This document shows positions 1 through 64,000 of a stretch of DNA of 64,000 nucleotides, one piece after another. Each line of letters opens with the position of its first letter. The stretch's first letter is position 1. The stretch spans positions 1,344,001 through 1,408,000 of the forward strand of contig CAWFQB010000001.1 of assembly GCA_963817895.1 (NCBI GenBank), given 5' to 3'. Both the position numbers and the translations under genes were made by a program. The notes under the pieces are model-generated. The model did not search any database. It was not told the DNA's origin and was given only the letters and a program-made list of their open reading frames with translations. This DNA comes from an uncultured Chthonomonadaceae bacterium (GTDB lineage Bacteria > Armatimonadota > Chthonomonadetes > Chthonomonadales > Chthonomonadaceae).

Positions 1-1350
1 GTTCACGCCCAACGCCCGCAGCAGGGTGCTTTTGCCTGACATATTGGAACCGCTGAGTACGTACAAGCGCTGTTCGGGCGAAAAGGCGAGGTCATTGCGC
101 ACGGTAGACGCGGAGGGCAGGAGCGGATGCGCCAGTCCCCGCGCCTGTAAACAGAGTTCGTTTGCTGCAATCTCAGGAAACACATCATCGGGGTGTTCAT
201 ACGCATACGCGGACAGGGCGCACAGGGCTTCCACTTCGCCGGTCACGCGCAGCCAGTCGGCAAGATGAACGCCATTGATGCGCCGCCAATCGGCAATCGC
301 GAACGCGCAAAACGGCGTCAGTTGGACGATTTTGTCCAGCAGGCCGAGCAGGGGATTGTGTGGCACTTCCAGCAGTTCTATCCAGCGCTGTAGCTGCTCG
401 ATGCGGGCGGACGGCGGCGTTGTTTCCACATTCAATAGCCCGCGCAGGTGCAGCAGGCGCGGCGACGAAACGGGTTCCGCTTCGATACGCGCCAGCAGCA
501 GGCCGAGCATTGCCAGTTCGCGCCCCGGCGTTTCCACCGTACCCACCGCTTCCCGAATCCGCGCTTTCAAACGCAAAACAACTGCCTGTTCCACAACCAC
601 CACAACCACGAACGGTGTCCAGTTGCCCTGTATCAGCGCGAAAATCCCCGCCGCAATCGCGCCCGTTACCAGCAGCGCCAGCAGTCCGCGTTCCCAACCG
701 GCAAACTGTACGGGCGGTTCCTCGCTCCACGCGGCCAGTTCTGTGGGCTTCAGCGCGGTTCGTGTTTGTTCGCCCAACACCGCCAGTTCCTCTCGAAAAT
801 CCAGCCGCGTTTTGAGTTCTTCTACGGACTGCTGCCGTTCGCGAATCGCGTCCGGCATACCCGGCGCTTGCAGCCAGTCGGCAAGGCAATTTTCGCCCAT
901 GCGGGTGCGCGCGGTACACAGCAGTTCAAACAGGGACGCCCGCCCGAAAATGTCCAGATCGGCGGCATACGGATGTTCGGCTTTGAGATAGCGCGAACCC
1001 GCGTTGCCCGTCCCCTGCCACAGATTATCCAGATGCCTCAACCCCTGCTGATAAAACGCGATGGCGCGTTCCATGCGTTTGCGGGCTTGAATCACGCGGT
1101 CATGGCGACTTGCAAGCGCTAAGAATCCGATAATAGGAAGGTTGAGCAGTCCGGGGGAGAAAAGATGGTCGTGGAACGCGAGCCACGCCGTTACGAGTCC
1201 GAGCGCGAAAACGGCCAATCGCCCGTTGCCGAAAGCGCGGTCCCGCTTTGCCAGCAGAGCGGCCTCACTCTCACGGGCGGCAAGCCGCCGCGCGTACTCT
1301 TCGCGGGGCGCGTTCACGTTTGTTGCAGTTTCAACAGTTTGGGTATTCAC
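1..1350 (-). CDS. Membrane-anchored MutS-related ATPase (MutS domain V), runs off the left edge
   Basis: Manual translation from GTG at 1350: N-terminal TM segments, then VLSGSNMSGKSTLLRALGVN (MutS-type Walker A) at the window edge. Confidence 0.85.
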   Translation of the reverse strand, partial: MNTQTVETATNVNAPREEYARRLAARESEAALLAKRDRAFGNGRLAVFALGLVTAWLAFHDHLFSPGLLNLPIIGFLALASRHDRVIQARKRMERAIAFYQQGLRHLDNLWQGTGNAGSRYLKAEHPYAADLDIFGRASLFELLCTARTRMGENCLADWLQAPGMPDAIRERQQSVEELKTRLDFREELAVLGEQTRTALKPTELAAWSEEPPVQFAGWERGLLALLVTGAIAAGIFALIQGNWTPFVVVVVVEQAVVLRLKARIREAVGTVETPGRELAMLGLLLARIEAEPVSSPRLLHLRGLLNVETTPPSARIEQLQRWIELLEVPHNPLLGLLDKIVQLTPFCAFAIADWRRINGVHLADWLRVTGEVEALCALSAYAYEHPDDVFPEIAANELCLQARGLAHPLLPSASTVRNDLAFSPEQRLYVLSGSNMSGKSTLLRALGVN

Positions 1351-1491
1351 GCCCCAAAGTATACACAAAGCAGAGCCTATTGTATACAAACTCTGCACAA
1401 ACTTTTACAGACAGGGCCGCTCTCGGCTGTCTTTCCCCTACTCTTCACCCTGCTTTTCCGATGCGGTATAATAAATCAGGGAGAAACACAA

Positions 1492-1743
1492 ATGGCGGCA
1501 GGATCAATCTTTGAAGAACGGTTTGCGGCGCTTGAGGCGGAAGTGGCGCGGCTTCGCATAAAATTGGAAGAGCCACGCTCCCGTGTTTCGGAGCGAACAA
1601 GCCCGGACTTTCTGGACACCATGATTGGGATACACGCAGACAGTCCGGCTTTTGAGGAAGTGACCCGCCAACTACAAGCAGAGCGCGAGCGCGAGCGAGC
1701 GGAGGCCCGGCGTCTGTTGGCAGCAGAGGAGGCGGGCGCGTGA
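1492..1743 (+). CDS. Small putative antitoxin (VapB-like)
   Basis: 83 aa, GGGAG RBS, TATAAT upstream; stop overlaps the start of a PIN-like fragment (GTGA). Confidence 0.6.
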   Translation: MAAGSIFEERFAALEAEVARLRIKLEEPRSRVSERTSPDFLDTMIGIHADSPAFEEVTRQLQAERERERAEARRLLAAEEAGA

Positions 1744-1886
1744 TTTATTTGCTGGACACCGACCACAATTCGCTCCTACAGCGTGGCGGCGAAGGATCGG
1801 GTGTTTTAGTCTTTGACTGCACTCAAATAGGTTATTCCCTTTTGGCGAGAGGCAGGGGAAGTTTTTCGCCTTTTTTACGCTCTTGA
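1740..1886 (+). pseudogene. Truncated PIN/VapC toxin (N-terminus only)
   Basis: Reads MIYLLDTDHNSLLQRGG, a typical VapC start, then loses similarity and stops after about 48 codons. Confidence 0.6.
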
Positions 1887-2104
1887 CGTTCGCGCAGTTC
1901 TTCCGTTTGCGCGCCAAAATGTCAACTGTTCTTCGTGGGACATCGTTTCGAGGCGTTCCTGTATCTCCACTTGTATCTGCTCTACCATTTCCACACAATC
2001 AAAGGGTTTCGTCGTCATCTTTTGCGACCTCCAGAAGCAAGTAAACGCCCTGAATTGGCGCTGATCCGGGGCAATGTGGCGCGGGTTGAGAAACGAATGA
2101 CGGC

Positions 2105-2879
2105 CTATTTGCGGCGGCGCAACGCGGCAAAACCTGCAAGTCCCGCCGCGCCGAACAAAATGGACAGCGAAGGTTCGGGGGTCATGGAAGCCGCAGGCGT
2201 TACGCAGGTTGTAACAGTGTTCGAGGCCAGCGTCACCGCGCCGTTTCGCGCCAGTAGGCTGCCGTCGTTAATGATAGCGCCCGTATTCGCGGTGATACTT
2301 GTCAGCGCGAGGATATGTCCATCAAACACCGTACCCACATCCAGCGTCGCCGAACTTCCTACCTGCCAGAACACGTTGCAGTCGTCGCTGCTGTTGACCA
2401 CGAGGACGGTAGCATTGGGGGCGGTAATAAGTGTGCTGCCGATCTGAAAGACAAAGCGGGCGTTGGGGTCGCCCAGCGTGTCGAGGGTCAGCGTTCCCGT
2501 AAGGAAAGCTGAGGTATCGAAATGGTAAACGCCCGCTAACAGCGTCTTTCCTCCCAGATTTTGCCCGGTCAAATTTTGGCTGAACGCCTCGTGTGCCAGC
2601 ACATTGTAGGCCGTGATTACGTCGGACTGCGCCTGCATTGCGACGCTATCCCCCGCATGAGTTGCGCCGTTCATCACGAGTTCCGGGTGGGAAACCTGTA
2701 ATCGCGCTGCCCGGCGAAACGCCCAGATCGCCGGATAGAACCGTCGGTCCGGTGTTCGTGACCATAGCCCCGGCCAGAACCGCGAAACTATCCGCTGTGC
2801 CGAGAAATTGAGCGTTGGCGCGCGTATGCAGGCCAATGGAAATTAAAGCGGTCAGCGTGACCATCAATTTGTGTTTCAT
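2105..2879 (-). CDS. DUF3494 ice-binding-like protein with PEP-CTERM anchor; frameshift near 2681
   Basis: Signal peptide, [31 protein letters not shown] in one frame; [31 protein letters not shown] and TPEPS-TM-RRRK in the next. Confidence 0.85.
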
Positions 2880-3070
2880 CCTACGTTCCTTTTATAGCAA
2901 TTCCACAAGGCATGTTTTCCTGTTCGCTTCTTTTGACCATGGAGGCCGACAACATGGTATCAGCCTTCGATGGCGCGGCGAAACGCATTTATCTCCGTTG
3001 ATTGAATAGAACATACCTCATTTTGTATAAAATAGCGTGTAGATTCTTTGTGAAGGGAGATGCAGATAAA

Positions 3071-3102
3071 AACCCGGTATGCTCGCTTGAGCATACCGGG
3101 TT
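3071..3102. terminator. Hairpin downstream of the hydrolase gene, probable terminator
   Basis: AACCCGGTATGCTC-gctt-GAGCATACCGGGTT perfect stem. Confidence 0.6.
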
Positions 3103-3167
3103 AAACTTTGTGGCGTTAAAATCAAGCGTCCGTACTTTTGCATTTCCCAAATACCGAACGCCCTCCC

Positions 3168-5460
3168 TTAAAATTTCGTTGTAAAGCGCAATACGTTGCT
3201 GCTGACGGCAACGATGTTTTCCGGGTCGCGGAAGGCTTCTGACGTGACGCTTACCTGATAGGTTGTGTTGGGCTGCAAGTTGGAAAGGCGAAAGCGATGG
3301 TCGCGGGTCACGCGCGGCCCTATCGGTTCCGGGGCGCAATCCACTTCCACATCCGCGTAAGCGCCGTGATTGACCTGCTCCCAATGTGTTACTCCGACAA
3401 ACCCGTTGAGTTCCGCCGCTGTATGCCAGGACACAATGGCGCTGTTTCGCGTCGTCTGCTCCACGCGCAGGATCTGGATTTCACGCAGGGCATCCGGGGC
3501 GATGCGTCCCAACAATCCGATCTGCGGGTACAGCTGGTTTTGCGGGAAAGGGGCCATTGCGCCGGATGGAAATGTCCAGACGCGACAGATGGGATCGGCA
3601 TCATTACCGGATTGCGGCGAACCGAACACGTAGTCCGGTATGGGGCTGTTTTGTGGCAGGGTGGCGTCAGGAAAAGGCGCGAGTTCGCGGGACGTAATCG
3701 CGCGTCCCCACCGGACATTCAGGGCGCGTCCTGACGGCAGCCAGGCGCGATTGTTGAGCGCGCAGGCCACGTATTCCAGGGCGCGTGGATGAAACAAAAT
3801 GCTGTCATGGTTGGCGGACACGATGCGCGACAGGTGAAAATGGTCGAAATTATCGCCAATCACCGCGCTCCACAGGGGAACAAGGCCGTCGGAATAGTTA
3901 TGCTCCGAGTTGACATGGCGCTCCAGCGCCAGATAGGGAAACCACGAGGGAGTTTGCGCCTGCCGCACCACCGCGTAGGGGTCCAGTCGCGCGGCGGAAG
4001 CCGGAATTCGGAAGAAAGCGCTGTCGTCGCCCGCCACGCTGCCGTAAGCGACCGTTTCCACAAACGGTTGCGTCTCATGGTTCTGCTGAAAACGGTTCAG
4101 AGCCGTGAGCCAGGGGCTGTTCACGGCCATCACTTCTATCGCGGGTACGCGCGTGGGTACTATGGTTCCCAGACCGGAGTTTAAAACCTCGCCAATTCTG
4201 TGTCCAAAAAACGGCGCATTGGCAAGGCGAACCGGGTTCTGCCCCATTTCGTCAGAAGGAGCATGAATCTCGTTGGCGTAATTGCAAAACGGCACACCCC
4301 GCCACATGCTGGCAACCGTGATCAGTTTGCGTACCGGAGGGGCGGCAAAGGATAAAGGATGAAGGATGAAGGATGAATCCGTTGTAGATTGACTCTCCCC
4401 TTCTCGTATCTCGTATCTCGTATCTCCTATCTCCTCTTTTCCCTTTTCCCTTCCTTTTCTCTCCTCTTCCGCGTACCACGCCGCATCGAAACGATACAGG
4501 GGCTTCGCGGCTCCGGTGTTGGCGGCGCGGACGTACCAGTGAACACTGTCCCGCGCCTGGGGGTCGGCATAAAACTGGCGCAAATACCAGCGGGCAATCA
4601 GGCCGCCGTAGCTGTAACCGAGCAGGTCTACGCGGCGGATGGCAAGATGTTGTACTCGGCGCGTGTCTTGCAGGATTTGCGCCACGCTTTCGGCGACGCG
4701 CTCGGCCCCCTCTTCCACCGGGCCATTACCGTAAAATTCAAGGGCAGGGTCGGCAAGCGGATTGCGATAGTTGAAGTCCTTTTTGCCGTGATTGACGCTT
4801 GTTACCGAAATACCCAACTCCTGCAATTGACGGATAAGCCTGTCCTTCGCATTCCAGGATGGCGAGTTGGGATTGCTGTTAGTGCCATGCACGGCAACCA
4901 GGGGCGGGCGAGCCAGAATAATCGTCTGCCGCGACAATGGCGGCATCGCCGCTTGCCTGCGCGCGGCGAACCGTGAGCAAAACGCCGCGTTGCGATACGC
5001 GCTGCACGTCGCGCAGCCGTTCCGGTTCGGGGTTGAAGTTGAACTCGTCCGGCGGCGTGTAGATCAGGCGATTACTCTCCTGCCGAACGGTTCCCACATT
5101 AGCCTCAATTGGCGGCTTTCCCTTTGTGGGATGGACGCTATGCAGGGATTTGTGGCTGTTTTCATCGTCCGTGTTTGTCAGCGTCCAGGTCAGGGGAACA
5201 TCGCGCAGGGAGTCGGGAAGCGGCAAAAACAGTTGGTTGCGCATTGCTTCCGGCATGTCACGCAGATTGTCGCAAACGATGCCGACGACGGGAACGCCGC
5301 CCGTATCCGTCATGGGCAGTGTCGGCGCGTTTGCCGCCGTCTGCAAATGTCCGGCGGCGCGGCACCACAGGGGATGCCACGCAAGCGGGAAAATAGAGAT
5401 TAGCAGGCAGGCGCACGTAACCACTGCCGAACGGCGGACAATCAAAACGGCCTCCAACAC
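3168..5460 (-). CDS. Secreted alpha/beta hydrolase (lipase/PGAP1-like) with C-terminal FN3-like domain; probable frameshift near 4950-4975
   Basis: PPLVAVHG, GYSYGG nucleophile elbow, SDGLVP, H; C-terminal LSNLQPNTTYQVSV; upstream overlapping ORF 4879-5460 supplies a signal peptide. Confidence 0.7.
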
Positions 5461-5535
5461 GAATCAGAATACTCCTGATACGCCTGAAAGCCGCTGTTTG
5501 TTGTGCCGTCGCCTTTGTAAGCCTTACAAATAGTC

Positions 5536-6795
5536 TTATGCGGGCGTATGCCTTTGCGCTCCCCGTTTTTTCCGCCACCACGATACGCTGAATTTAATGG
5601 CAATGGCAAAAGCAGTCAGCGCACTCAGCAGAACGAAAACCAGAGTCAGCAGTATGCCTTCATTGCTGTTCATATAGACGCGAAAACGTTCAAATCGGGA
5701 TAATTCCAGCGAGGGCGGGGGCAATTCGCGGTACTCTCTCCAAAAGCCGGGGTCGGTATCCGGGTGACGTCCGGCTTGCAGGCGCGTCATCATGTACGCG
5801 GTACGACGCGCCTGCCATGCTTCCGCTTCCGCGCGCAGGCGCGGCCATTGTCGCCGCAAATTCCCAAGAATGGCCGGGTTGCTGATGCGGACGCTGTCCA
5901 ACTCCAGTTCTTGCACAAGGTTACTATTTTTCGACGAACCGGGAAGCAGGGAATAGCGTCCCTGCGCGATCAATTCCTGCGCGCGTTGGTTGGCGAGATA
6001 GCGGACGTTTTCTTTGCGACTGAGCACCCTGCTCAACGCCTCGAATACATCCACGCTTTCCCACGCATTGCCAAGCGCAATCAGGCCACACAACCCCTTG
6101 ACGACATTGGCTGCTTGCGGCGTGTCGTCCCACTCTCCCGTCACTCCCTGATTTAGAAATTCCGACAGGCGCACGGGTTTCTTGTTGTCCTTGCTCTTGC
6201 CGCCGTTTACCGCAGAGGGCGCGTTTTGCAGTATCCAGTCCATCACGCCCAACTGCACCCGCTCACGTCCGAAATGCGCGTCCGGGTTTATTTCCAATGC
6301 GCGGGCAATTTCATTCCGCGCCTGTATCAGTTCGCTCAGGCGACGGCTTTTCGGGTTCTGTGTCAGCCAGCGATGGACGCGAAACGTGCCGACATTGGCA
6401 TAATAGCGATACCACTGTTCGCGCCAGATTCCGGTGACGGGAATTTTCCCGTCGTGTAACTTCGCGAGTTGCGCCCGCTTGCCCGCCATCCACCGGAGCG
6501 CGTCCCCATCTCTGTGCAGGTGGTCACAGGCGACTCCGGCATCATCGTAATCTTCCAATTTAGCCGGATCATGCGCCAATTCCGCCGCAACCCGCTTCAA
6601 GCGCATCTCATAATATAGCGGCGGATTACGCTCAAAGCGCCCCGTGACAATCTGAACCACATCCGGCAGACCGCGCGCCTCCTGCTCCAGCGTATCGCTG
6701 TCCCATGCGCAGGCGCGGGACGGCGCAGGCATCAAGAGGAGCATCAAGGCGGCAAAGGCAGATATTGATTTTAGCGCGTCAAGATTCGCGGTCAT
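5536..6795 (-). CDS. Hypothetical exported helical protein with C-terminal TM anchor
   Basis: Signal-like N-terminus (ACAWDSDTL), TPR-like ALEINPDAHFGRE, C-terminal hydrophobic helix followed by basic residues. Confidence 0.7.
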   Translation of the reverse strand: MTANLDALKSISAFAALMLLLMPAPSRACAWDSDTLEQEARGLPDVVQIVTGRFERNPPLYYEMRLKRVAAELAHDPAKLEDYDDAGVACDHLHRDGDALRWMAGKRAQLAKLHDGKIPVTGIWREQWYRYYANVGTFRVHRWLTQNPKSRRLSELIQARNEIARALEINPDAHFGRERVQLGVMDWILQNAPSAVNGGKSKDNKKPVRLSEFLNQGVTGEWDDTPQAANVVKGLCGLIALGNAWESVDVFEALSRVLSRKENVRYLANQRAQELIAQGRYSLLPGSSKNSNLVQELELDSVRISNPAILGNLRRQWPRLRAEAEAWQARRTAYMMTRLQAGRHPDTDPGFWREYRELPPPSLELSRFERFRVYMNSNEGILLTLVFVLLSALTAFAIAIKFSVSWWRKKRGAQRHTPA

Positions 6796-8254
6796 AGCCA
6801 ATAAAATCCCCCGCATCCAGCTTCTCATCTTGATTTTCGATTGGCGATTTTCGATTTTCGATTGACGATTGCGCTTCTTCCGTCTCCTCTTCTCCCTGTC
6901 TCCCTGTCTCCTTGTCTTCCAAATCGGGGTCACGCGGAACCGCCACTTCCAGCTTGCCGATGCTGCGCAGGGGAATGGGCTGAAGCGGGAGCGGGTCGGG
7001 CAGGCCGGTTTCCCGTTCGCGCTTTGCGACATGCGCTTCCATTTGCGCCTGCAAGTGTTGAACCACGTCGGGATGTTCGGACGCGACGTTGTTGAATTCG
7101 CCCGGGTCGCGGCTTAGATTATACAGTTCGATGTCGGAATTGCCGTGCAGATCAGGCGTTTCGAGGGGGACGATTAACTTCCATGTGGCGGTGCGGACGC
7201 CGCGCTTTTTCATCCACGTATTTTCCGTAATGTGCAGCATGTCTGTTGTACCGCGCCGTGTGCCGGACGGCGAATTAATTAGCGGCAGCAGGCTGTTTCC
7301 CGTCATGCCCTCCCGACCGGCGATAGGACTCAAATCCAGCAGGTCGAGAATGGTGGGCGCAATGTCGGGCATCTGGCACAGGCCGCCGATGCGCGTATTG
7401 GGCGGCAACAGGTTGGGACAGCGCATCAGCAGGGGAATGTGAATGTTGGTGTCGTACAGGCCGTGATGGTCGAACCAGTGTCCATGTTCGTCCAGTTCCT
7501 CGCCATGATCGGCGGTGACGACAACAAGCGTATCGGACGCCAATCCCAACTCTTCCAGATGCGTCAGAACGTGCGCGAAGCAAGCGTCCATATACGCGAT
7601 ACACGCGTCGTACTGCGCTTTGGGGAATTCTATGTCGGTAACGCCGGGCATCCATTCGGCAAAGTAGTGGTTGAAGTTTGGGAACGCCCATACCGCTTCC
7701 ATGCTGTCGTTGCGCGGGTCTTTTTCATTGCCCGCGTAGAACATGCGGTCAAAGGGCGCGGGCGGCAGATAGGGCGTGTGCGGGTCCCAGAAGTGGAAGA
7801 ACAGGAAAAACGGCTGATCCTGCGCGGCGGCTTTGTTCAGGACGTTCAGGGCGGATTGGACAACCGCCTCACCCTTGCGCAAGGCGCGAGGCGCGCTCGC
7901 GTCCCACTGGTATTCCTCGTAATGACCTATGCCCCGCGCGAACCAACGGCCCAGATTGTCCGCCGCGCCCGTATAATACCCCTCGTCGCGCAGCAGTTCC
8001 GCCAGCATTTTGATACTCAGAGGGGGTTCCGGCGTTCCCGACTGACTGGTAATCTGGTGCGCGTACATATCCTTCCCGGTCATCATCGTTGTGTGACCGG
8101 GATACGTGGGAATATGCGGGCTGAAGAAGTCCGTAAACAACACGCCCTCTTCCGCCAGACGGTCGAGGTGCGGGCTTGTGCGCCGAAAATGCCCGTAGCA
8201 GGAGAGCCGGTCGGCGCGTGTCGTGTCAAGGCTGACGAGAATTACGTTGGTCAT
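6779..8254 (-). CDS. Sulfatase-like hydrolase (alkaline phosphatase superfamily)
   Basis: NVILVSLDTTRAD, TYPGH at the nucleophile motif, HFWDPHTPY, TADHGE, ELYNL..DPGE. Confidence 0.9.
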   Translation of the reverse strand: MTNVILVSLDTTRADRLSCYGHFRRTSPHLDRLAEEGVLFTDFFSPHIPTYPGHTTMMTGKDMYAHQITSQSGTPEPPLSIKMLAELLRDEGYYTGAADNLGRWFARGIGHYEEYQWDASAPRALRKGEAVVQSALNVLNKAAAQDQPFFLFFHFWDPHTPYLPPAPFDRMFYAGNEKDPRNDSMEAVWAFPNFNHYFAEWMPGVTDIEFPKAQYDACIAYMDACFAHVLTHLEELGLASDTLVVVTADHGEELDEHGHWFDHHGLYDTNIHIPLLMRCPNLLPPNTRIGGLCQMPDIAPTILDLLDLSPIAGREGMTGNSLLPLINSPSGTRRGTTDMLHITENTWMKKRGVRTATWKLIVPLETPDLHGNSDIELYNLSRDPGEFNNVASEHPDVVQHLQAQMEAHVAKRERETGLPDPLPLQPIPLRSIGKLEVAVPRDPDLEDKETGRQGEEETEEAQSSIENRKSPIENQDEKLDAGDFIGYDRES

Positions 8255-8291
8255 AGGTTGTTAGATTGTTAGAATTACGAAGTGAACGGCG

Positions 8292-8693
8292 TCAATCCAG
8301 AAACGCTTTCAGCGTTTCCAGTAAGGCGATTTCGTCTTTTAACTGGCACTCCCACACAACATGAACCCGCCAGCCCGCCTGCTCTAACGCGGCTATGTTG
8401 CGGGCGTCTCGTTCCCGGTTGCCGTCAATTTTCGGCGTCCAGTATTGCGTGTTGGATGTCGGGCGTATTTTGGGACGGCAGTCGTGGCCGTGCCAGAAAC
8501 AGCCGTGTATGAAAACGACTTTGCGCCTCCCCTGAAAAACCAAATCCGGTTTTCCGGGCAGGTCTTTTCTGTGCAGACGATACCGGTAGCCGTGATGATA
8601 CAACAGGCGGCGAACGCGTATCTCCGGGCCGGTGTTTTTTGACCGGACGGCGCGCATCGTTTTACTCCGTATCGCAGGGCTAATTTTATCCAT
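8292..8693 (-). CDS. vsr: Very short patch repair endonuclease
   Basis: RSKNTGPE, LPGKPD, FIHGCFWHGH, VWEC motifs. Confidence 0.95.
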   Translation of the reverse strand: MDKISPAIRSKTMRAVRSKNTGPEIRVRRLLYHHGYRYRLHRKDLPGKPDLVFQGRRKVVFIHGCFWHGHDCRPKIRPTSNTQYWTPKIDGNRERDARNIAALEQAGWRVHVVWECQLKDEIALLETLKAFLD

Positions 8694-9868
8694 CAGATAG
8701 CAGCACAGGCGTAAGAAGCGCGAAAGGCTTCCGCAAACCGGCGCGAAGGCGTATTGTTTTCAAGAGCCTCCCGAATGGCAAGGGCGATGGCGCGGGCAAC
8801 CGGCGGCGGCACGGAATTCGCCACTTGACGGTGCTGATCGAGAAATCGCGCTGTGCCGGAACGACCTCTGATTGGCCCTTTGAGCAAATAGTCATCCGGG
8901 TAGCCGTGTAATCTCATGTATTCGCGCGGCGTAAGGTAGCGGTCTTCAGTGGGGTGAAAGAAAATCTCGCCGCAACGCAGCGTGTTAGAGGGTTCATTGC
9001 GATGCAGGCGGCGGAACTTCGTCGTATCCTTCTTTGTCAGGTTACCGCGTTGATCGGCAGGCAAATGCAGTTCTTTTGCCAGATGCGAACCCTCCGGCAC
9101 GCCATGTATGCGGCGGCGATCTCCAACCGGAGTCACGTCTACATGACTATCGACAGGCTGGTAGCCCCCATTCGGCATGGGCGGTTCCAGATCAGAAATC
9201 ACCTCGCCCGCAGTCACACAGGGCGGGAGGGGAAATAGCGTCCCGGCCTCTTCTTTCAGGTCGGCATGTGTCGGCGCGGGGAAATAGAATTCCGTTCCTT
9301 CCCGGGTGGCGCAAATGAACACTCTCGCGCGCTTCTGCGCCACGCCGTATTCATTTGCTTTGATGATCCGCATTTTGCAGGAGTAGCCGAGTTCTTGCAA
9401 CTGGTCTTTCAGCATCTGGAAGACGCCGCCGATTTTACCCTTGCCATCCGGCGCGTTCAGCAAGCCCTTGACCTGTTCCATAAGAATCACTTTAGGCCGT
9501 AAGACATTAGCAAAACGCGCGAATTCAAACAGCAACATTCCCCGCGCGTCTTCCAGACACTCGCGCTTGCCGATTTGCGAGAACGATTGGCAGGGACTGC
9601 CGCCACAAAGCAAATCCAGTTCGCCCGGTTCGAGCAGCAGTTCCTTCATAAGCGCAACAGGATCAACATTGCGTATATCGTCCTCAATCACGCGGGTATT
9701 GCGGCGTTCGCGCGTGGCGGCATCGCGGAGGGTATCGCAGCAATGCGGGTCAATTTCGCAGCAGGCCAAAACATCGAAACCCGCCTGCCCAACCCCAACG
9801 TCCAGGCCACCCGCGCCGGAGAAAAGCGAGATTGCGGTAAAGACCCTGTCCAGTCCCGGTTGTGTCAA
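8693..9868 (-). CDS. dcm: DNA (cytosine-5)-methyltransferase
   Basis: LFSGAGG (I), GSPCQ (IV), MEQV (VI variant), QKRARVF (VIII), RYLTPRE (IX), QVANSVPP (X). Confidence 0.95.
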   Translation of the reverse strand: MTQPGLDRVFTAISLFSGAGGLDVGVGQAGFDVLACCEIDPHCCDTLRDAATRERRNTRVIEDDIRNVDPVALMKELLLEPGELDLLCGGSPCQSFSQIGKRECLEDARGMLLFEFARFANVLRPKVILMEQVKGLLNAPDGKGKIGGVFQMLKDQLQELGYSCKMRIIKANEYGVAQKRARVFICATREGTEFYFPAPTHADLKEEAGTLFPLPPCVTAGEVISDLEPPMPNGGYQPVDSHVDVTPVGDRRRIHGVPEGSHLAKELHLPADQRGNLTKKDTTKFRRLHRNEPSNTLRCGEIFFHPTEDRYLTPREYMRLHGYPDDYLLKGPIRGRSGTARFLDQHRQVANSVPPPVARAIALAIREALENNTPSRRFAEAFRASYACAAI

Positions 9869-10030
9869 GGCCGTTCTCCCAAAGTATTTCGCGCTTCAAT
9901 GCTATCCGCGAACGACAGATGATTCGCCAAAACCTGTGTTATCTCCTGCTTCCTGTTACCGACAACAAAAGACACGCAAAATATGTTCCACCTGAAAACC
10001 TAACAACCTAACAACTAACAACCTTTTCAC

Positions 10031-11446
10031 CTACGGCTTGTTGTTCCACTTCACATGGCCGTCGGCGTAGATGATAGCGACACCGCCGGGACCGGGGTAG
10101 GTTCCCAGAATGGTTTGGGCGGGATATTCTATGTCTTTTAATGCGCCGCCGCTGTAGGTATAATTCAGGCCATCCAGAATGGCGTCGTCTTTCAGATACG
10201 GCGAAACTACGTCACCGGATGGGGGAAGCATTTCGTCGTAGTCCTGACTGTACATAATCAGCGCAAGTCCTGCTTGTCTGGCATTGCTTATGACAGCGGC
10301 GCGCAGAGCCTGGACGAACGCCTCGCGTGGCACGCGGTTCAGGGGCGCAACCCAGGCCGCATCCTGCGATAAATACAATACCGAGTCGCCGCGCGGAGAA
10401 AGCTGCGCGTTCGCGGCGTCCGCGCACAACAGAGTACGCTCCGAATCTCCTTTGATATCTGTTTCCAGCCACAGCGGATACGCCCGGTGACGCGCCGCGC
10501 CCTCACTCAAAATCTGCGTGGTTTGCCGAACGCGCAGCGGGCCGACATAAAATTTGACAGCCGCAGCCTTGCCCCCTGTAAACGCGGGCATTTTGTCCAA
10601 TCGGGTCACAGCGCCAGTTGTGCTATCCATACGCGCGAAGCGTTGTATGAGTTTGGCCGCATTTGCCGAGTCGCCCGCTTTCTCGCCCGCGTTTTTCTCA
10701 AACCACCAGAGCAGCAGCGCGCTCCCATCCGGCATCCATTCAACGGCTAGATTCTGCTCTTTCGGCAAGGCGAGGGGTGGCCCAGGCGCGCCGCTGCCGT
10801 CCAGAATTCGCGCCGTATTGTCTTTGCTGTCGTGCAGGACAATTTGTGGTTTGGTAGGCGAAATGCTGTAAGGCAGCCATGCCGTCTGCGGAACTTCGCG
10901 TACATGGTCGCGAAGAGCGTCAATCAGCAGCAGGGCGTAATGCGGCGTTTCTGTAATCTGCTGCGTACCCTGCGCGTCCGGTTGCATGCCGCGCTCCAGC
11001 CACTGTATTGGCAGCAGCGCGGTTTGCGTACCCGGCAGCCAGGATAATTTGCCGGTGGCGAAGAGGCCATCCGAGGGCGTTGGGCCGTTGTGCTTCCACG
11101 CCGTCAGGCCGTGTTTCGCAGTCGGGTTCCACAGCATCAGGCTGACTTCCACAGGCGGCGGCTCCAGGCTTTGCGGGTCGGGGCGGGTATTTAAGGTTTG
11201 AGCGCGAAAGACAATCACGCGCCGGCCATCCGGGGACCACTCGGCAAAATTCACGCGGCCATCGGACACCAGTTGTGGCGGCTGCGCTACAACCGCCTCG
11301 CGTTCCAGAAGGACGTAGCGCGGCATCGCGGAAGAATTCCGGTTTTGCGCCCGTCCTCTCAGCCCCATCAGCATTAGCGCCGCGCAGCCTGTCACGGCTG
11401 CCCCGGCAATCCATCGTTTCCACTCTGTTCGCCTGTTCACGCGCAT
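10031..11446 (-). CDS. Exported beta-propeller-like protein with C-terminal DUF1559/H-X9-DG-type domain
   Basis: Signal peptide; WSPDG/WMPDG/LSPRG repeats; SNARQAGLALIMYSQDYDEMLP...YADGHVKW. Confidence 0.65.
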   Translation of the reverse strand: MRVNRRTEWKRWIAGAAVTGCAALMLMGLRGRAQNRNSSAMPRYVLLEREAVVAQPPQLVSDGRVNFAEWSPDGRRVIVFRAQTLNTRPDPQSLEPPPVEVSLMLWNPTAKHGLTAWKHNGPTPSDGLFATGKLSWLPGTQTALLPIQWLERGMQPDAQGTQQITETPHYALLLIDALRDHVREVPQTAWLPYSISPTKPQIVLHDSKDNTARILDGSGAPGPPLALPKEQNLAVEWMPDGSALLLWWFEKNAGEKAGDSANAAKLIQRFARMDSTTGAVTRLDKMPAFTGGKAAAVKFYVGPLRVRQTTQILSEGAARHRAYPLWLETDIKGDSERTLLCADAANAQLSPRGDSVLYLSQDAAWVAPLNRVPREAFVQALRAAVISNARQAGLALIMYSQDYDEMLPPSGDVVSPYLKDDAILDGLNYTYSGGALKDIEYPAQTILGTYPGPGGVAIIYADGHVKWNNKP

Positions 11447-11793
11447 TTCTCCCCCGCTTCCGCAGTAAATTGATTTTGCATCGGCCCTGTTCTACCTTGT
11501 TAGAGGGATCCAGAGGGCGCTTTGGTTCAGGCTTCACCCCTGTTTCTTAATCCATATTCATCAACGCGGCCTTCGAGCTGCAGGTAGTACTCAGGCTGAC
11601 GCGGATATTTTCTCAACAAGTCTCTTGTTTTAGTTGGATTTAACCATAATGATAACCTGATTATTACCGGAAGCGCCCGCGCTTTCGACAGCATAAAACA
11701 CTCACATAGAATTTTCGCATCAGGTTGCCAGGACGCAAACTACCAACTACGCGCTTTTGTCTTGCCCTGTCAGGCAGGACTTTCGGAGGAATT

Positions 11794-12819
11794 ATGTTTG
11801 GCCTCAACGCATCCCGTAGAACAAAAGTGGGCTTGGCCTTCACGGTGATGGTGGGTGGCAGCCTGTTCCTGTTGCCTCTGTTCCTCACATCGCGGCAGAC
11901 TGGCTCCGCATCTATTGCCAGCGCTGCTCCCGCCTTATCGCTTGCAGACGAACCGATTCAGCCGCTTTCGCCGCCCGCGAACTTCAATCCGGCGAAAGCG
12001 CGGCTTGGCCGCGAGTTGTTCCACGAGCCGCGCCTGTCTGCGGACAATTCCGTATCCTGCGCCAGTTGCCACGACCTCCGAACCAATGGGATAGATTGCA
12101 GAGCCGTGTCGGAGGGCGTTTATCATCGTCACGGAACGCGCAACGCGCCTACAGTGTTCAATGTCGGCATGAACTACCGGCAGTTCTGGGATGGGCGCGC
12201 GGCAACTCTGGAAGAGCAGGTAGACGGCCCCCTGCAGGCTCAAAATGAGATGGGGTCCACCTGGCGAGACGCGCTCGCCAAATTGCGGCAGGATGCCCAT
12301 TATACCTCAGAGTTCCACGCCTGCTATCGGGAAGGCATAGAACCCGAAACGGTACGCGACGCGATTGCCACCTTTGAGCGTTCTCTTGTCACCCCCGATT
12401 CGCGCTTCGACCGCTTTCTTCGGGGAGAGAAAAACGCGATCAATGCAACGGAACTTACCGGCTATCATCTTTTCAAGTCACTCGGTTGCGTGTCCTGCCA
12501 TCAGGGCAGAAATGTGGGCGGCGGCATGATGCAGCCGTTTGGCGCGCTGCAATCTCCCGACATGCGCGGCGCAGGGGGTGGAACGAACGAAGCTGCGGCG
12601 CGGGAAACCCCATCAGAAACGCTTTACAAAGTTCCGAGCCTGCGCAATGTCGCGCGCACCGCCCCCTATTTCCATGACGGCTCCATAGACAGCCTTCCCA
12701 AAGCGGTTCGCATTATGAGCGACGCGCAGCTTTGCCGCCATCTTTCCGAGGAGGAGGTACGGCAGATCGTCGTGTTTTTACAGACCCTGACCGGAACATA
12801 CGAGGGCAGACCGCTATGA
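11794..12819 (+). CDS. Di-heme cytochrome c peroxidase family (CCP/MauG-like)
   Basis: CASCH and CVSCH heme motifs, RNAPTV, QFWDGRA, KVPSLRNV..TAPYFHDG; GGAGGA RBS. Confidence 0.9.
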   Translation: MFGLNASRRTKVGLAFTVMVGGSLFLLPLFLTSRQTGSASIASAAPALSLADEPIQPLSPPANFNPAKARLGRELFHEPRLSADNSVSCASCHDLRTNGIDCRAVSEGVYHRHGTRNAPTVFNVGMNYRQFWDGRAATLEEQVDGPLQAQNEMGSTWRDALAKLRQDAHYTSEFHACYREGIEPETVRDAIATFERSLVTPDSRFDRFLRGEKNAINATELTGYHLFKSLGCVSCHQGRNVGGGMMQPFGALQSPDMRGAGGGTNEAAARETPSETLYKVPSLRNVARTAPYFHDGSIDSLPKAVRIMSDAQLCRHLSEEEVRQIVVFLQTLTGTYEGRPL

Positions 12820-15555
12820 AACAAACGATACGCTTTCGTCCACAAATCGGAACCGGGCTGATCTCCTGCGCGGTTCTGGGAGTGATGACAATCCTGTTTG
12901 TGGCGGCGCGGGGAACCGACCCGGCCCGCTATGATGCCACATCGGAAACCCTCCGCCGGATAAAAGAGCTGGACGCGGGCGTCAATGCGGACGCCTTTGA
13001 ACTGCGGTTCGGACTGCAAAACTCCTGCGACGCGCTCAACGATAAACTGACCGCGCTGGCGCAGCTTCGCGCCCAACTGCGGGGTGGCCTGAACGCGCTG
13101 GAAGGCACCCCCTCGGCGGAGATGCGAAACGCGCTGGAAGCCGGGGAACGGCAGGGCGTTTTGAAGGGCAATCTGGCCGAGCAGTTCAAAACATCCAACG
13201 CTGTGCTTGCCAATTCGCGCTACTATTTTCCGGCGGCCTGCGCGTTTGTTCGCGGGCATTATGCGCGTTCGGCTGCCTGGCCCGCTTTCGACTCCGATCT
13301 GGCAAGCCTCGAACACGACATTCTGCTGCAAAATATGTCGGGTGAGGAAGGGTTGAGCGCAGTCGCGCTGGAACGCATACATAGTATGCAGGCACAAGAA
13401 GCGCGGCTGGAACCGGGCGCGCGGTGGGATGTACACAGCCTGCTTCTTCACGCCGGGATGTTGATACGCAGCAAGCAGCGCGTGGATGGGCATCTGGCAG
13501 CCCTGATTGCCGTTCCCTCCGCAGCCGCCTGCGATCAAGTGATTGCCGTTTTGGAGCAGCGGCGACACGCCCGATTTCAGAAGACCGGCCTGTACCGCAT
13601 GGCGATGTTTCTGGTGGGGCTGGCCGTCTTCGCGTACGCGCTGGCGACCTTCCGCAAAACCCGCCGACAGGCCGGGGAACTGTCTTGCGCCAATGAGACA
13701 CTGGAAGCGCGGGTCACGACAAGAACCCGCGACCTGCAAAATACGAACGCGGAACTGCGGCAAAGCGAGCAGCGTTTCCGGGCTATTTTCGACAACGCTT
13801 CCATCGGCATTGCCCGCCTTTCGCTGGAGGGCCGCCTGCTGGAAGCGAACGGCGCGCTTGCGCTCTATTCTTGGCCGCGCCGAAGCGGAGTTGACCGGGA
13901 GCGCGATAGCAGAGTTTATCGAAACGACCTGGCTGGAACATTTTCAGGAACGGATTGCCGCGCTGCAACACGCGGCAGACATCGCCGCGCCCGGCCTTTC
14001 CGCTTACGAAGAGGTGAAGTTCGCCCATTCGGACGGCTCCGAGCGGTGGGGACAGGCCGGCATGTCCCTGGTGCGCGCGGAAGCGGGAACGCCGCTGTTT
14101 CTCATTCTGCTGGTACAGGATATCACCGCCCAAAAAGCGGCGGAACAGCGCATCGAACGGCTCGCGTACCACGACTCGCTGACGGGACTGCCGAACCGGA
14201 CGGCGTTTCTGGAGCGGCTGAAAACCGCCATCGGACGCGCGGAATCACAACAGCAGCGCATGGCCCTGCTATTCATAGACTGCGACAACTTCAAGCAGAT
14301 CAATGATACGCTGGGACACGAGGCGGGCGACGAGTTCCTGAAGCAGCGGGCCACCTGTATGCGCGACAGCCTGCGCCCGGATGATACCCTGGCGCGGCTT
14401 GGCGGCGACGAGTTCACCATTCTGCTTGAAAATTTGCCCGATGAGGCCACTGCCGCGCATATTGCCCGCCGTATTCTGAAGAATCTGAACGAACCCATGC
14501 GCCTGATGGGGCAGGAGATTTTCGGCGGAGCCAGCATTGGAATCGCCTTCAATCGCGGGGACGAGGTGACGGCGGAAAGCATGCTGCGCAACGCGGACAC
14601 GGCCATGTACCAGATCAAGACGGCCAGCAAGGGCGATTGCATTGTCTTCGAGCAGGATATGAACGACCGCGCCAACGAGCAGATGCGGATTGAAAACGGG
14701 CTGCGGCGGGCATTGGAAAAGGGCGAACTGCGCGTTCACTATCAGCCGCTGATTGATCTCGCCACGGGGCGGCTGACGGGTTCCGAAGCCCTCGTGCGAT
14801 GGGAGCATCCCGAACTCGGCCTGATTCCCCCCGGCAAGTTTATCCCTGTCGCCGAAGATACGGGCCTGATTATTCCCCTCGGCAACTGGGTGCTGGAAGA
14901 GGCGTGCCGGCAGACGAAAGAGTGGCAAACCCTGTGGCCGCAGGACCCGCCCCTGATGGTGAACGTCAATCTTTCCGGCCACCAGTTGAAACGCGCCGAT
15001 GTGGTGGAAACGATTGTGAACATCGTTCTCAAAACGGGTTTTCCCATCAACTGCCTGCGTCTGGAGATTACGGAAAGCGTGATGATGAGCAATCTGAACG
15101 AGGTCAAAGCAAAACTGAACCGGCTGAAAGCGATGGGAATCAAGATCGCTCTGGACGATTTCGGCACGGGCTATTCTTCAGTGGCGAGTCTGGTAGACCT
15201 GCCGGTAGACAGCATCAAGATAGACCGCTCGTTCGTGTCCCGTCTCGGCCAACAGGAGCAGGCAAACGCCACAATCGGGGCAATCATCGCGCTGGCGAAA
15301 GCGCATGGCCTGGATGTGACCGGGGAGGGCGTGGAAACGCGGGAGCAGATGGCGCATCTTCAGAATTACGGGTGCTTGCTGGGGCAGGGCTATTTCTTCG
15401 CGAAGCCGCTGTCTGCCGACGCTTTCCGCTCGAAATTGGATACAGGCGATGCCTCCTTTGTCGGCAACATAAGCGGCCCGGCAAAACAACGCGTCGAAGG
15501 ACTGCTGTACCAGTTTTACAACCCGTCCGTCGAACAAACGCGACTGGCCGCGTGA
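12816..15555 (+). CDS. DAHL-type sensor-PAS-GGDEF-EAL protein; frameshift near 13858
   Basis: Two TM helices around a helical sensor domain, PAS (FRAIFDNASIG..QDIT), RLGGDEF, EAL, DDFGTGYSS; ATGA overlap with the peroxidase gene. Confidence 0.85.
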
Positions 15556-15623
15556 CGGCCACTCCTGCTTTTGAAGCGTTGCGCCAGCGCAACAATCAAG
15601 TATTGCGCGTCTCCGCCGGTACA

Positions 15624-15663
15624 ACGCAAAAAGAGTAACTCGTTTGAGTTACTCTTTTTGCGT
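15624..15663. terminator. Bidirectional terminator between convergent GGDEF-EAL gene and tRNA-Ala
   Basis: ACGCAAAAAGAGTAACTC-gttt-GAGTTACTCTTTTTGCGT perfect inverted repeat. Confidence 0.75.
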
Positions 15664-15679
15664 AATGCAATCTCCGTTA

Positions 15680-15752
15680 TGGAGCTGAGGGGATTCGAAC
15701 CCCTGACCTCCTCGATGCGAACGAGGCGCTCTCCCAACTGAGCCACAGCCCC
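15680..15752 (-). tRNA. tRNA-Ala(CGC)
   Basis: GGGGCTG acceptor, CCTCG-TTCGCAT-CGAGG anticodon arm, GGTTCGAATCC T-arm; CCA not encoded. Confidence 0.97.
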
Positions 15753-16377
15753 AAACTTCAGGCGTTAAGTATATACTGACAAAAATGTCAATAAACTTGC
15801 GCCACGCACTTTTTCAACTCTTGTTCTCCCTCCGCAACCTACCTGGTTGATTGGGAGATTAGAGTTCGCAAATATCGGATGCCATCTGATATTTTCACGG
15901 TTAGTATACTCCTGGGAATGGGAAATTGTCAAGCGGGTTTTTGGCTGGCGGCGGGGAGGCTGCATTTAGATGGCTGGCGCGGCTTACGGGAGCATGTCAT
16001 GCCCTGCTTTCGCTACGCCTGCCTGCCGCGCATTCGTTTGTCTGCCACCCGTTCGCCGCATTTCGCGACAACTATGCGTCAGTCGCTTGTTTTCGGCGTT
16101 TGTTTTTAGCCCACTCGTTGGTGGCTCGGTTGGCGCAGGCGCGGCAACGACGCCTGCCATCGCTGCGCGTAATGGTGTTGACCGCATCAAATGGGTTCCC
16201 ATGTGTGAGGGAGAGAGGTCGGTCATAAAACAAAACTATGGAAACACGCAAGTTTGGGTAGTGGCCGGATTGCTAATGGGAAGATTGCACTATCGTCAAC
16301 CCTGAACATAGTAGGGCCAGGCAGAAAAAGTCTTTCTGCCTGGCTGTATTGTCATCACTGCGTCGTGAATAACCTTC

Positions 16378-17547
16378 CTATTTGTGCAGCACCGTTTCAT
16401 GCACAGCGCCGCCGCCGAAGCCGCCTCCTGCCGCTGGTTTTGCAGGCGCCAAGCGGTACGTCGTGGCCTCTTTTGAGGTCAGCCGTAGCGTTGTACTTGC
16501 GGTAGAACGGTTCTCCGCAGTCGTCCTGGCGTCTGTCGCTGCCGCATAGAACGCCTTGATCTGCTCCGCCGTCACATTCTGTGGCTTCTGCTCCTTAGCA
16601 GGCGCGTTCTCAACGGCATCCGCGGCATATCCACGCAGGAGTTTGGGCCAGAGTTTGCGGAACAGAGCCGGATCGCTGAAACTGTCCAGAGCCACCACCT
16701 TGCCATTGACGCAGGCAACCGCGCCAACCAGATGTGGATCGCGGCCCAGGCTGTTCTCAAGTGCCTTGATGTACGTGGGAACCTCACTTTTGGCTGTGCC
16801 TTCCGCCATCGTGAGCGCAGTGCGGTAGGTGTCTGTGGCAGATTTCGTCTTGAATCGGGCATTTTTCGCTGCTACTTTGTCCCACACTTGCTGCTGTCCC
16901 TCACTGACACGTCCTGATGTCGCCGCAAGCGCAGGCGTTCCCGGAGACACGCGGGCCACACCGCCCGTGGTTTCCGCGTTTGTCTGACGGGGTGTTCCGG
17001 CGACATGAGCCGTCGCGCGGTCAGCGTAAAAGTTGCTTTCCTGCGCTCCCAGCCGGATGTCAGCGCTTGCCACACTCGGCGCGCTCGCCTCAAAATCGGC
17101 GTGTCCGTTCCAACGTCCATGCTCCACACAGAAGACGGTGATGGGAACGCGCTTTGCGCCTGCTTCGACAAGCCGATCCTGTCCGAGACAGCGATCCTGC
17201 TGTCCGCCCAGCACCACTTCGCCTGCCATCAGGTACAGCGGTTTGTCGCTGCGATTGGTGACATAGAGCGTGTTGACAGCGCCACCCTCCTTTGACTCCT
17301 GTACGGAAACCGTTTTGGCTTGCAGTCCCTCATCGAGCGTGAGATAGGTGTTGGTGGAATGCGCGGCAGGATCATAGATGGGAAGAACGGTGAGGTTGCG
17401 AAACGTGTGTGGCGTACCCAGTGTTCGGCGTGTGTCCAGTCGCGCCTGCCTGGTAGTTGAGACGGGCGTGGTTTGAGCGTGAATCTGGGCGAAAGGGCCT
17501 GTAATCATCAGGCCCAGCATCAGGGCAGCGATTCGGCGTGTAGTCAT
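16378..17547 (-). CDS. Secreted ARPP-1/DUF6569 family protein
   Basis: YLTLDEGL, VNTL, GEVVLGGQQDR, FCVEHGRW, QQQVWDKV, LWPKLLRGYA; signal peptide. Confidence 0.8.
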   Translation of the reverse strand: MTTRRIAALMLGLMITGPFAQIHAQTTPVSTTRQARLDTRRTLGTPHTFRNLTVLPIYDPAAHSTNTYLTLDEGLQAKTVSVQESKEGGAVNTLYVTNRSDKPLYLMAGEVVLGGQQDRCLGQDRLVEAGAKRVPITVFCVEHGRWNGHADFEASAPSVASADIRLGAQESNFYADRATAHVAGTPRQTNAETTGGVARVSPGTPALAATSGRVSEGQQQVWDKVAAKNARFKTKSATDTYRTALTMAEGTAKSEVPTYIKALENSLGRDPHLVGAVACVNGKVVALDSFSDPALFRKLWPKLLRGYAADAVENAPAKEQKPQNVTAEQIKAFYAAATDARTTAENRSTASTTLRLTSKEATTYRLAPAKPAAGGGFGGGAVHETVLHK

Positions 17548-17851
17548 GGCGAGTTCTCCTTTGAAACAGATAGAACAGCAAAAAGATGCTGCTTCGACGT
17601 GCTTGCTGTTGTCTTGGTTACTCGCAACGGCACAAAGGTTCATAATGCCCGGTTCGGGTCGTAAATGGCGTCATCCGAAAAATGTGGCTATCGTACTGAC
17701 GCAGCAGGCGAACAGACTTTTCGCCCGCTGCGTCAGAAGCGAAATTGTTGCTCCGCAGGAATGGGCAAAATGCCAGGCTGGTTGAGCATGGGACACACGA
17801 GAAACGAAAAAGAGAATACTGGAAGATAATCACCGACATTGAGGAGACTAT

Positions 17852-18230
17852 GTGAACGACGAGAAGAACTTGAGCGAGAGTTATGACGGCATCGCGGCTT
17901 TGTCGTGGGACTGGATGGGCGGAGACGATGTACAGGCCGACTTTGACTTCTACCGGCGTAAGATCGAAACGTTTCCGGGTACGGCGCTGGATTTGACTTG
18001 CGGCACAGGCAGGCATTCGCTCCGCTATTTACAGGCTGGATAAACTCTGCCACGATGGGCAGATTGTGCAGGCGGAACTGCACTGTCTTCACCTTCGGTG
18101 GTACTACAAGCATGAACTGACAATGATGTTGGAGCAAGCGGGGTTCCAGGACATCTTCGTTCATGGCGACTACACCGATGCTGCGGCAACCGCACAGAGT
18201 TCCGAAACCGTGTACAGCGCTCGAAAATAA
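17852..18230 (+). pseudogene. Internally deleted class I SAM methyltransferase
   Basis: LDLTCGTGRH then stop at 18043; C-terminal piece LRWYYKHELTMMLEQAGF...ARK ends at 18230. Confidence 0.7.
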
Positions 18231-18257
18231 CTGATTGCACAGTTAGGCAGACTCTTA

Positions 18258-18818
18258 ATGCTCCCAATGTACCATTTACCTGTTCGACGCATCCACATTA
18301 TCGGCATGGCAGGCAGCGGCAAGACCACTCTGGCTCGCCAACTTGCCGAATGTCTGAATGCTCCATGTTACGAATTGGATGTGATTGGCTATGAAAACGG
18401 TTCGGGCGCGAAACGCCCCCTCAAACAACGCCAGGCCGACATTCAGAAGATCGGCGAGCAGTCTTCCTGGATTGTAGAAGGCGCTTTTCTGTGGTGGGTG
18501 GATGATCTGTTGGCTCATGCCGATGTGATTGTATGGCTCGACCTGCATTGGCGGCGGTGCTGGTGGCGCATCGTTCTTCGTCACATCAAGGCTGACCTCG
18601 CCCATAACAACCGACATCCTGGCTTTCGCAATATGCTTCGGTTTGCAGCCGGAGCGCGGCCTTACTACACCAATCCTGTGCCTGCTGTGCCTTCTGCGCC
18701 CGACGATGATGGAGCCAATCGCGCCGCCGTTGCTCAAGTGCTTGCTGGCTATAAGCCAAAGGTAGCGCATTGCTGCCGTCCAGCCGATGTCAAAGCAGTC
18801 TTGAAGCTAATCACGTAA
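18258..18818 (+). CDS. Adenylate-kinase-like P-loop protein (FlaR-like)
   Basis: RIHIIGMAGSGKTTLA, WIVEG, ADVIVWLD. Confidence 0.8.
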   Translation: MLPMYHLPVRRIHIIGMAGSGKTTLARQLAECLNAPCYELDVIGYENGSGAKRPLKQRQADIQKIGEQSSWIVEGAFLWWVDDLLAHADVIVWLDLHWRRCWWRIVLRHIKADLAHNNRHPGFRNMLRFAAGARPYYTNPVPAVPSAPDDDGANRAAVAQVLAGYKPKVAHCCRPADVKAVLKLIT

Positions 18819-19098
18819 GGACGTTCAGGCACATATCAATCAACCTATCTGTAAACTTGTAACAGCAGGCGAAAAATCTTTTCGCCCCCGCGCTTTAGCC
18901 GGGGTATCTGACTGGCGAGATACCTCAACACGAAACGGTTCTTCGGCTGACTCATCAACTTCCTGGTTTTACGATAAAGCCTGAGAAGAATAGCAGGCAC
19001 AAGACGATCTTCCTTTGCAGCGCCACACATAAAAGTCGGCGTTAGCCTCCTCGTAGACCTGAGAACATGAGCCTCCCGCCTTCAGGCGTGGGGAGCCG

Positions 19099-20172
19099 TC
19101 ACAGCATGTAAAGGGGATTGTGGCAGGCGTAGCGATCCAACTGGCAGAGCGGGCGCGTACACATCAGTTGGTATTGAAACACGATTTGCCAGCCGCAATC
19201 GAGCAGCCAGCGCAGGGTATGTTCGTTGGTTCCCGCGACGGCCCAGTAGGGTTCCAGCGGCTCTAAAAAGTCGTACCCCTGCGTATTGCGAACATGAGCG
19301 GCGGACAATTGCGTGACATGCGCCAGCAGAACGGGCAGCATCGGGGGCGTGGCGGCAAGCGCGGGGCCGCTGCAATGGGGACCGATGTAGGCGTAGCCCT
19401 CGATTTCGCCCGTGTCTGCCGCCCGGAACAGGCGGGACGCGCTCATTTCGCCCCCCATGATTTCGGCCCAAAGCCGGTGTTCTGAGGGGCGGGCGTAACC
19501 CACAACGGCGCGGTCCAGTTCATCCAGCCGCTGCTGCACAGATGGCGTCAGCGTAAGGGGCGCGGCAATCAGTTTTGCGGTGTCAACATTCCGCAGGGAG
19601 GCGTTCGGTATTTTACCCGCGCGGCTCGGATACGCCTCATTGGATTGGGTTTCCACAATGAGAGGGCCGTCGGTCGGGGGGCGCAGATTGGCGGCGGGGC
19701 CGGACAGCAGCAGCATGGGAACATGCGGAAAGCAGCCCGCTCGCCGCATGTAAAGCGCGTTGGCGGAGGGGTGATGCGAGGCGAGTACCAGCCGGGTGTC
19801 GGCGTGGGCGCGATTGCCGTCTGCCAGACAACGCTCCAGCAGCGCGCGGCCCACGCCCTGCCGATGATGGGTCGGCAGGACAAAAAATTCCGTCAGGCTC
19901 CACACGCGCTCGCGAACGATGCTGTGCGCGTAGCCGACCACGCGCGGCCTTGCGAACCGGGCGGTCTCTTCGGCCAGCCAGAAACTGGAATCGGGGGCGG
20001 CGCGTAAATGCCGGCGCGTGGGCGCGTGGTGCTGCCAGTTCATCTCGTAGCCCATGGCGCGGCGCATTACATCGAAGGTGGCGGCCTCATCCGCGTCCTT
20101 CGCCCGCCGCAGTTGGATGTTACGCGGCAGGGGAGGAGAAGCGTGGGGCGCGAAGAATGTGGAAAAGGGCAT
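19099..20172 (-). CDS. GNAT family acetyltransferase
   Basis: FFVLPTHHRQGVGRALL acetyl-CoA motif. Confidence 0.8.
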   Translation of the reverse strand: MPFSTFFAPHASPPLPRNIQLRRAKDADEAATFDVMRRAMGYEMNWQHHAPTRRHLRAAPDSSFWLAEETARFARPRVVGYAHSIVRERVWSLTEFFVLPTHHRQGVGRALLERCLADGNRAHADTRLVLASHHPSANALYMRRAGCFPHVPMLLLSGPAANLRPPTDGPLIVETQSNEAYPSRAGKIPNASLRNVDTAKLIAAPLTLTPSVQQRLDELDRAVVGYARPSEHRLWAEIMGGEMSASRLFRAADTGEIEGYAYIGPHCSGPALAATPPMLPVLLAHVTQLSAAHVRNTQGYDFLEPLEPYWAVAGTNEHTLRWLLDCGWQIVFQYQLMCTRPLCQLDRYACHNPLYML

Positions 20173-20251
20173 GCTGTTGCCTTCCCGCCTGCAAGATGCT
20201 TTTCAGGGCGCAAGTGGAAACGTTACCCGCCATGTTGTGCTTCTGCGCAGG

Positions 20252-20404
20252 TCACTTCATGGTGGCGATCACGAAAACAGCCGCGCCCACGAGAAGCAGA
20301 ATCAATACCGCGAACATGGCGGCCACACGGAACAGCCGTTTGGCAATGGCTCCGATTATGCCGACTAACAATAACAGAACGGCCATCGCTACGATTAGCG
20401 TCAT
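20252..20404 (-). CDS. Small two-TM membrane protein (50 aa)
   Basis: AGGAG RBS; MTLIVAMAVLLLLVGIIGAIAKRLFRVAAMFAVLILLLVGAAVFVIATMK. Confidence 0.6.
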   Translation of the reverse strand: MTLIVAMAVLLLLVGIIGAIAKRLFRVAAMFAVLILLLVGAAVFVIATMK

Positions 20405-20415
20405 GTTTGTCTCTC

Positions 20416-20616
20416 CTATTTTACTTTCGGCCAGTGCCGTCGCGCGCCGGTTTTCTCACGGAGCAGGTTCATATTGCGCTTGAACTCTTCTACTTCTCGT
20501 TCTGCTTCAAGCCGCGCGGTTTCATCAGCGGCTTTGCCTTCAGCAATCCAACTATCCAGCAGGGCTATGGCGGCTTTCGCCTTCTCTGTGCCTCCTATGG
20601 TTTGATGTTTGTCCAC
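20416..20616 (-). pseudogene. Partial second copy of the antitoxin (C-terminal half)
   Basis: EFKRNMNL.R...GAR shared with the 21053-21343 product. Confidence 0.55.
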
Positions 20617-21056
20617 AAATCGGCGGGGGCAAAGAGGGCAAGGTGTCCGACATTCACTGTTGCAATAACGAAGTCTGAGAGCGGCAATCCGGTATCAAGC
20701 GCCTGCGCCTCAATCAGCGCGTCGCCATCCAACTCTTTCGGGTCGGCGGTAGAGGTTCCGGCTTTGCGTACTCGCGCTCATAAGTCTGCGGCAAGCCAAA
20801 TTGCTGCATCCGTAACGGACAAAAACCTGTCTGGTTCGGCGGTATTGAAAGCGTCCAATCGAGCAATGCCGTTTGTCTTTCCGGCGCGTATCAGTTCGCG
20901 CCGTACTTCGTAGTCGGCAATGGCGGGAACAAGGAAACGATGTCCGGCGGCTTCCATATCGAATACCCACTGCGCGACAGCAATATTATCCGGGGTCTTC
21001 TTTGGGTTCGTGACCATGCCAAGCGGGCCGGCATCCAGAAAGACAGTCAGGCTCAT
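20595..21056 (-). pseudogene. PIN-domain toxin with in-frame TGA
   Basis: FLDAGPLG, ADYEVRRE, LDGDALI, ATVNVGHL; single TGA at 20778-20780 (likely from TGG), frame continues to 20595. Confidence 0.8.
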
Positions 21057-21343
21057 TCCGCCTCCGGGTACAACAGACGCGCCCCGGCTTCTTTGCGCGG
21101 GAGGTTCATGTTGCGCTTGAACTCGCGCCACTCTTCCTCGGCAGCGCGAATTTCTTCGGGATCGTCGGTGGCGTCTTCCTCCAGCCAGGCCTTCATCAGC
21201 GCCATTGTAGGGGTTTGCTTCTGCGGTTCAAACACCCTTAATTCCAGCTCGGATGTTTTTGGAATCTCGCTGCTGTGAGCCAAGAGTTCATCCCACGTTC
21301 CCCGATATGTTTTACTCGCTTGCTGTACGTCTAACTGTGCCAT
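21053..21343 (-). CDS. Putative antitoxin
   Basis: AGGAGGT RBS; ATGA overlap with the PIN gene. Confidence 0.7.
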   Translation of the reverse strand: MAQLDVQQASKTYRGTWDELLAHSSEIPKTSELELRVFEPQKQTPTMALMKAWLEEDATDDPEEIRAAEEEWREFKRNMNLPRKEAGARLLYPEAE

Positions 21344-21586
21344 GTGCCTTACCTCCTGCGCCTGCAATGTATTTCCATTATAGCATACGTATGCGGGAAC
21401 GATTTTTGATGGTATTGCGTGAACCGGTAAAATATCAAACAGGGAGAAGCGAAATGGAACAGCAAATCCGAGACGCGCTTACGTCAGCCTTTGCCGGGGC
21501 GCAAGTGGAGTTGGAAACGTCACCCGATGGCCGGTATTCGGGTCTGCTGATGTCAACTACCGCCCCCTAAAGAGGGCGGCTTGTCC

Positions 21587-22701
21587 CTACGTGGAAGCGA
21601 ATGCTTCTTTGCGGAACATTAGGGCGGGTGACAATTCGCCCCGTGCTTTGAGGTTCAGCGCGGCATTGACATCCGCGTTGGCCTCCAAGCCACAGCATTG
21701 ACAACAAAAACGCTCCTGCGATGTACGGTTGGCCCGTTCACAATGCCCACAGGCGGAACAGGTCTGCGACGAATAGCGCGGGTCTACTGCAATCAGAGTG
21801 ACGCCAGCGCGCTTCGCTTTGTAGTGCAGGAAGGTTTTGAGTTGTAAAAATGCCCAGTTATTCAGTTCGGTTCGCATGACTCGATTCAAGCCGTTTACTC
21901 TCTGTCGTATCCCCGTAAGGACTTCACAGGCGAGTGCCTTCTGTCGGTCTAGTGCCAGTTGAACCAGATGCTTGCTGATGATGTGATTGGTGTCTTTAAC
22001 GAAGCGGCTTTCCTTGCGCCGCGCCTTTTGCAGATGTTTGCGGGCGGAACGCGTCTTCCTGGATTGAAGGAGTTGGCGCAGGCGGCGGTACTTGCGGCGC
22101 ACTTTCTGAACGGGTTCACCCGTATACTGATGGCCCTCGCTGTCGGTCGCCACGTTGACGATGCCCAAGTCTATACCGACCACGCCAACAGGCGTGAAGA
22201 CTTCGGCCTCTTCTACCGTGATCGCGCAGGACAAGTAGAACGCCCCGTCGCGCAGGAGTAAGTCGCTCTGCCCTTTTTGCCTTGCAGGAGTTCCTTCTGA
22301 GCCGCAGAGCAAACGAACGGGAGGTGTAAACGCCCCTGCACGGTGTTGAGGCTGACGGTCTGGGTGTCTACCTTCCACGTCAGCAAGTCTTTGTCTAACT
22401 CGATGCCGCCAAGCGCAGAGAACGCGCGCTGAACCTTCGTATCGAGTTTGTCGGACGTGGCAGACTTGTAGGCGTGAGCGACTTTGGCGATAGCGCGAAC
22501 GACATGGTTCGCGTTAAGGTTCGTTTCGGCCTTGACAGGATGGTAAACAAGGGCATGAAGGTCATACTGGCGAAACGTGCCTGTCGTAAAAGCCGTTGCG
22601 CTGATGGCGTCACACGCCGCGTTGCACGTCCGCAGGGTATCTACCAGAGCGGCGTGTTGGTCCGGTGTCGTATTCAGTTTTACGGTGACAGTGAGTTGCA
22701 T
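21587..22701 (-). CDS. tnpB: TnpB RNA-guided nuclease; frameshift near 22275
   Basis: GIDLG, ACE, SQTCSACG, CQCCG, NADVNAALN (RuvC D/E/D and Zn finger). Confidence 0.9.
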
Positions 22702-22770
22702 GACAAAAGCGGAACTTCCGGTAGACGTGACAGTTATCTACGCCGCCGCGCCTGACCAAAAGCGGAAAGC

Positions 22771-23175
22771 CTATTCACGGGTTTTTTGTTCTTCGATGTA
22801 CTTTTTGATGACTTCGGCGGACACATGCCCCGCACTTCCGACATAGTAACTTCGGCTCCACAGGCACGGCAGAGTGCTTTTCAAATGCGGGAACTCCTGC
22901 CGCAGTATGCGGGAAGTATAGCCTTTGAACTGGTTGGCATAGTGCTGTGGGGCGTCCGTTGGTGGGACGGCAACAAACAGATGAACATGGTCTGGCATAA
23001 CTTCCAGCCCTTCAATCTCCACGTTCAGAGCCGTCGCTTTCTCATAAAGCAGTTCTTTGAGGCGTGTTTCTACAACGTCCACCAGTACGGGTTTGCGGTA
23101 CTTAGGACACTACACCAGATGTAAATACAGGTTGAAAACGCTCCCTGCGTTCTTGCGGTATCGGGTTTCATTCAT
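22771..23175 (-). pseudogene. tnpA: IS200 Y1 transposase with in-frame TAG
   Basis: HLV*CPKYRK (TAG at 23110-23112), PDHVHL, LWSRSYY, YIEEQK. Confidence 0.9.
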
Positions 23176-23551
23176 ACATCTATTCTACCGCAAAGTCATA
23201 CGTTTGTCAGATAACTAACACAAAAGGAGGAGTGCAAGGGGTTTAGACGACATTGCGGCTGATACCGCAATTCTGAAAAGGAAGACAATTCCCCGTGTCG
23301 CCTAAAGGCGACAGTCCCCTTGTCTTATTTCTGATGGGAAGTGTTCTACGGATGAGGATTCGATAAAGCGGCATCAGCAGGTACGGCAAGTTCTCACGGC
23401 GGCGTTGAATGGCGGGGCGGCAAACGTCGGCATGTTGTTCACTTACACGCCGGGAGAAATGGCAGCGATGCGCGCCGCCTAAAGGCTGGTAAATCATGTC
23501 GCCAAGCGCGTAGGGCGTAGCAGATGCTTCGCTATCAAAAATGCAGCAAGT

Positions 23552-24265
23552 CTACTTATCACATGCCTCGGCAAGAACGCTTACCAGATAGTTTGTGGTG
23601 GCCTTCGCGTAATATGTATAGTGACGTTCAGAAACGACGAATACATCTTCGCCCTTTATGGTGCAACGACGTACCATGTTGCTTGTGCCAAAAGTACCAA
23701 CGGTTTGACACTGTACGTTGAAATCATTGTGTAGAGTCTCGTTGAAATACCGCGCGGCATCATTACCAAAACAGATGAAAATACGGCATCCGTCTCTCAC
23801 CAGACCAATGATCTCGTTTGTAAGGTACTGGCGAAAAAGATTTGTCAGATGTGGACAATTCTTCAGTAACTTGTTCATTTGGTTTGCCTTAGTGAACTCA
23901 GACCTTGGCGGATAAACCTTGACGAAATTTGTGAAGTAGAACGCGCCGCTTGCCAGTTCAGGTACGCCTGACCTATATTTCTCTATAACAGGAGGCAACT
24001 TCTCGACTAACGATTTGTGTTCTCGGCAAGCCACCACCATTGGATTTGGATTAGCAAAAAACTCACGGAAATCCACATCAGCAAAGCCATTAATGGCTAT
24101 CAGCGCTGCCCGAATAGGATGATGTGTGTCAGTTGTGATGGGCTTGAAAATTCCCTGACGTTCTTGGGCTTCCATGTGCAGGCTTTGTAAGTCTTCAGGG
24201 GAAATGGATTGAAAAACGTCTGTCTTGTTCTTGTTGAAATATTTGTTGCAGTCAAAGACTTCCAT
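23552..24265 (-). CDS. AT-rich hypothetical protein, possible uracil-DNA glycosylase-like fold
   Basis: YFTNFVK, IFICFGNDA, C-terminal RHYT follow the UDG superfamily motif order. Confidence 0.5.
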   Translation of the reverse strand: MEVFDCNKYFNKNKTDVFQSISPEDLQSLHMEAQERQGIFKPITTDTHHPIRAALIAINGFADVDFREFFANPNPMVVACREHKSLVEKLPPVIEKYRSGVPELASGAFYFTNFVKVYPPRSEFTKANQMNKLLKNCPHLTNLFRQYLTNEIIGLVRDGCRIFICFGNDAARYFNETLHNDFNVQCQTVGTFGTSNMVRRCTIKGEDVFVVSERHYTYYAKATTNYLVSVLAEACDK

Positions 24266-24313
24266 CTTCCCTTTCCTTCCGGCTCAACGCGCCTGCACAT
24301 TTCATTGGAACAA

Positions 24314-25348
24314 TTAATGCTTTGCGCTGACGTCGCAGAGGGCGTCAATGGCGCGTTCTGTGTCTTCCTCATCTACGTCCAGGTGCGTGACCCAGCGGAT
24401 GCGGTGAGGGGCGGTGGGGTTGCAGAGGATTTTGTGACGGGCTTCCAGTTGCTGCTTGATGTGGGCGGCGGGCTGTTGGGTGTTGAAGTAGACCATGTTG
24501 GTGGGAACGTCGGGCGAGTCGAGCGTGATGCCGGGGAGGTTGGCGATGCCTGCCGCCAGTTTGCGGGCGTTGGCATGGTCTTCCGCCAGTCGTTCGATGT
24601 TGTTGTCAAGCGCGTACAGGCCCGCTGCGGCGAGTATTCCCACCTGCCGCATCCCGCCACCGAGCATTTTGCGGACGCGCTTCGCTTTGTCTACGAACTC
24701 CTGTGAACCGCACAAGACGGAACCGACCGGGCAGCCGAGCGCTTTGGACAGGCAGAACGTGACCGTATCCGTACAGGCGGCGTATTCGGACGCGGGTACG
24801 CCCGTCGCCACTGCCGCGTTAAATAACCGCGCGCCGTCCAGATGCACTTTCAGGCCGTGTTCCTGCGCCCACTGCCATAGATGCCGATGCACCTCTAAGG
24901 GAATTACATACCCGCCCGCCCGGTTGTGCGTGTTTTCCAGGACGAGCAGGGTTGTGCCGGAACCGTGCAGGGATTCGGTGTGCAGGGAACCCGTGATTTC
25001 GTCCACGTCAGGAACGCCTTTGTGACTGTGGAATTGCCGGGTCAGGACGTGCGCAATCGTGGCGGGCAGTCCCACTTCGTACAGCATGGAATGGGCTTCC
25101 GCGTCCAGCAAAATTTCGTCGCCGGGTTTGGTATGGACTTTGATGGCGACCGCGTTACCCATTGTGCCGCTTGGAACGAATAGTCCGGCTTCCTTGCCCA
25201 TGAAATGCGCGGCCCGCTCCTGCAAGCGGTTGACAGTGGGATCGTCCTCGTACACGTCGTCACCCACCAATGCTCCGGCCATTGCCTGCCGCATCGCAAG
25301 GGTAGGCTTCGTGACCGTATCGCTGCGTAAATCTACAAACTCGCGCAT
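24314..25348 (-). CDS. ltaE: Low-specificity L-threonine aldolase
   Basis: [46 protein letters not shown]. Confidence 0.95.
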
Positions 25349-25451
25349 AATTTAACTCCAATGCGGATATTCACCACCCGCTGCGCTAGAGGCACAGAGA
25401 CACAGAGAGGGAACATAGAGAAAGAACAAGAGAAAAAACAGCCCGGGTGGT

Positions 25452-26273
25452 TTATTCTGTTTCTGCGATGAATTTCCAGTGAGCCAGCAGATTCGCTTCT
25501 ACACACGTCATGGGGAATCTTACTGACAGGCGCAGGGCAGGGGCCGTGAAACTGCCTCTGCCGATGAGATAGGCGCGGGTGGCGTTCGTTTGCTGCCGCG
25601 CGTGTTCCAGACGTTCCACGTCGGCAACGCCAATGGCAGCCGCGTCTTCTGCGAATAGCGCCAGTTCGAGGCTGTTGTCGGGCAGGCGCAGCAGGCGCAG
25701 AGTGTCATCGTTGAAAACAGTCTCTTTTTGCAGAGGCAGGCCGCGCATGGCAAAAATATGCTCGGCTTCGGCGCGAAACGCAACGGCATCCAGAGATTGC
25801 AGGCGTGACGTTTCCCGCATCACCTCTCGGAAATGGGCGTCCTGCTCCGCCATGTAGCGTATCGCGCGATCTATCTGCGCCTCATTTTCCGCATAATCTC
25901 GCTGCGCTTTATTTCGCCTCGCGTGTGCCTGAGTTGCTTTCCGCTGTTGCTGCTGATCCTTTTGTTCCGTCTGCCGCGCCTGCCGTCTTGCTTTTTTGAC
26001 GGCGTGTGCCTGCGCGCTTTGGGCAATGCGCTGCTGGTTACGCCAGATACGCGCCCAATGGTTTAGCTCCCACACGCAGCCCCCGACACTCAACAGAACG
26101 CACAACGCGCCCGCGCCCCGTGTTCCGGGGATCACGCCGATCAGCACTAGCAGGCCGATCAGCAACGCAATCAGCCAGCCCGGCAGCGCGAACAGCCGGG
26201 CATCGCGCTTACGGCTTGCCGCGCGCCCGGTTTTGTTGTGTTCCAACAGTTGTCGCGAAGAGAGTTCACTCAT
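25452..26273 (-). CDS. Membrane protein with coiled coil and degenerate Mrr-like C-terminal domain
   Basis: Two TM helices, Q/A/R-rich coil, IGVADVE..AYLIGRGSFTAPA resembling Mrr_cat. Confidence 0.5.
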   Translation of the reverse strand: MSELSSRQLLEHNKTGRAASRKRDARLFALPGWLIALLIGLLVLIGVIPGTRGAGALCVLLSVGGCVWELNHWARIWRNQQRIAQSAQAHAVKKARRQARQTEQKDQQQQRKATQAHARRNKAQRDYAENEAQIDRAIRYMAEQDAHFREVMRETSRLQSLDAVAFRAEAEHIFAMRGLPLQKETVFNDDTLRLLRLPDNSLELALFAEDAAAIGVADVERLEHARQQTNATRAYLIGRGSFTAPALRLSVRFPMTCVEANLLAHWKFIAETE

Positions 26274-26357
26274 AATAAACCGCGCTCAGACAGTGCCGGC
26301 AAAGGGGAGCAGTCCCGCCCAATACCGAACACCAAATAACCAGCACCGAACACCCTC

Positions 26358-27020
26358 CTACCGGAAGAAGCGGACGCCAACGCTTACGCCGTCCGTGTTG
26401 ATCTGGTGAATCTCATGGTTGACGCGATAGCCCGCGTAAAGCGTGAGATAGCGCAGGGGATACTCGACGCCCGCCGTGATACTGGGTACAAAGTTGGAGC
26501 GGTCAAAGTGTGGATTGGCCGTGATGGAACGCGCCCGTCCGACAAACAGGCCACCGGACACGAAGGGCGTCAGGCGATTGACGACGCGATGCGTGGATAC
26601 TTTGAAACCCGGTCCGATGAGATTGAACTCATTGCCGCCCTGAAATGGCAGAAAATGGTCGTTGGCAGAAACGATTTCCAGCCCGCCGGTGACATCAAAC
26701 AGCGGAAAGTGTTTGGGTTTGACGAAAATCTGCGTGTCGCCGTAGAACTTCGGCGTTCCCAGCGCGCGCGTCGCGGAACTGCTTGTGAAGTAGTAGCCGC
26801 CCACGCTGAAAAATCCCGCAACGGTGCGGACGAGCGGGCTGATAACCGACTGATTGCCACTCACGGTACTGCCGGGGGACGTGACATGGGCGAAAAGGTC
26901 TTCTTTGGCGGAAACCTCCTGCGCGAAAGCGGCAGGCGCAACGGCAAGCAGTGTCAGGGCGAAAGCGGACGCGAGCGCGCGATTGGAAAAGAGTTTGGAG
27001 TGTCCGAGTTGGGATTGCAT
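26358..27020 (-). CDS. Putative outer-membrane beta-barrel protein
   Basis: Signal peptide (AFA), amphipathic strands, terminal VSVGVRFF. Confidence 0.65.
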   Translation of the reverse strand: MQSQLGHSKLFSNRALASAFALTLLAVAPAAFAQEVSAKEDLFAHVTSPGSTVSGNQSVISPLVRTVAGFFSVGGYYFTSSSATRALGTPKFYGDTQIFVKPKHFPLFDVTGGLEIVSANDHFLPFQGGNEFNLIGPGFKVSTHRVVNRLTPFVSGGLFVGRARSITANPHFDRSNFVPSITAGVEYPLRYLTLYAGYRVNHEIHQINTDGVSVGVRFFR

Positions 27021-27369
27021 ACGACATAATCTCCTGATGAAGCTGGATAGAGCGTAAAACTTCCGGTCAGGCTGCGGCGCGGAAAAGTGGCGGAAGCGCG
27101 ACTGTTCGGAATCTCCCTTGATTGTGCCACAAAAGCCGGGAAAAGGCGAACGCTGGAGGTATATAATTAGGTAAGAAAAACGACTTCAAGCCGAAAAGCG
27201 CTCGCTCTGCCTGTTTTGAACCTGTCGCGCGGCTTGCTTTCTCGTTCCGATTTGGGGTACAGTAGAAAGGTTTGCGCGGCGTGGAAACAATCGCGCCGCG
27301 TCTGTCCCTGCGCCGATTCAAATACAGAGTTAAATTGAGCGGCACGGCACACAATTCGCGGCGAACTAC

Positions 27370-27565
27370 AAACACACTGGACGCGGAACAGTCGGCGGGT
27401 GAGAAAACGCGATTTTCTTAACCGGCTTATCGCAACGCGACAGGAGGAGCTTTCTTAGAGGAAAAAGGAAAAAGGAAAAAGGAAAAAGTATCCAATCCGG
27501 TACTTTCTCCTTTCTCCCTTCTCCTTTTTCCTTGCCGGAGGCAAAAACCCAACGGAGGAACGAGA
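27370..27565 (+). promoter_or_regulatory. Probable rpsB (S2/t44-like) leader RNA containing a heptamer-repeat hairpin
   Basis: AACACAC, GGGTG and GGAGGCAAAAACCC elements before rpsB resemble known S2 leaders. Confidence 0.5.
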
Positions 27566-28480
27566 GTGGCATCCCTTTCGATGAAAGAATTGTTGGAAGC
27601 GGGCGTTCACTTCGGGCATCAGACCCGGAGATGGAACCCCAAAATGAAGCGCTACATTTATGGCGCGCGCAACGGAATTTATATCGTTGACCTGCATCAG
27701 ACGTTGAAACTGTTCGATGAGGCGCAGCGGTTCGTGCAGGAAGTGGTTGCGGACGGCGGCACCGTGCTGTTCGTGGGAACCAAAAAGCAGGCGCAGGACG
27801 CGATTTCCGAGTCGGCGTCGCGCTGCCGCCAGTATTTCGTCAATCAGCGCTGGCTGGGCGGGATGCTGACCAACTACACGACGATTCGCGGACGCATCAA
27901 GCGGCTTGCGGAACTCAACGAGATGCAGGCCAATGGCACGTTCGACCGCCTGACCAAAAAGGAAGCGGCCCTGCTGACGGAACAGCGCGATAAACTGGAG
28001 CGGTATCTGGGCGGCATCAAAGAGATGCCCCGTCTGCCGGACTGCCTGATTATCGTGGACTGCAAAAAAGAGCATCTGGCGATTGCGGAAGCGCGGCGTC
28101 TGGAAATCCCAATTGTCGCGCTCGTGGATACCAACTGCGACCCAGATGAGATTGACTACGTGATTCCCGGCAACGACGACGCCATTCGCGCCATCAAACT
28201 GGTTGCGGGCAAACTGGCCGATGCCATTGCCGAAATCAAGCAGGCCGAATGGGACGCGGAAGAGGACGCGCGACTGGCTTCCCTACCGCCTTCCGAAGAG
28301 GAAGCGCCCGAAAAGCCGGACGTGGACGCGCTGTTCGCCGAGCCGACGATTGTACCCCCGCTGGATTTGCCCGCCCCGCCTGCGGATGGCGATTTTGTCT
28401 TCCAGCCCGGCGCTGAAGACGAATATTCCCGCATGGGCGCGGGCGACGATCTGGAGCCGATTGCGACGGTAGAACGTTAG
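27566..28480 (+). CDS. rpsB: 30S ribosomal protein S2
   Basis: [41 protein letters not shown]. Confidence 0.99.
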
Positions 28481-28606
28481 TGGTTGGTGATTGGTGGCTG
28501 GTGGTTGGTTCTCCTGCTGTAACTTATTGTTGTATATAGTTGTCTTGTGATTGGCACAGGCAGGGAGTGGCGGCAACCAGTCACCAACCACCAACCACCA
28601 ACCACC
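28480..28606. repeat. Inverted heptamer repeat arms (TGGTTGG)n/(CCAACCA)n between rpsB and tsf
   Basis: Arms at about 28481-28510 and 28576-28605 are complementary. Confidence 0.75.
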
Positions 28607-28626
28607 GCATTTGAAAGGTTAAAACA

Positions 28627-29544
28627 ATGGCAGAGATTTCGGCGAAGGCCGTGATGGAACTGCGCGAGCGCACGGGCGCGGGCATGATGGACTGTAAGGC
28701 CGCGCTGAAGGAAGCCAACGGCGATTCCGAAGAGGCGATCAAGGCGCTGCGCATCAAGATGGGCAACAAGCTGACCAACCGGGGCGAACGGGCGGCGGCG
28801 GAAGGCATTATCGCGGTCGTGGTTCTGGACAATCAGGACGCGGCTATTATCGAACTGAATTCGGAAACCGATTTCGTGGCGCGAAGCGATGACTTCAAGG
28901 CGCTGGCGAAGGAACTGGCCGAGCAGGTCGCTCGCGGCAAAGGGCATAGCGTGGAAACCGTGCTGACGCAGGAATCCCATACGCAACCCGGCGTGACCGT
29001 GCAGGAGCGACTGAACGACGTGTTTACCAAACTGCGCGAAAACATCATTTTCAAGCGGTTCGAGTTTATTTCGACGGCGGAAAACGGCGCGGTTGCCGGC
29101 TATGTGCATCTGGCGGCAGCGGACAAACTCGGCGTTCTGGTGGAAGTGGAAGCGGGTTCGCCCGAAGCCGCAAAGAGCGACGCGGTTCTGAATCTGGCGA
29201 AAGAACTCGCCATGCAGATCGCCGCCTCCAAACCGCGCTACACGACCCGCGAGGAAGTTCCCGCGAATATTCTGGATACGGAGCGCGAAATTGCCCGCAC
29301 GACCGCGCAGAACGAGGGCAAGCCGGAAGCCGCGATGGATAAAATCGTGGAGGGCCGCGTTCGCAAGTTCTACGAGGACGCGGTTCTGATGGATCAGCCG
29401 TATCTGCGCGAACCAAAGAAAACCGTGTCGCAGATCATCAAAGAGGCCGGCGCGGGCGTCACTCTAAAGCGGTTTGTGCGCTATGAGGTCGGTCAGGTTG
29501 TGGGCGTGGAAACCAGTGGCGACATCAAGGCGACGGTGGAATAA
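28627..29544 (+). CDS. tsf: Elongation factor Ts
   Basis: LRERTGAGMMDCK, ELNSETDFVA, KRFVRYEVG. Confidence 0.99.
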   Translation: MAEISAKAVMELRERTGAGMMDCKAALKEANGDSEEAIKALRIKMGNKLTNRGERAAAEGIIAVVVLDNQDAAIIELNSETDFVARSDDFKALAKELAEQVARGKGHSVETVLTQESHTQPGVTVQERLNDVFTKLRENIIFKRFEFISTAENGAVAGYVHLAAADKLGVLVEVEAGSPEAAKSDAVLNLAKELAMQIAASKPRYTTREEVPANILDTEREIARTTAQNEGKPEAAMDKIVEGRVRKFYEDAVLMDQPYLREPKKTVSQIIKEAGAGVTLKRFVRYEVGQVVGVETSGDIKATVE

Positions 29545-29619
29545 TGGCTGATTCGGATGGTCAATCCGGCTCAACTTTTATTCAAGCGTTTTCCGTGAGA
29601 AACAACACCACATAACAGG

Positions 29620-29657
29620 AAGACGCTGGCGGAATCATTCCTGCCAGCGTCTTTTTG
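29620..29657 (+). terminator. Intrinsic terminator after tsf
   Basis: AAGACGCTGGC...GCCAGCGTCTTTTT. Confidence 0.7.
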
Positions 29658-29696
29658 CTGTCAGACAAGAAAAACGCAAACGTAAAGGAGAAGGAC

Positions 29697-30509
29697 ATGA
29701 GCGAAGATACAATTCAGAACGCAGACGCTGCCGAACAGCCGCGCAATTCCGGTTTACGGTGGAAGCGTGTGCTGCTGAAACTGTCGGGCGAGGCGTTTGC
29801 GGCGGAACATGGCGTGAATGAGAATGTGGCCCGTGAAATGGGCGCGGCCCCCCGCGTCGGGCTGAACTACGGGACGATTCGCGCCATTGCTTCGGAAGTG
29901 GTGCAGGCGCATCATCAGGGTGTGGAGATCGCCATTGTGATCGGGGCGGGCAATATCGTGCGGGGCGAACGGGCGGCGGAAGCGGGCATGGAGCGGGCGG
30001 CTGCGGATTACATGGGGATGCTTGGCACAGTCATCAACAGCATGGCGTTGCAGGACGCATTGGAAAAACAGGGCGTTCCCACGCGGGTTATGTCGGCCAT
30101 CGCTATGTCGGAAGTGGCGGAACCGTTTATCCGGCGGCGGGCGATTCGGCATCTGGAAAAGGGGCGCGTGGTTGTTCTGGCGGGCGGAACCGGCAATCCG
30201 TTTTTCACGACGGATACCGCTGCGGCACTGCGAGCGAACGAAATCCGGGCGGGCGCGGTGCTGAAAGCCACAAATGTGGACGGCGTTTACGACAAAGACC
30301 CGCGCAAATTCGCGGACGCGAAACGCCATACGCAGGTGACGTATGATGAGTGCATCAGCAACAACCTGCGCGTGATGGATCAGACCGCGTTCACGTTTTG
30401 CCGCGAGTACGATATTCCCATTGTGGTGTTTGATATTGCCCAAACCGGCAACATCCGCCGCGTCGTCACCGGGGACAACATCGGCACTCTGGTCAGCAGT
30501 GGCGCGTAG
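29697..30509 (+). CDS. pyrH: UMP kinase
   Basis: RVLLKLSGE, DYMGML, GTGNPFFTTD, VDGVYDKDP. Confidence 0.98.
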   Translation: MSEDTIQNADAAEQPRNSGLRWKRVLLKLSGEAFAAEHGVNENVAREMGAAPRVGLNYGTIRAIASEVVQAHHQGVEIAIVIGAGNIVRGERAAEAGMERAAADYMGMLGTVINSMALQDALEKQGVPTRVMSAIAMSEVAEPFIRRRAIRHLEKGRVVVLAGGTGNPFFTTDTAAALRANEIRAGAVLKATNVDGVYDKDPRKFADAKRHTQVTYDECISNNLRVMDQTAFTFCREYDIPIVVFDIAQTGNIRRVVTGDNIGTLVSSGA

Positions 30510-30710
30510 TTTCCTTCACCACAGGAACACCCCACACAGAGGAATCATAGAGGACATAAGAAACGATGTAGATTTACGATTCCGAAATCACCTGCGTAAT
30601 GGACCCTGCGCGTAACCATGATTTTAAGCGGCGTGATTACCGCTGCCCTGTTCCAAACCAGCTGGTGGAAGAGAATCAAAGTTTAGAAAGATTCGTCAGG
30701 AAAGAGATTT

Positions 30711-32159
30711 ATGCCTGCAAACACGCTCCAGGATGAGCAGACAACGATAGAAACGCCGATTGAGGATACAGGAAGTCTGCCCGAACCCTTGCCGGAAGAG
30801 CCAACCGCCCTGCGACGGAGAGTGTTGGGACTTGCCTGGCCCGTGATTGGCGAGAACTTACTGGAAACTCTCCTCGGTATTGTGGATACCGCGCTGGTTG
30901 CCGGATTAGGAACTGCGGCCATTGCGGGCGTCGGCAGCGGCCTGCAAATCATGTTCTTTCTGCTGTCCGCCCTGTCCGCCCTGTCTATCGGCAGTTCTGT
31001 TCTTGTCGCGCAGGCGGTAGGCGCGAGCGAACAGGATCGCGCCAGCCGTATTGCCCGCCAATCTCTGATCTGGAGCGTACTGCTTTCCGTGCCGCTTGCC
31101 CTTGTTGGTTTCGGTCTGGCGCGTCCAATTATCGGCCTTTTTGGAATGACGCCGGATGTAACCCACATCGGCGTGGCCTATCTTCAGGTGACAATGGGTA
31201 CGGTCGTGGTGTTGGTCGCGCTCGTCATTGGCGGCGGCGCGCTGCGTGGCGCGGGCGATTCGCGGACGCCGATGATCGTCACCGCCATTGCCAACGTGTT
31301 GAATGTCGCGCTGGCTTACGGCCTGATTTACGGGCACTGGGGACTTCCCCGGCTTGGCGCGGTCGGCAGCGCATGGGCCACCTTTGTGGCGCGCGCGGTT
31401 GCCCTCCTGTTGCTGCTTCACGCGCTGTGGAAAGGTCGGAACGGCATCCGCATTGCCGGCGGTTGGGGATGGCTGCCGGATTGGAGCGTGGCGCGGGAAG
31501 TGCTGAAGCTCGGCATCCCCGCGTCCATTGAGCAGATATCAATGGCGTCGGCCTTCCTGGTTCTGACGGTTCGCATAGCCGGGTTGGGAACGGATACGCT
31601 TGCGGCCTTCCGCATCTCCATATCCGCGCTTTCCATGTCTTTTCTGCCCGGTTTTGGATTCAGCATGGCCGCTACAGCTCTGGTCGGGCAAAGCATCGGG
31701 GCGAAACGGCCTCGACAGGGCGCGAAAGTGACGCAAGTGGCGACAATCTGGTCGGTTATCTGGATGAGTACGATTGGCGTATTGATATTCCTCTTTGCCG
31801 ATCCGATCATGCGCCTGTTCACACACGCGCCGGATGTGGTCCGTATTGGCGCGGCGGGACTGCGGATTGTGGCGCTGACGCAGCCATTCTGGGCGGTGGG
31901 TATGGTGCAGTCGGGGGCATTGCGCGGCACGGGCGATACGCGCTATCCATTAATCATCGGCGCGGGGGGCATGTGGATAACAGTTCTATTCGTCTGGCTG
32001 GGGCTGACCTTTCTGGGCGGAGGACTGGTCACAATATGGGGCGCGTTCCTGCTGACCAGTCCGGTTACGGCGCTGCTAACGTGGCGTCGTTTCCATTACC
32101 GCATAGAGGAACTGACAGCAGAAGAGGACATATACAGTAGCGCCGATGCCCTGAAATGA
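30711..32159 (+). CDS. MATE family efflux transporter
   Basis: Multi-TM; LRGAGDSRTPM and LRGTGDTRYP repeats. Confidence 0.93.
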   Translation: MPANTLQDEQTTIETPIEDTGSLPEPLPEEPTALRRRVLGLAWPVIGENLLETLLGIVDTALVAGLGTAAIAGVGSGLQIMFFLLSALSALSIGSSVLVAQAVGASEQDRASRIARQSLIWSVLLSVPLALVGFGLARPIIGLFGMTPDVTHIGVAYLQVTMGTVVVLVALVIGGGALRGAGDSRTPMIVTAIANVLNVALAYGLIYGHWGLPRLGAVGSAWATFVARAVALLLLLHALWKGRNGIRIAGGWGWLPDWSVAREVLKLGIPASIEQISMASAFLVLTVRIAGLGTDTLAAFRISISALSMSFLPGFGFSMAATALVGQSIGAKRPRQGAKVTQVATIWSVIWMSTIGVLIFLFADPIMRLFTHAPDVVRIGAAGLRIVALTQPFWAVGMVQSGALRGTGDTRYPLIIGAGGMWITVLFVWLGLTFLGGGLVTIWGAFLLTSPVTALLTWRRFHYRIEELTAEEDIYSSADALK

Positions 32160-32168
32160 GACTGGAAA

Positions 32169-33938
32169 TCAGCGTTTGGTATAGACGGTCAGGGTTGGCA
32201 GGATATACAGCAGGTCGTCGGGGATAATGGTTCGGTTGGGCGGCAGGCCGAATACGGCAGTTGAGCCGAAGATTTGGGTTTGATAGGCGGCAGGAATAGC
32301 CTGTTTCCACGCGACGGCGTTGGGGTAGCGCAGGCGGTCGAGCGGGTGCAGGGTTTCGATGTTGGAAATGACAATGTAGTCCGGCGGGGGAGAGAAAACG
32401 TTCGTGTCCCACTCCTGTTCGGGGATGCGCAGTTGATAGCGCGTTATCTCCTGCGCGGCTAATCTGCGGCGGGGCGCGGCCAGTTCGCCAAAGCGGGGCG
32501 ACAGGGGCGGCGAGTAGTACCAGGGAACGGTGGCAAAGGCGACGGACGCCCCGTTTGGCGACTGCTCATTCAGATAGGCGGCGGCAAGGTCGCGCGGGTC
32601 GGGCTGCGCCATGCGTTGCGTCAGAGCGAACGTATACGCGCCCGTAAGAACGAGAGTGAGCGCTCCTGCCACTTGTAAGATACGCCGAACCGTTTGATTC
32701 GCAAGCGGTTCGCAAACCAATCGAGCCGCGAACAGGCACAAGACAGGAAACAGGGGCAGCATATAGCGGGCAAAGCGGACGGCGGAAAACCCGGTCGCGC
32801 CAAAATACAGCATCCAGAACGCCAGCAGAAGTATGTCGCCCCGGCTGCGCTGACGGCAGGCGTACACCAGTCCGGCAAGCGATAACAGCAACAGGGGAAT
32901 CCCCAAACCGTAGGGCAGCGACACCGCCAGATGATACCACCAACCCGGCCCCGTATTGACGAACAGCAGGCCGTGTCCCGTTCGCGAATGTTCAAACAGT
33001 TCGTACCGGACGCCCGTGCCGTAGTACGTGCCGTTCCAGAACGCGTCCCAGTTGATGAGCGGGCCGGGGCAACCAACAATAAACGCGAACCCGGCGGCTA
33101 TCAGCATCACGACAAAATGCGCTTTACGGTGCAGTTGGCAGGCGTTGGGGTTACGGGTCAAATAGTGGGCAACAAGCGGGGCGATCAGAACCAATCCCGT
33201 GTTGTATTTGGTGGCGGCGCACAGGCCGCAGGCCACTCCCGCCAGCGTATAGGCTCCCCACGCCTGCTTGACCGACATAGTCTCAACATCCAGCAGACGC
33301 GATGATGCCCATAATGCCAGCGTGACAAAGAACGTGGCAGGCACATCTACGGTCAGAAAGTGGGCGTGAACAACGGCCAGGGGCGCAACCGCGTATAGCA
33401 ACGCGCCCCCCAACCCTGTCTGGCGTCCGAACAACCGGGTTCCGAGCGCGAACAGAAGGGGAATTGTGGCCGCGCCGAGCAGCGCGGTCATGGCGCGTCC
33501 CGCCAGAAACAGGCCGGCTCGCTCCGGGGCCTGTCGCGCCATCATTTCCAGGGGTGGAAGGGGCGATTCGGCAGGCGGCGCGGACGTTGTGGGAACCAGT
33601 CCGTAGCCCCTGCCGAACGTTTGCGCGAAGTTTGCCAGATAAAAATAGAACGCGCCGTAGTTGTAGAATTGGGTATCAAGCTGCCCGTGTCCCAGATCAA
33701 CGTTTTGAGTGGCGGCAAAATTGACCAGTTCATCGGGGTGGTACGTGGCAAGGGGATGCTGCGCGTTGGGCAGACTCCAGCCCAACCCCCACAGCCGAAG
33801 TCCCAGACCAAGCAGCAGAATCAGCGTCACCCACCCGACTGTGGGCCAATCGGCTTTGCGCTTGACTTGCGGTTTGCTGTTGACGTCGCTGTTCGCGCTG
33901 CCGCCGGAAGTATCGTTTGGGTTTGCGTTGTGGTTCAC
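32169..33938 (-). CDS. ArnT/PMT-like (GT-C, family 39) glycosyltransferase
   Basis: HPDE motif, multiple TM helices, ATKYN, RYMLP. Confidence 0.85.
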   Translation of the reverse strand: MNHNANPNDTSGGSANSDVNSKPQVKRKADWPTVGWVTLILLLGLGLRLWGLGWSLPNAQHPLATYHPDELVNFAATQNVDLGHGQLDTQFYNYGAFYFYLANFAQTFGRGYGLVPTTSAPPAESPLPPLEMMARQAPERAGLFLAGRAMTALLGAATIPLLFALGTRLFGRQTGLGGALLYAVAPLAVVHAHFLTVDVPATFFVTLALWASSRLLDVETMSVKQAWGAYTLAGVACGLCAATKYNTGLVLIAPLVAHYLTRNPNACQLHRKAHFVVMLIAAGFAFIVGCPGPLINWDAFWNGTYYGTGVRYELFEHSRTGHGLLFVNTGPGWWYHLAVSLPYGLGIPLLLLSLAGLVYACRQRSRGDILLLAFWMLYFGATGFSAVRFARYMLPLFPVLCLFAARLVCEPLANQTVRRILQVAGALTLVLTGAYTFALTQRMAQPDPRDLAAAYLNEQSPNGASVAFATVPWYYSPPLSPRFGELAAPRRRLAAQEITRYQLRIPEQEWDTNVFSPPPDYIVISNIETLHPLDRLRYPNAVAWKQAIPAAYQTQIFGSTAVFGLPPNRTIIPDDLLYILPTLTVYTKR

Positions 33939-33943
33939 GGTTG

Positions 33944-34117
33944 TTATGGCGCAGCCTCGACCCGAACGTTGGGGGCATGGCGCGAACCGGGCGCGAACCA
34001 GGCCGCATACGCCACGCCGCCCATGAGAACAAGGACGAACAACACGCGCAAAACGTAAAGCCTCGCTGCCCGCCGCCGCTGCTGTTTAATCGGACTCGCC
34101 GCTGTTGAAGACGCCAA
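33944..34117 (-). CDS. Small single-TM protein (57 aa, TTG start)
   Basis: AAGGA RBS; RLYVLRVLFVLVLMGGVAYAAWF; ends 5 bp before the glycosyltransferase. Confidence 0.45.
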   Translation of the reverse strand: MASSTAASPIKQQRRRAARLYVLRVLFVLVLMGGVAYAAWFAPGSRHAPNVRVEAAP

Positions 34118-34162
34118 TGCCGTTCTATCCTTTATTGCCGAGCTGCATACAACTTCATGCTA

Positions 34163-34513
34163 TTACAGGGGCCGAAAACGCGCTTGATTTTGAATGTCGT
34201 CTATACTGCCATACTCTGCAAGCAACAGAATGTCGTCAATTACTTCACCAATTGCCTGATTGCTCCTGACTTCTATAACACCCGGCATGAGTAACCCTGC
34301 GGAAACACGTTCGTAGGCGTACTTTGTAATTGTCGCAACATCATGCGTCAACAGGATACGATTTGCTTGCGCAGCCCATTTCAGAACGCTTGGATCATCC
34401 GCGCCGGATAAGCCAACATCCTGTACGCGGGCAATATCAAGTTCAGGCTGTCGCCGCATCAGGCCGCGTACAATGTTACCGTCAAAGTTTTCGTCTGCGA
34501 GAAACGCCAGCAT
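34163..34513 (-). CDS. DUF5615 PIN-like toxin
   Basis: FLADENF, GADD..VL.WA, RILLTHD. Confidence 0.88.
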   Translation of the reverse strand: MLAFLADENFDGNIVRGLMRRQPELDIARVQDVGLSGADDPSVLKWAAQANRILLTHDVATITKYAYERVSAGLLMPGVIEVRSNQAIGEVIDDILLLAEYGSIDDIQNQARFRPL

Positions 34514-34854
34514 TATATCTGCCCATTCTGATTACGGCGGGCAAGCAGTCGTTCGCGTAATCCCGGCGTCAGATTGCCGACATTAGACTGGCGTACCTGC
34601 TCGGCCTGCTCCTGACGTCCGCGTAAATAACCCTCGACTTCAGAATGATGCCGCAAGTAGTAACTGATAACCGCGTGAACATCCGGCAGTGAAAGCGCAT
34701 CGTAACGCAGAACAATCTCTTCGGCGTTTGCGCCCTGCCGGTAAGCGTCAATTACTGTGTCAAGCGTGACCCGCGTTCCGCCGACTCGTACAACGCCATC
34801 TGCATCCGTGTGCAGCGGCGGCGCTTCAGCAACAAAAACTTCCAGTAACGCCAT
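34513..34854 (-). CDS. DUF433 antitoxin
   Basis: RVGGTRVTLD, AEEI, DVHAVISYY; 1-bp overlap with the toxin. Confidence 0.88.
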   Translation of the reverse strand: MALLEVFVAEAPPLHTDADGVVRVGGTRVTLDTVIDAYRQGANAEEIVLRYDALSLPDVHAVISYYLRHHSEVEGYLRGRQEQAEQVRQSNVGNLTPGLRERLLARRNQNGQI

Positions 34855-34910
34855 AATGCCTCCTGCCTTAATTTTTGCTTCTTTCAGGTTATTCTACCTC
34901 AGTAACAGCG

Positions 34911-36290
34911 TCAGGCGCGGAAGCAAACTACTTTGAGTTCCGTCATCTCTTCCATGGCGAAGCGGACGCCTTCACGTCCTAATCCGCTCTGCTTGCGCCC
35001 GCCGTAGGGCATCAGGTCGGAACGGAAGGTGGGAATGTCGTTAATCATAACCGCGCCTGCAATCAGTTCGCGAGCGGCGGTCAGGGCTTCGCGCAGGTCG
35101 TTGGTGTAAATGCCCGCGTTCAGGCCATACGGCGTGTCGTTGGCAAGCGCAATGGCGTCGTCGAGCGTGTCATACGGCATCAGAAAAATCAATGGCGCGA
35201 ACGCTTCCTCAACCGCAAGAGAGGCGTCACGCGGTATATCCGTAAGCACGGTGGGCGCATACTGGCTCGAACTCAACCGCGTTCCGCCCGAACGGATTTT
35301 CGCGCCCGCTTTTCGCGCCGCTTCAACCGCGCCGGCAACCCGGTCACACGCTTCCCCGTTGATAAGCGTACCCACATCCGTTGCTTCCTCTGAGGGATCG
35401 CCCACGCGCAAGGCCTGTACGCGCGGCAAAATCAACGCCGCCAGTTGTTCCCGAACCGCTTCCTGCACAATCACGCGCTGCACGGAAATGCACAACTGCC
35501 CCGCAACCGCGAACCCGCCCCGCACAATGGCCTCCGCCGCGTCTTCCAGATTCGCGCTCGGCGTGATGATAACAGGGCTGTTGCCGCCCAATTCCAACGC
35601 GACTTTTTTGTAACCGGCGCGACCCGGCAGGCGCATGCCCACTTCCCGACTGCCCGTAAACGACACAAACGCCACATCGGGATGCGTGACGAGGGCGTCC
35701 CCCGCTTCCTCGCCCAATCCGGTGACAACCGCTAGAGCGCCTTCGGGCAATCCCGCTTCCCGCAGAATGTCGGCCAGTTGCAGGGCAATTAGAGGCGTTT
35801 GTTCCGCCGGTTTGTGTACGACTGTATTACCCGCGCCCAATGCAGGGGCAATTTTATGCGCGGTAAGCGCGAGCGGCACATTCCAGGGGGTGATTGCGCC
35901 GACCACGCCTATTGGTTCGCGCGTCCAGTAGCCGGTTCGTCCCTCGCCGTTTGCAAACGCATCGAACGGCAGGGTTTCCCCGTGCAGTCGCCGCGTTTCT
36001 TCAGCCGCAAGCTGGAAAATGCCCGCCGCCCGTTCTACTTCCGCCCGCGTTTCCCGAATGGTCTTGCCCGACTCGGACGTTATCAACCGCGCCAGCGATT
36101 CCGTTCGTTCCCGCAGCAATCGCGCGGTTTCGCTCAAAATCGCCGCCCGCTGATGCAGGGGCATCGCGCGCATTTGCGGGGCAACGGACTGCGCCGTTTT
36201 CACCGCGCTTGCCACATCCTGCGCCGTTCCCCGCGCCACCCGCCCGACCTCCGCGCCCGTATACGGATTCACCACCGCCAGCGTATCCAT
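34911..36290 (-). CDS. Aldehyde dehydrogenase family protein
   Basis: ITPWN, FTGS, LELGGN, GQLCIS, EEAFAP. Confidence 0.95.
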   Translation of the reverse strand: MDTLAVVNPYTGAEVGRVARGTAQDVASAVKTAQSVAPQMRAMPLHQRAAILSETARLLRERTESLARLITSESGKTIRETRAEVERAAGIFQLAAEETRRLHGETLPFDAFANGEGRTGYWTREPIGVVGAITPWNVPLALTAHKIAPALGAGNTVVHKPAEQTPLIALQLADILREAGLPEGALAVVTGLGEEAGDALVTHPDVAFVSFTGSREVGMRLPGRAGYKKVALELGGNSPVIITPSANLEDAAEAIVRGGFAVAGQLCISVQRVIVQEAVREQLAALILPRVQALRVGDPSEEATDVGTLINGEACDRVAGAVEAARKAGAKIRSGGTRLSSSQYAPTVLTDIPRDASLAVEEAFAPLIFLMPYDTLDDAIALANDTPYGLNAGIYTNDLREALTAARELIAGAVMINDIPTFRSDLMPYGGRKQSGLGREGVRFAMEEMTELKVVCFRA

Positions 36291-36295
36291 ACTGC

Positions 36296-37630
36296 TTATC
36301 TGCCCTCTTCCATGACCGCTACCAATGTCGGCACGAGTTGTTTTTTGCGGGACACGATTTCGTGCAGGTCGAACTCGTTTTCGCCCTGCCGCGCGAACGG
36401 AAATGAGGCTAATATCCAGTTTTCGCCCTGACACAGCAGATGGCTCAAGCCCTCGACAACATCTGTGACCATCAGGCAGGCGAGGGCGAGTCCCTCGCGT
36501 TCGCGCTGACGCTCCAATGCGGCGAGTATCTCTTCGCGGCGTTGCGGCAATTCCTGAAAGCCCGTCACTTCGGCCTGCGCGATGCTGACCTGCTTGCCGC
36601 CCATCTCGTACTTTTTGCGGTCGGCGTCAATGATCTCTTCCACTTCGCGGGCGGTCAGGCCGGGGGCCGCTCGCAGCAACTCGTTGCCGTAGATTTCCAC
36701 ATTGGTCTGGCTCAGGTCGGCAAGCCAGGCGGCCATTTCAATGTCGCGGTCAGTGGTGGTAGGAGAACGGAACACAAGCGTATCCGACAGAATGCCTGAC
36801 AGCATCATACCGGCCAGTCCGAGGGGCGGCTGGAAACCGTGCTGCTGACAGTGTTCCCCGACGAGGGTACAGGTGCTGCCGACAGGCTCGACGACAAAGG
36901 GAATCGGTGAAGCCGTGGAAGCGTTGCCCAGCCGGTGGTGATCCAGCACGGCCACAATATCGGCTTCATCCGCGCCCGAAACCGCCTGCGCCAGTTCGTT
37001 GTGGTCTACCAGCACCAGTCGGGCGCGCGGGGGTTCCAGAATACGCCGCCGCGTGGCAATCCCTTGAAAACAGTTGTCGCCATCCACCACAATGAAATCG
37101 TCTTCATCACTGCGCAGGAGCGAGGCGCGGTGGTCGCTCAACCGATCCTGCGCGTGAAACGTGGAAACGCTTTCCGCCACATCCCGGCACGGCTGCTTGA
37201 AGGGGTTGGTGGAATTGGACAGCGACACGGACGCGGCGCGGGCAAGGGCAAGGGGCGTGACAATGCCGCAGCAAACGTTGTTCTCATCCACAACCGGCAC
37301 GACGCGCAGGCCTGACGCCAGATGCGTAATTGCTTCCGCAAGGGGCGCGTCCGGCTTAACGGTCGCCTGCGGACGCGCCACATGCCCGAAGGTGGGCGCA
37401 ACACCGGTCATTAAGCGCGGCGGGATTTGCCCGAAACGCTCGAGCGCAAAGCGAGTTTGCTCTACGGGCTGCCCGGCCCGGATTGCGCGAACTTTCTCCA
37501 CTCCTGTCTGCTGCAAAAACCACGCATAGCCCAGTGCCGAGCCGATGGCGTCCGTGTCCGGGCGTTGATGCCCAATTACATACGTGGTTTCCGGGTCCCA
37601 CGTCTCGTAACGATCTTTGACTGTCTCCAA
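36296..37630 (-). CDS. ppaC: CBS-containing Mn-dependent (family II) inorganic pyrophosphatase
   Basis: GHQRPDTD, VDHNE, LDHH, ILSDTL, VSRKKQLVP. Confidence 0.92.
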   Translation of the reverse strand: METVKDRYETWDPETTYVIGHQRPDTDAIGSALGYAWFLQQTGVEKVRAIRAGQPVEQTRFALERFGQIPPRLMTGVAPTFGHVARPQATVKPDAPLAEAITHLASGLRVVPVVDENNVCCGIVTPLALARAASVSLSNSTNPFKQPCRDVAESVSTFHAQDRLSDHRASLLRSDEDDFIVVDGDNCFQGIATRRRILEPPRARLVLVDHNELAQAVSGADEADIVAVLDHHRLGNASTASPIPFVVEPVGSTCTLVGEHCQQHGFQPPLGLAGMMLSGILSDTLVFRSPTTTDRDIEMAAWLADLSQTNVEIYGNELLRAAPGLTAREVEEIIDADRKKYEMGGKQVSIAQAEVTGFQELPQRREEILAALERQREREGLALACLMVTDVVEGLSHLLCQGENWILASFPFARQGENEFDLHEIVSRKKQLVPTLVAVMEEGR

Positions 37631-37758
37631 TTCGTCCTCATCTCACCATTACTGCCTGTTGACTGTTTGTTCGCGATACAAAATACTGCTTTCATTATGG
37701 CATGGAACCGCCATTCGGCACACAAAACAGTGACCGGATATGGCATGTTATCCCACGA

Positions 37759-37813
37759 ATAGCCCTCAACCCCCGTCGGGTCTCCCAAAAAGCCTGGGAG
37801 AAGGGGAGTCACT
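37759..37813 (+). repeat. REP-like palindromic element, copy 1
   Basis: ATAGCCCTCAACCCCC...TCTCCCA..TGGGAGAAGGGGAGTC. Confidence 0.75.
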
Positions 37814-37865
37814 CATATTCATGCTCTGTGGCGCACGAAGCGTATGGTAACTGTGGTGAAACGCA

Positions 37866-39257
37866 TCAAACAGCCTCATGGATGCGGGCCAGCAGGCGGG
37901 CAAGATGGCGCGTTCCCCGCGTGAAGTCGTCCAGGCGAATGTTCTCATTGGGGGCATGGGCGCGCAGTCCGGGGTATTCGATACCGGGACTGGTGACGGG
38001 CAGGCCGAGGAACCCGGAAAACCACCACATCGGCCCGGACCCGCCAAGCAGGGGCGCGATGGAAGCGGGCTGGCCGTATATCTCCCGCGCGGTTTCTGCC
38101 GACAGACGCACAAGCGGATGATCCGCGTCTACGCGGGCCGGACGCTGACCGCCGAGATAGCGAATCTCAACATCGGCAAAACCGTGCGCGTCCAGATGGC
38201 TGCGCAGGCTGCGGTGTACGTCTTCGGGGTCCTGGTCGGGAACCAGACGAAAATCCATTTTGGCGCGGGCTTCGGAAGGAAGCACGGTTTTCGCGCCCAT
38301 GCCCTGCCAGCCGCTATCCAAACCGCACAGGGTCAGGGTCGGCTCGAAAACGGCGCGACGCTTGAATTCCAGGCCGGTTGTCTGCGCCCCGCCGAGTATC
38401 GTGTGTTCGGTCAGACCGAACTGTTCGCGGAACGTGGATTCGTTGGGAGGAAGGGCGTCCAGCAGTTGCAAATCGCGCAGGGTGGGCAGGCGGGCTTTGT
38501 CGTAATGGCCGGGGAGGAGAATACGTTCGTTAGCGTCCTTGAGCGTGGACAACGCCCACACCAGCCGCCAGGCTGCATTGGGAAGCAGCGAACCGCCGTT
38601 GCCGGAGTGGGCGTCGTAAGCGATGGTTTTGACATGCAGTTCAAAATACGCGATGCCGCGCATACCGCAATACAGGGCAGGGGTTCCGTTTTCGTCCTCG
38701 CCGCCCTCCTCCCAGATGCAGGCGTCGGCGGAAAGCAGGTCTCGATTGGCCTGTACCCACGCGCCGATGTGCGGACTGCCGACTTCTTCTTCGCCCTCCG
38801 CCACAAACTTGACATGAAAGGGCAATGTGCCGCCATGCGCCTGCCGTACCGCGTCCAGCGCCAGCAGACGGGAAACAATATGCCCCTTGTCGTCGCCCAC
38901 GCCCCGCGCAATGGCCTTGCCGTCACGAAAAGTCAGTTCAAACGGCGGGCTGTCCCACAGGTCGAGCGGCTCGGCGGGCTGCACGTCATAATGGTTGTAG
39001 AACAATACGGTAGGCGCGTCTGCGCGATTGCCCTGCGCGGTTCCAAAGGCGATGGGCGGGCCACCCTCAACCGGCATGATTTGCGCGTCCAAACCATGCG
39101 CCCGCATCAGGTCGGCCACCAGTTCCGCGCAGGGTTCCAGATGCTCGCCTTTTGCGGACACGCTCGGAATCGCGCATAGCCGCGCTAACTCCGCCAGCGC
39201 GTTCGCCTGCCCCGACAAAACGGCGGCATCCATTTCGGCGTTGATTGTATCGAGCAT
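37866..39257 (-). CDS. M20/M25/M40 family metallopeptidase
   Basis: YNHYDVQP, RGVGDDKG, EGEEEVGS, HAPNE. Confidence 0.93.
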   Translation of the reverse strand: MLDTINAEMDAAVLSGQANALAELARLCAIPSVSAKGEHLEPCAELVADLMRAHGLDAQIMPVEGGPPIAFGTAQGNRADAPTVLFYNHYDVQPAEPLDLWDSPPFELTFRDGKAIARGVGDDKGHIVSRLLALDAVRQAHGGTLPFHVKFVAEGEEEVGSPHIGAWVQANRDLLSADACIWEEGGEDENGTPALYCGMRGIAYFELHVKTIAYDAHSGNGGSLLPNAAWRLVWALSTLKDANERILLPGHYDKARLPTLRDLQLLDALPPNESTFREQFGLTEHTILGGAQTTGLEFKRRAVFEPTLTLCGLDSGWQGMGAKTVLPSEARAKMDFRLVPDQDPEDVHRSLRSHLDAHGFADVEIRYLGGQRPARVDADHPLVRLSAETAREIYGQPASIAPLLGGSGPMWWFSGFLGLPVTSPGIEYPGLRAHAPNENIRLDDFTRGTRHLARLLARIHEAV

Positions 39258-39324
39258 GGTTTGTATCCGGCTCCCCTTGTATGCTTAACCCCGTGAATAA
39301 TGTTCGCCTGATAGCATTGAAACA

Positions 39325-39381
39325 AGCGACTCCCCTTCTCCCAAGCTTTTTTGGGAGAAGGGGTTGGGGGTTGAGGGCTAT
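39325..39381 (-). repeat. REP-like palindromic element, copy 2 (inverted)
   Basis: Reverse complement matches copy 1 over most of its length. Confidence 0.75.
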
Positions 39382-39399
39382 GTTTGCTTGCGCTTCTTG

Positions 39400-39810
39400 T
39401 TACGGGCGCAGGCTGCTATAAGGTAACGGGCTGCCCGAATGTTCAAATAACCGGACATTGTTGGAATCGCAAAGCACTATCAGGCCGACAATGCCCAGAA
39501 TGGTTCCCACCGGCGCAACGGTTATTTCCAGCACGGAAAGGACAATTCCGCCCGCCCGCGCCCAGGGTTGAAGGGTAATCAGTCCCCATCCGACAAGGAA
39601 ACCCGGAATTGCCAGAACCGCGGAAATTCCGAAAACGATCATTCCGAAGATCAGCATCACGGGCAGGGCGGCATGGGCTTCCTGCCCGCCTGTTACGGTC
39701 GCCAGCCCGCCAAACATTCCCATCACTATGAGGGCGACAATTCCGACGAACAGATGCAGCCCGCTCACGATGATATGCGCCCAACCCAACGTCGTCACAT
39801 TGTTTCGCAT
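39400..39810 (-). CDS. Hypothetical membrane protein
   Basis: 136 aa with 3-4 hydrophobic helices. Confidence 0.75.
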   Translation of the reverse strand: MRNNVTTLGWAHIIVSGLHLFVGIVALIVMGMFGGLATVTGGQEAHAALPVMLIFGMIVFGISAVLAIPGFLVGWGLITLQPWARAGGIVLSVLEITVAPVGTILGIVGLIVLCDSNNVRLFEHSGSPLPYSSLRP

Positions 39811-40025
39811 TGCAATCTCCCCCGCGTCTTTTTCCTACGCGCCAAAAACACAGCCAATTTCTGATTATATCGCACATATCATCAGGGACGGACGAAAGCG
39901 GGGGCCGGCTACCAGTCGGAAATACGAAATTGGGACACAGCATTCGGGAAAAAGCAAAAGAGGGATGGAGGATGGGGTTAAGAGAAATTCATCCCTTATC
40001 CCTCATCCCACATCCCTCCGCGCGA

Positions 40026-40097
40026 AGGAGCCGACCAGAATCGAACTGGTGATGACGGTTTTGCAGACCGCTCCCTTAGCCACTTGGGCACGGCTCC
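40026..40097 (-). tRNA. tRNA-Cys(GCA)
   Basis: GGAGCCG acceptor, GCGGT-CTGCAAA-ACCGT anticodon arm, AGTTCGATTCT T-arm. Confidence 0.96.
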
Positions 40098-40173
40098 ATA
40101 ATCGGGGCGCGACAAACGCCGACAGGCACAGATTTCAAACAGCGCAAGAAGAACATAATCAATTCAGACAAAC

Positions 40174-40201
40174 CAATGCCGGACACGAGAGTCCGGCATT
40201 G
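40174..40201. terminator. Hairpin between tRNA-Gly and tRNA-Cys
   Basis: CAATGCCGGAC-acgaga-GTCCGGCATTG. Confidence 0.45.
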
Positions 40202-40237
40202 CTACGCCCTCTCAAACCGTTCCAGCAACCCTGCGCA

Positions 40238-40309
<72 letters not shown>

Positions 40310-40321
40310 AGATAAAACATA

Positions 40322-40726
40322 TCAAATCTCGAAATCTACTGCCCAACGTATATTCTTCACCTGATTGTTAGCAGGTGGATCAACACGCAGAATACCCAAC
40401 GCTTGACTAACGGCTTCCCGTGGAACTAAATAGGTCTTCTGGTTGGCGGGACAATATACTCCATAAAAATCTACTTTGTCGCCGTAGCATTTACGAGTAT
40501 GTTTAGCCGTCCCTTGCTGCGCCATCGTGTACAGGTTGAACTGTACAGTACCCTGCTTCAACCGACCAGTTTTACACTGGATACGAAAAAAACAACCATT
40601 CTCTTCCATCACAAGATCGTAATCTTGCTGATTCCCAAAAGGGATGAGAACTGTTTTTCCGGCTTTCAGCAATGCGGCGAGAATAACACCTTCTGTAGTG
40701 GTTCCAATCTGTGTAGTATTTGCCAT
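40322..40726 (-). CDS. PD-(D/E)XK endonuclease of the group I intron-associated (I-Ssp6803I-like) family
   Basis: G...E, IPFG...YDLV, RIQCKTG, VDFYGVYCP, YLVP. Confidence 0.85.
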   Translation of the reverse strand: MANTTQIGTTTEGVILAALLKAGKTVLIPFGNQQDYDLVMEENGCFFRIQCKTGRLKQGTVQFNLYTMAQQGTAKHTRKCYGDKVDFYGVYCPANQKTYLVPREAVSQALGILRVDPPANNQVKNIRWAVDFEI

Positions 40727-40775
40727 TTGGAACCTCAGCTAAACACTTACGGAAAAACCACCTAACTTCACACAC

Positions 40776-40804
40776 ATTATAAGCCTGTATGAGGCATTTG
40801 TCAA
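40776..40804 (-). promoter_or_regulatory. Consensus sigma70 promoter
   Basis: TTGACA-17 nt-TATAAT on the minus strand. Confidence 0.85.
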
Positions 40805-40835
40805 GGGCGCAATTGTAATGGGTAAAAAAACAATG

Positions 40836-41384
40836 CTACTCCGAGGCCGCAGCGAAAAATTTTCTACCCTCTTCCACTAGACGTTTCGCCTGTGCCGCAT
40901 CGCCGCGAGTGAGGGGTTTGAACGTTTTACCTGCCAGTTGATTGTAGGACACGAAGAAATGTTCGATCTCCGTTACCAGGCTGTTGGGCAAATCGCTTAA
41001 CTCATGTATATCCTTGTAATCTTGGGAACAGGTGGGAACCGCGAGAAGGCGGTCATTGCGCTCCGTTTTGCCGTCCCGTTCCGTCTGCTCGGCCTCAATC
41101 ACGCCAATTAAACGCGACGGCACAAGGTTGCCCTGAAACAGGGGCGCGTCCAGCAGGATCAGCACATCTAGCGGGTTGCCGTCCTCGCCCTGCGTGGAGG
41201 GGAGAAAACCGAAGTCGTAGGGAAACACGCTGCCAACCGGCATCACTTTTGTCAGGACGAACACGCCCTTATCCGCCTCGTAAGCGAACTTGCTGCGGCT
41301 GCCCTGCGGCGTTTCAATGATGATCTGCGCGTCGCCGGTTTCGGCGTCATACGTTTCCAGAGTCAGCAGTGAGGATTGAGACAT
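40836..41384 (-). CDS. ppa: Family I inorganic pyrophosphatase
   Basis: IIETPQGSRSK, PYDFGFLPST, EDGNPLDV, RNDRL, EIEHFF..YN. Confidence 0.88.
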   Translation of the reverse strand: MSQSSLLTLETYDAETGDAQIIIETPQGSRSKFAYEADKGVFVLTKVMPVGSVFPYDFGFLPSTQGEDGNPLDVLILLDAPLFQGNLVPSRLIGVIEAEQTERDGKTERNDRLLAVPTCSQDYKDIHELSDLPNSLVTEIEHFFVSYNQLAGKTFKPLTRGDAAQAKRLVEEGRKFFAAASE

Positions 41385-41447
41385 AAAACTACTTCCTTGC
41401 GCGTTTGTAGAATTCAGACGACGATCTTTATAATGCAATCGTGGCGG

Positions 41448-42113
41448 TCAGGCGTATTTGACCATCAGGGACTCGACAAGTCCGGCGACTTTCTCGCAAC
41501 GGTTGATGGCCTTTTCGATGCGCTCATAGACCTCTTTCCACTTGATGAGCGCGCGGGCGTCCAGCGCGGCATCGTCCAGCAGTTCGGAAAGCGCCTGCCA
41601 GAAAATTTTGTCCGACTGCTTTTCCAGCGCGTGAATACCGCCCATGACAGCGGATAATTCCGACTTCTTGAAGCCGTGCCGAAGTTGGCTGACCAAGGTT
41701 TGCGTCTCCTGCGTGATGCCCACAAGCAGCGAAGCGAGCGCGGGGAGGTCGGAACGGGGGGCAGTCAGATGGAACGCGCCGATACGCAGCGCGGCTGCTT
41801 CAATGGCGTCCGTAATACCGTCCAGACGTTCGGACAGCCTGTGCAGATCGCTTTTATCCAGGGGAGTGACGAACCGGCTGTCCACGCGGGCATTCAGCGT
41901 ATACGTGAGTTTGTCCGCCTCATGCTCGATGTCTTCCAGCCGTTTGAGGTACACGGGCATATCGGCGAAGTCGCTGACAAGAGATAAAAAGACGGTGGCG
42001 GCATCATACGCCGCCGCCGCCTGCGCTTCCAGCAGATCGTAGAAAACGGTATCTTGTTTGTTTGAGAACAGCATGAGCGAAGAAAATTCCTTCACAATCG
42101 GCATTGTTCCCAC
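41448..42113 (-). CDS. DUF47/PhoU-like phosphate transport regulator
   Basis: IEHEADK, FVTPLDK.D, LEKQSD, KWKEVYE. Confidence 0.88.
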   Translation of the reverse strand: MGTMPIVKEFSSLMLFSNKQDTVFYDLLEAQAAAAYDAATVFLSLVSDFADMPVYLKRLEDIEHEADKLTYTLNARVDSRFVTPLDKSDLHRLSERLDGITDAIEAAALRIGAFHLTAPRSDLPALASLLVGITQETQTLVSQLRHGFKKSELSAVMGGIHALEKQSDKIFWQALSELLDDAALDARALIKWKEVYERIEKAINRCEKVAGLVESLMVKYA

Positions 42114-42209
42114 TATGATACCTTAACATTGTCTTAATAATTGCGCGACTTCTTAATATAAAGAAGCCGCTTGATAAGACTTGACCGATTCTAACCCGCC
42201 GCAAGTCGT

Positions 42210-43582
42210 TGGTCTTCAGACCATTGCATAGGCGGGTTTCCCCTCAACCTCCCGCATTGCCGGCTTTCGCCCGATGCAAACTCCAGTGATCAGGCCGGAG
42301 GTGAGGGAGATAATTTTCCGTTCCCCATCCGCAACGGTGTATATTGACATAGATATGCGATATGATGTAAGTATGAGCATGATTTGTGTCAAATACAGGC
42401 TGTACCCTACGCCCGCGCAGGAAACCAAACTGCGGCATACCTTAGACGTGTGCCGCGATGTTTACAACAGTTTTCTCCATGGGCGGGAGTACGGCTATGA
42501 AGTGAACGGCAAGGCGTCTACGGAACGCGAGCAAGAAAAATGCTTGCCGTCTGGAAACAGGCGCATCCCGAACTCGCGACGGTTCATGCCCATCTGCTGC
42601 AAAATACCGCCATCCAGGTCGAACTTGCTTTCCAAGCGTTCTTTCGGCGCGTCAAGAACGGGGAAACTCCGGGCTACCCTCGTAAGAAGGGGCGGGGACA
42701 GTACGACAGTTTCACCTTCAAGGAGTACGGCAACGGCTGCAAGTTGAACGAGAACAGCGTCACTCTCTCCAAGATAGGAACCCTCAAGGCGGTGGCGCAT
42801 CGCGTGGTCGAAGGCGTGTACAAAACCTGTACCATTCGCAGGCAGGGCGAAAAGTGGTATGCCTGCTTTGCGGTGGAAGTCCCGCCCGAACCGCTCCCGC
42901 CGTCCGAAGAAGCCATTGGCATAGATGTCGGCTTGAACCAGTTCGCGGCGCTGTCTAACGGCGAGTTTATCCCCAACCCCCGCTTTTTCCGCAAGGACGA
43001 AAAGGCTCTAGCAAAAGCGCAACGCAAGGTGGAGAAGCACAAGAAAGGCTCTCCGCAACAACGCAAAGCCCGCAAGGTCGCTCGCCGTATCCATGAGCGT
43101 ATTGCCAATCGAAGGCACGATTTCGTTCACCAGACGGCGCGAACACTGGTCAACCGCTTTGGATACATTGCGGTCGAAAAACTCACCGTCAAGAACCTGA
43201 GCAAGCGTCCTGCGCCTGGGCAGGACGCGGAAACGGGTGAGTTCTTGCCTAATGGCGCAAGCCAAAAAGCAGGATTGAACAAGAGTATTTTAGATGCCGC
43301 ATGGTCAATGTTCCGCAGGGTGCTTGTGTCGAAGGCTGAAAGCGCCGGACGCAAGTATGTGGAAGTCAATCCGGCTTATACGAGCCAGGACTGTTCGGGT
43401 TGTGGGTATCGCGCTAAGAAGAAACTGTCGGAACGCTGGCACTACTGTCCGATGTGTTCCCTGTCTCTCGACCGCGATACCAACGCGGCCATCAATATCT
43501 TGAAAACCGCTGTGGGGCTACACAGCGTTGCGGGTATACCCGCATAGAAGCCGCCGGGATTTATCCTGCGCGGAGTAGTCAC
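42210..43582 (+). mobile_element. Non-autonomous IS200/IS605 element (left end approximate)
   Basis: tnpB followed by a hairpin right end AAGCCGCCGGG..GGAGTAGTCAC. Confidence 0.7.
42373..43547 (+). CDS. tnpB: TnpB (IS1341-type, no tnpA); frameshift in the A-run at 42536-42540
   Basis: KYRLYPT, GIDVG, AVEKL, YTSQDCSGCG, CPMC, DRDTNAAIN. Confidence 0.92.
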
Positions 43583-43589
43583 GTTGATC

Positions 43590-44339
43590 CTACACCTGTG
43601 CCATGCCGCCATCCACGAAGAGTTCCGTTCCCGCCACAAAACTGCTATCGTTGGAGGCGAGGAAGAGGGCGGGAAGCGCGATTTCGTCCACATGCCCGAT
43701 ACGGCCCAGAGGAACCTGCGCGGCTATCTGGGACTTGAATCCCTCGACCTGTTCCGGGGTCAATCCGGTTTTCCCAAAGATGGGAGTATCTATCGGGCCG
43801 GGGGAAAGAACATTGACACGGATTTTGCGCGCTTTGAGATCCGCCGTCCAGGTTCGCGCGAACGAGCGAAGAGCGGCTTTGGAGGCGGAGTATGCGCTGA
43901 AAGCCTCTATGCCTTTGATGCTGGCATTCGAGCCGTTCAAGATCACCGAGCCGCCATCGGGAATCAGAGACAGCAGTTTCTGCACGGTGAAAAACGTCCC
44001 TTTGACGTTCACCGCGAAGACTCGGTCGAACTGCTCCTCCGTCACTTGATCGAAGGGGGCAAAGTCGCCAATACCCGCGTTGGCGAAAATGATGTCTACT
44101 TTGCCGTAGTTTTTGGCGAGATGGTCGCGCAGACGGTCTATATCCGCCAGATTCGCGATGTCGCCAACAAATCCTTCGACATTGGCTCCCGCGCTCTGCG
44201 CGGCCTCTTCCGTCTCCTTCTGGCGACGGCCGGTGATGATGACCTTCGCGCCTTCTGCGGCGAAAAGGCGGGCGGTGGCAAGTCCCATCCCGCTGTTGCC
44301 CCCGGTAATCAGGGCAACTTTACCTGCAAGTTTGCTCAT
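43590..44339 (-). CDS. SDR family oxidoreductase
   Basis: TGGNSGMG, ANAG, YSASK. Confidence 0.95.
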   Translation of the reverse strand: MSKLAGKVALITGGNSGMGLATARLFAAEGAKVIITGRRQKETEEAAQSAGANVEGFVGDIANLADIDRLRDHLAKNYGKVDIIFANAGIGDFAPFDQVTEEQFDRVFAVNVKGTFFTVQKLLSLIPDGGSVILNGSNASIKGIEAFSAYSASKAALRSFARTWTADLKARKIRVNVLSPGPIDTPIFGKTGLTPEQVEGFKSQIAAQVPLGRIGHVDEIALPALFLASNDSSFVAGTELFVDGGMAQV

Positions 44340-44473
44340 CTCTGGTTCCTTTCATAAAGTAGCGTGGCTGATCTCACAGACAAGATCAGGGCGCTAGAAA
44401 AATGGGCAATGCAACGTGTTTCCCACAAGCGCGTCGCTTTACGCTGCGTAATGTGGTAACGACTATCTCCTTC

Positions 44474-44567
44474 AGAGCCTATCCCAATAGGCGCGAATTC
44501 GCGTCTGAAAGACGCTTGCACTTTCCTGCCGGGTATTTTCAATATCCGGCCTATTGGGATAGGCCCT
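44474..44567. repeat. MITE-like element with terminal inverted repeats and two internal hairpins
   Basis: GCCTATCCCAATAGG...CCTATTGGGATAGGC; related partial copy at 62802-62881. Confidence 0.65.
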
Positions 44568-45313
44568 TAACGAATGCCGCCGGTGGCGAGAAGCTGCTCC
44601 CCCGTAAGCCAGCCTGAGTCGTCGGAGGCCAGAAAAACGGCAATGGGAGCAATGTCACTGACCTGTCCTGTGCGACCAAGCGGCGCCTGCGCAATCAGCG
44701 ATTTCTCGAAATCCGAGCCGATAAATCCTGCGCTACGGCTGCCCTCGGTTTCGACCATGCCAGGATTGATTGTGTTCACCCGTATATTCTTCGGGCCGAA
44801 TTCGCGGGACCAGACGCCGGTAATCGCATCCAGCGCGCCCTTGGTGGCGGTATAGATTGTGGAATTCGCGGGCGTCAGGCGGCTGACGCCGGAACCGATG
44901 TTGATAATGCTTCCGCCTTCGCCTATATGCTTGATCGCCGCCTGCGTAACCAGCACCGCTCCCAGCACATTGATATTGAAGATGCGATGGAACTCCGCTT
45001 CGGTCACGGCCTCCAGGGGAGCAAAATCATAGACCCCGGAGTTGTTCACCAGCACATCCAGTCGGCCATAGTTGCGGATGGCGGCGTCCACAATGCCCTG
45101 TGCGCCTGCTGTCGTCGAAACATCCCCTCCAACAGCGACGGCGGTTCCTCCCGCCTCCACAATAGCCGCGACGACCGCGTCCGCGCCGGATTTGCTGGAA
45201 GCGTAGTTCACAACGACCGAAGCGCCTTCCGCGGCCAGCCCTCTGGCGATACCGGCGCCAATGCCCTTTGAGGCGCCCGTGACAATGGCGACTTTACCCG
45301 TTAGTTTGCCCAT
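44567..45313 (-). CDS. SDR family oxidoreductase
   Basis: TGASKGIG, NNSG, YTATK. Confidence 0.95.
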   Translation of the reverse strand: MGKLTGKVAIVTGASKGIGAGIARGLAAEGASVVVNYASSKSGADAVVAAIVEAGGTAVAVGGDVSTTAGAQGIVDAAIRNYGRLDVLVNNSGVYDFAPLEAVTEAEFHRIFNINVLGAVLVTQAAIKHIGEGGSIINIGSGVSRLTPANSTIYTATKGALDAITGVWSREFGPKNIRVNTINPGMVETEGSRSAGFIGSDFEKSLIAQAPLGRTGQVSDIAPIAVFLASDDSGWLTGEQLLATGGIR

Positions 45314-45617
45314 GTTCGTATCCTTTCTGTGTAGGTTTACATCCTGTTCCGCCATTCCTCGACTTCCAGAAGGAGAGAGGTTTGCCCCGGAGCAATGATT
45401 ACGCGATTCTACGCCCCGGGTCAGTTCAATAGTTCCGAATTTAAGAACTAATGAACTATTCTTTTTCCTGTGGCGGGAGGGGCTAACAACCGGCTCGTTC
45501 TTAACGTAGGGAAGCAGTGTAAGCAACCAGGACTCAAACATGCGCGAACCGGCATTAACGCGCGCTCACCTGACAAAATCCGGCAAATCTGATATAGAAA
45601 CGGTCGTAAGCGACCGT

Positions 45618-45986
45618 ATGACAACACCTATGCGACCTCTCTATCATCCGTCCGTGGAAGACATCACCGTAGAAAACATTATGTATGCGCTTGCCGATCC
45701 CGCGCGCGTGGCTATTTTTGCCGACATCGTTGGTTCGGACTGCGCGCAGACCTGTTCGCGCTTTCTGAACATGAGCGCGATAGCGATCCCGAAATCCACG
45801 CTTTCCCGGCATTTCAAAATCCTGCGGGAAGCGGGCCTCATCCGAAGCGAACGGCAGGGTGTCGAGATGCGCAATACTTCGCGCTGCGCGGAGGTCGAGA
45901 AACGTTTTCCGGGCTTGATACAGGCGATTGTGCAGGCGCACAACATCCAGTTGGCGGACAAGGCGCGGACGGACAAAGCAAGTTAG
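45618..45986 (+). CDS. ArsR/SmtB family transcriptional regulator
   Basis: ALADPAR, KSTLSRHFKILREAGLI; divergent from the SDR genes. Confidence 0.9.
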   Translation: MTTPMRPLYHPSVEDITVENIMYALADPARVAIFADIVGSDCAQTCSRFLNMSAIAIPKSTLSRHFKILREAGLIRSERQGVEMRNTSRCAEVEKRFPGLIQAIVQAHNIQLADKARTDKAS

Positions 45987-46071
45987 CGCCCCTGGCATAT
46001 TCAGAAAAACCGCGCAGCAGTAGAGGTATCAGGTAGCAGGTGATGTTCCGCTATCCGGAGAGGAGGCTCGT

Positions 46072-47140
46072 ATGGCCGAAAAGACGGCTCTTGTAGTGGG
46101 TTCGACCGGCATCGTTGGCCTGAACCTGGCGACGCATCTTGCCCAACAGAATTGGGCGGTTTACGGCCTGGCCCGGAGGCCGACTGTATCCGCAGGGATT
46201 CACGCGGTTGCTGCCGATCTCCTTGACCCGGCAACTCTTGCAGCCGCTCTTAAGGACATCAGGCCAACCCACGTTTACATTACAACCTGGATGCGTCAGC
46301 CCACTGAAGCCGAAAATATCAGGGTCAACGCCGCCATGGTCCGAAACCTCCTTGATGCGGTTTCCAAATTGAAGTTTGTGGAACATGTAGCGTTGGTCAC
46401 GGGTTTGAAGCACTATCTGGGACCGTTTGAATCCTATGGAAAAGGAAAATTGCCTGCCACTCCCTTCCGTGAGGAACAGGGCCGATTGGACATAGAAAAC
46501 TTCTATTATGCGCAGGAAGATGAGGTTTTCGCAGCGGCAGAGCGAGAGGGGTTCGGCTGGAGCGTACACCGTCCGCATACCATTATCGGCTACGCTGTCG
46601 GGAATGCGATGAACATGGGGGGCACGCTCGCCGCGTATGCCGCGATTTGCCGCGAAACGGGACGCCCGTTCCTCTTTCCAGGCTCCGCCGCGCAGTGGAA
46701 TGGACTGACAGATGTGACGGACGCAGCGGCTTCTCGCGCGCCATCTTTTATGGGCGGGTACGACGCCCATTGCCCGCAATCAAGCGTTCAACATTGTCAA
46801 TGGTGACGTCTTCCGTTGGAGTTGGATGTGGGAGCGTATCGCGAATTGGTTTGGAATAGCCGGCGCCACTTTTCCCGGTGAGGCAACCCCTTTGGAAGCG
46901 CAACTCGCCGATGCGTCCCCGATCTGGACAGAGATAGCCACAAAGTATCACCTGAGCGAACCTAACCTCCACACCCTTGTCTCTCCCTGGCATACCGATG
47001 CTGACCTGGGACGCCCAATCGAAGTTATGACGGACATGAGCAAGAGCCGGAAGATGGGCTTCCTCGATTACCAGGCTTCAGGATCGATAGCTTCTTTGAT
47101 CTTTTCAACCGTCTTCGCGACGCGCGCCTGAATTCCATAG
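46072..47140 (+). CDS. Progesterone 5-beta-reductase/PRISE-like SDR; frameshifts near 46727, 47080 and 47130
   Basis: GSTGIVG, TGLKHY, NFYY..ED, AFNIVNGDVFRW, SKSRKMGF, SFFDLFNRLR across frames. Confidence 0.85.
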
Positions 47141-47153
47141 AGGGACACCCTCA

Positions 47154-48810
47154 CTAACTGCTATTACCCGGTTTGAGGATTTCCACCGGGGACTTGTCCT
47201 GTACCTGCGCCTGTCCCAGCGTGATGACCTGATCGCCCGGTTTCAGGCCCGACGTGACTTCAACGTCTTTAAGGTTGGCGTAGCCGACTTTCACTTTGCG
47301 CTCTTCAGCGACTTTGTTGTTGACCACGAACAAGCGTCCGGCTTTGCCGTCGTTGTCCAGAACGGCGTCGCGTGGCACAAGCACGACATTGCGATGCGTG
47401 TTCAGCGTAATCTCGCCCCGCGCGAACATCTGCGGGCGGAGTGTGCTGCCCTCATTGCGCAGGCCGATACGCACCGTGAAGTTGCGGGCGGCGGACGAGG
47501 CGACCGGGAAAATCTGCTTCACCGCGCCCTGAAACGTCCGGTTGGGAAACGCGCTCACGGTCACGGTTACAGTTTTGCCGGGAGTCACTTCGGCGTACAT
47601 AGATTTCGGGCAGTTGCGCGTCGAAATAGATGCTATCCAGCGCGACGAGCCGCATCACGCCGAATCCCGCCGCCACCTGCTGCCCCGGTTCCACCTTGCG
47701 CTCGGCCACTACGCCCTCAATCGGGGCGCGTATGGCGGCATCCGACAGAGCCTGCTGCGCAAGACGAACGGCAGCTTCGGCCTGCTGTATGCTGGCCTGC
47801 GCCTGCTGTACCCCCGCTTCCGCTGTTGTCACATCGGCGCGGCGCAAATTGACCTGACTGCGGTTCGCCTGCGCGGTAATGAGAGTTTGGCGGGACTGCT
47901 CGACTGTAGCTTCCGCCCGCGCCACATCCTCCGTGCGCGAACCCTCCTGCACCAGACTGAGATTCTCCTGCGCCGAGCGAATTCGCGCGTCCGCCGAGGA
48001 CACTTTGGCTTTGGCGGCGTTGACATGGGCAAGGCCGCTTTCCGAAACGGCCTGCGCCTGATCCAACTGCTGCGCGGGAATGGCGTTCTGCTTGAACAGC
48101 GATTGATAGCGCCGCAAATCGGATTGCGCCCGGTTGTAATCGGCCTGTGCGCTGGCAAGGTCGGCTACATTGCTTTCCCGATCCGCCTGCGCCTGCGACA
48201 CAGCCTGCTGCGCCTGCTGCCGCTCCTGCGTTCGCGCCCCGGTTTTCACCACTGCGGCGGATTGCTGCGCGGCGGTCAATCCTGCCTTTGCCTGACTGAC
48301 CGCGCTTGCCGTCTGCTGATCGGTCAGTTTTACGGTTGTTTGCGCATTGGAAAGCGTTTCGCGGGCCTGCGCCAAACGGGTTTGCGCCTGCCGTAGATTG
48401 GCGCGCTGCTGATCCAACTGCGCCGAAAAATCAGACACATCTTGCTGCACCACGACCGCGCCCCGATGCACCGTATCCCCCTCGCGGTAGTAGACAAAAC
48501 TGATTTTGCCCGCCAGTTTGGAGCCGACTGTCACATCGTTTTGCGCGCTCAACGCGCCCGTCACCTGCTGCGTTTGGGTAATCACGCCGGTTCGGGCGGA
48601 CATAACGCCTACCTGCGTGGCTGTGGGCGCGGCGGGTTTCGCCCCTGCGCCCTTCGCATCGGTTTTAGCCGCGTCGCCGCCCGGTTTACGGCATCCCGTC
48701 AGGCCAATCACGCCCGTTACGGCTACAATTCCAGCGAGGGCGCGAACCCGATTATGTGAATGTTTCATTGGTAAGTTTCTGAATAGGTTTCTGGAAAGGG
48801 TTGATTTCAT
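47154..48810 (-). CDS. Efflux periplasmic adaptor (membrane fusion protein); frameshift near 47605
   Basis: Lipobox LTGC, long coiled coil, IRAPIEGVV, LRPQMFA, GLKPGDQV. Confidence 0.88.
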
Positions 48811-50867
48811 TAGCGGCGTCCTCCCGTGGGCGTACTGCCTGTCACGCGGGGCGGGGGCGGAGCGGCAAATCCCGGCCCATTGTTCAGATACGCATAGCGG
48901 CCTGCCGCTTTGTCCAGCGTGGCACGCGCGTTGTTATAATCGTACAGGGCGTTGACCTGATTGTTTTCCGCAAGCGTGAGCGCGTTCTGCGCGTCGCTCA
49001 CCTCTACCAGCGTGGAAACGCCGTTGGTATAGCGGACGCGCGCCAGCCGGTAGCTTTCAATCGCCTGTCCGAGCGAAGCGTTGGCGACGGCAACCCGGTC
49101 ACGCGCCTGCAATAAATTAAGATACGACGTCCGAACATCCAGATGCACCGTATCTACGGCGGTTCGGCGGTTGGTTTCCGCAGTGGCGACATCCGCCCGC
49201 GCCTGCGTCACCCGCCCGCTGGAAAGCCCGCCGTCGTACAGCGGAAACGACAGCGCGACAACAAACGACTCGGTATCTGTCTGAGGTGAAAACCCGGCAG
49301 TATTAGGCGAGTATTGGGCGTTCGCGCTGAGATTGAGAACCGGCAGTTGACTGCGCCGCGCCAGCCGAATCCCTTTGCGGGCGGCGGCGATTTGCGCGTC
49401 CGATTCTAAAATTTCCGGGCGATTGACAAGGGCTTCCTGAACCACCGCCTGATACTCCGGCCCCAATACCTGCGACGCGGACACAATCACGGGCTGCCGC
49501 GTGGAACCGGTTCCCCCGGACGGCGGCAGTGTGGGATTTTGGGGAACTTCGGGCGGCGCGACGGGATTGGCGGGCAGAATGGCGTTTGGGTTCGCTCCCG
49601 TTGCGGGCGGCTGGCCGTTCGGGTTGATGTTTGCATCGGGCGGCAACACGCCGGGCGGGTCCAGTACGGCGTTGACGCTGGTGATGGACAGGGCCGTATC
49701 AATGTTCAGGCCCATATTGTTGTTCAATTGGCCCAGCGCGTTGTCCACATTGGCCTGTGACGCGATCACCTGCTGGCGGGCGTTGTTGGCATCCGTTTGC
49801 GCCCGGATCACATCGAACTGCGCCACCGTACCCGCCGCGAATTTAATTTGCGCGTCCCGCAGCCGATCTTCCGAATTGCGCAGGGTTTCCTGCGCCACCG
49901 TAAGAAGCCCCTGCTGGCGCAGCACGGCGTAAAACGCGGTCTTGGTGTCCAAAACGATCTGGTTGCGGGTTCGGTTGATGTCTATGCGCTGCGCCACTTC
50001 GAGGAACTGCGCCTGCCGCACGGCTTCGCGCAACAATCCCGCAATGTCAATGGGCAGCGACACGGACGCATTGAACACGGGCTGGTCGGCGTTGACAAAT
50101 GTAATCACGTTGCTTCCGCTACCCGTTGTTGTGGTTGTGCCGCCGGTTGTGGTTGTAGTTCCTCCGGTTGTAGTTCCTCCGGTAGTGGTACCCCCGGTGG
50201 TGGTTCCGCCTGTGGTTGTTCCGCCCGTTGTGCCGCCTGTTCCGGTAGTGCCGCCGGTTGTAGTTCCTCCGGTCGTGGTTCCTCCGGTTCCTGTGCTGCC
50301 GCCGTCGCCGGTAGTTCCTCCCGTTGTGGTTCCCCCGGTTGTGGTCGTTCCCCCCGTCGTTGTCGTTGTGCCGCTACTGCCGCCGCCGATGGCCGCGCTC
50401 TGGCTTCGGCTCAGGCGCGTGTAGGTAAATCCGCTGCTGACAGTGGGGTTGAACGCGGCGCGGGTTTCGGAAAGCCGCCCCTGCGCGCGCAGCAGGGCGG
50501 CGGTGGAAAGCGCCAGTTGGCGGTTGTTGGCAAGCGCGATGGCAACCGCGTCGTCAATGCTCAATGGCTGCGGCGGCACGCGCCCCGTCAATTGGTTCAA
50601 TCGGGGCGACGCCAGCAGCGGTTTATCCGGCTTTGGCAGGGGACTTGTCGGCGCGGGCAGGGGCGCTTGCAGTCCCGTTGGCGGCGGCGTGTTCGGAATC
50701 GTCGGGCCTGTTGTCGGTGTTTGTCCGCCCGGTATCGTGTTGGGTTGCGTCTGTGGAACGGGCGCGGCGGTCTGCGCCCCGGTTGCGGGCGCAAGTATCG
50801 GGATCGCCGCCAGACTCAGCATCCACGCGGCAGGCGCGAGTTGCGCAATTCTCATTTCAGTCCTCAT
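48810..50867 (-). CDS. TolC-family outer membrane efflux protein with Gly/Thr and Pro-rich insertions
   Basis: ALANNRQL, FPLYDGG, RYTNGVST..EV.DAQ; GGTTT repeats. Confidence 0.88.
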   Translation of the reverse strand: MRTEMRIAQLAPAAWMLSLAAIPILAPATGAQTAAPVPQTQPNTIPGGQTPTTGPTIPNTPPPTGLQAPLPAPTSPLPKPDKPLLASPRLNQLTGRVPPQPLSIDDAVAIALANNRQLALSTAALLRAQGRLSETRAAFNPTVSSGFTYTRLSRSQSAAIGGGSSGTTTTTGGTTTTGGTTTGGTTGDGGSTGTGGTTTGGTTTGGTTGTGGTTGGTTTGGTTTGGTTTGGTTTGGTTTTTGGTTTTTGSGSNVITFVNADQPVFNASVSLPIDIAGLLREAVRQAQFLEVAQRIDINRTRNQIVLDTKTAFYAVLRQQGLLTVAQETLRNSEDRLRDAQIKFAAGTVAQFDVIRAQTDANNARQQVIASQANVDNALGQLNNNMGLNIDTALSITSVNAVLDPPGVLPPDANINPNGQPPATGANPNAILPANPVAPPEVPQNPTLPPSGGTGSTRQPVIVSASQVLGPEYQAVVQEALVNRPEILESDAQIAAARKGIRLARRSQLPVLNLSANAQYSPNTAGFSPQTDTESFVVALSFPLYDGGLSSGRVTQARADVATAETNRRTAVDTVHLDVRTSYLNLLQARDRVAVANASLGQAIESYRLARVRYTNGVSTLVEVSDAQNALTLAENNQVNALYDYNNARATLDKAAGRYAYLNNGPGFAAPPPPRVTGSTPTGGRR

Positions 50868-51147
50868 GGGGCGCGTCCTCCGGCAGGACGCGCCCGGTTT
50901 CTTTGTCGTCGCGCTCCGCGTGTTCCAGCGTGGCGAGCATCTGCGTCATAAACTCGCGCACGGAAGCGAGGGGCAACAGCACAATGCCTTTGCCGGAGGG
51001 ATGGGTCATAATCATCAGTTTGTCGCCGGGCTGAATCGCCAGGTCTTTGCGCAGGTCGGCGGGTATGACAATCTGGCCCCGTTCGCCAACGGTCGCCGTG
51101 CCATAAAAACACTCGTCCACTTTTCCTGTTCGGGTTTTTTCCGCCAT
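50857..51147 (-). CDS. AbrB/MazE/SpoVT family DNA-binding protein
   Basis: ATVGERGQIVIPADLRK.L.I.PGD. Confidence 0.9.
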   Translation of the reverse strand: MAEKTRTGKVDECFYGTATVGERGQIVIPADLRKDLAIQPGDKLMIMTHPSGKGIVLLPLASVREFMTQMLATLEHAERDDKETGRVLPEDAPHED

Positions 51148-51183
51148 AACTGCTCTTCCCTGCTTCGCAATTTTCCGTGTCTC

Positions 51184-51215
51184 AAAGTATGACATTTCAT
51201 ACTTTTCATACTTTT
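51184..51215. promoter_or_regulatory. Candidate operator upstream of the AbrB-tolC-MFP operon
   Basis: AAAGTATGA/TCATACTTT inverted pair plus a TTTCATACT direct repeat. Confidence 0.45.
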
Positions 51216-51383
51216 GTTCCTGTGTCATGGTTATTTACGCTTCGTCAACCTGTGAAGTTGCAAAATAAGTTAAGCCGGGTGAACGCGGCAAATTTTAGAT
51301 ACGCCGGCCCTGTCCCTCATCCCTGCTTGACACACGCGAACCTGTCTGCCATAATAACGCGACAGAACTTTACCTGAAACACC

Positions 51384-52691
51384 ATGACAAATCACGAATT
51401 TTCAACCGAATTTCCCGGCGGCGAAGACTGGCGCAATGCTGCCATCAATTACGCCATCAAAATGGAAGCCGCCGATGGCGAAGGCATGGACGCGCTGCTG
51501 TACGCTATCCGGCTACAGCGTCCGGGCGGCGCGACCCTGCTGCTGTGGCACGACCGCCTGCGCTTGAAGCAGTTCCTCGAAACCTCCGCGCAGCAGTTCG
51601 AGTCATTGCTTCCCGGCGACGACGGGCATATCGAGCGCGCGGAAACCTGTCCCTATGTGGCGTGGTACGCCGTGACGTGGGAAGAGGAGCGCATTGAAAT
51701 CGCCCTTCCGCCCGGAACCTACATCAGCACGGGTTCGGTCTTGATGGGCCATGACCCGCGCTTATTGCGCCGGTTCGCCGATGCTTTGGAAGCGTTCGCG
51801 CTGCGTCCCGCCGGTCGCAGTCTGCGCTACTCGCAGGGTTGGGAAAGCGCGCCCGATCTGGACGCCGAAATGGGTAAAGTGACGTGGGACGATGTGATTC
51901 TGGCTCCGAAGATTATGAGCGGCGTGCGTGAAGCCGTCGAGGGATTTTTCCAGCATCAGGACGCTTTCGAGGCGTTGGGCTTCCCGTGGCGGCGCGGACT
52001 GCTGCTCGTCGGCCCGCCCGGAACCGGCAAAACCATGATCTGCAAAGCCGCCGCCACCGCAATGGACAAGCTGCCGTTTCTCTATGTGCGCGATTTCAGT
52101 TCCGGCAACCACGCGGACGCCGTAGAAGTTATCTTTGAACGCGCCCGCAAACTGTCGCCGTGCCTGCTTGCCTTCGAGGACATTGATGGACTGGTTACGC
52201 AGGGCAACCGCACCGTGTTTTTGAACGAACTGGACGGCTTCCAGAACAACAACGGCCTGCTCATCATCGCCAGTTCCAACCATCCGGGCAAAATAGACGA
52301 GGCGCTGCTCAAACGCCCGTCGCGCTTTGACCGCGTGTTTCACATCGGAATGCCCGCCCTTGCCGAACGCCGCGCGTATTGCGAACGCCTGCTGTCGCGT
52401 TCCACGCTTGCCGAACGCCTGTCCCCCGATCTGGATATTGGCAACCTGTCGCAGGTGGTTGCCGAATGGACGGACGGCTTCACGCCCGCGTATCTAAAAG
52501 AGGTCTTCATTTCCGCCGCCCTGCGTCGGGCGCAGGCAGGCGCGACCACGCTGGACGAGGATTTCCACAACACGGTCATAGATCAGGTCGAGGAACTGCG
52601 CAAGCACCTGCGCCGCGTCCAAAAGCCCGACGAAATGGGCGAGTTCACCAACCCCGAAAGCGAACGAATGGGCCTACGCGGTAAAGATTAA
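51384..52691 (+). CDS. AAA+ ATPase
   Basis: GPPGTGKT, FEDID, SNHPGKIDEALLKRPSRFDR. Confidence 0.9.
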   Translation: MTNHEFSTEFPGGEDWRNAAINYAIKMEAADGEGMDALLYAIRLQRPGGATLLLWHDRLRLKQFLETSAQQFESLLPGDDGHIERAETCPYVAWYAVTWEEERIEIALPPGTYISTGSVLMGHDPRLLRRFADALEAFALRPAGRSLRYSQGWESAPDLDAEMGKVTWDDVILAPKIMSGVREAVEGFFQHQDAFEALGFPWRRGLLLVGPPGTGKTMICKAAATAMDKLPFLYVRDFSSGNHADAVEVIFERARKLSPCLLAFEDIDGLVTQGNRTVFLNELDGFQNNNGLLIIASSNHPGKIDEALLKRPSRFDRVFHIGMPALAERRAYCERLLSRSTLAERLSPDLDIGNLSQVVAEWTDGFTPAYLKEVFISAALRRAQAGATTLDEDFHNTVIDQVEELRKHLRRVQKPDEMGEFTNPESERMGLRGKD

Positions 52692-52749
52692 CTCGCCTGC
52701 CTGCGGTAAAGTTTTGTTACAGTAATCCATCAGGTCAGAGGAGAAAACG

Positions 52750-53541
52750 TTGAATCTGACGGAATTTATAAGCAGTTTATCCCCGGCTGACAGTCAGGCG
52801 CTTCAAGAGCGTCTTGATGTTTTGTCGCGTCACAATTTAGGCCGTCAGTTTGTCATTAACCTGAAAGCGGAGGCGCGGTTTACCATTGCTATTTGGCAGA
52901 CACTCCATCAAACTTTCCTTAACGCCTCACCCGACCCTGACAGTCTGCGAACAGCATTTATAGACGCCTTTCGTCCGTACATATTAAATGGCGGTTCAAT
53001 TCCCACACCTTGGCCCACTCACTATGGACGCGCCACGCCGGAGAACATTTTTGCTGACCTACTCGTAAAACAGGGCAAGGCGACTTCACGCACAGCGGCA
53101 AAACGCTTCCTCAGGAATCTAATGTCAAAGTCCCTACCAATAGTCCAGCAAAGATTAGCGCACAAAGAAATCGGCCAGTATATGATATGGGCGACGTTCA
53201 ACGAAGACAACCCAAATGGCGACCCTTTTGAAAAATTGCCGGATGATGCGGAAGGCATCCGGGCCGGCCTCGGCTTGGACCCCAATTACACCGGCGACAT
53301 GATTTTACTGACCTACTACTTGCCTGTTGGAGTGGAACCTTTGTATCCAACCGTTGCCGATGGTTACTCTAGTGGCTGGAACTACTATTATCGTCCTTCC
53401 TATACGGATGAGCGGTATGGCAGAACTTTATGCTGGCTTGGACGCGCCGATGTGTCCCCTTGCCCGGAAGTGGTTCATAAGCCTGTGACCGGCGATTGTT
53501 TGCTCGCTCCCATAGCAAAGGCGAAAGAGAAACGAATATGA
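52750..53541 (+). CDS. Hypothetical protein, possible ART/NADase-like fold
   Basis: GAGGAG RBS, TTG start; WATF, LGL, PTVAD, YRP..YGRT, PEVVH. Confidence 0.6.
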   Translation: MNLTEFISSLSPADSQALQERLDVLSRHNLGRQFVINLKAEARFTIAIWQTLHQTFLNASPDPDSLRTAFIDAFRPYILNGGSIPTPWPTHYGRATPENIFADLLVKQGKATSRTAAKRFLRNLMSKSLPIVQQRLAHKEIGQYMIWATFNEDNPNGDPFEKLPDDAEGIRAGLGLDPNYTGDMILLTYYLPVGVEPLYPTVADGYSSGWNYYYRPSYTDERYGRTLCWLGRADVSPCPEVVHKPVTGDCLLAPIAKAKEKRI

Positions 53542-54371
53542 GTCCACTTACAGATGAAAACGGCAAACTGGATTTGGCAGCCGTTGAAAATTTAAGTGAA
53601 TCTGAACTACGCGATTGGATATTTGCGCGTCTGCATAGTCAGGATATGCTTGTTCCCGGCGGTTTTGGTCGAGCCGAACTGCCACATTTTTTGCTGACGC
53701 AAATCTATCCACAACTCAGCCGTCCTGCGCGTCAGGATATGGAAAATATCGTTGAGGACTTTGTACGTAAAATGGCGCGTCACAATGAAAGCGAATGGCA
53801 GGGTGACGCAGCGGATGAATTGCTGTTACTGGCGCAGACGGTTTGCGGCGGCACAACCATCAATCAAGCCGTAATTGGCTACATTGAGGAAATGGCGCAA
53901 TCGTTAAACTTCTTCAATGCCGATAATGACGGGCAGATAGACTTGCATTACCGTCTGCTGCAAAGTCTGGTTGCGCTCGGTTGGCGTGGAAGGCCGGAGT
54001 TTTGGCGTGAACAGGTACGCCGTGCCTCGAAACGATATACAGGTGTTGCTTTTAGTGGCCTTGCGCTGATAAGCCCTAAAGAAGCGGTCGCGCTGCTAAC
54101 GGAGATCGAATGGTCGGACGCGGTTGAGGATCAGATTTTCACCAATCTGCCGGACTTTTTAGAGGAGTACCAGATTTCCTGCGTCCTGCCCCTGTTTCAG
54201 CGTTATCTTCCCGCCATGCGAGAACGGACACGAGCCGCTATTTGCGGCTACATGGCTGAAGAGGGAATTCCGCTGGCATTGACAACTGTGACAAGTACAA
54301 AGTATGAACCACATAGAGACTTTTTTCGCAAGCGTGATTTGCCAATCACGCTAGAGCATGCGGCTACCTGA
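53538..54371 (+). CDS. Hypothetical all-helical protein
   Basis: 277 aa; ATGA and TGATG overlaps with its neighbours. Confidence 0.7.
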   Translation: MSPLTDENGKLDLAAVENLSESELRDWIFARLHSQDMLVPGGFGRAELPHFLLTQIYPQLSRPARQDMENIVEDFVRKMARHNESEWQGDAADELLLLAQTVCGGTTINQAVIGYIEEMAQSLNFFNADNDGQIDLHYRLLQSLVALGWRGRPEFWREQVRRASKRYTGVAFSGLALISPKEAVALLTEIEWSDAVEDQIFTNLPDFLEEYQISCVLPLFQRYLPAMRERTRAAICGYMAEEGIPLALTTVTSTKYEPHRDFFRKRDLPITLEHAAT

Positions 54372-56521
54372 TGCTAACCACGAACTTCCGTCCCAAACGC
54401 AAAACCGTATTTTACACCTTTTACTCGTTCAAGGGAGGCGTGGGCCGTACCATGTCTCTGATTAACGTGGCCTGCATCCTCGCGGCGCGTGGGCGGCGCG
54501 TCCTGATGATTGACTTCGATCTGGAAGCGCCCGGTTTGACGAATCTTGCCCTCCGAGATATTGCCGTCGAAGCCGACAAACAGCGCGACGGCCTTGTAGA
54601 ACTGATTCAAGATTTTGTAGATGCTCCTGAAAATTCTCCCTTAGCCGATGAAACCAATCGCGCACCCTTCTTCGACAAGTATGTTCGCCAACTTCAAATA
54701 CCCGACACGCTCGAACCCTTGGAGGGCGGCAGCCTGCACCTATTGCCCTGTGGACGCATAGACGCCACGTATACGGAACGCCTGTACGCCATTGACTTCA
54801 AGCAACTTTATGCGGAGGGAGTTGGGCAGCCGCTGTTCAAGTATCTGAAAACCTATATTCGTGACGCGGAACGCTATGATTACGTCCTCATAGACTCCCG
54901 CACGGGCTTTTCGGACGAGGGCGGCATTTGCACCCGCGACCTTGCCGACCACATTTTCATTATTACCGGCCTGAACCGCCAGAACATTGACGGCACGGTT
55001 CAGTTCCTGCGCCAACTGGAAGCAAGCGGCTGGCAGGAGGGTCAACTCGTCTTCGTCGCCTCCCCCGTTCCCACCGGCCTTGAAGAACTGCGCGATCAGC
55101 GCATCAAAGCAGCAAAAGCAGCGATTGAACAAACCCGCTTCAAAGCCGATTTCAAACTGCGTATTCCCTACCATCCCCGTCTTGCCCTTGACGAAGAGCC
55201 ATTCGTTTATCGCTGGTCGGATACTGACTTATTCCCCTCATACCAGAGCATCGCGCGTGTTCTAAGAGAAATAGTTGATGACACGCCTTTAGTATTGAGT
55301 CAGGAAATCACTGAGGCAATGAATCAGCAAAAGTATGATGAAGCACTATCCATACTTCATCAGTTAATTGCAGAGGAACATGAGGTCGGATTAAGTGTAC
55401 TAACCTCCGTAACTGCTGCAATGGCAGATTCCCCTCACATTCTGCTGGATAAAGCCATACCTTTCTTTGAGATGTTAATTCAGCAACGCAATGTGGCAGA
55501 GCCACACAGACTTTATGCAAACTATCTTAGAAATATTAACAAGTTGCCGGAAGCGCTTGAACAGCTAAATGTCGCGCGAGAAATGTTCGTCAATCGAAAA
55601 GAGGTATCTCAAACCGCTTATGTTTTAATGGATGTTGGGATTATCAATAGCAGACTCGGCGAACCTAATGTAGCGTTAGAGAACTACAGGAGTGCTGACG
55701 AACTATTTACGAGAACCAATAATGATTTAGGATCAGCAACGGTTCGCCTACTTCAAGGTATAAACTATGCCGAAGGCGGGAATTTACAACAAGGATTGTC
55801 ATTAGCTGCAACTGCCGTGGAAATGCTGCGAGGTGTCGGTAATAAATTGGCGTTATCTAATGGTTTAGTACATTACGGTTTCATACTGTTATTAAAAGGT
55901 GAATATTCTTCTGCGTTCGCAGTGTCTAATGAGGCATTGCTTATCAGCCGCGAAATTAGATTGCCCCCGCATACTGCACAGACTTGTGAGTTGAAAGCTA
56001 AAATTCTTCTTGAACAAAAAGAGTATGATGCGGCTATACCTTTATATGATGAAGCCCTACAAGGATATACTGCTATAAACAATTCCATAGGATTAGCTTC
56101 TATCCGTACTGATAGGGGCTATATTGATGTTCAACAAGGAGACGAAAGAGGGCTGGAACAGATAGAAGACTCGGTTCAGTTTTACCATAATACAGGCGAA
56201 TACGGTAGAAGTTCAGGGGCGCGTACTACGTTTGCCGAGGCTTTATTCAGTATCAGCGTACACAGGTGTAATGAGTACATAACTAATCAATGGGAGTACA
56301 TACAACATCATGCAGTCTGTTACACGCGTTATAGACTATACGTTCTTCGCGCCAAAGTAAAGGCCGTGCTTGGCGATAGGCAAGGCGCAGCCGAAGATGC
56401 TCAGATTGCGGTTGACTTTTACCGTGAGCAGGGCGTTCATACACTTTTGGCGCAGGAAGCGGAAAAACTGGCAAAGTTAAACGTTGCGCAAGATGCTGAC
56501 GTAAAAATAAACGCCTCGTGA
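54371..56521 (+). CDS. ParA/MinD-like KGGVGR-motif ATPase fused to TPRs
   Basis: FYSFKGGVGRT, IDFDLEAPGL, YDYVLIDSRTG; TPR-like helices in the C-terminal half. Confidence 0.88.
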   Translation: MLTTNFRPKRKTVFYTFYSFKGGVGRTMSLINVACILAARGRRVLMIDFDLEAPGLTNLALRDIAVEADKQRDGLVELIQDFVDAPENSPLADETNRAPFFDKYVRQLQIPDTLEPLEGGSLHLLPCGRIDATYTERLYAIDFKQLYAEGVGQPLFKYLKTYIRDAERYDYVLIDSRTGFSDEGGICTRDLADHIFIITGLNRQNIDGTVQFLRQLEASGWQEGQLVFVASPVPTGLEELRDQRIKAAKAAIEQTRFKADFKLRIPYHPRLALDEEPFVYRWSDTDLFPSYQSIARVLREIVDDTPLVLSQEITEAMNQQKYDEALSILHQLIAEEHEVGLSVLTSVTAAMADSPHILLDKAIPFFEMLIQQRNVAEPHRLYANYLRNINKLPEALEQLNVAREMFVNRKEVSQTAYVLMDVGIINSRLGEPNVALENYRSADELFTRTNNDLGSATVRLLQGINYAEGGNLQQGLSLAATAVEMLRGVGNKLALSNGLVHYGFILLLKGEYSSAFAVSNEALLISREIRLPPHTAQTCELKAKILLEQKEYDAAIPLYDEALQGYTAINNSIGLASIRTDRGYIDVQQGDERGLEQIEDSVQFYHNTGEYGRSSGARTTFAEALFSISVHRCNEYITNQWEYIQHHAVCYTRYRLYVLRAKVKAVLGDRQGAAEDAQIAVDFYREQGVHTLLAQEAEKLAKLNVAQDADVKINAS

Positions 56522-56557
56522 AATGTGGTGACGAGCGAAGATTGACGGGAATAGCCA

Positions 56558-57340
56558 ATGCGTTTTGTGAGACAAAATTTGTTAGCGTGTATTCTGCTCT
56601 GCGTTTGCTGTGACGCGGCCCTTGCCGCGCCGCCGAACCTGAAGCCTGCGCGTTCTGCGCCCATCGCGCCTTCCGCTTCCGCCAACATCAGCCTTGCCGC
56701 CCTGTTGCCGCCGGGACGGTTTCGCGCCGATGTGATGCAGCCGGAACCCTCGCCGCGTCTCGCCCAACTGAGCCGCAAGATGCAGGAGGGCATCCGCAAA
56801 AATCCCCAGTGGTTTATGGCGGAAATCCAGAAAGTGAAACCGGGCGAGAATATTCCCTACGATGCGCGATTGAACCTGACGCGGGAAGAGTACAATCTGT
56901 TGAACCATCCGGCTCCGCAGATGCAATTGCGCAGGGTGGGTGGTGGTCTGATTACGATTTGGAGTGTGGGAACCCGGCGCGTGTTGACCGGCGTGGGAAC
57001 GCTGTTCGGATTGAACGGCATTGAGATTGATCTACAGCGGCAAAGCGTGAAAACCCTGCTTGGCGTTTTGAACGCCCCAACGCCAGTGAAAGCCAATACC
57101 AGCCAGTCCGCAGACGCCACATGGAACGGTTTCGCGTGGAAACTGGATACGATGGCGCATAAAGAGACGCCCTCGCAGATGACAGGCACAATCGCTGAAT
57201 TCACGTTGGGCAAACTGGTAAAATCCGGGCGTATCCAACTCACCTACAAAGCGCAACAGATGAACGGCGGTAAGCCTCAAAGCAATTTCGCCTACCTGCT
57301 GCACTACACTGCGCCTCCGCAATTCCCACGCAGACATTAA
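56558..57340 (+). CDS. Hypothetical exported protein
   Basis: 260 aa with signal peptide. Confidence 0.7.
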   Translation: MRFVRQNLLACILLCVCCDAALAAPPNLKPARSAPIAPSASANISLAALLPPGRFRADVMQPEPSPRLAQLSRKMQEGIRKNPQWFMAEIQKVKPGENIPYDARLNLTREEYNLLNHPAPQMQLRRVGGGLITIWSVGTRRVLTGVGTLFGLNGIEIDLQRQSVKTLLGVLNAPTPVKANTSQSADATWNGFAWKLDTMAHKETPSQMTGTIAEFTLGKLVKSGRIQLTYKAQQMNGGKPQSNFAYLLHYTAPPQFPRRH

Positions 57341-57413
57341 CCCATTTTCATTGCGCATCCGGTTGTTCGCGGCATGGAACTTTGCCCGCTTCTGCCGCAT
57401 ACAAATATTGTAG

Positions 57414-57438
57414 GTAGGGCGGGGGCTTGTCCCCCGCC
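57414..57438 (+). repeat. GTAG-type REP palindrome
   Basis: GTAG-GGCGGGGG-cttgt-CCCCCGCC. Confidence 0.55.
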
Positions 57439-57476
57439 GATAATGTGATGGCGCACAGAAGCGGGAGTAAAAAAGG

Positions 57477-58433
57477 ATGAAGGTTTTTGTGGCGGGGGCG
57501 ACGGGCGTGTTGGGGCGGGCGCTGCTGCCGTCTCTTGTGGCGTTGGGGCATGAGGTGTATGGCATGGGGCGGACGCCCGAAAAAGTTCTGGCCGTCGCGC
57601 AAATGGGCGCAACGCCCGTTCGCGCCGATGTTCTGGATGCCGCCCGCATTGCCCGCGCGGTTGGCGACGTTCAGCCCGATGCCATTGTCAATCTTGCCAC
57701 GTCCATACCGCTGAAACTGCGCGTCAATCTCGACCACTGGAAAGAGAATGACCGGGTGCGTCTGGAGGGTTCGCGCAATCTGCTTGCGGCTGCCAGAAAC
57801 GCCAACCTGCGCCTGTTCGCGCAGGCAAGCGCGGATCAGGTGTGCGAAACGCAGGGCGACGGCTGGATAACCGAAACTTCGCCGCGCAGTTCCCACGCTT
57901 TTCTCCACGCCACGCAGGAGATGGAAGACCGGGTACGCGCGTCCGGCCTGCCCGCCACCCTGCTGCGCTTTTCCGTCCTGATGGCCGCTGATTCATGGCA
58001 CACGCAGCAAAGCGTCACGGCCCTGAAACGCGGCTTATTGCCTGTCATTGGCGACGGCAGCGCGTTTGTCAGCATGGTTCATGTCGCGGACGCGGTTCAG
58101 GCCATTCTCCTCGCCCTGCAACAGCCGGAACTCGCAGCCGGACAAACCTTCAACGTCGCGGACAACGAACCCGCCCGGATGCGCGACATTCTCCCCTACG
58201 CCGCCCAACTCCTCCACGCGCAGCCGCCCCGAACCGTGCCGCCCCTGATGGCGAAAATGGTAGTCGGCGCGCTGACTATTGACGTGCTGACCCAATCCCA
58301 CCGCATGAGCAATGAGAAAATCCGCCAGACCCTCGGCTTCGCCCCGCAATACCCCACCTACCGCGAATCATGGTCACAAATCGTCCGCGAAATCGGCGCA
58401 AGCGACTTTGCCGCCTCCGATGATTTGAAATAA
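57477..58433 (+). CDS. NAD-dependent epimerase/dehydratase family protein
   Basis: VFVAGATGVLG, HVADA, FNVAD. Confidence 0.9.
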   Translation: MKVFVAGATGVLGRALLPSLVALGHEVYGMGRTPEKVLAVAQMGATPVRADVLDAARIARAVGDVQPDAIVNLATSIPLKLRVNLDHWKENDRVRLEGSRNLLAAARNANLRLFAQASADQVCETQGDGWITETSPRSSHAFLHATQEMEDRVRASGLPATLLRFSVLMAADSWHTQQSVTALKRGLLPVIGDGSAFVSMVHVADAVQAILLALQQPELAAGQTFNVADNEPARMRDILPYAAQLLHAQPPRTVPPLMAKMVVGALTIDVLTQSHRMSNEKIRQTLGFAPQYPTYRESWSQIVREIGASDFAASDDLK

Positions 58434-58565
58434 TAGCGAAGCGCGCTTCCTGTTCTGCGCGCGGCGCGAAAAAATGAAAACCTTTCCATTTAGAAGTGTT
58501 GGTCCTGTATAGCGAAGGTTTTGGAGGCATAAAGGAGAACGCTGTGTTGACGGCGTACTATGCCT

Positions 58566-58656
58566 TGTCGTGTGAGGATGGAAACACCTCTTTGCAGAAG
58601 AAATACACACCTGCGGAAAGTTGCACCCGGCAGAAATGTCGGGTGAGGATGGAAAC
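58566..58656 (+). CRISPR. Degenerate CRISPR-like mini-array, left part (half repeat, 34-nt spacer, full repeat)
   Basis: Full repeat 58620-58656 GTTGCACCCGGCAGAAATGTCGGGTGAGGATGGAAAC; 58566-58585 matches its last 20 nt at 19/20. Confidence 0.65.
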
Positions 58657-58876
58657 CTGTGCGGCGCGGTCGTATCTGTCCGATGGGCGGCGCAAACCTT
58701 ATCCGGTCTGGCGATGCAGGGCTGATCAGCAGCAGCACGACAAAGACGGGCTTTTGCCATACTGTCAAATTGGTGCAGTCGCCTGGCAGCGGTGTCTGGA
58801 AGTGCGCGGCAGGCAACGAGCGTGATGCCGGCGCGACTTCGGATCGAGACCTCTCTTCAATGGTCGTCATTCGACC

Positions 58877-60009
58877 TTACAAAGATTGAACACCTGAACA
58901 GCTGAACCAAGCCCCTCCTTGCAGAGTTTCGCAGGAAGGGGCTTTTTGTTGTTTGCGATAAGTTGGGTGGCACTTGAGTAAATGACAATTATAACATTGT
59001 ATCAGTAAGTGCTGTTCTACAGTCATACCAAGATGGCGGCAAATAGGGCTCAGCTCCTTATCGGTCAAAGGCCATCTGGCTTTGGCCTCAACCCTATTCG
59101 AGGAGACATAAAAGTATACATACAGTACCGCAGCCAGGCGCATAACATAATTTTCGTCGTAGTCTTTACAAATATCATTGTAAAGAGCTGGGCGCCTAAC
59201 GAAAAACTGCTTTACTTGCTCCACATCCAAATGTTCAGGATCAGCGCCCAACTCCTTTAACAACCACACGCTAGTCTTCGTATCCTGAATGGGTTCTTTA
59301 TGAACTCCCTCAGAATATAGGATATTAAGCTGTTCAATTGTGTGGCTTACGTTTCTGTGCATTCGATTTACAATGTCTGCTGACCTCTGAAACACATCTT
59401 CAGTAGCTTCAAGCAGTGCCATACTTCTTGCCAACGCTCGCCGAATAGGGGATCTCCTACGGCGGATGGTTTATAAACCGTATCGTGTGACATCTCACTG
59501 TACGCATGCTGCATTAAGGTTCGAACTTGGATTTCGCATGGGGTACCGGCTGGAATTGATACTTCCTCATACACATGAGGGGCCTGCAGCCTCACAATGT
59601 AATGATCTGATTGATAATCAAAGACTGTGGGATAACGTTCCCTGTCCTCAGCGAATTCTCGTGATTGTTCCCACGACCAAATCGAGGAATTTTTTATGGC
59701 GTTACCTACTATCTTTGTATCTTCGAGCAGTAAAACAACAAAGCGAACACCCACTTTGTCAAGAACGTCCTTGTACGGATCGGCAAAGTTCATGCCTCGA
59801 AAAAAGGCCTTCGCAACAAAGGAATTTGGATCCTTGACGCGGGGCGATGGAGGTATCCGCAAGAAAGCATTGATAGGTTGAAGTGAAGGTAGTTCACCAC
59901 GGAGTTGATCGGATACCTCTTTGACAACCAAGTGGCCCAGGGCATTAAAGATACCCCATTCTGCTGCAAAACGTTCCTTAGCTTCTTCCGGCGTCATGAC
60001 TTGATCCAT
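58877..60009 (-). CDS. RelA/SpoT-type small alarmone synthetase-like protein; frameshift near 59450
   Basis: RVKDPNS, DKVGVR, YQSDH, EIQVRT..QHAYSEMSHD..YK; continues as RRALARSMALLE in the 58877-59434 frame; no hydrolase domain. Confidence 0.85.
58909..58947. terminator. Hairpin at the 3' end of the island operon
   Basis: AAGCCCCTCCTTGC...GCAGGAAGGGGCTTTTT. Confidence 0.55.
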
Positions 60010-61108
60010 TCACGGGCCTAGTGGTATCGCCCTTCTCAGTCAGGAAACCCCGGATTTTGATGAGTGTGTAGCCCTCATCGTTGGAGATGACTTCTAATAG
60101 GTCCTCAAAGCCTGTTGACGGGGCTGTAATTACTACCTTTGAATTGAAGTTAAGGAAGCGTTTGCTCAGTTTCCCAGCCACGACGTTTCTATCAATTACT
60201 ATGTCGATGTCTGGGAATTCCTTCTCCCCCATTTCATTGACGTATTGGCCCCGAAAGTTTTCGGGAAGATAGGCAGCAAAATCTGCCACATTGATTCTAC
60301 TACGAACAGGGTCCTGTAAATAGGAATACAAGAGTGTACTAATTTCTACTTTTTCTCTGTCCGAGATGGACAAGTTGAGTATGTGAGATTGGGTAAGATT
60401 ATAAAAATCTCCTGTCAATTTTCTCGAAATTTTTGCTACCGTGCATCCCATAAAGGATTTATAGAAATATTGGGCCATCCCATCTGTGGAAGTACGGGTT
60501 ATATGATGGTCATATATAATCGCTCTGAAATCGTCGGTGAAACGAAGCTCGCCCTCTGGCCCATCAGGTCTTGTTTCTTCTACAAATATTCCTATTTTGT
60601 AGAGCTTTTGAGTCGGTGTGAGAAACATTTGCTTTATATGCTGCATTTGCTCTACCAGAGCTGAACCATCACTTAGTTGCGCAGATGTCGAAAAGCCTTC
60701 ATGCAGCTCGCTCTTCATCACACAAATAAAACGCTTGTCTTCATCACCAGTTGTACCGGATAGTACCAGAACATATCCATCAGGAATTTTGCCTGATGTT
60801 TGCACACTCTCCAATCTTTGGACAAGTTCACGATTGAGCCTGATAAACTCGATGTCATTACAGGCAATCATCTTTGCGCACATCTGGAAAGTAGATCCTT
60901 CGCCATCATTCTCGATATCCATTTCAACGCAATGGGAATTTGATCGAAGGTATTCCGTAAGCCGCTGTGTGACGGTTCGCAGCAGCTCTCTATTTAGCAT
61001 AGAGGGTGCATCTGCGCATAGTCTATAGTATCCCTGACCACCATCTTGACGTTTTGCTAAGAGACTTTCTGTGATGCGGTGGATTTGTAGATTGCTGAAA
61101 AGACTCAT
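59978..61108 (-). CDS. NA37/NdpA(YejK)-like nucleoid-associated protein
   Basis: 376 aa; FICVMKSELHEG, FLTPTQKLYKIG, YD, AQYFYKSFMGC, KLTGDFY pattern. Confidence 0.65.
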   Translation of the reverse strand: MSLFSNLQIHRITESLLAKRQDGGQGYYRLCADAPSMLNRELLRTVTQRLTEYLRSNSHCVEMDIENDGEGSTFQMCAKMIACNDIEFIRLNRELVQRLESVQTSGKIPDGYVLVLSGTTGDEDKRFICVMKSELHEGFSTSAQLSDGSALVEQMQHIKQMFLTPTQKLYKIGIFVEETRPDGPEGELRFTDDFRAIIYDHHITRTSTDGMAQYFYKSFMGCTVAKISRKLTGDFYNLTQSHILNLSISDREKVEISTLLYSYLQDPVRSRINVADFAAYLPENFRGQYVNEMGEKEFPDIDIVIDRNVVAGKLSKRFLNFNSKVVITAPSTGFEDLLEVISNDEGYTLIKIRGFLTEKGDTTRPVNGSSHDAGRS

Positions 61109-61135
61109 GGTGTCATCCTATTGGCAGCTTGATTG

Positions 61136-61726
61136 CTAGTTGTTGTCCGTAGCTTCTATTGCGTTTTGATCAGTTTTGTCCGGCTTCAAAGGTGAGTAGC
61201 CAGAAGCTTTAGCAATAGTGCTTGAAAATAAACGATTAGATACTACTGGTGATTCTTTGGCTAAGGCGTCCATTTGCTTTTGAATGCCGTCAAGGTAAGC
61301 TTTAGGTTTGCCGCGACTGACAGGAAGCAAAGCCGCTGTTTTTTCCAAATCCCTTCGTATCGCTGCGTAATGCGCTGCAGACGCTCGATGCTTTTCGGCG
61401 CGTTCTGATAGCTTAAGAAAAGTTTGGAGACTTGAGAGAAAGGCTGAGGTAAGAGTGAGAAAGGCCATAACATAAATTCCTCTATCACCCCAACTTTTAA
61501 TGATATTAGTCACAGCGCCAACGCCGGCGAAACTAGAAAAGATAATTGCGATTATTCCTAGCCCCTTGTGCCATTTGTCATTTGATTCGGCAGCAGCATA
61601 GTGTGTAAGTTGTTGATCCCGTACGCGCCTGTGCCAATTTGTTATTACATGATCAACTGCTGCCCATTCACTCTCAAGGGAAGTATCTGAAGGTTTCGCT
61701 AAATCTTCGGACAACGTTTTACTCAT
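61136..61726 (-). CDS. SLATT-family 2TM effector
   Basis: HYAAA...LGI, two TM helices, LQTFL..SERAEKH..SA..Y..IRRDLE; GAGGT RBS. Confidence 0.8.
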   Translation of the reverse strand: MSKTLSEDLAKPSDTSLESEWAAVDHVITNWHRRVRDQQLTHYAAAESNDKWHKGLGIIAIIFSSFAGVGAVTNIIKSWGDRGIYVMAFLTLTSAFLSSLQTFLKLSERAEKHRASAAHYAAIRRDLEKTAALLPVSRGKPKAYLDGIQKQMDALAKESPVVSNRLFSSTIAKASGYSPLKPDKTDQNAIEATDNN

Positions 61727-61794
61727 CTTGCTTTTACCTCATCAACCTATTCCAAGTCGTTTCCACATTCGCCAACACAGCAGCCAAGACTTTC

Positions 61795-61998
61795 CTACCC
61801 GCTGGAAGCAATCGCTGCTTTCTTGCCTCTCCCGCCCTTCAGCTTATCGCGCTTACGGAACTTTTCGATATCCTCACTGTTCAGGCACACGTAAGGAACG
61901 CCCTCGACCGGCTTCAGTCAGCCCTGGCGAATGGCCGCGTAGATGCGTTCACGCGACACGCCCACTTCTTCTGCCGCTTGTGAAACTCTCAATAACAT
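61795..61998 (-). pseudogene. Excisionase-like HTH protein with in-frame TGA
   Basis: GAGGTG RBS; MLLRVSQAAEEVGVSRERIYAAIRQG*LKP (TGA at 61918-61920). Confidence 0.7.
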
Positions 61999-62036
61999 TG
62001 TCTTCACCTCGTTTGAATAATGTACCCTAAACCTGT

Positions 62037-62535
62037 TCACAATCGCAAACAATTTGTTGCAGTGTGTCTGATTACAAGCCGCATAGTCGCTCCTGCCCCT
62101 CCCTCAAACAAGCCGTGTGAACCCCTGTGTAAGACTTCTCTACTGTAACTACATCCAGAGACATCATTCAGATGATTTTCTTTTCGGCTTTGCGTTGGAA
62201 GCAGGTGACTGCTACAGCACCTTGCGAGCGGATTGGCGGCAGTATGATCGGCGCGCACTTGGTCGGGGGCGGCGTGAAGATAGCCCATTGTGGTTTCGAG
62301 CCGGCTGTGTCCTAAAATACGGGCGGCGCTAACGACGTTGGTTTTGGCGATCTCCGTTGCCGTGAAATGGCGCAGGGAGTGGCGGGTGTAGTAAGGCAGG
62401 CCGGCAAACTCCAGGTAGAGATTCATGCGCTTCTTGGCGCTGTCTTTGTCTAAGGGCAGGCCGCCTTCGGACAGCAAGAGGGGGGCGTTTTTGAGTTGCG
62501 GACGGATTTTCAGTCATTTCTTGACGGCGAGTACC
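62037..62535 (-). pseudogene. Tyrosine integrase C-terminal remnant
   Basis: HSLRH..AT, ILGHS.LETT..Y; N-terminal part missing. Confidence 0.85.
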
Positions 62536-62576
62536 CACATTTGTGGCTGGTGTTGGATGCTAACGAGGTTATGAAA

Positions 62577-62635
62577 TACGCCTGGTTGGATTCGAGCCAA
62601 CGGCCTCTTGCTCCGGAGGCAAGCACTCTATCCAC
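62577..62635 (-). other. 5'-truncated tRNA-Arg(CCG) fragment, probable att site
   Basis: GTGGATAGAGTG-CTTGC-CTCCGGA-GCAAG-AGGCC-GTTGG-CTCGAAT-CCAAC-CAGGCGTA; 5' acceptor strand absent, T-loop TTC changed to CTC. Confidence 0.75.
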
Positions 62636-62751
62636 ATTGCACCCGACAGAAATGTCGGGTGAGGGTAGAAACATAAAGGGCGTCAGGCTGTCCACAAACT
62701 TATTAACGCTTATTGTGAAATAAGCGTAGCATGGTCGCCAGGGATTGAAAC
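62636..62751 (+). CRISPR. Degenerate CRISPR-like mini-array, right part
   Basis: 62636-62672 ATTGCACCCGACAGAAATGTCGGGTGAGGGTAGAAAC (33/37 to the left repeat), then a remnant ending GGATTGAAAC at 62751. Confidence 0.6.
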
Positions 62752-62801
62752 TCCCTGCCTGCACAAAGCAAGCGTCCCTCAAACGCGGGAATCTTGATTG
62801 A

Positions 62802-62881
62802 GAATTGCGTCTGAAAGACGCTTGTACTTTCCTGCCGGGGAAAGAGATTTAATCTGAAATCCCCGGCCCTTTAGGATAGGC
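62802..62881. repeat. Partial copy of the MITE-like element at 44474-44567
   Basis: GCGTCTGAAAGACGCTTG.ACTTTCCTGCCGGG...CCGGCC...GGATAGGC shared. Confidence 0.7.
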
Positions 62882-62893
62882 GCACAACCTGCA

Positions 62894-63310
62894 CTACGGA
62901 GCCGCCAGCGGACAGCCGATCTCCCACAGATGACCGAACGGATCCACCACACGCCCCATGCGCCACCCATGCGCTTCCGCCACTGCGAAAGACTCCCGCG
63001 CCCCTGCCCCAAGCGCCCTCGCAAACATCGCATCCGGGTCCGGCACCGTTAAAAGCATCCGAACGGAACTGCTCCCCAGCGTTTCCGGGCTGGAGTGACC
63101 ATATTTCGGAGATTCATCGCTCAGCCAGAATTCCCCGCCCTCCACCGTCAGGCGAGCCACAATTGCGCCGTCAGGAGCCTCGACACGGTAGACCTCAACC
63201 GCGCCAAAGGCCGCTTTGTAGAACTCCACCGCTCGCGCCCCGTTACGAACCGACAGTATCGCCGATACCGAACAGGCAACGCCCCGCTCTGTCTCAATGT
63301 CATCACGCAT
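62894..63310 (-). CDS. VOC/glyoxalase family protein (PhnB-like)
   Basis: AVEFYKAAFGA, GWRMGRVVDPFGHLWEI. Confidence 0.9.
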   Translation of the reverse strand: MRDDIETERGVACSVSAILSVRNGARAVEFYKAAFGAVEVYRVEAPDGAIVARLTVEGGEFWLSDESPKYGHSSPETLGSSSVRMLLTVPDPDAMFARALGAGARESFAVAEAHGWRMGRVVDPFGHLWEIGCPLAAP

Positions 63311-63452
63311 CCCAATGCCCTCCCGCTTCTATGGATGAAAAGCGCAGTGTTCGCCTTTCGCTTCTATACTGTAAGACAGGGGAAGCAGGCGGAAAGCGAT
63401 GCAGAGGCTAATCCTGTTCCCACTCCGGTCGCCTGGGTGCTTTGTTGCGCGT

Positions 63453-63812
63453 TCAGCGGTCATCCGACTTCTGAACCACACAAAAGAGATTATCATCGGG
63501 GTCCCGCAGCACGACAAAATCATCCCCCGGCTTATACCGCCACGGGTATCGCGTCGCCCCGAGCCTCACCAGTCTCTCGACTTCGGCCTCCTGATCATCC
63601 GTATAAAGGTCCAGATGCAGCCGGCTTCTCCTGCCTGTGCGTCTCTCAGGAACCTTATCCAGCGACACATTCGGGCCGCTTCCCTGCGGATCACGCAATA
63701 CCACCCAGCCATCCCGCGCAGGCTCTCTGGGGACATAACCGAGCGCCTCCTGCCAGAAGGCGAACATGCGGTCGAATTCGTAGCATCGGATAACGACCGA
63801 ACCGATTTTCAT
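63453..63812 (-). CDS. VOC/glyoxalase family protein
   Basis: FWQEALGY, RLHLDL, VLRDPDDNLFCVV. Confidence 0.9.
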   Translation of the reverse strand: MKIGSVVIRCYEFDRMFAFWQEALGYVPREPARDGWVVLRDPQGSGPNVSLDKVPERRTGRRSRLHLDLYTDDQEAEVERLVRLGATRYPWRYKPGDDFVVLRDPDDNLFCVVQKSDDR

Positions 63813-64000
63813 TCTTTCGCTCCAATGAGGAACAAAACTTCCCCGGTCTCACCAGGACAAACCCCCCGGTAAAAAATTTAGAAAAAAGTGACAAACAGCG
63901 CAAAAAACCGAAACCTGCGCCAGAAACATCTGTCTACATAAAAAGAACGTCTATTAAACAGCCAGGTGGCGGGACGCGGAGAGTTTAAAATTCCTCTCCA

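Follow-up and report, generated by a model that had tools for sequence, protein, structure and literature searches.

A phage-derived fragment set flush between two type I-C CRISPR repeats in a Chthonomonadaceae genome, possibly captured by Cas1-Cas2

How did 3,979 bp of phage-like DNA come to lie exactly between two CRISPR-type repeats? The question is raised by a locus of an uncultured Chthonomonadaceae bacterium (GenBank assembly GCA_963817895.1, here G000), of which we analysed a stretch of 64,000 nucleotides (contig CAWFQB010000001.1, positions 1,344,001 to 1,408,000; hereafter the window). A sequence-only reading had described there an integrase island bracketed by near-identical repeats (R1 and R2, Table 1) in the absence of cas genes. 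In our analysis the best reading, to which we give an even chance, is a Cas1-type capture of a kilobase prophage fragment between repeats.

The near-identity of the repeats was borne out by alignment, R1 and R2 agreeing at 33 of 37 bases and differing at 4, whereas the best pair of 37-mers in 100 base shuffles of positions 55001-64000 of the window reached 25 matches. The closest repeat to R1 is R2, the runner-up agreeing at 32 positions. Both fold, as had been proposed, into a 9-bp stem with a GAAA loop, and the stem shows covariation in 5 of its 9 pairs across 12 distinct repeats. Their type I-C-like shape was likewise confirmed: near-identical 37-mers occur elsewhere in arrays with spacers of 32-39 nt that adjoin complete I-C operons (cas3-5c-8c-7c-4-1-2), and near-identity to such array repeats beside cas5c, cas8c and cas7c assigns R1 and R2 to this repeat family (the counts in Table 1 refer to the repeat of the arrays L092, L098 and L099). 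The stem variant of R1 and R2 itself was found in no array and in no viral contig, and among 401 genomes of the phylum its matches were confined to G000 and to G063, where the array is of another variant. The degenerate repeat noted to the left is a true 3' half repeat (R0), as the 17 bases on its 5' side match the canonical repeat at only 3 positions, and it is separated from R1 by the 34-nt unit S0. Its supposed counterpart ending at 62751 instead belongs to a REP-like element that is dispersed in the genome, where BLAST matches it dozens of times; the GGGATTGAAA motif is present in all 4 other copies inspected, and the 25 bases preceding the motif match the repeat at 7. As to whether the repeat might descend from the end of a REP/MITE, we counted 26 copies whose end is like that of R2. 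Thus, R0, R1 and R2 do not form a regular array of at least three repeats, there being one 34-nt unit followed by 3,979 bp.

The claim that cas genes are lacking stands for the window and, within the 81% completeness of the genome, for type I-C in G000 as a whole, where no cas3, cas5c, cas8c, cas7c or cas1 was found, but a broken cas6, accompanied by repeats of a different type, is located 0.8 Mb from the locus. Comparison of S0 and of the sequence after R2 with phages gave only chance-level matches (E 3-8), as did that of S0 with plasmids; a 23-nt piece of S0 had no exact match in viral contigs, and S0 had no match elsewhere in the genome with fewer than 10 mismatches.

At the left junction an amidase gene is severed at the first base after R1. 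The remaining piece aligns with amidases of 172/173 residues from its residue 1 onward (45% identity, E 3e-11), and the Pro codon spanning the junction also matches these relatives, which together imply that R1 abuts the cut gene with no intervening spacer. The piece had no match by word-index search, in Pfam or in PHROGs, and a CHAP scan of 4 relatives yielded 1 weak match below the cut-off, so that the label CHAP-like stands on a language-model match and the alignment. The junction is no assembly artefact, since short-read contigs from two runs cross it, one from X1 (possibly the source sample) that aligns to 58496-58727 with 0 differences and one from X2 that departs from 58278-58955 at 20 differences and 8 gaps. 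The X2 contig leaves the window after 58955 and this run has no cover over 59204-61606, neither of which was used as evidence; an X1 contig alignment stops at a G4 run by the frame split of the RelA/SpoT-like gene.

At the right junction the identity to tRNA-Arg(CCG), which is 61/62 to the gene and flank of the relative G002, breaks off at the base immediately preceding R2. ARAGORN missed this truncated copy, and Rfam reported 3 tRNAs over the window, none within the R0-R2 feature. No terminal duplication longer than 5-mers is present at the insert ends; the insert is thus flush with both repeats without target duplication, as are the ends of a Cas1-Cas2 spacer, and departs from such a spacer in length (3,979 bp against ~32-39 nt). 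The integrase of the earlier reading is present, but only as a C-terminal stub (residues ~263-369 of a 386-aa relative), and in place of the intact tRNA, opposite att scar and whole integrase of a tRNA-integrated island we find one truncated tRNA copy and this stub. The insert is a cut-out of a tRNA-integrating prophage, not an intact island.

Table 1. Features of the R0-R2 locus and its flanks (window coordinates)
Feature	Position	Strand	Remarks
NAD-dependent epimerase gene, host, left flank	57477..58433	+	Pfam PF01370
R0, 3' half of type I-C repeat	58566..58585	+	16/20 to canonical repeat
S0, 34-nt spacer-sized unit without known target	58586..58619	+	
R1, full type I-C repeat	58620..58656	+	32/37 to array repeat of complete I-C systems
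CHAP-like amidase gene, 3' part (~77/172 codons), half with catalytic Cys missing	58657..58889	+	cut at R1 edge
RelA/SpoT-like gene (Pag1B-like), split in two frames near 59430-59450	58877..60009	-	PF04607; phrog_32462 positions 1-177 of 330
Hairpin and T-run after amidase stop, terminator-like by folding	58909..58950	+	not called as terminator by consensus scan
NA37/YejK-like nucleoid-associated protein (Pag1A-like), overlapping RelA/SpoT start	59978..61108	-	PF04245; phrog_1974
SLATT_4 protein, two membrane helices	61136..61726	-	
Excisionase-like HTH frame with internal TGA	61790..61998	-	weak phrog_66 match, E 0.02
Tyrosine integrase, C-terminal stub, first ~260 codons missing	62223..62537	-	PF00589; 37% to tRNA-Arg(TCG) integrase on C4
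tRNA-Arg(CCG) copy, nt 15-73, abutting R2	62577..62635	-	57/59 to host gene C1:365754
R2, full type I-C repeat	62636..62672	+	29/37 to array repeat of complete I-C systems
Dispersed REP-like element, holding supposed fourth repeat	62705..62869		BLAST matches, motif in other copies

In gene content the cargo of the insert is like Type I PANGU as described in bioRxiv 10.64898/2026.04.06.716658, with an overlapping pair of a YejK-like nucleoid-associated protein and a RelA/SpoT-type toxin (toxSAS) and the optional SLATT protein, although the toxin frame is split in this assembly. Two relatives of the NA37 protein were found in the protein collection, at 32%, and none of 14 candidates for its gene in viral contigs was confirmed. 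The whole insert gave 1 weak match to phages, in the tRNA region, and a search for a donor element found none.

Beyond this locus, the lineage has shed single repeats genome-wide into transcribed leaders. The lone I-C repeats of the family are spread over 10 genomes, where they occur in the leaders of tuf, infC, ribosomal-protein and rRNA genes, and most of the 11 covariance-model (CM) matches in G000 are lone. In a ribosomal-protein operon G002 and G000 differ cleanly by one repeat, and at tuf and rpmJ a lone repeat joins host DNA exactly at its 3' end; inspection by eye revealed no target duplications around lone repeats, save a possible 7-mer at the second repeat of another relative, G001. 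Neither G001 nor G002 has a repeat behind its orthologue of the epimerase gene. In gaps between same-direction genes lone repeats face with transcription 30 times; R2, the sole exception, is antisense to both adjacent genes, as no other copy found is. That the 37-mer might be a dispersed REP-like repeat never seen in regular arrays or near cas genes, the outcome that the earlier reading named as its refutation, proved half true: it is dispersed in the genome and the family, yet it forms arrays beside cas genes elsewhere. We found no paper on lone I-C repeats scattered in this manner; supplementary lists of surveys of solitary repeat units may include them.

Other long pieces also lie between repeats of this family. 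In G001 a 770-bp piece, for which a phage minor-capsid family (0.90) is the closest of the named clusters, begins mid-gene and has the stop of its last frame within the repeat, in G014 a piece of ~1.7 kb has a topoisomerase IB frame stopping inside the repeat, a second site in G000 holds 2,738 bp between repeats, and the last spacer of the intact I-C array L099 is 309 bp long. We count these for capture, and the phage-like genes that run on beyond the second repeat of G001 against it. The locus resembles spacer acquisition by type I-C Cas1-Cas2-Cas4 in its repeat family, flush insert, repeat on each side and foreign phage-like source; it differs in the length of the insert, the lack of an adjacent leader or cas genes and the 4 bases by which the repeats differ. 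We found no paper on kilobase capture by Cas1-Cas2.

This spacer geometry is why we prefer a Cas1-type capture. R0-S0-R1 and R2 would be what is left of a type I-C mini-array after the loss of its cas genes, and an I-C Cas1-Cas2 then active in the cell would have joined both ends of a multi-kilobase prophage piece into one repeat in a single event, duplicating the repeat as with a 35-bp prespacer. The donor would have been a tRNA-Arg(CCG)-integrating prophage, and the piece would extend from inside the tRNA at the integrase end, via a defence cargo slot, into a lysin-like gene. With its integrase deleted and a single att end it would have been unable to excise and would since have decayed, and the PANGU-like operon may be the reason for its retention. 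The orientation of R2 against the sense rule is expected if R2 is the duplicate of R1 rather than a separate insertion. Against capture count the 4 differences between R1 and R2 and the failure to find Cas1 in G000 or G001, where the capturing enzyme is thus absent today; moreover, the flush 3' junctions at tuf and rpmJ indicate that such a junction does not need two-ended capture, and our searches yielded neither a donor element nor a paper on capture at this scale. Of the earlier idea of an interrupted orphan array, the array remnant with its insert survives; the lack of a spacer beside R1 and the cuts at both repeat edges do not agree with a clean integration.

The main rival to capture has two steps. 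The prophage's own integrase would have inserted the element into an orphan mini-array, using the boundary between spacer and R2 as a secondary att site, and a later deletion ending at R1 would have removed most of the prophage. A tRNA fragment followed by a same-direction integrase is indeed the att layout of the stub's integrase clade (a tRNA beside the integrase at 9 of 9 loci checked), and the R2 side and the tRNA D-stem have G10-C11 in common. Elsewhere in G000, four tRNA att scars begin at nt 12-13, and this start, only 2-3 nt from the R2 junction, makes that junction explicable by integrase crossover and speaks against capture. Yet those scars all keep TCAG, which the R2 junction does not, the two with an integrase alongside belong to a Phe-type clade at 27% to the Arg-type integrase that the stub resembles, and the one att scar of tRNA-Arg(CCG) that we found among relatives, in G054, begins at nt 39 rather than 15, which we count for capture. 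As it further requires two coincidences, an insertion at the first base of R2 and a deletion whose endpoint is the final base of R1, we regard this account as rather unlikely. That the repeats themselves served as att sites, as had been suggested, is not supported, for both are whole and the integrase adjoins the tRNA copy instead. For the same reason we rejected a repeat-targeting prophage like phiAP1.1, which also interrupts an array; there, in the available part of the source, attP has 8 bp in common with the repeat, which is split into attL and attR (bioRxiv 2020.10.09.333658), whereas here the att-like sequence is a tRNA.

Were R1 and R2 independent dispersed lone repeats, with rearrangements at their ends having placed the prophage remnant between them, the mostly lone matches in G000, the one-repeat difference in the ribosomal-protein operon and the flush junctions at tuf and rpmJ would all be in keeping; the violation of the sense rule by R2, the nearness of R1 to R2 above all other repeats and the array spacing of R0-S0-R1 make this improbable. 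Still less probable, to the point of being a poor candidate, is that the repeats function as small-RNA genes, whether of the element or of the host, for an RNA anti-CRISPR or for a crRNA-like guide repressing the defence operon. R0-S0-R1 does have the half-repeat/spacer/repeat shape of I-C crlRNAs and adjoins defence genes, as do the mini-arrays of bioRxiv 2023.03.03.530964 and 2024.12.27.630466, and the stems covary. However, no I-C Cascade gene was found in G000, G001 or G002, the best seed match of the sequences following R0, R1 and R2 within 12 kb is 9-10 nt without a TTC/TTA PAM, or none, 58300-59100 has no promoter-like site, and R1 has destroyed a gene of the element. The mini-arrays as those sources present them lie within cas loci and have a seed-plus-PAM promoter target; with neither at R0-S0-R1, we set aside a crlRNA, CreR or CRISIS assignment, which would call for a cas locus and a seed match with a TTC/TTA PAM at a nearby promoter. 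The proposal of element-borne mini-arrays or Racr fares no better, given repeats at the element edges, a truncated element gene and no seed-plus-PAM target. Solitary repeat units, including the type I-C example RacrIC1, are likewise lone repeats without cas, and are described in the accessible part of PMC10651486 as lying inside mobile elements of hosts that mostly have the matching Cas; the family's copies lie instead in core chromosomal leaders, also of genomes in which no cas was found. We rejected a Racr, a lone repeat inside an element with promoter and matching Cas, as the repeats are at the edges, there is no promoter call before R0 or R1 and no I-C cas gene was found.

Taking the insert and the lone repeats together, we tentatively offer a joint reading, somewhat doubtful as a whole, in which the I-C repeat of this family would be active outside CRISPR loci. 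The I-C integrase would join long DNA ends to repeats, storing kilobase phage pieces and whole defence operons, and recombination repeat by repeat would then seed single repeats across the chromosome, of which transcription-facing copies in tuf, infC, ribosomal-protein and rRNA leaders would be retained, even where cas has been lost, as modules for an RNA hairpin, a cut site or ribosome binding; both the route of shedding and the processing of lone repeats are what we infer here. If Cas1-Cas2 integrates kilobase DNA in cells, CRISPR loci would also be sites of gene capture, here of a whole predicted anti-phage operon, and a recording enzyme in wide use would have a softer size limit than assumed. 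The strand-biased, family-wide lone repeats in housekeeping leaders run contrary to the published crlRNA/CRISIS survey, which, in the parts available, reports a depletion of repeat-like matches outside cas loci and a background level of them in CRISPR-negative genomes (bioRxiv 2023.03.03.530964; 2024.12.27.630466). Their scatter points to Cas5c sites carried by host mRNAs, or to recruitment of the repeat for a cis-acting RNA role.

The 37-nt repeats that the sequence-only reading saw on either side of an integrase island form a real bracket: the two full repeats, R1 and R2, are identical at 33 of 37 positions, with shuffles (n=100) peaking at 25. The degenerate repeat reported further left is a genuine 3' half repeat (R0), 34 nt ahead of R1, and the junction of R0, this 34-nt unit and R1 is present in contigs from two public sequencing runs (X1 and X2). 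Its supposed counterpart on the right, a fourth repeat, proved to be part of a REP-like element. G001 and G002, both of the same genus as the source genome, have the epimerase gene but lack the repeat behind it. A REP/MITE family found at 26 places in the source genome, G000, whose contig C1 holds the window at 1344001-1408000, has outer ends resembling the I-C repeat 3' end, and the two tail changes of R2 are the same bases as that outer end. Immediately left of the bracket, a low-GC three-gene block (52750-56521) ending in a ParA-TPR gene (PADLOC PDC-M28B match) constitutes a second candidate defence locus.

Search patterns derived from the repeat copies, run on genome contigs, viral contigs and metagenome loci, matched no genome contig and then two loci, two loci on one viral contig and seven metagenome loci. 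Several of these form regular arrays (spacers of 32-39 nt) that adjoin complete or partial sets, depending on the locus, of Cas3, Cas5c, Cas8c, Cas7c, Cas4, Cas1c and Cas2, one such array being located in an Armatimonadetes MAG. Because of these adjoining genes the repeat is of type I-C, as its shape had suggested. A complete type I-C operon, together with an array of the same repeat, lies on a 55-kb viral contig (IMGVR_UViG_3300022554_000219; L091/L092). In G000 (7.5 Mb, 14 contigs, 81% complete) searches for Cas1, DevR-type Cas7, RAMPs, Cas7c and Cas5 recovered no cas gene, and tblastn with 13 proteins (12 Cas and one RT) gave no Cas match and only a weak RT match. This genome does contain a broken cas6 and an orphan array of nine units, both with repeats of other types. 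The former stands alone with a two-unit remnant (L040; C1:585295-588564), and in G002 cas6 is intact at a similar stretch of DNA, where it adjoins a short array; for the latter (~9 repeats, C2:324350-324950) cas genes were absent among 24 surrounding ORFs scanned. G002 also encodes RT, Cas1, Cas2 and Cas6 with a long array adjoining a ribosomal-protein operon (L062).

The insert between R1 and R2 is 3,979 bp long. Its tRNA-Arg(CCG) copy resembles the G002 gene and flank (61/62 positions) more closely than the host gene (57/59, gene only). Also on the minus strand are an integrase stub aligning to residues 263-369 of a 386-aa integrase, which itself follows tRNA-Arg(TCG), an excisionase-like frame interrupted by a stop and, beyond it, SLATT, NA37/YejK and RelA/SpoT genes with 44% GC. 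This trio has the layout of type I PANGU (bioRxiv 10.64898/2026.04.06.716658), and the cargo is predicted from sequence to be of a known defence type. The toxin (RelA/SpoT) frame is split in the assembly; the alignment of an X1 contig ends at a G4 run in this frame, a weak hint of assembly error. Next to R1, on the plus strand, are the final 77 codons of a CHAP-like amidase, followed by a hairpin and T-run. The alignment with amidase relatives (172-173 aa) begins at the first residue of this piece, and the codon spanning the R1/insert junction is Pro, as in these relatives. The amidase and tRNA alignments therefore place each cut within a feature, exactly at the repeat edge, and neither end is duplicated.

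Features of the bracket and related sites (window positions unless a contig is named)
Feature	Location	Remark
R0	58566-58585	3' half repeat
R1	58620-58656	full repeat
R2	62636-62672	full repeat
tRNA-Arg(CCG) copy, nt 15-73	first feature from R2	minus strand
REP-like element	62705-62869	holds motif earlier read as fourth repeat
Second repeat-bracketed insert	L001:6370-9370 = G000 C1:1484373-1487368	
Lone I-C repeats, core-operon leaders/gaps	G000 C3:187668, C10:83572-83608, C4:153128, C1:19508, C5:13093-13121, C3:327239-327267	transcription-facing
Lone I-C repeats, core-operon leaders/gaps	relatives: L139, L140, L149, L152, L159, L161, L193	transcription-facing

Single copies of the repeat also occur outside arrays. 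G000 shows 11 covariance model matches at E<=0.01, and a profile made solely with 13 repeats from loci in other genomes finds 8 at E<=1 and none in the reversed genome. Copies between infA and the rpmJ promoter and 17 nt ahead of tuf are absent in G001 and G002; one in an rRNA leader recurs in one operon of G002, its stem altered there by a compensatory change. At one site the G002 copy differs from the G000 site by about one repeat length. Lone repeats are often trailed by A-rich bases, SD and ATG, and fabF starts directly after one in G002. Six lone matches occur in G001 (97% complete), where searches for Cas1, Cas5 and Cas6 gave no match. In the C4 16S gene of G000 (L006) a hairpin of short tandem repeats is apparently inserted ~200 nt from the start.

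With 150 candidates scored per genome, the repeat model matches at least 26 of 42 family genomes, many matches being arrays and those in G000 and G001 arising partly by construction. Cas5 (PF09704, not I-C specific) occurs in 21 of the 42, none of them G000-G002. Orientation was scored in G000 and in nine relatives chosen for showing lone hits. Of 52 rows, 49 were classified, with neighbouring genes assigned by a simple custom gene caller; the rows left out were two array-spaced copies in G045 and one G000 REP palindrome. Taking the repeat as plus, upstream/downstream strands were ++ in 30, -+ in 9, +- in 4 and -- in none, the rest being +/uncalled (3), uncalled/+ (2) and uncalled/- (1). This last row is R2; because the upstream genes left uncalled there belong to the minus-strand island, it is the single antisense case. 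Intergenic gaps in G000 give a background of 243 ++ and 181 --. The bias has P ~1e-8 over ~27 independent sites after allowing for shared ones, a value to be read with the kinship of the genomes and the errors of the caller in mind. Lone repeats occur at infC in three genomes of one genus, where the stem covaries, and at tuf in a second genus; nusG, ahcY and fabF are further sites, as are ribosomal-protein gaps, which vary from genome to genome. A published survey describes a depletion of repeat-like matches away from cas loci, and no more than background levels in CRISPR-negative genomes; a literature search turned up no printed account of lone I-C repeats scattered with a strand bias through core leaders.

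How the insert arose can be read in several ways. That R1 and R2 are independent lone repeats is improbable, and a role of the repeats as functional small RNA is more improbable still, the crlRNA test (after bioRxiv 2023.03.03.530964, 2024.12.27.630466) having failed. Integration of the phiAP1.1 type (bioRxiv 2020.10.09.333658) was rejected: it would split a repeat, and R1 and R2 are each full. Rather unlikely, though ahead of the independent-repeat and small-RNA readings, is a joint made at R2 by the integrase and followed by deletion. Four G000 att scars (C1:1543342, C4:223455, C6:346900, C6:350101) begin in the D-arm at tRNA nt 12-13, close to the R2 junction, and the integrase may therefore have made that joint; however, all four retain TCAG, the two with an integrase adjacent belong to another clade, and the sole Arg(CCG) scar seen begins at nt 39. 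Tandem islands at tRNA-Lys accompany the D-arm scars, and a 16-tRNA-gene array (C4:227906-230044) is terminated by an integrase and att scar. Further ARAGORN predictions are a tRNA-Pyl-like gene (C11) and a tRNA-Sec (C1).

Cas1-Cas2 products are flush with the repeats at both ends, and Cas1-Cas2-type capture of the long insert between R1 and R2 has, in our estimate, an even chance of being correct. A literature search for kilobase spacers or long-DNA capture found no paper. G000 has a second insert between repeats, 2,738 bp long, that contains a methylase and a toxin-antitoxin remnant. This site begins with 100 nt of leader-like sequence (86% to C5:13232-13124), then repeat-36 nt-repeat; an HTH antitoxin gene starts 4 nt past the repeat, followed by a broken PIN-like gene and the methylase, and a third repeat abuts the stop of a C5 methylase. 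Long pieces between repeats are also present in G001 (770 bp) and the relative G014 (about 1.7 kb), and one array (L099) has a spacer of 309 bp.

Follow-up and report, generated by a model that had tools for sequence, protein, structure and literature searches.

INTRODUCTION

Small RelA/SpoT synthetases are known as toxins in several toxin-antitoxin families. A 2026 preprint (10.64898/2026.04.06.716658) describes a defense system, PANGU type I, in which a YejK-like nucleoid-associated protein (NAP; Pag1A) is paired with a GRel toxSAS alarmone synthetase (Pag1B); gRel is listed as a gamma-proteobacterial SAS group in PMC3153485. According to the preprint, the synthetase is inactive alone and is activated by the NAP, the trigger is detachment of the NAP from a chromosome that a phage nuclease has degraded, and the product is pppGpp. 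The two genes are sufficient for defense without SLATT, and a SLATT protein is also encoded in several type I (Cluster 1) operons. None of the PANGU constructs described there was toxic, and a DNA-binding mutant of the NAP turned the pair toxic.

A three-gene locus in a 64,000-nucleotide stretch of an uncultured Chthonomonadaceae genome (contig CAWFQB010000001.1; here called the window) had been read, from its letters alone, as a candidate nucleotide-signaling defense operon that belonged to no named system. That last point did not stand: the preprint describes both the gene pair and its SLATT-bearing form, type I PANGU matches the trio, and the system is no longer new. In our view the locus is probably a horizontally acquired, divergent representative of the type I PANGU family of abortive-infection systems and has the three-gene, SLATT-bearing form. 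This assignment rests on architecture, context, and distribution, with the tested PANGU systems compared by their description in the preprint.

RESULTS

Gene layout and composition of the locus

The locus consists of three co-oriented minus-strand genes. The first (61726..61136) encodes a SLATT_4 two-TM membrane protein of 196 residues, and the second (61108..59978) encodes a YejK/NA37-like nucleoid-associated protein of 376 residues (PF04245), the putative counterpart of the Pag1A sensor. The third, a Pag1B-like RelA/SpoT synthetase gene that extends from 60009 to about 59006 if its end is placed where homologues end, is broken into two open reading frames: frame A (60009..59368; 213 residues) and, in a different frame, frame B (59434..58877; 185 residues). 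A gap of 27 bp separates the SLATT and NA37 genes, and the end of the NA37 gene and the start of the synthetase gene share 32 nt of the same strand; the PANGU pairs, as defined in the preprint, are adjacent and less than 40 bp apart. GC content is 0.43 to 0.47 over positions 59000 to 61499, compared to 0.54 to 0.64 in the flanks, and the block had no DNA match among 60 relatives. Thus, the ORF coordinates and base composition agree with the sequence-only reading, which had described three AT-rich, co-oriented genes with a 27-bp gap followed by an overlap. Its family assignments (SLATT, PF04245, and RelA_SpoT, PF04607) all scored above cut-off in profile searches, and its account of the operon structure and island context was likewise upheld.

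The NA37-like nucleoid protein

The NA37-like protein matched PF04245 at an E value of 2.4e-10 (40.7 bits; cut-off, 24.6). The preprint (10.64898/2026.04.06.716658) collected NAPs of at least 300 residues (IPR007358/PF04245) with an HMM of its own at E<1e-10; the protein studied here fits that definition, its Pfam E value lying at the border of the published threshold. An AlphaFold model (pLDDT 77) significantly resembled a single PDB entry, that of E. coli YejK (9be2; E 1.4e-6), while a profile of the NA37 subfamily retrieved no YejK sequence from the PDB at E<=0.01. The protein is divergent. An exhaustive search at E<=1e-3 found relatives in 637 representative clusters, the best match other than the protein itself being 36% identical, and a word-index search returned just two homologues. 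It is 28 to 37% identical to its relatives, sits on a long branch (1.68) of the family tree, and carries nonconsensus residues in 9 of 47 highly conserved columns, where 52 sequences have a median of 3 such changes; near-invariant H15 is among the changed positions. INPHARED phages yielded no match to it, and of 300 other genomes from the phylum, just 2 had a relative. A predicted complex of two NA37 copies with frame-B residues 1 to 143, run without controls, had a median score of 0.20 against a mark of 0.32.

Catalytic and C-terminal parts of the synthetase

The catalytic N-terminal part of the synthetase (59449..60009, minus strand; frame A up to the break) matched PF04607 at an E value of 2.2e-11 (44.4 bits; cut-off, 27), and profile scans found no hydrolase domain. 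Frame A is 35 to 44% identical to 10 intact partner synthetases and retains every invariant catalytic column. The motifs that occupy invariant columns of the 11-sequence alignment are R57/K59/S63, D84/G87/R89, Y132/S134/H136, and E159/Q161/R163/T164; the four core motifs and the missing hydrolase domain reported earlier were therefore confirmed. Judged by alignment, the catalytic residues of the published effector are present, including the G-loop Tyr, which is Y132 here (the window synthetase has 4 extra N-terminal residues) and Y129 in the published PANGU synthetase, where it is reported to be needed for defense (10.64898/2026.04.06.716658). When the synthetase profile was compared with the PDB, RelQ, RelP, and YjbM matched at E values of 1e-15 to 1e-11 and the 373-residue 7ztb matched at 2e-5. 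By profile comparison, then, the enzyme is nearer to the (p)ppGpp-making small synthetases RelQ/RelP/YjbM than to the RelA/SpoT protein 7ztb; we take 7ztb, like 9erv, to be CapRel-SJ46.

The remainder of the protein is encoded in frame B (59006..59434, minus strand). Frame B aligns over its full length with the C-terminal halves of nine homologues, keeping the motifs ARSMAL.E..D, WPL, and DLGI, and by tblastn the two pieces align to residues 1 to about 182 and 186 to 331 of intact partners. Its model consists of a long helix (residues 2 to 44) followed by a compact helical domain (residues 52 to 134), with a pLDDT of about 90. Alignment and model together match the effector layout described for PANGU, in which a helical linker connects the synthetase domain to a C-terminal domain. 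No PDB fold matched the C-terminal domain (best E, 1.6). Its net charge is −4, with a pI of 5.9, over 143 residues, and charges range from −6 to +1 in nine homologues; the domain is only mildly acidic overall, and a DNA-mimic surface is putative at most.

A frame break in the synthetase gene

Comparison with homologues indicated that one base is missing at 59447..59451 (minus strand), at or adjoining a C4 run (59451-59448). In tblastn searches with 12 intact homologues the break fell between 59449 and 59434; frame A extends as far as 59449, a position from which frame B is also readable. In the alignments to homologues exactly one residue is absent between ...YKPSAVGDP and IRRALARSMALLE, which is why the missing base is assigned to the C4 run or its immediate neighborhood. 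Frame B also continues for 42 codons that have no counterpart in homologues (58877..59005, minus strand); this tail has a pLDDT below 50 and crosses the downstream hairpin, and all nine aligned homologues end 2 to 10 residues past the LG(I/M) motif. The effector frame of PANGU, which is uninterrupted in the published definition, is represented here by a gene with one base missing and a 42-codon tail.

A programmed frameshift was considered and rejected. Passing from frame A to frame B requires a −1 shift, while the C-run would favor a +1 slip, and the +1 frame entered from the C-run meets a stop after about 14 codons. An Rfam frameshift-element match at 60640-60714 was subthreshold (26.6 versus 53 bits) and lies in the wrong gene.

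Public reads were consulted for the break. No RNA data set was listed as holding the locus. A single soil-metagenome run contained 17% of the sampled words, and its contigs cover only 59448-59719 and 59917-60297, leaving the break unbridged. The alignment of a 151-nt contig from this metagenome ends exactly at the C-run, which is compatible with another run length and proves nothing. Homologues thus located the frameshift that the sequence-only reading had placed at 59450; the contigs from public reads did not span it.

The SLATT protein

The SLATT protein scored 29.4 bits against PF18186 (SLATT_4; cut-off, 27) and 105 bits against NF033632 (cut-off, 55). Its best matches are the PADLOC '2TM effector' models (PDLC00712, E 5e-15), which we take to be models of CBASS effectors, and profile scans revealed no separate sensor domain. 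A simple hydropathy scan showed a clear hydrophobic segment at residues 54 to 77 and a second, weaker one after it. The protein is basic (net charge, +4; pI 9.25), and its SLATT domain spans residues 28 to 167 of 196, so that almost no space is left for an additional domain.

Recurrence of the pair and of SLATT in related loci

Ninety related loci were surveyed (14 on genome contigs, 23 on metagenome contigs, and 53 on viral contigs). The locus search used 12 sequences; a 52-sequence alignment had no sufficiently conserved stretch. In 83 of the 90 loci the ORF immediately after the NA37 gene encodes a synthetase, and five of the seven loci without such an ORF have less than 130 nt of DNA downstream. 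Where the gene is whole, the partner synthetase is about 325 to 335 residues long. It is broken or truncated in five of the 83 loci (L010, L018, L020, L073, and L091), and some others are cut by a contig end. No match to two of the viral-contig pairs was found in E. coli genomes.

A SLATT gene is attached to the pair in six of the 90 loci: upstream in L009 and L024 (SLATT_1) and in L048, L050, and L062 (SLATT_4) and downstream in L078 (SLATT_1). The same gene order is present on the K. pneumoniae plasmid NZ_CP092398.1. Gaps between SLATT and the pair range from −4 to 27 nt, and five of the six surveyed SLATT proteins are basic (pI 8.5 to 9.9). Mapping of the SLATT label onto the NA37 tree required at least three changes, which indicates repeated recruitment. 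The neighborhood survey thus answers the question raised by the sequence-only reading, in that SLATT does co-occur with the NA37-RelA pair elsewhere. That two SLATT subfamilies were recruited repeatedly, upstream and downstream, argues for a functional link to the pair. The SLATT protein is a genuine member of the operon and is most likely an accessory membrane effector.

Island context

A 14-bp minus-strand hairpin (58944..58909) lies downstream of the homologue-equivalent end of the synthetase, as the sequence-only reading had described for the end of the trio. Its centroid fold is a stem of 10+4 bp, the whole 91-nt stretch has a z-score of just −1.66, no T-run follows, and a terminator scan did not pick it up. 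The proposed xis and integrase remnants next to the trio were also recovered, in partial form. A short minus-strand ORF (62052..61918; 44 residues) is xis-like by an HTH_17 match below the cut-off (E 1.3e-3), and a tyrosine integrase remnant (62477..62037, minus strand) matches only the C-terminal end of PF00589 (positions 102 to 170 of 172; 28.9 bits; cut-off, 27.1). A whole integrase gene does not fit, since just about 520 nt lie between the xis-like ORF and a tRNA fragment. The latter (62574..62635, minus strand) is a 3′ fragment of about 60 nt that aligns to a genuine tRNA-Arg(CCG) elsewhere in the genome; ARAGORN called no tRNA at these positions.

A hairpin-bearing direct repeat of 36/37 nt brackets the island. 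The left copy lies at 58620..58656 (plus strand), and the right copy (62636..62672, plus strand; 33 of 36 positions identical) abuts the tRNA fragment. Shuffling gave no match (0/100 shuffles), and the genome holds only two full copies. A CRISPR array around the island was rejected: the repeats hit Rfam CRISPR-DR9 below threshold (40 versus 45 bits), the repeat occurs just twice in the genome, and no cas genes were seen in 44-64 kb. Of 41 family genomes, 4 have a single copy each of a hairpin related to the repeat; in two of these four it stands directly before the apparent start of IF-3 (infC).

At a distance of 2.4 kb from the trio is a candidate defense operon (51384-56521), in which one protein has IetA-like matches (E 7e-16) and another a PDC-M28B match (E 2e-23); the preprint (10.64898/2026.04.06.716658) used known defense genes within 10 kb as a filter. 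Taken together, the trio probably lies on a small, decayed integrative island and was horizontally acquired.

In PADLOC v2.0.0 the synthetase had only a weak PDC-S33 match, and the model set lacks one for the NA37 partner. Profile searches of the PDB found no PANGU structure.

DISCUSSION

A working model by analogy to PANGU

If the trio works as the preprint describes for the tested pairs, its sensing, activation, and product can be sketched by analogy. The YejK-like protein would reside on the chromosome and, once a phage nuclease degraded host DNA, would be freed to bind the helical C-terminal domain of the synthetase. Upon binding, the inactive synthetase oligomer would become an active complex that uses ATP to pyrophosphorylate GTP, GDP, or GMP. 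NTP depletion and (pp)pGpp would then turn off transcription and translation, and the infection would be aborted. The sequence-only reading had anticipated a defense role in which the synthetase is under the control of the NA37-like protein, and the published experiments on this gene pair agree. Other parts of that reading need revision in light of the preprint: the published trigger is release after degradation of the chromosome by a phage nuclease rather than sensing of phage DNA or protein, and the published product is pppGpp rather than (pp)pApp or a modified tRNA.

Alternative explanations

The interrupted synthetase frame means that the locus is either inactive or misassembled at the break; this copy may be inactive, and it could equally be intact. 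We hold it quite possible, if somewhat doubtful, that the locus is a relic, i.e., a former PANGU-type system with a real frame break, on a decayed island, that no longer works here. The break at 59447-59451 and the unmatched 42-codon tail point that way, as do the integrase domain, reduced to its last ∼70 residues, the tRNA, reduced to a 3′ fragment, the long branch of the NA37 protein with its nine changed columns, and the disruption of the synthetase gene in five of 83 related loci. However, just one base is affected, at a homopolymer, and the assembly looks indel-rich. The break may be an assembly error because split genes are found elsewhere in the window, apparently at least four of them: one for MFP/HlyD (47154-48810), one for DAHL and GGDEF-EAL (12732-15555), and two for TnpB. 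The completeness of the genome is 81% in 14 contigs, and a congeneric genome in 3 contigs reaches 97%. In addition, the ORFs for SLATT and NA37 are both intact here, and every catalytic residue of the synthetase is kept. The disrupted synthetase genes fit a costly abortive-infection effector, and some of the breaks may be sequencing errors.

Other explanations concern how the three proteins would act. The trio could be a minimal CBASS-like signaling cascade in which the alarmone made by the NAP-controlled synthetase is a second messenger that opens a SLATT pore. The repeated recruitment of two SLATT subfamilies, tightly coupled to the pair, the match to '2TM effector' models in a protein with no separate sensor domain, and the basic charge of the SLATT proteins, which might suit a polyphosphate ligand, are consistent with such a cascade. 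We regard it as unlikely, however: the preprint just notes the presence of SLATT and reports defense by the two genes without it, 84 of the 90 loci have no SLATT gene, and no binding site was identified on SLATT. It is more unlikely still that the freed nucleoid protein gates SLATT directly, giving one sensor with two parallel effectors, of which SLATT could act without the synthetase. In type II PANGU, as described, the NAP does bind a transmembrane effector, Pag2B, and the SLATT and NA37 genes are both intact here, but Pag2B has an acidic DNA-mimic domain, whereas the window SLATT is basic and has hardly any space for another domain. The classical alternative, a toxSAS toxin-antitoxin module with a toxic synthetase neutralized by the NA37-like protein, was also put forward by the sequence-only reading and is very improbable. 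Small RelA/SpoT synthetases are the toxins of several toxin-antitoxin families according to the abstract of 10.1101/2021.04.30.441581, and the two genes overlap. Nevertheless, the preprint reports that the pair does not behave as a toxin-antitoxin pair, in that its constructs were nontoxic, its synthetase was inactive alone and was activated rather than neutralized by the NAP, and it was the NAP DNA-binding mutant that made the pair toxic.

Type I PANGU membership remains our preferred reading. Since the pair acquired SLATT genes repeatedly, from two subfamilies and on either side, the third component merits experiment. If an alarmone does open a SLATT pore, (pp)pGpp would be an immune signaling nucleotide in a sensor-synthetase-pore cascade, an analogue of CBASS.

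Comparison with known systems

E. coli YejK (9be2) belongs to the same Pfam family as the NA37-like protein and, by its model, has the same predicted fold, but the two are 14% identical in the structural alignment, and the NA37 gene of the trio, unlike a housekeeping gene, is part of an operon carried by a mobile island. CBASS and SMODS/SLOG systems likewise place a SLATT two-TM protein, of the kind matched by PADLOC 2TM-effector models, beside a nucleotide-producing enzyme of the Pol-beta fold. The enzyme of the trio, in contrast, is a pyrophosphokinase and the conserved third partner is a nucleoid protein, and no CD-NTase/SMODS cyclase turned up when the four ORFs were scanned with PADLOC and Pfam.

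The fused toxSAS CapRel shares with the trio a RelA/SpoT-type synthetase joined to a C-terminal regulatory domain and a role in anti-phage abortive infection; it senses phage proteins and modifies tRNA, according to the discussion in 10.64898/2026.04.06.716658. Unlike the trio, CapRel has no NAP partner, and its profile match to the synthetase is weak (E 2e-5, versus 1e-15 for RelQ/RelP-type enzymes). Type II PANGU (Pag2A with the transmembrane Pag2B) resembles the trio in setting a nucleoid-protein sensor beside a small membrane protein. As described in the preprint, the acidic DNA-mimic domain of Pag2B is N-terminal, whereas the SLATT protein consists essentially of its SLATT domain and has a synthetase encoded beside it.

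The closest likeness is to type I PANGU. With it, as described in the preprint, the trio shares the gene pair, its order and translational coupling, a synthetase of about 330 residues built from a catalytic domain, a long helix, and a helical C-terminal domain, the G-loop Tyr, and a SLATT gene that is optional in a family spread across many phyla and mobile elements. The trio differs in a NAP at most 37% identical to its relatives, in the frame break and extra tail of its synthetase, and in its lineage, which seldom has the family (2 of 300 sampled phylum genomes). The PANGU-type family thereby appears to extend, on a small decayed integrative island, to a lineage in which it is rare.

Gene content of the block and of the island that carries it

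Three co-oriented genes occupy the minus strand of positions 58877-61726. The first (61726..61136) encodes a 196-aa SLATT_4 protein that was recognized by NF033632 (105 bits; cutoff, 55) and PF18186 (29.4 bits; cutoff, 27) and whose best PADLOC match was a "2TM effector" model (E = 5e-15). The second (61108..59978) encodes an NA37/YejK-like nucleoid-associated protein (NAP). The third starts at 60009, 32 nt ahead of the end of the second, and its first part (60009 to ~59449) carries a RelA/SpoT synthetase domain (PF04607; E = 2.2e-11). The GC content inside the block is 0.43 to 0.47, compared with 0.54 to 0.64 outside, and a 14-bp hairpin lies at 58944..58909. The same strand carries, directly upstream, a xis-like HTH ORF of 44 aa together with a tyrosine-integrase remnant that comprises the final ~70 residues of the domain. 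The sequence-only reading, which had described these orientations, families, low GC, hairpin, and xis-like and integrase remnants, was confirmed throughout. It had also listed four synthetase motifs and no hydrolase domain; all four motifs are present as invariant columns in an alignment with ten intact relatives, and a family profile scan found no hydrolase domain in the third gene.

The block gave no DNA match in 60 relatives, and for the left flank (56729-58437) the match to same-genus genomes is about 75%. NA37 relatives turned up in 2 of 300 further genomes sampled from the phylum and in none of 17 from the family. Direct repeats of 36/37 nt (58620-58656 and 62636-62672; 33/36 identical), each with a 9-bp-stem hairpin, bracket a 4-kb island, with a half-copy at 58566-58585. 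A CRISPR array was considered and rejected, since the resemblance to CRISPR-DR9 was below threshold and the repeat occurs just twice in the genome. Among 41 family genomes, 4 contain a single-copy relative of the repeat with compensatory stem changes, which in two cases sits just ahead of the presumed IF-3 (infC) start; the repeats are possibly att sites or, alternatively, a 5'-UTR element. Abutting the right repeat on its inner side, beside the integrase remnant, is a ~60-nt 3' fragment of tRNA-Arg(CCG) (62574-62635, minus strand). The genuine tRNA-Arg(CCG) lies elsewhere on the same contig, and the fragment appears to be left over from an integrative element targeting tRNA-Arg.

A 76-aa Cys-containing ORF on the plus strand (58659-58889), with a GTG start 2 nt past the left repeat and a GAGG motif before it, faces the synthetase gene in convergent orientation and overlaps the tail of that gene; PADLOC gave no match for the ORF. 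A ~100-nt palindromic element (62737-62839) has many matches on both strands in this and related genomes, at 78 to 88% identity.

About 2.4 kb to the left is a second low-GC operon of four genes (51384-56521, plus strand). It encodes an AAA ATPase with IetA-like PADLOC matches (E = 7e-16) and a 716-aa KGGVGR ParA-like ATPase with TPRs (NF047398, E = 9e-44; PDC-M28B, E = 2e-23); the two remaining ORFs had no family match. The PADLOC models matched are candidate models, and given these matches the region resembles a small defence island. The operon may be one of the ParA-based immunity systems surveyed in a preprint (bioRxiv 10.64898/2026.10.19.760177). A MazE-like ORF (50857-51228) lies on the opposite strand. 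Farther away, a C-5 cytosine DNA methyltransferase (8693-9868, minus strand; PADLOC MTase_II, E = 6e-79) and an adjacent 471-aa ORF without a family match (10031-11446, minus strand) may form a restriction-modification pair.

Conservation of the NA37-synthetase pair

An exhaustive HMMER search with the window NA37 protein reached 637 representative clusters (E ≤ 1e-3), and identity to the top match other than itself was 36%. Only one PDB entry matched its AlphaFold model (pLDDT 77) significantly, namely E. coli YejK (9be2; E = 1.4e-6), and the runner-up stood at E = 1e-2. A 12-sequence alignment was used to retrieve 90 related loci, 14 from genomes, 23 from metagenomes, and 53 from viral contigs; 86 of the 90 contained a near-full NA37 gene, giving 72 distinct sequences. 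With a profile built from 12 partner proteins (the synthetases paired with NA37), a synthetase ORF was detected directly 3' of the NA37 gene in 83/90 loci, overlapping or abutting it and encoding about 325 to 335 aa where whole. The seven loci without a match comprised five with <130 nt of downstream DNA and two with NA37 fragments only. Hosts named in genome-contig titles belong to Bacillota, Verrucomicrobiota, Actinomycetota, Ignavibacteriota, Spirochaetota, Cloacimonadota, and Pseudomonadota, and many loci are on viral contigs or beside type I restriction specificity genes.

The window synthetase retains all of the invariant catalytic columns, including the G-loop tyrosine. Its frame-B piece (the second of two reading-frame pieces, discussed below) can be aligned along its entire length with the C-terminal halves of the partner proteins and in the model forms a helix of 43 residues and then a compact helical domain (pLDDT about 90), for which a PDB fold search found no solved structural relative. 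The family profile matched the small (p)ppGpp-producing synthetases RelQ/RelP/YjbM at E = 1e-15 to 1e-11 and the 373-aa RelA/SpoT protein 7ztb, presumably CapRel, at E = 2e-5.

The synthetase gene is split between two frames

By tblastn with twelve intact partner proteins, partner residues 1 to ~182 map to one frame (59997..59449) and residues 186/189 to 331 map to the -1 frame (59434..59006). In alignments with homologues, exactly one residue is missing between ...YKPSAVGDP and IRRALARSMALLE, indicating that one base is missing at or beside the C4 run at 59451-59448. Beyond the position at which all nine aligned homologues end, the frame-B ORF runs on for 42 codons, a tail that passes through the hairpin and is disordered in the structure model. 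Because both other frames reach a stop within a few codons, there may be a further small lesion or error near 59000-59015.

The chance that the break is genuine, rather than an assembly error, is put at slightly under even. The island is truly decayed, as shown by the truncated integrase and the tRNA fragment, and the window NA37 protein stands out by its divergence, departing at 9 of 47 conserved columns (median, 3) and having a tree branch of 1.68; all of this favors real decay of the gene. However, the assembly looks indel-prone: it is 81% complete in 14 contigs, compared with 97% in 3 for a same-genus genome, and at least four other genes in the window look split, namely an MFP/HlyD efflux gene (47154-48810), a DAHL and GGDEF-EAL signalling gene (12732-15555), and two IS605-type TnpB genes (42274-43547 and 21587-22701), which suggests indel errors. 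Public reads were limited to a soil-metagenome run holding 17% of the sampled words. Its contigs fail to bridge the break, and the alignment of one 151-nt contig ends exactly at the C run with six letters remaining. The trio is possibly inactive.

Disrupted synthetase genes were also seen in 5 of the 83 related loci: one has an in-frame stop (L018), one a ~1.1-kb interruption (L010), one a truncation (L020), and two are split along with their NA37 genes (L073 and L091).

A SLATT gene is repeatedly joined to the pair

All six-frame ORFs of the 90 loci were surveyed with two home-made SLATT profiles, and 20 upstream ORFs were scanned with NCBIfam/Pfam. A SLATT gene was joined to the pair in at least six loci: SLATT_1 upstream in L009 and L024 (E about 1e-21), SLATT_4 upstream in L048, L050, and L062 (E about 1e-29), and SLATT_1 downstream of the synthetase in L078 (E = 2e-22). 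The gene order of the window trio recurs on Klebsiella pneumoniae plasmid NZ_CP092398.1, where the products are annotated "DUF4231 domain-containing protein" (SLATT_1, E = 8e-26), "nucleoid-associated protein," and "RelA/SpoT domain-containing protein"; an Ochrobactrum plasmid contains the NA37-synthetase pair. On a quick maximum-likelihood NA37 tree, in which the long branch of the window protein left its placement unfixed, the SLATT label required at least three changes. That two SLATT subfamilies occur, in two positions and tightly coupled, argues for a real functional link to the pair that was acquired repeatedly.

Relationship to PANGU

NA37, RelA, SLATT, and alarmone synthetase are treated together in an April 2026 preprint (bioRxiv 10.64898/2026.04.06.716658), which describes PANGU as two-gene anti-phage operons built around a YejK-like NAP and spread over more than five phyla. 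In type I PANGU, the NAP is Pag1A and its partner, Pag1B, is a small alarmone synthetase of the GRel family, whose N-terminal synthetase domain is joined through a helical linker to an acidic C-terminal domain. A SLATT gene is noted in several of these operons. According to that preprint, the NAP of uninfected cells is chromosome bound and the synthetase forms an inactive tetramer; once T4 nucleases break down the host DNA, the freed NAP binds the synthetase C-terminal domain, and the active 2:1 complex turns ATP together with GTP/GDP/GMP into AMP and (pp)pGpp. The closeness of the family profile to RelQ/RelP/YjbM-type enzymes is consistent with this published product.

The trio is a real feature and an instance, a divergent new member, of a system already in that preprint, SLATT-bearing form included. 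The sequence-only reading had not recognized the trio as a named system and had listed a match to a described one as refuting; PANGU provides that match. Membership in the type I family was judged by its defining features and on that basis is quite probable. An uninterrupted synthetase reading frame, a type I feature, is missing from the window, and the C-terminal domain is only mildly acidic (net -4; pI 5.9).

What remains of interest is the role of the SLATT protein, which could possibly be gated by the synthetase product. The membrane effector of type II PANGU is described as an acidic DNA mimic; in contrast, the SLATT proteins found here are mostly basic (pI 8.5 to 9.9 in 5/6) with nearly no sequence beyond the SLATT domain and thus appear unlike that effector.
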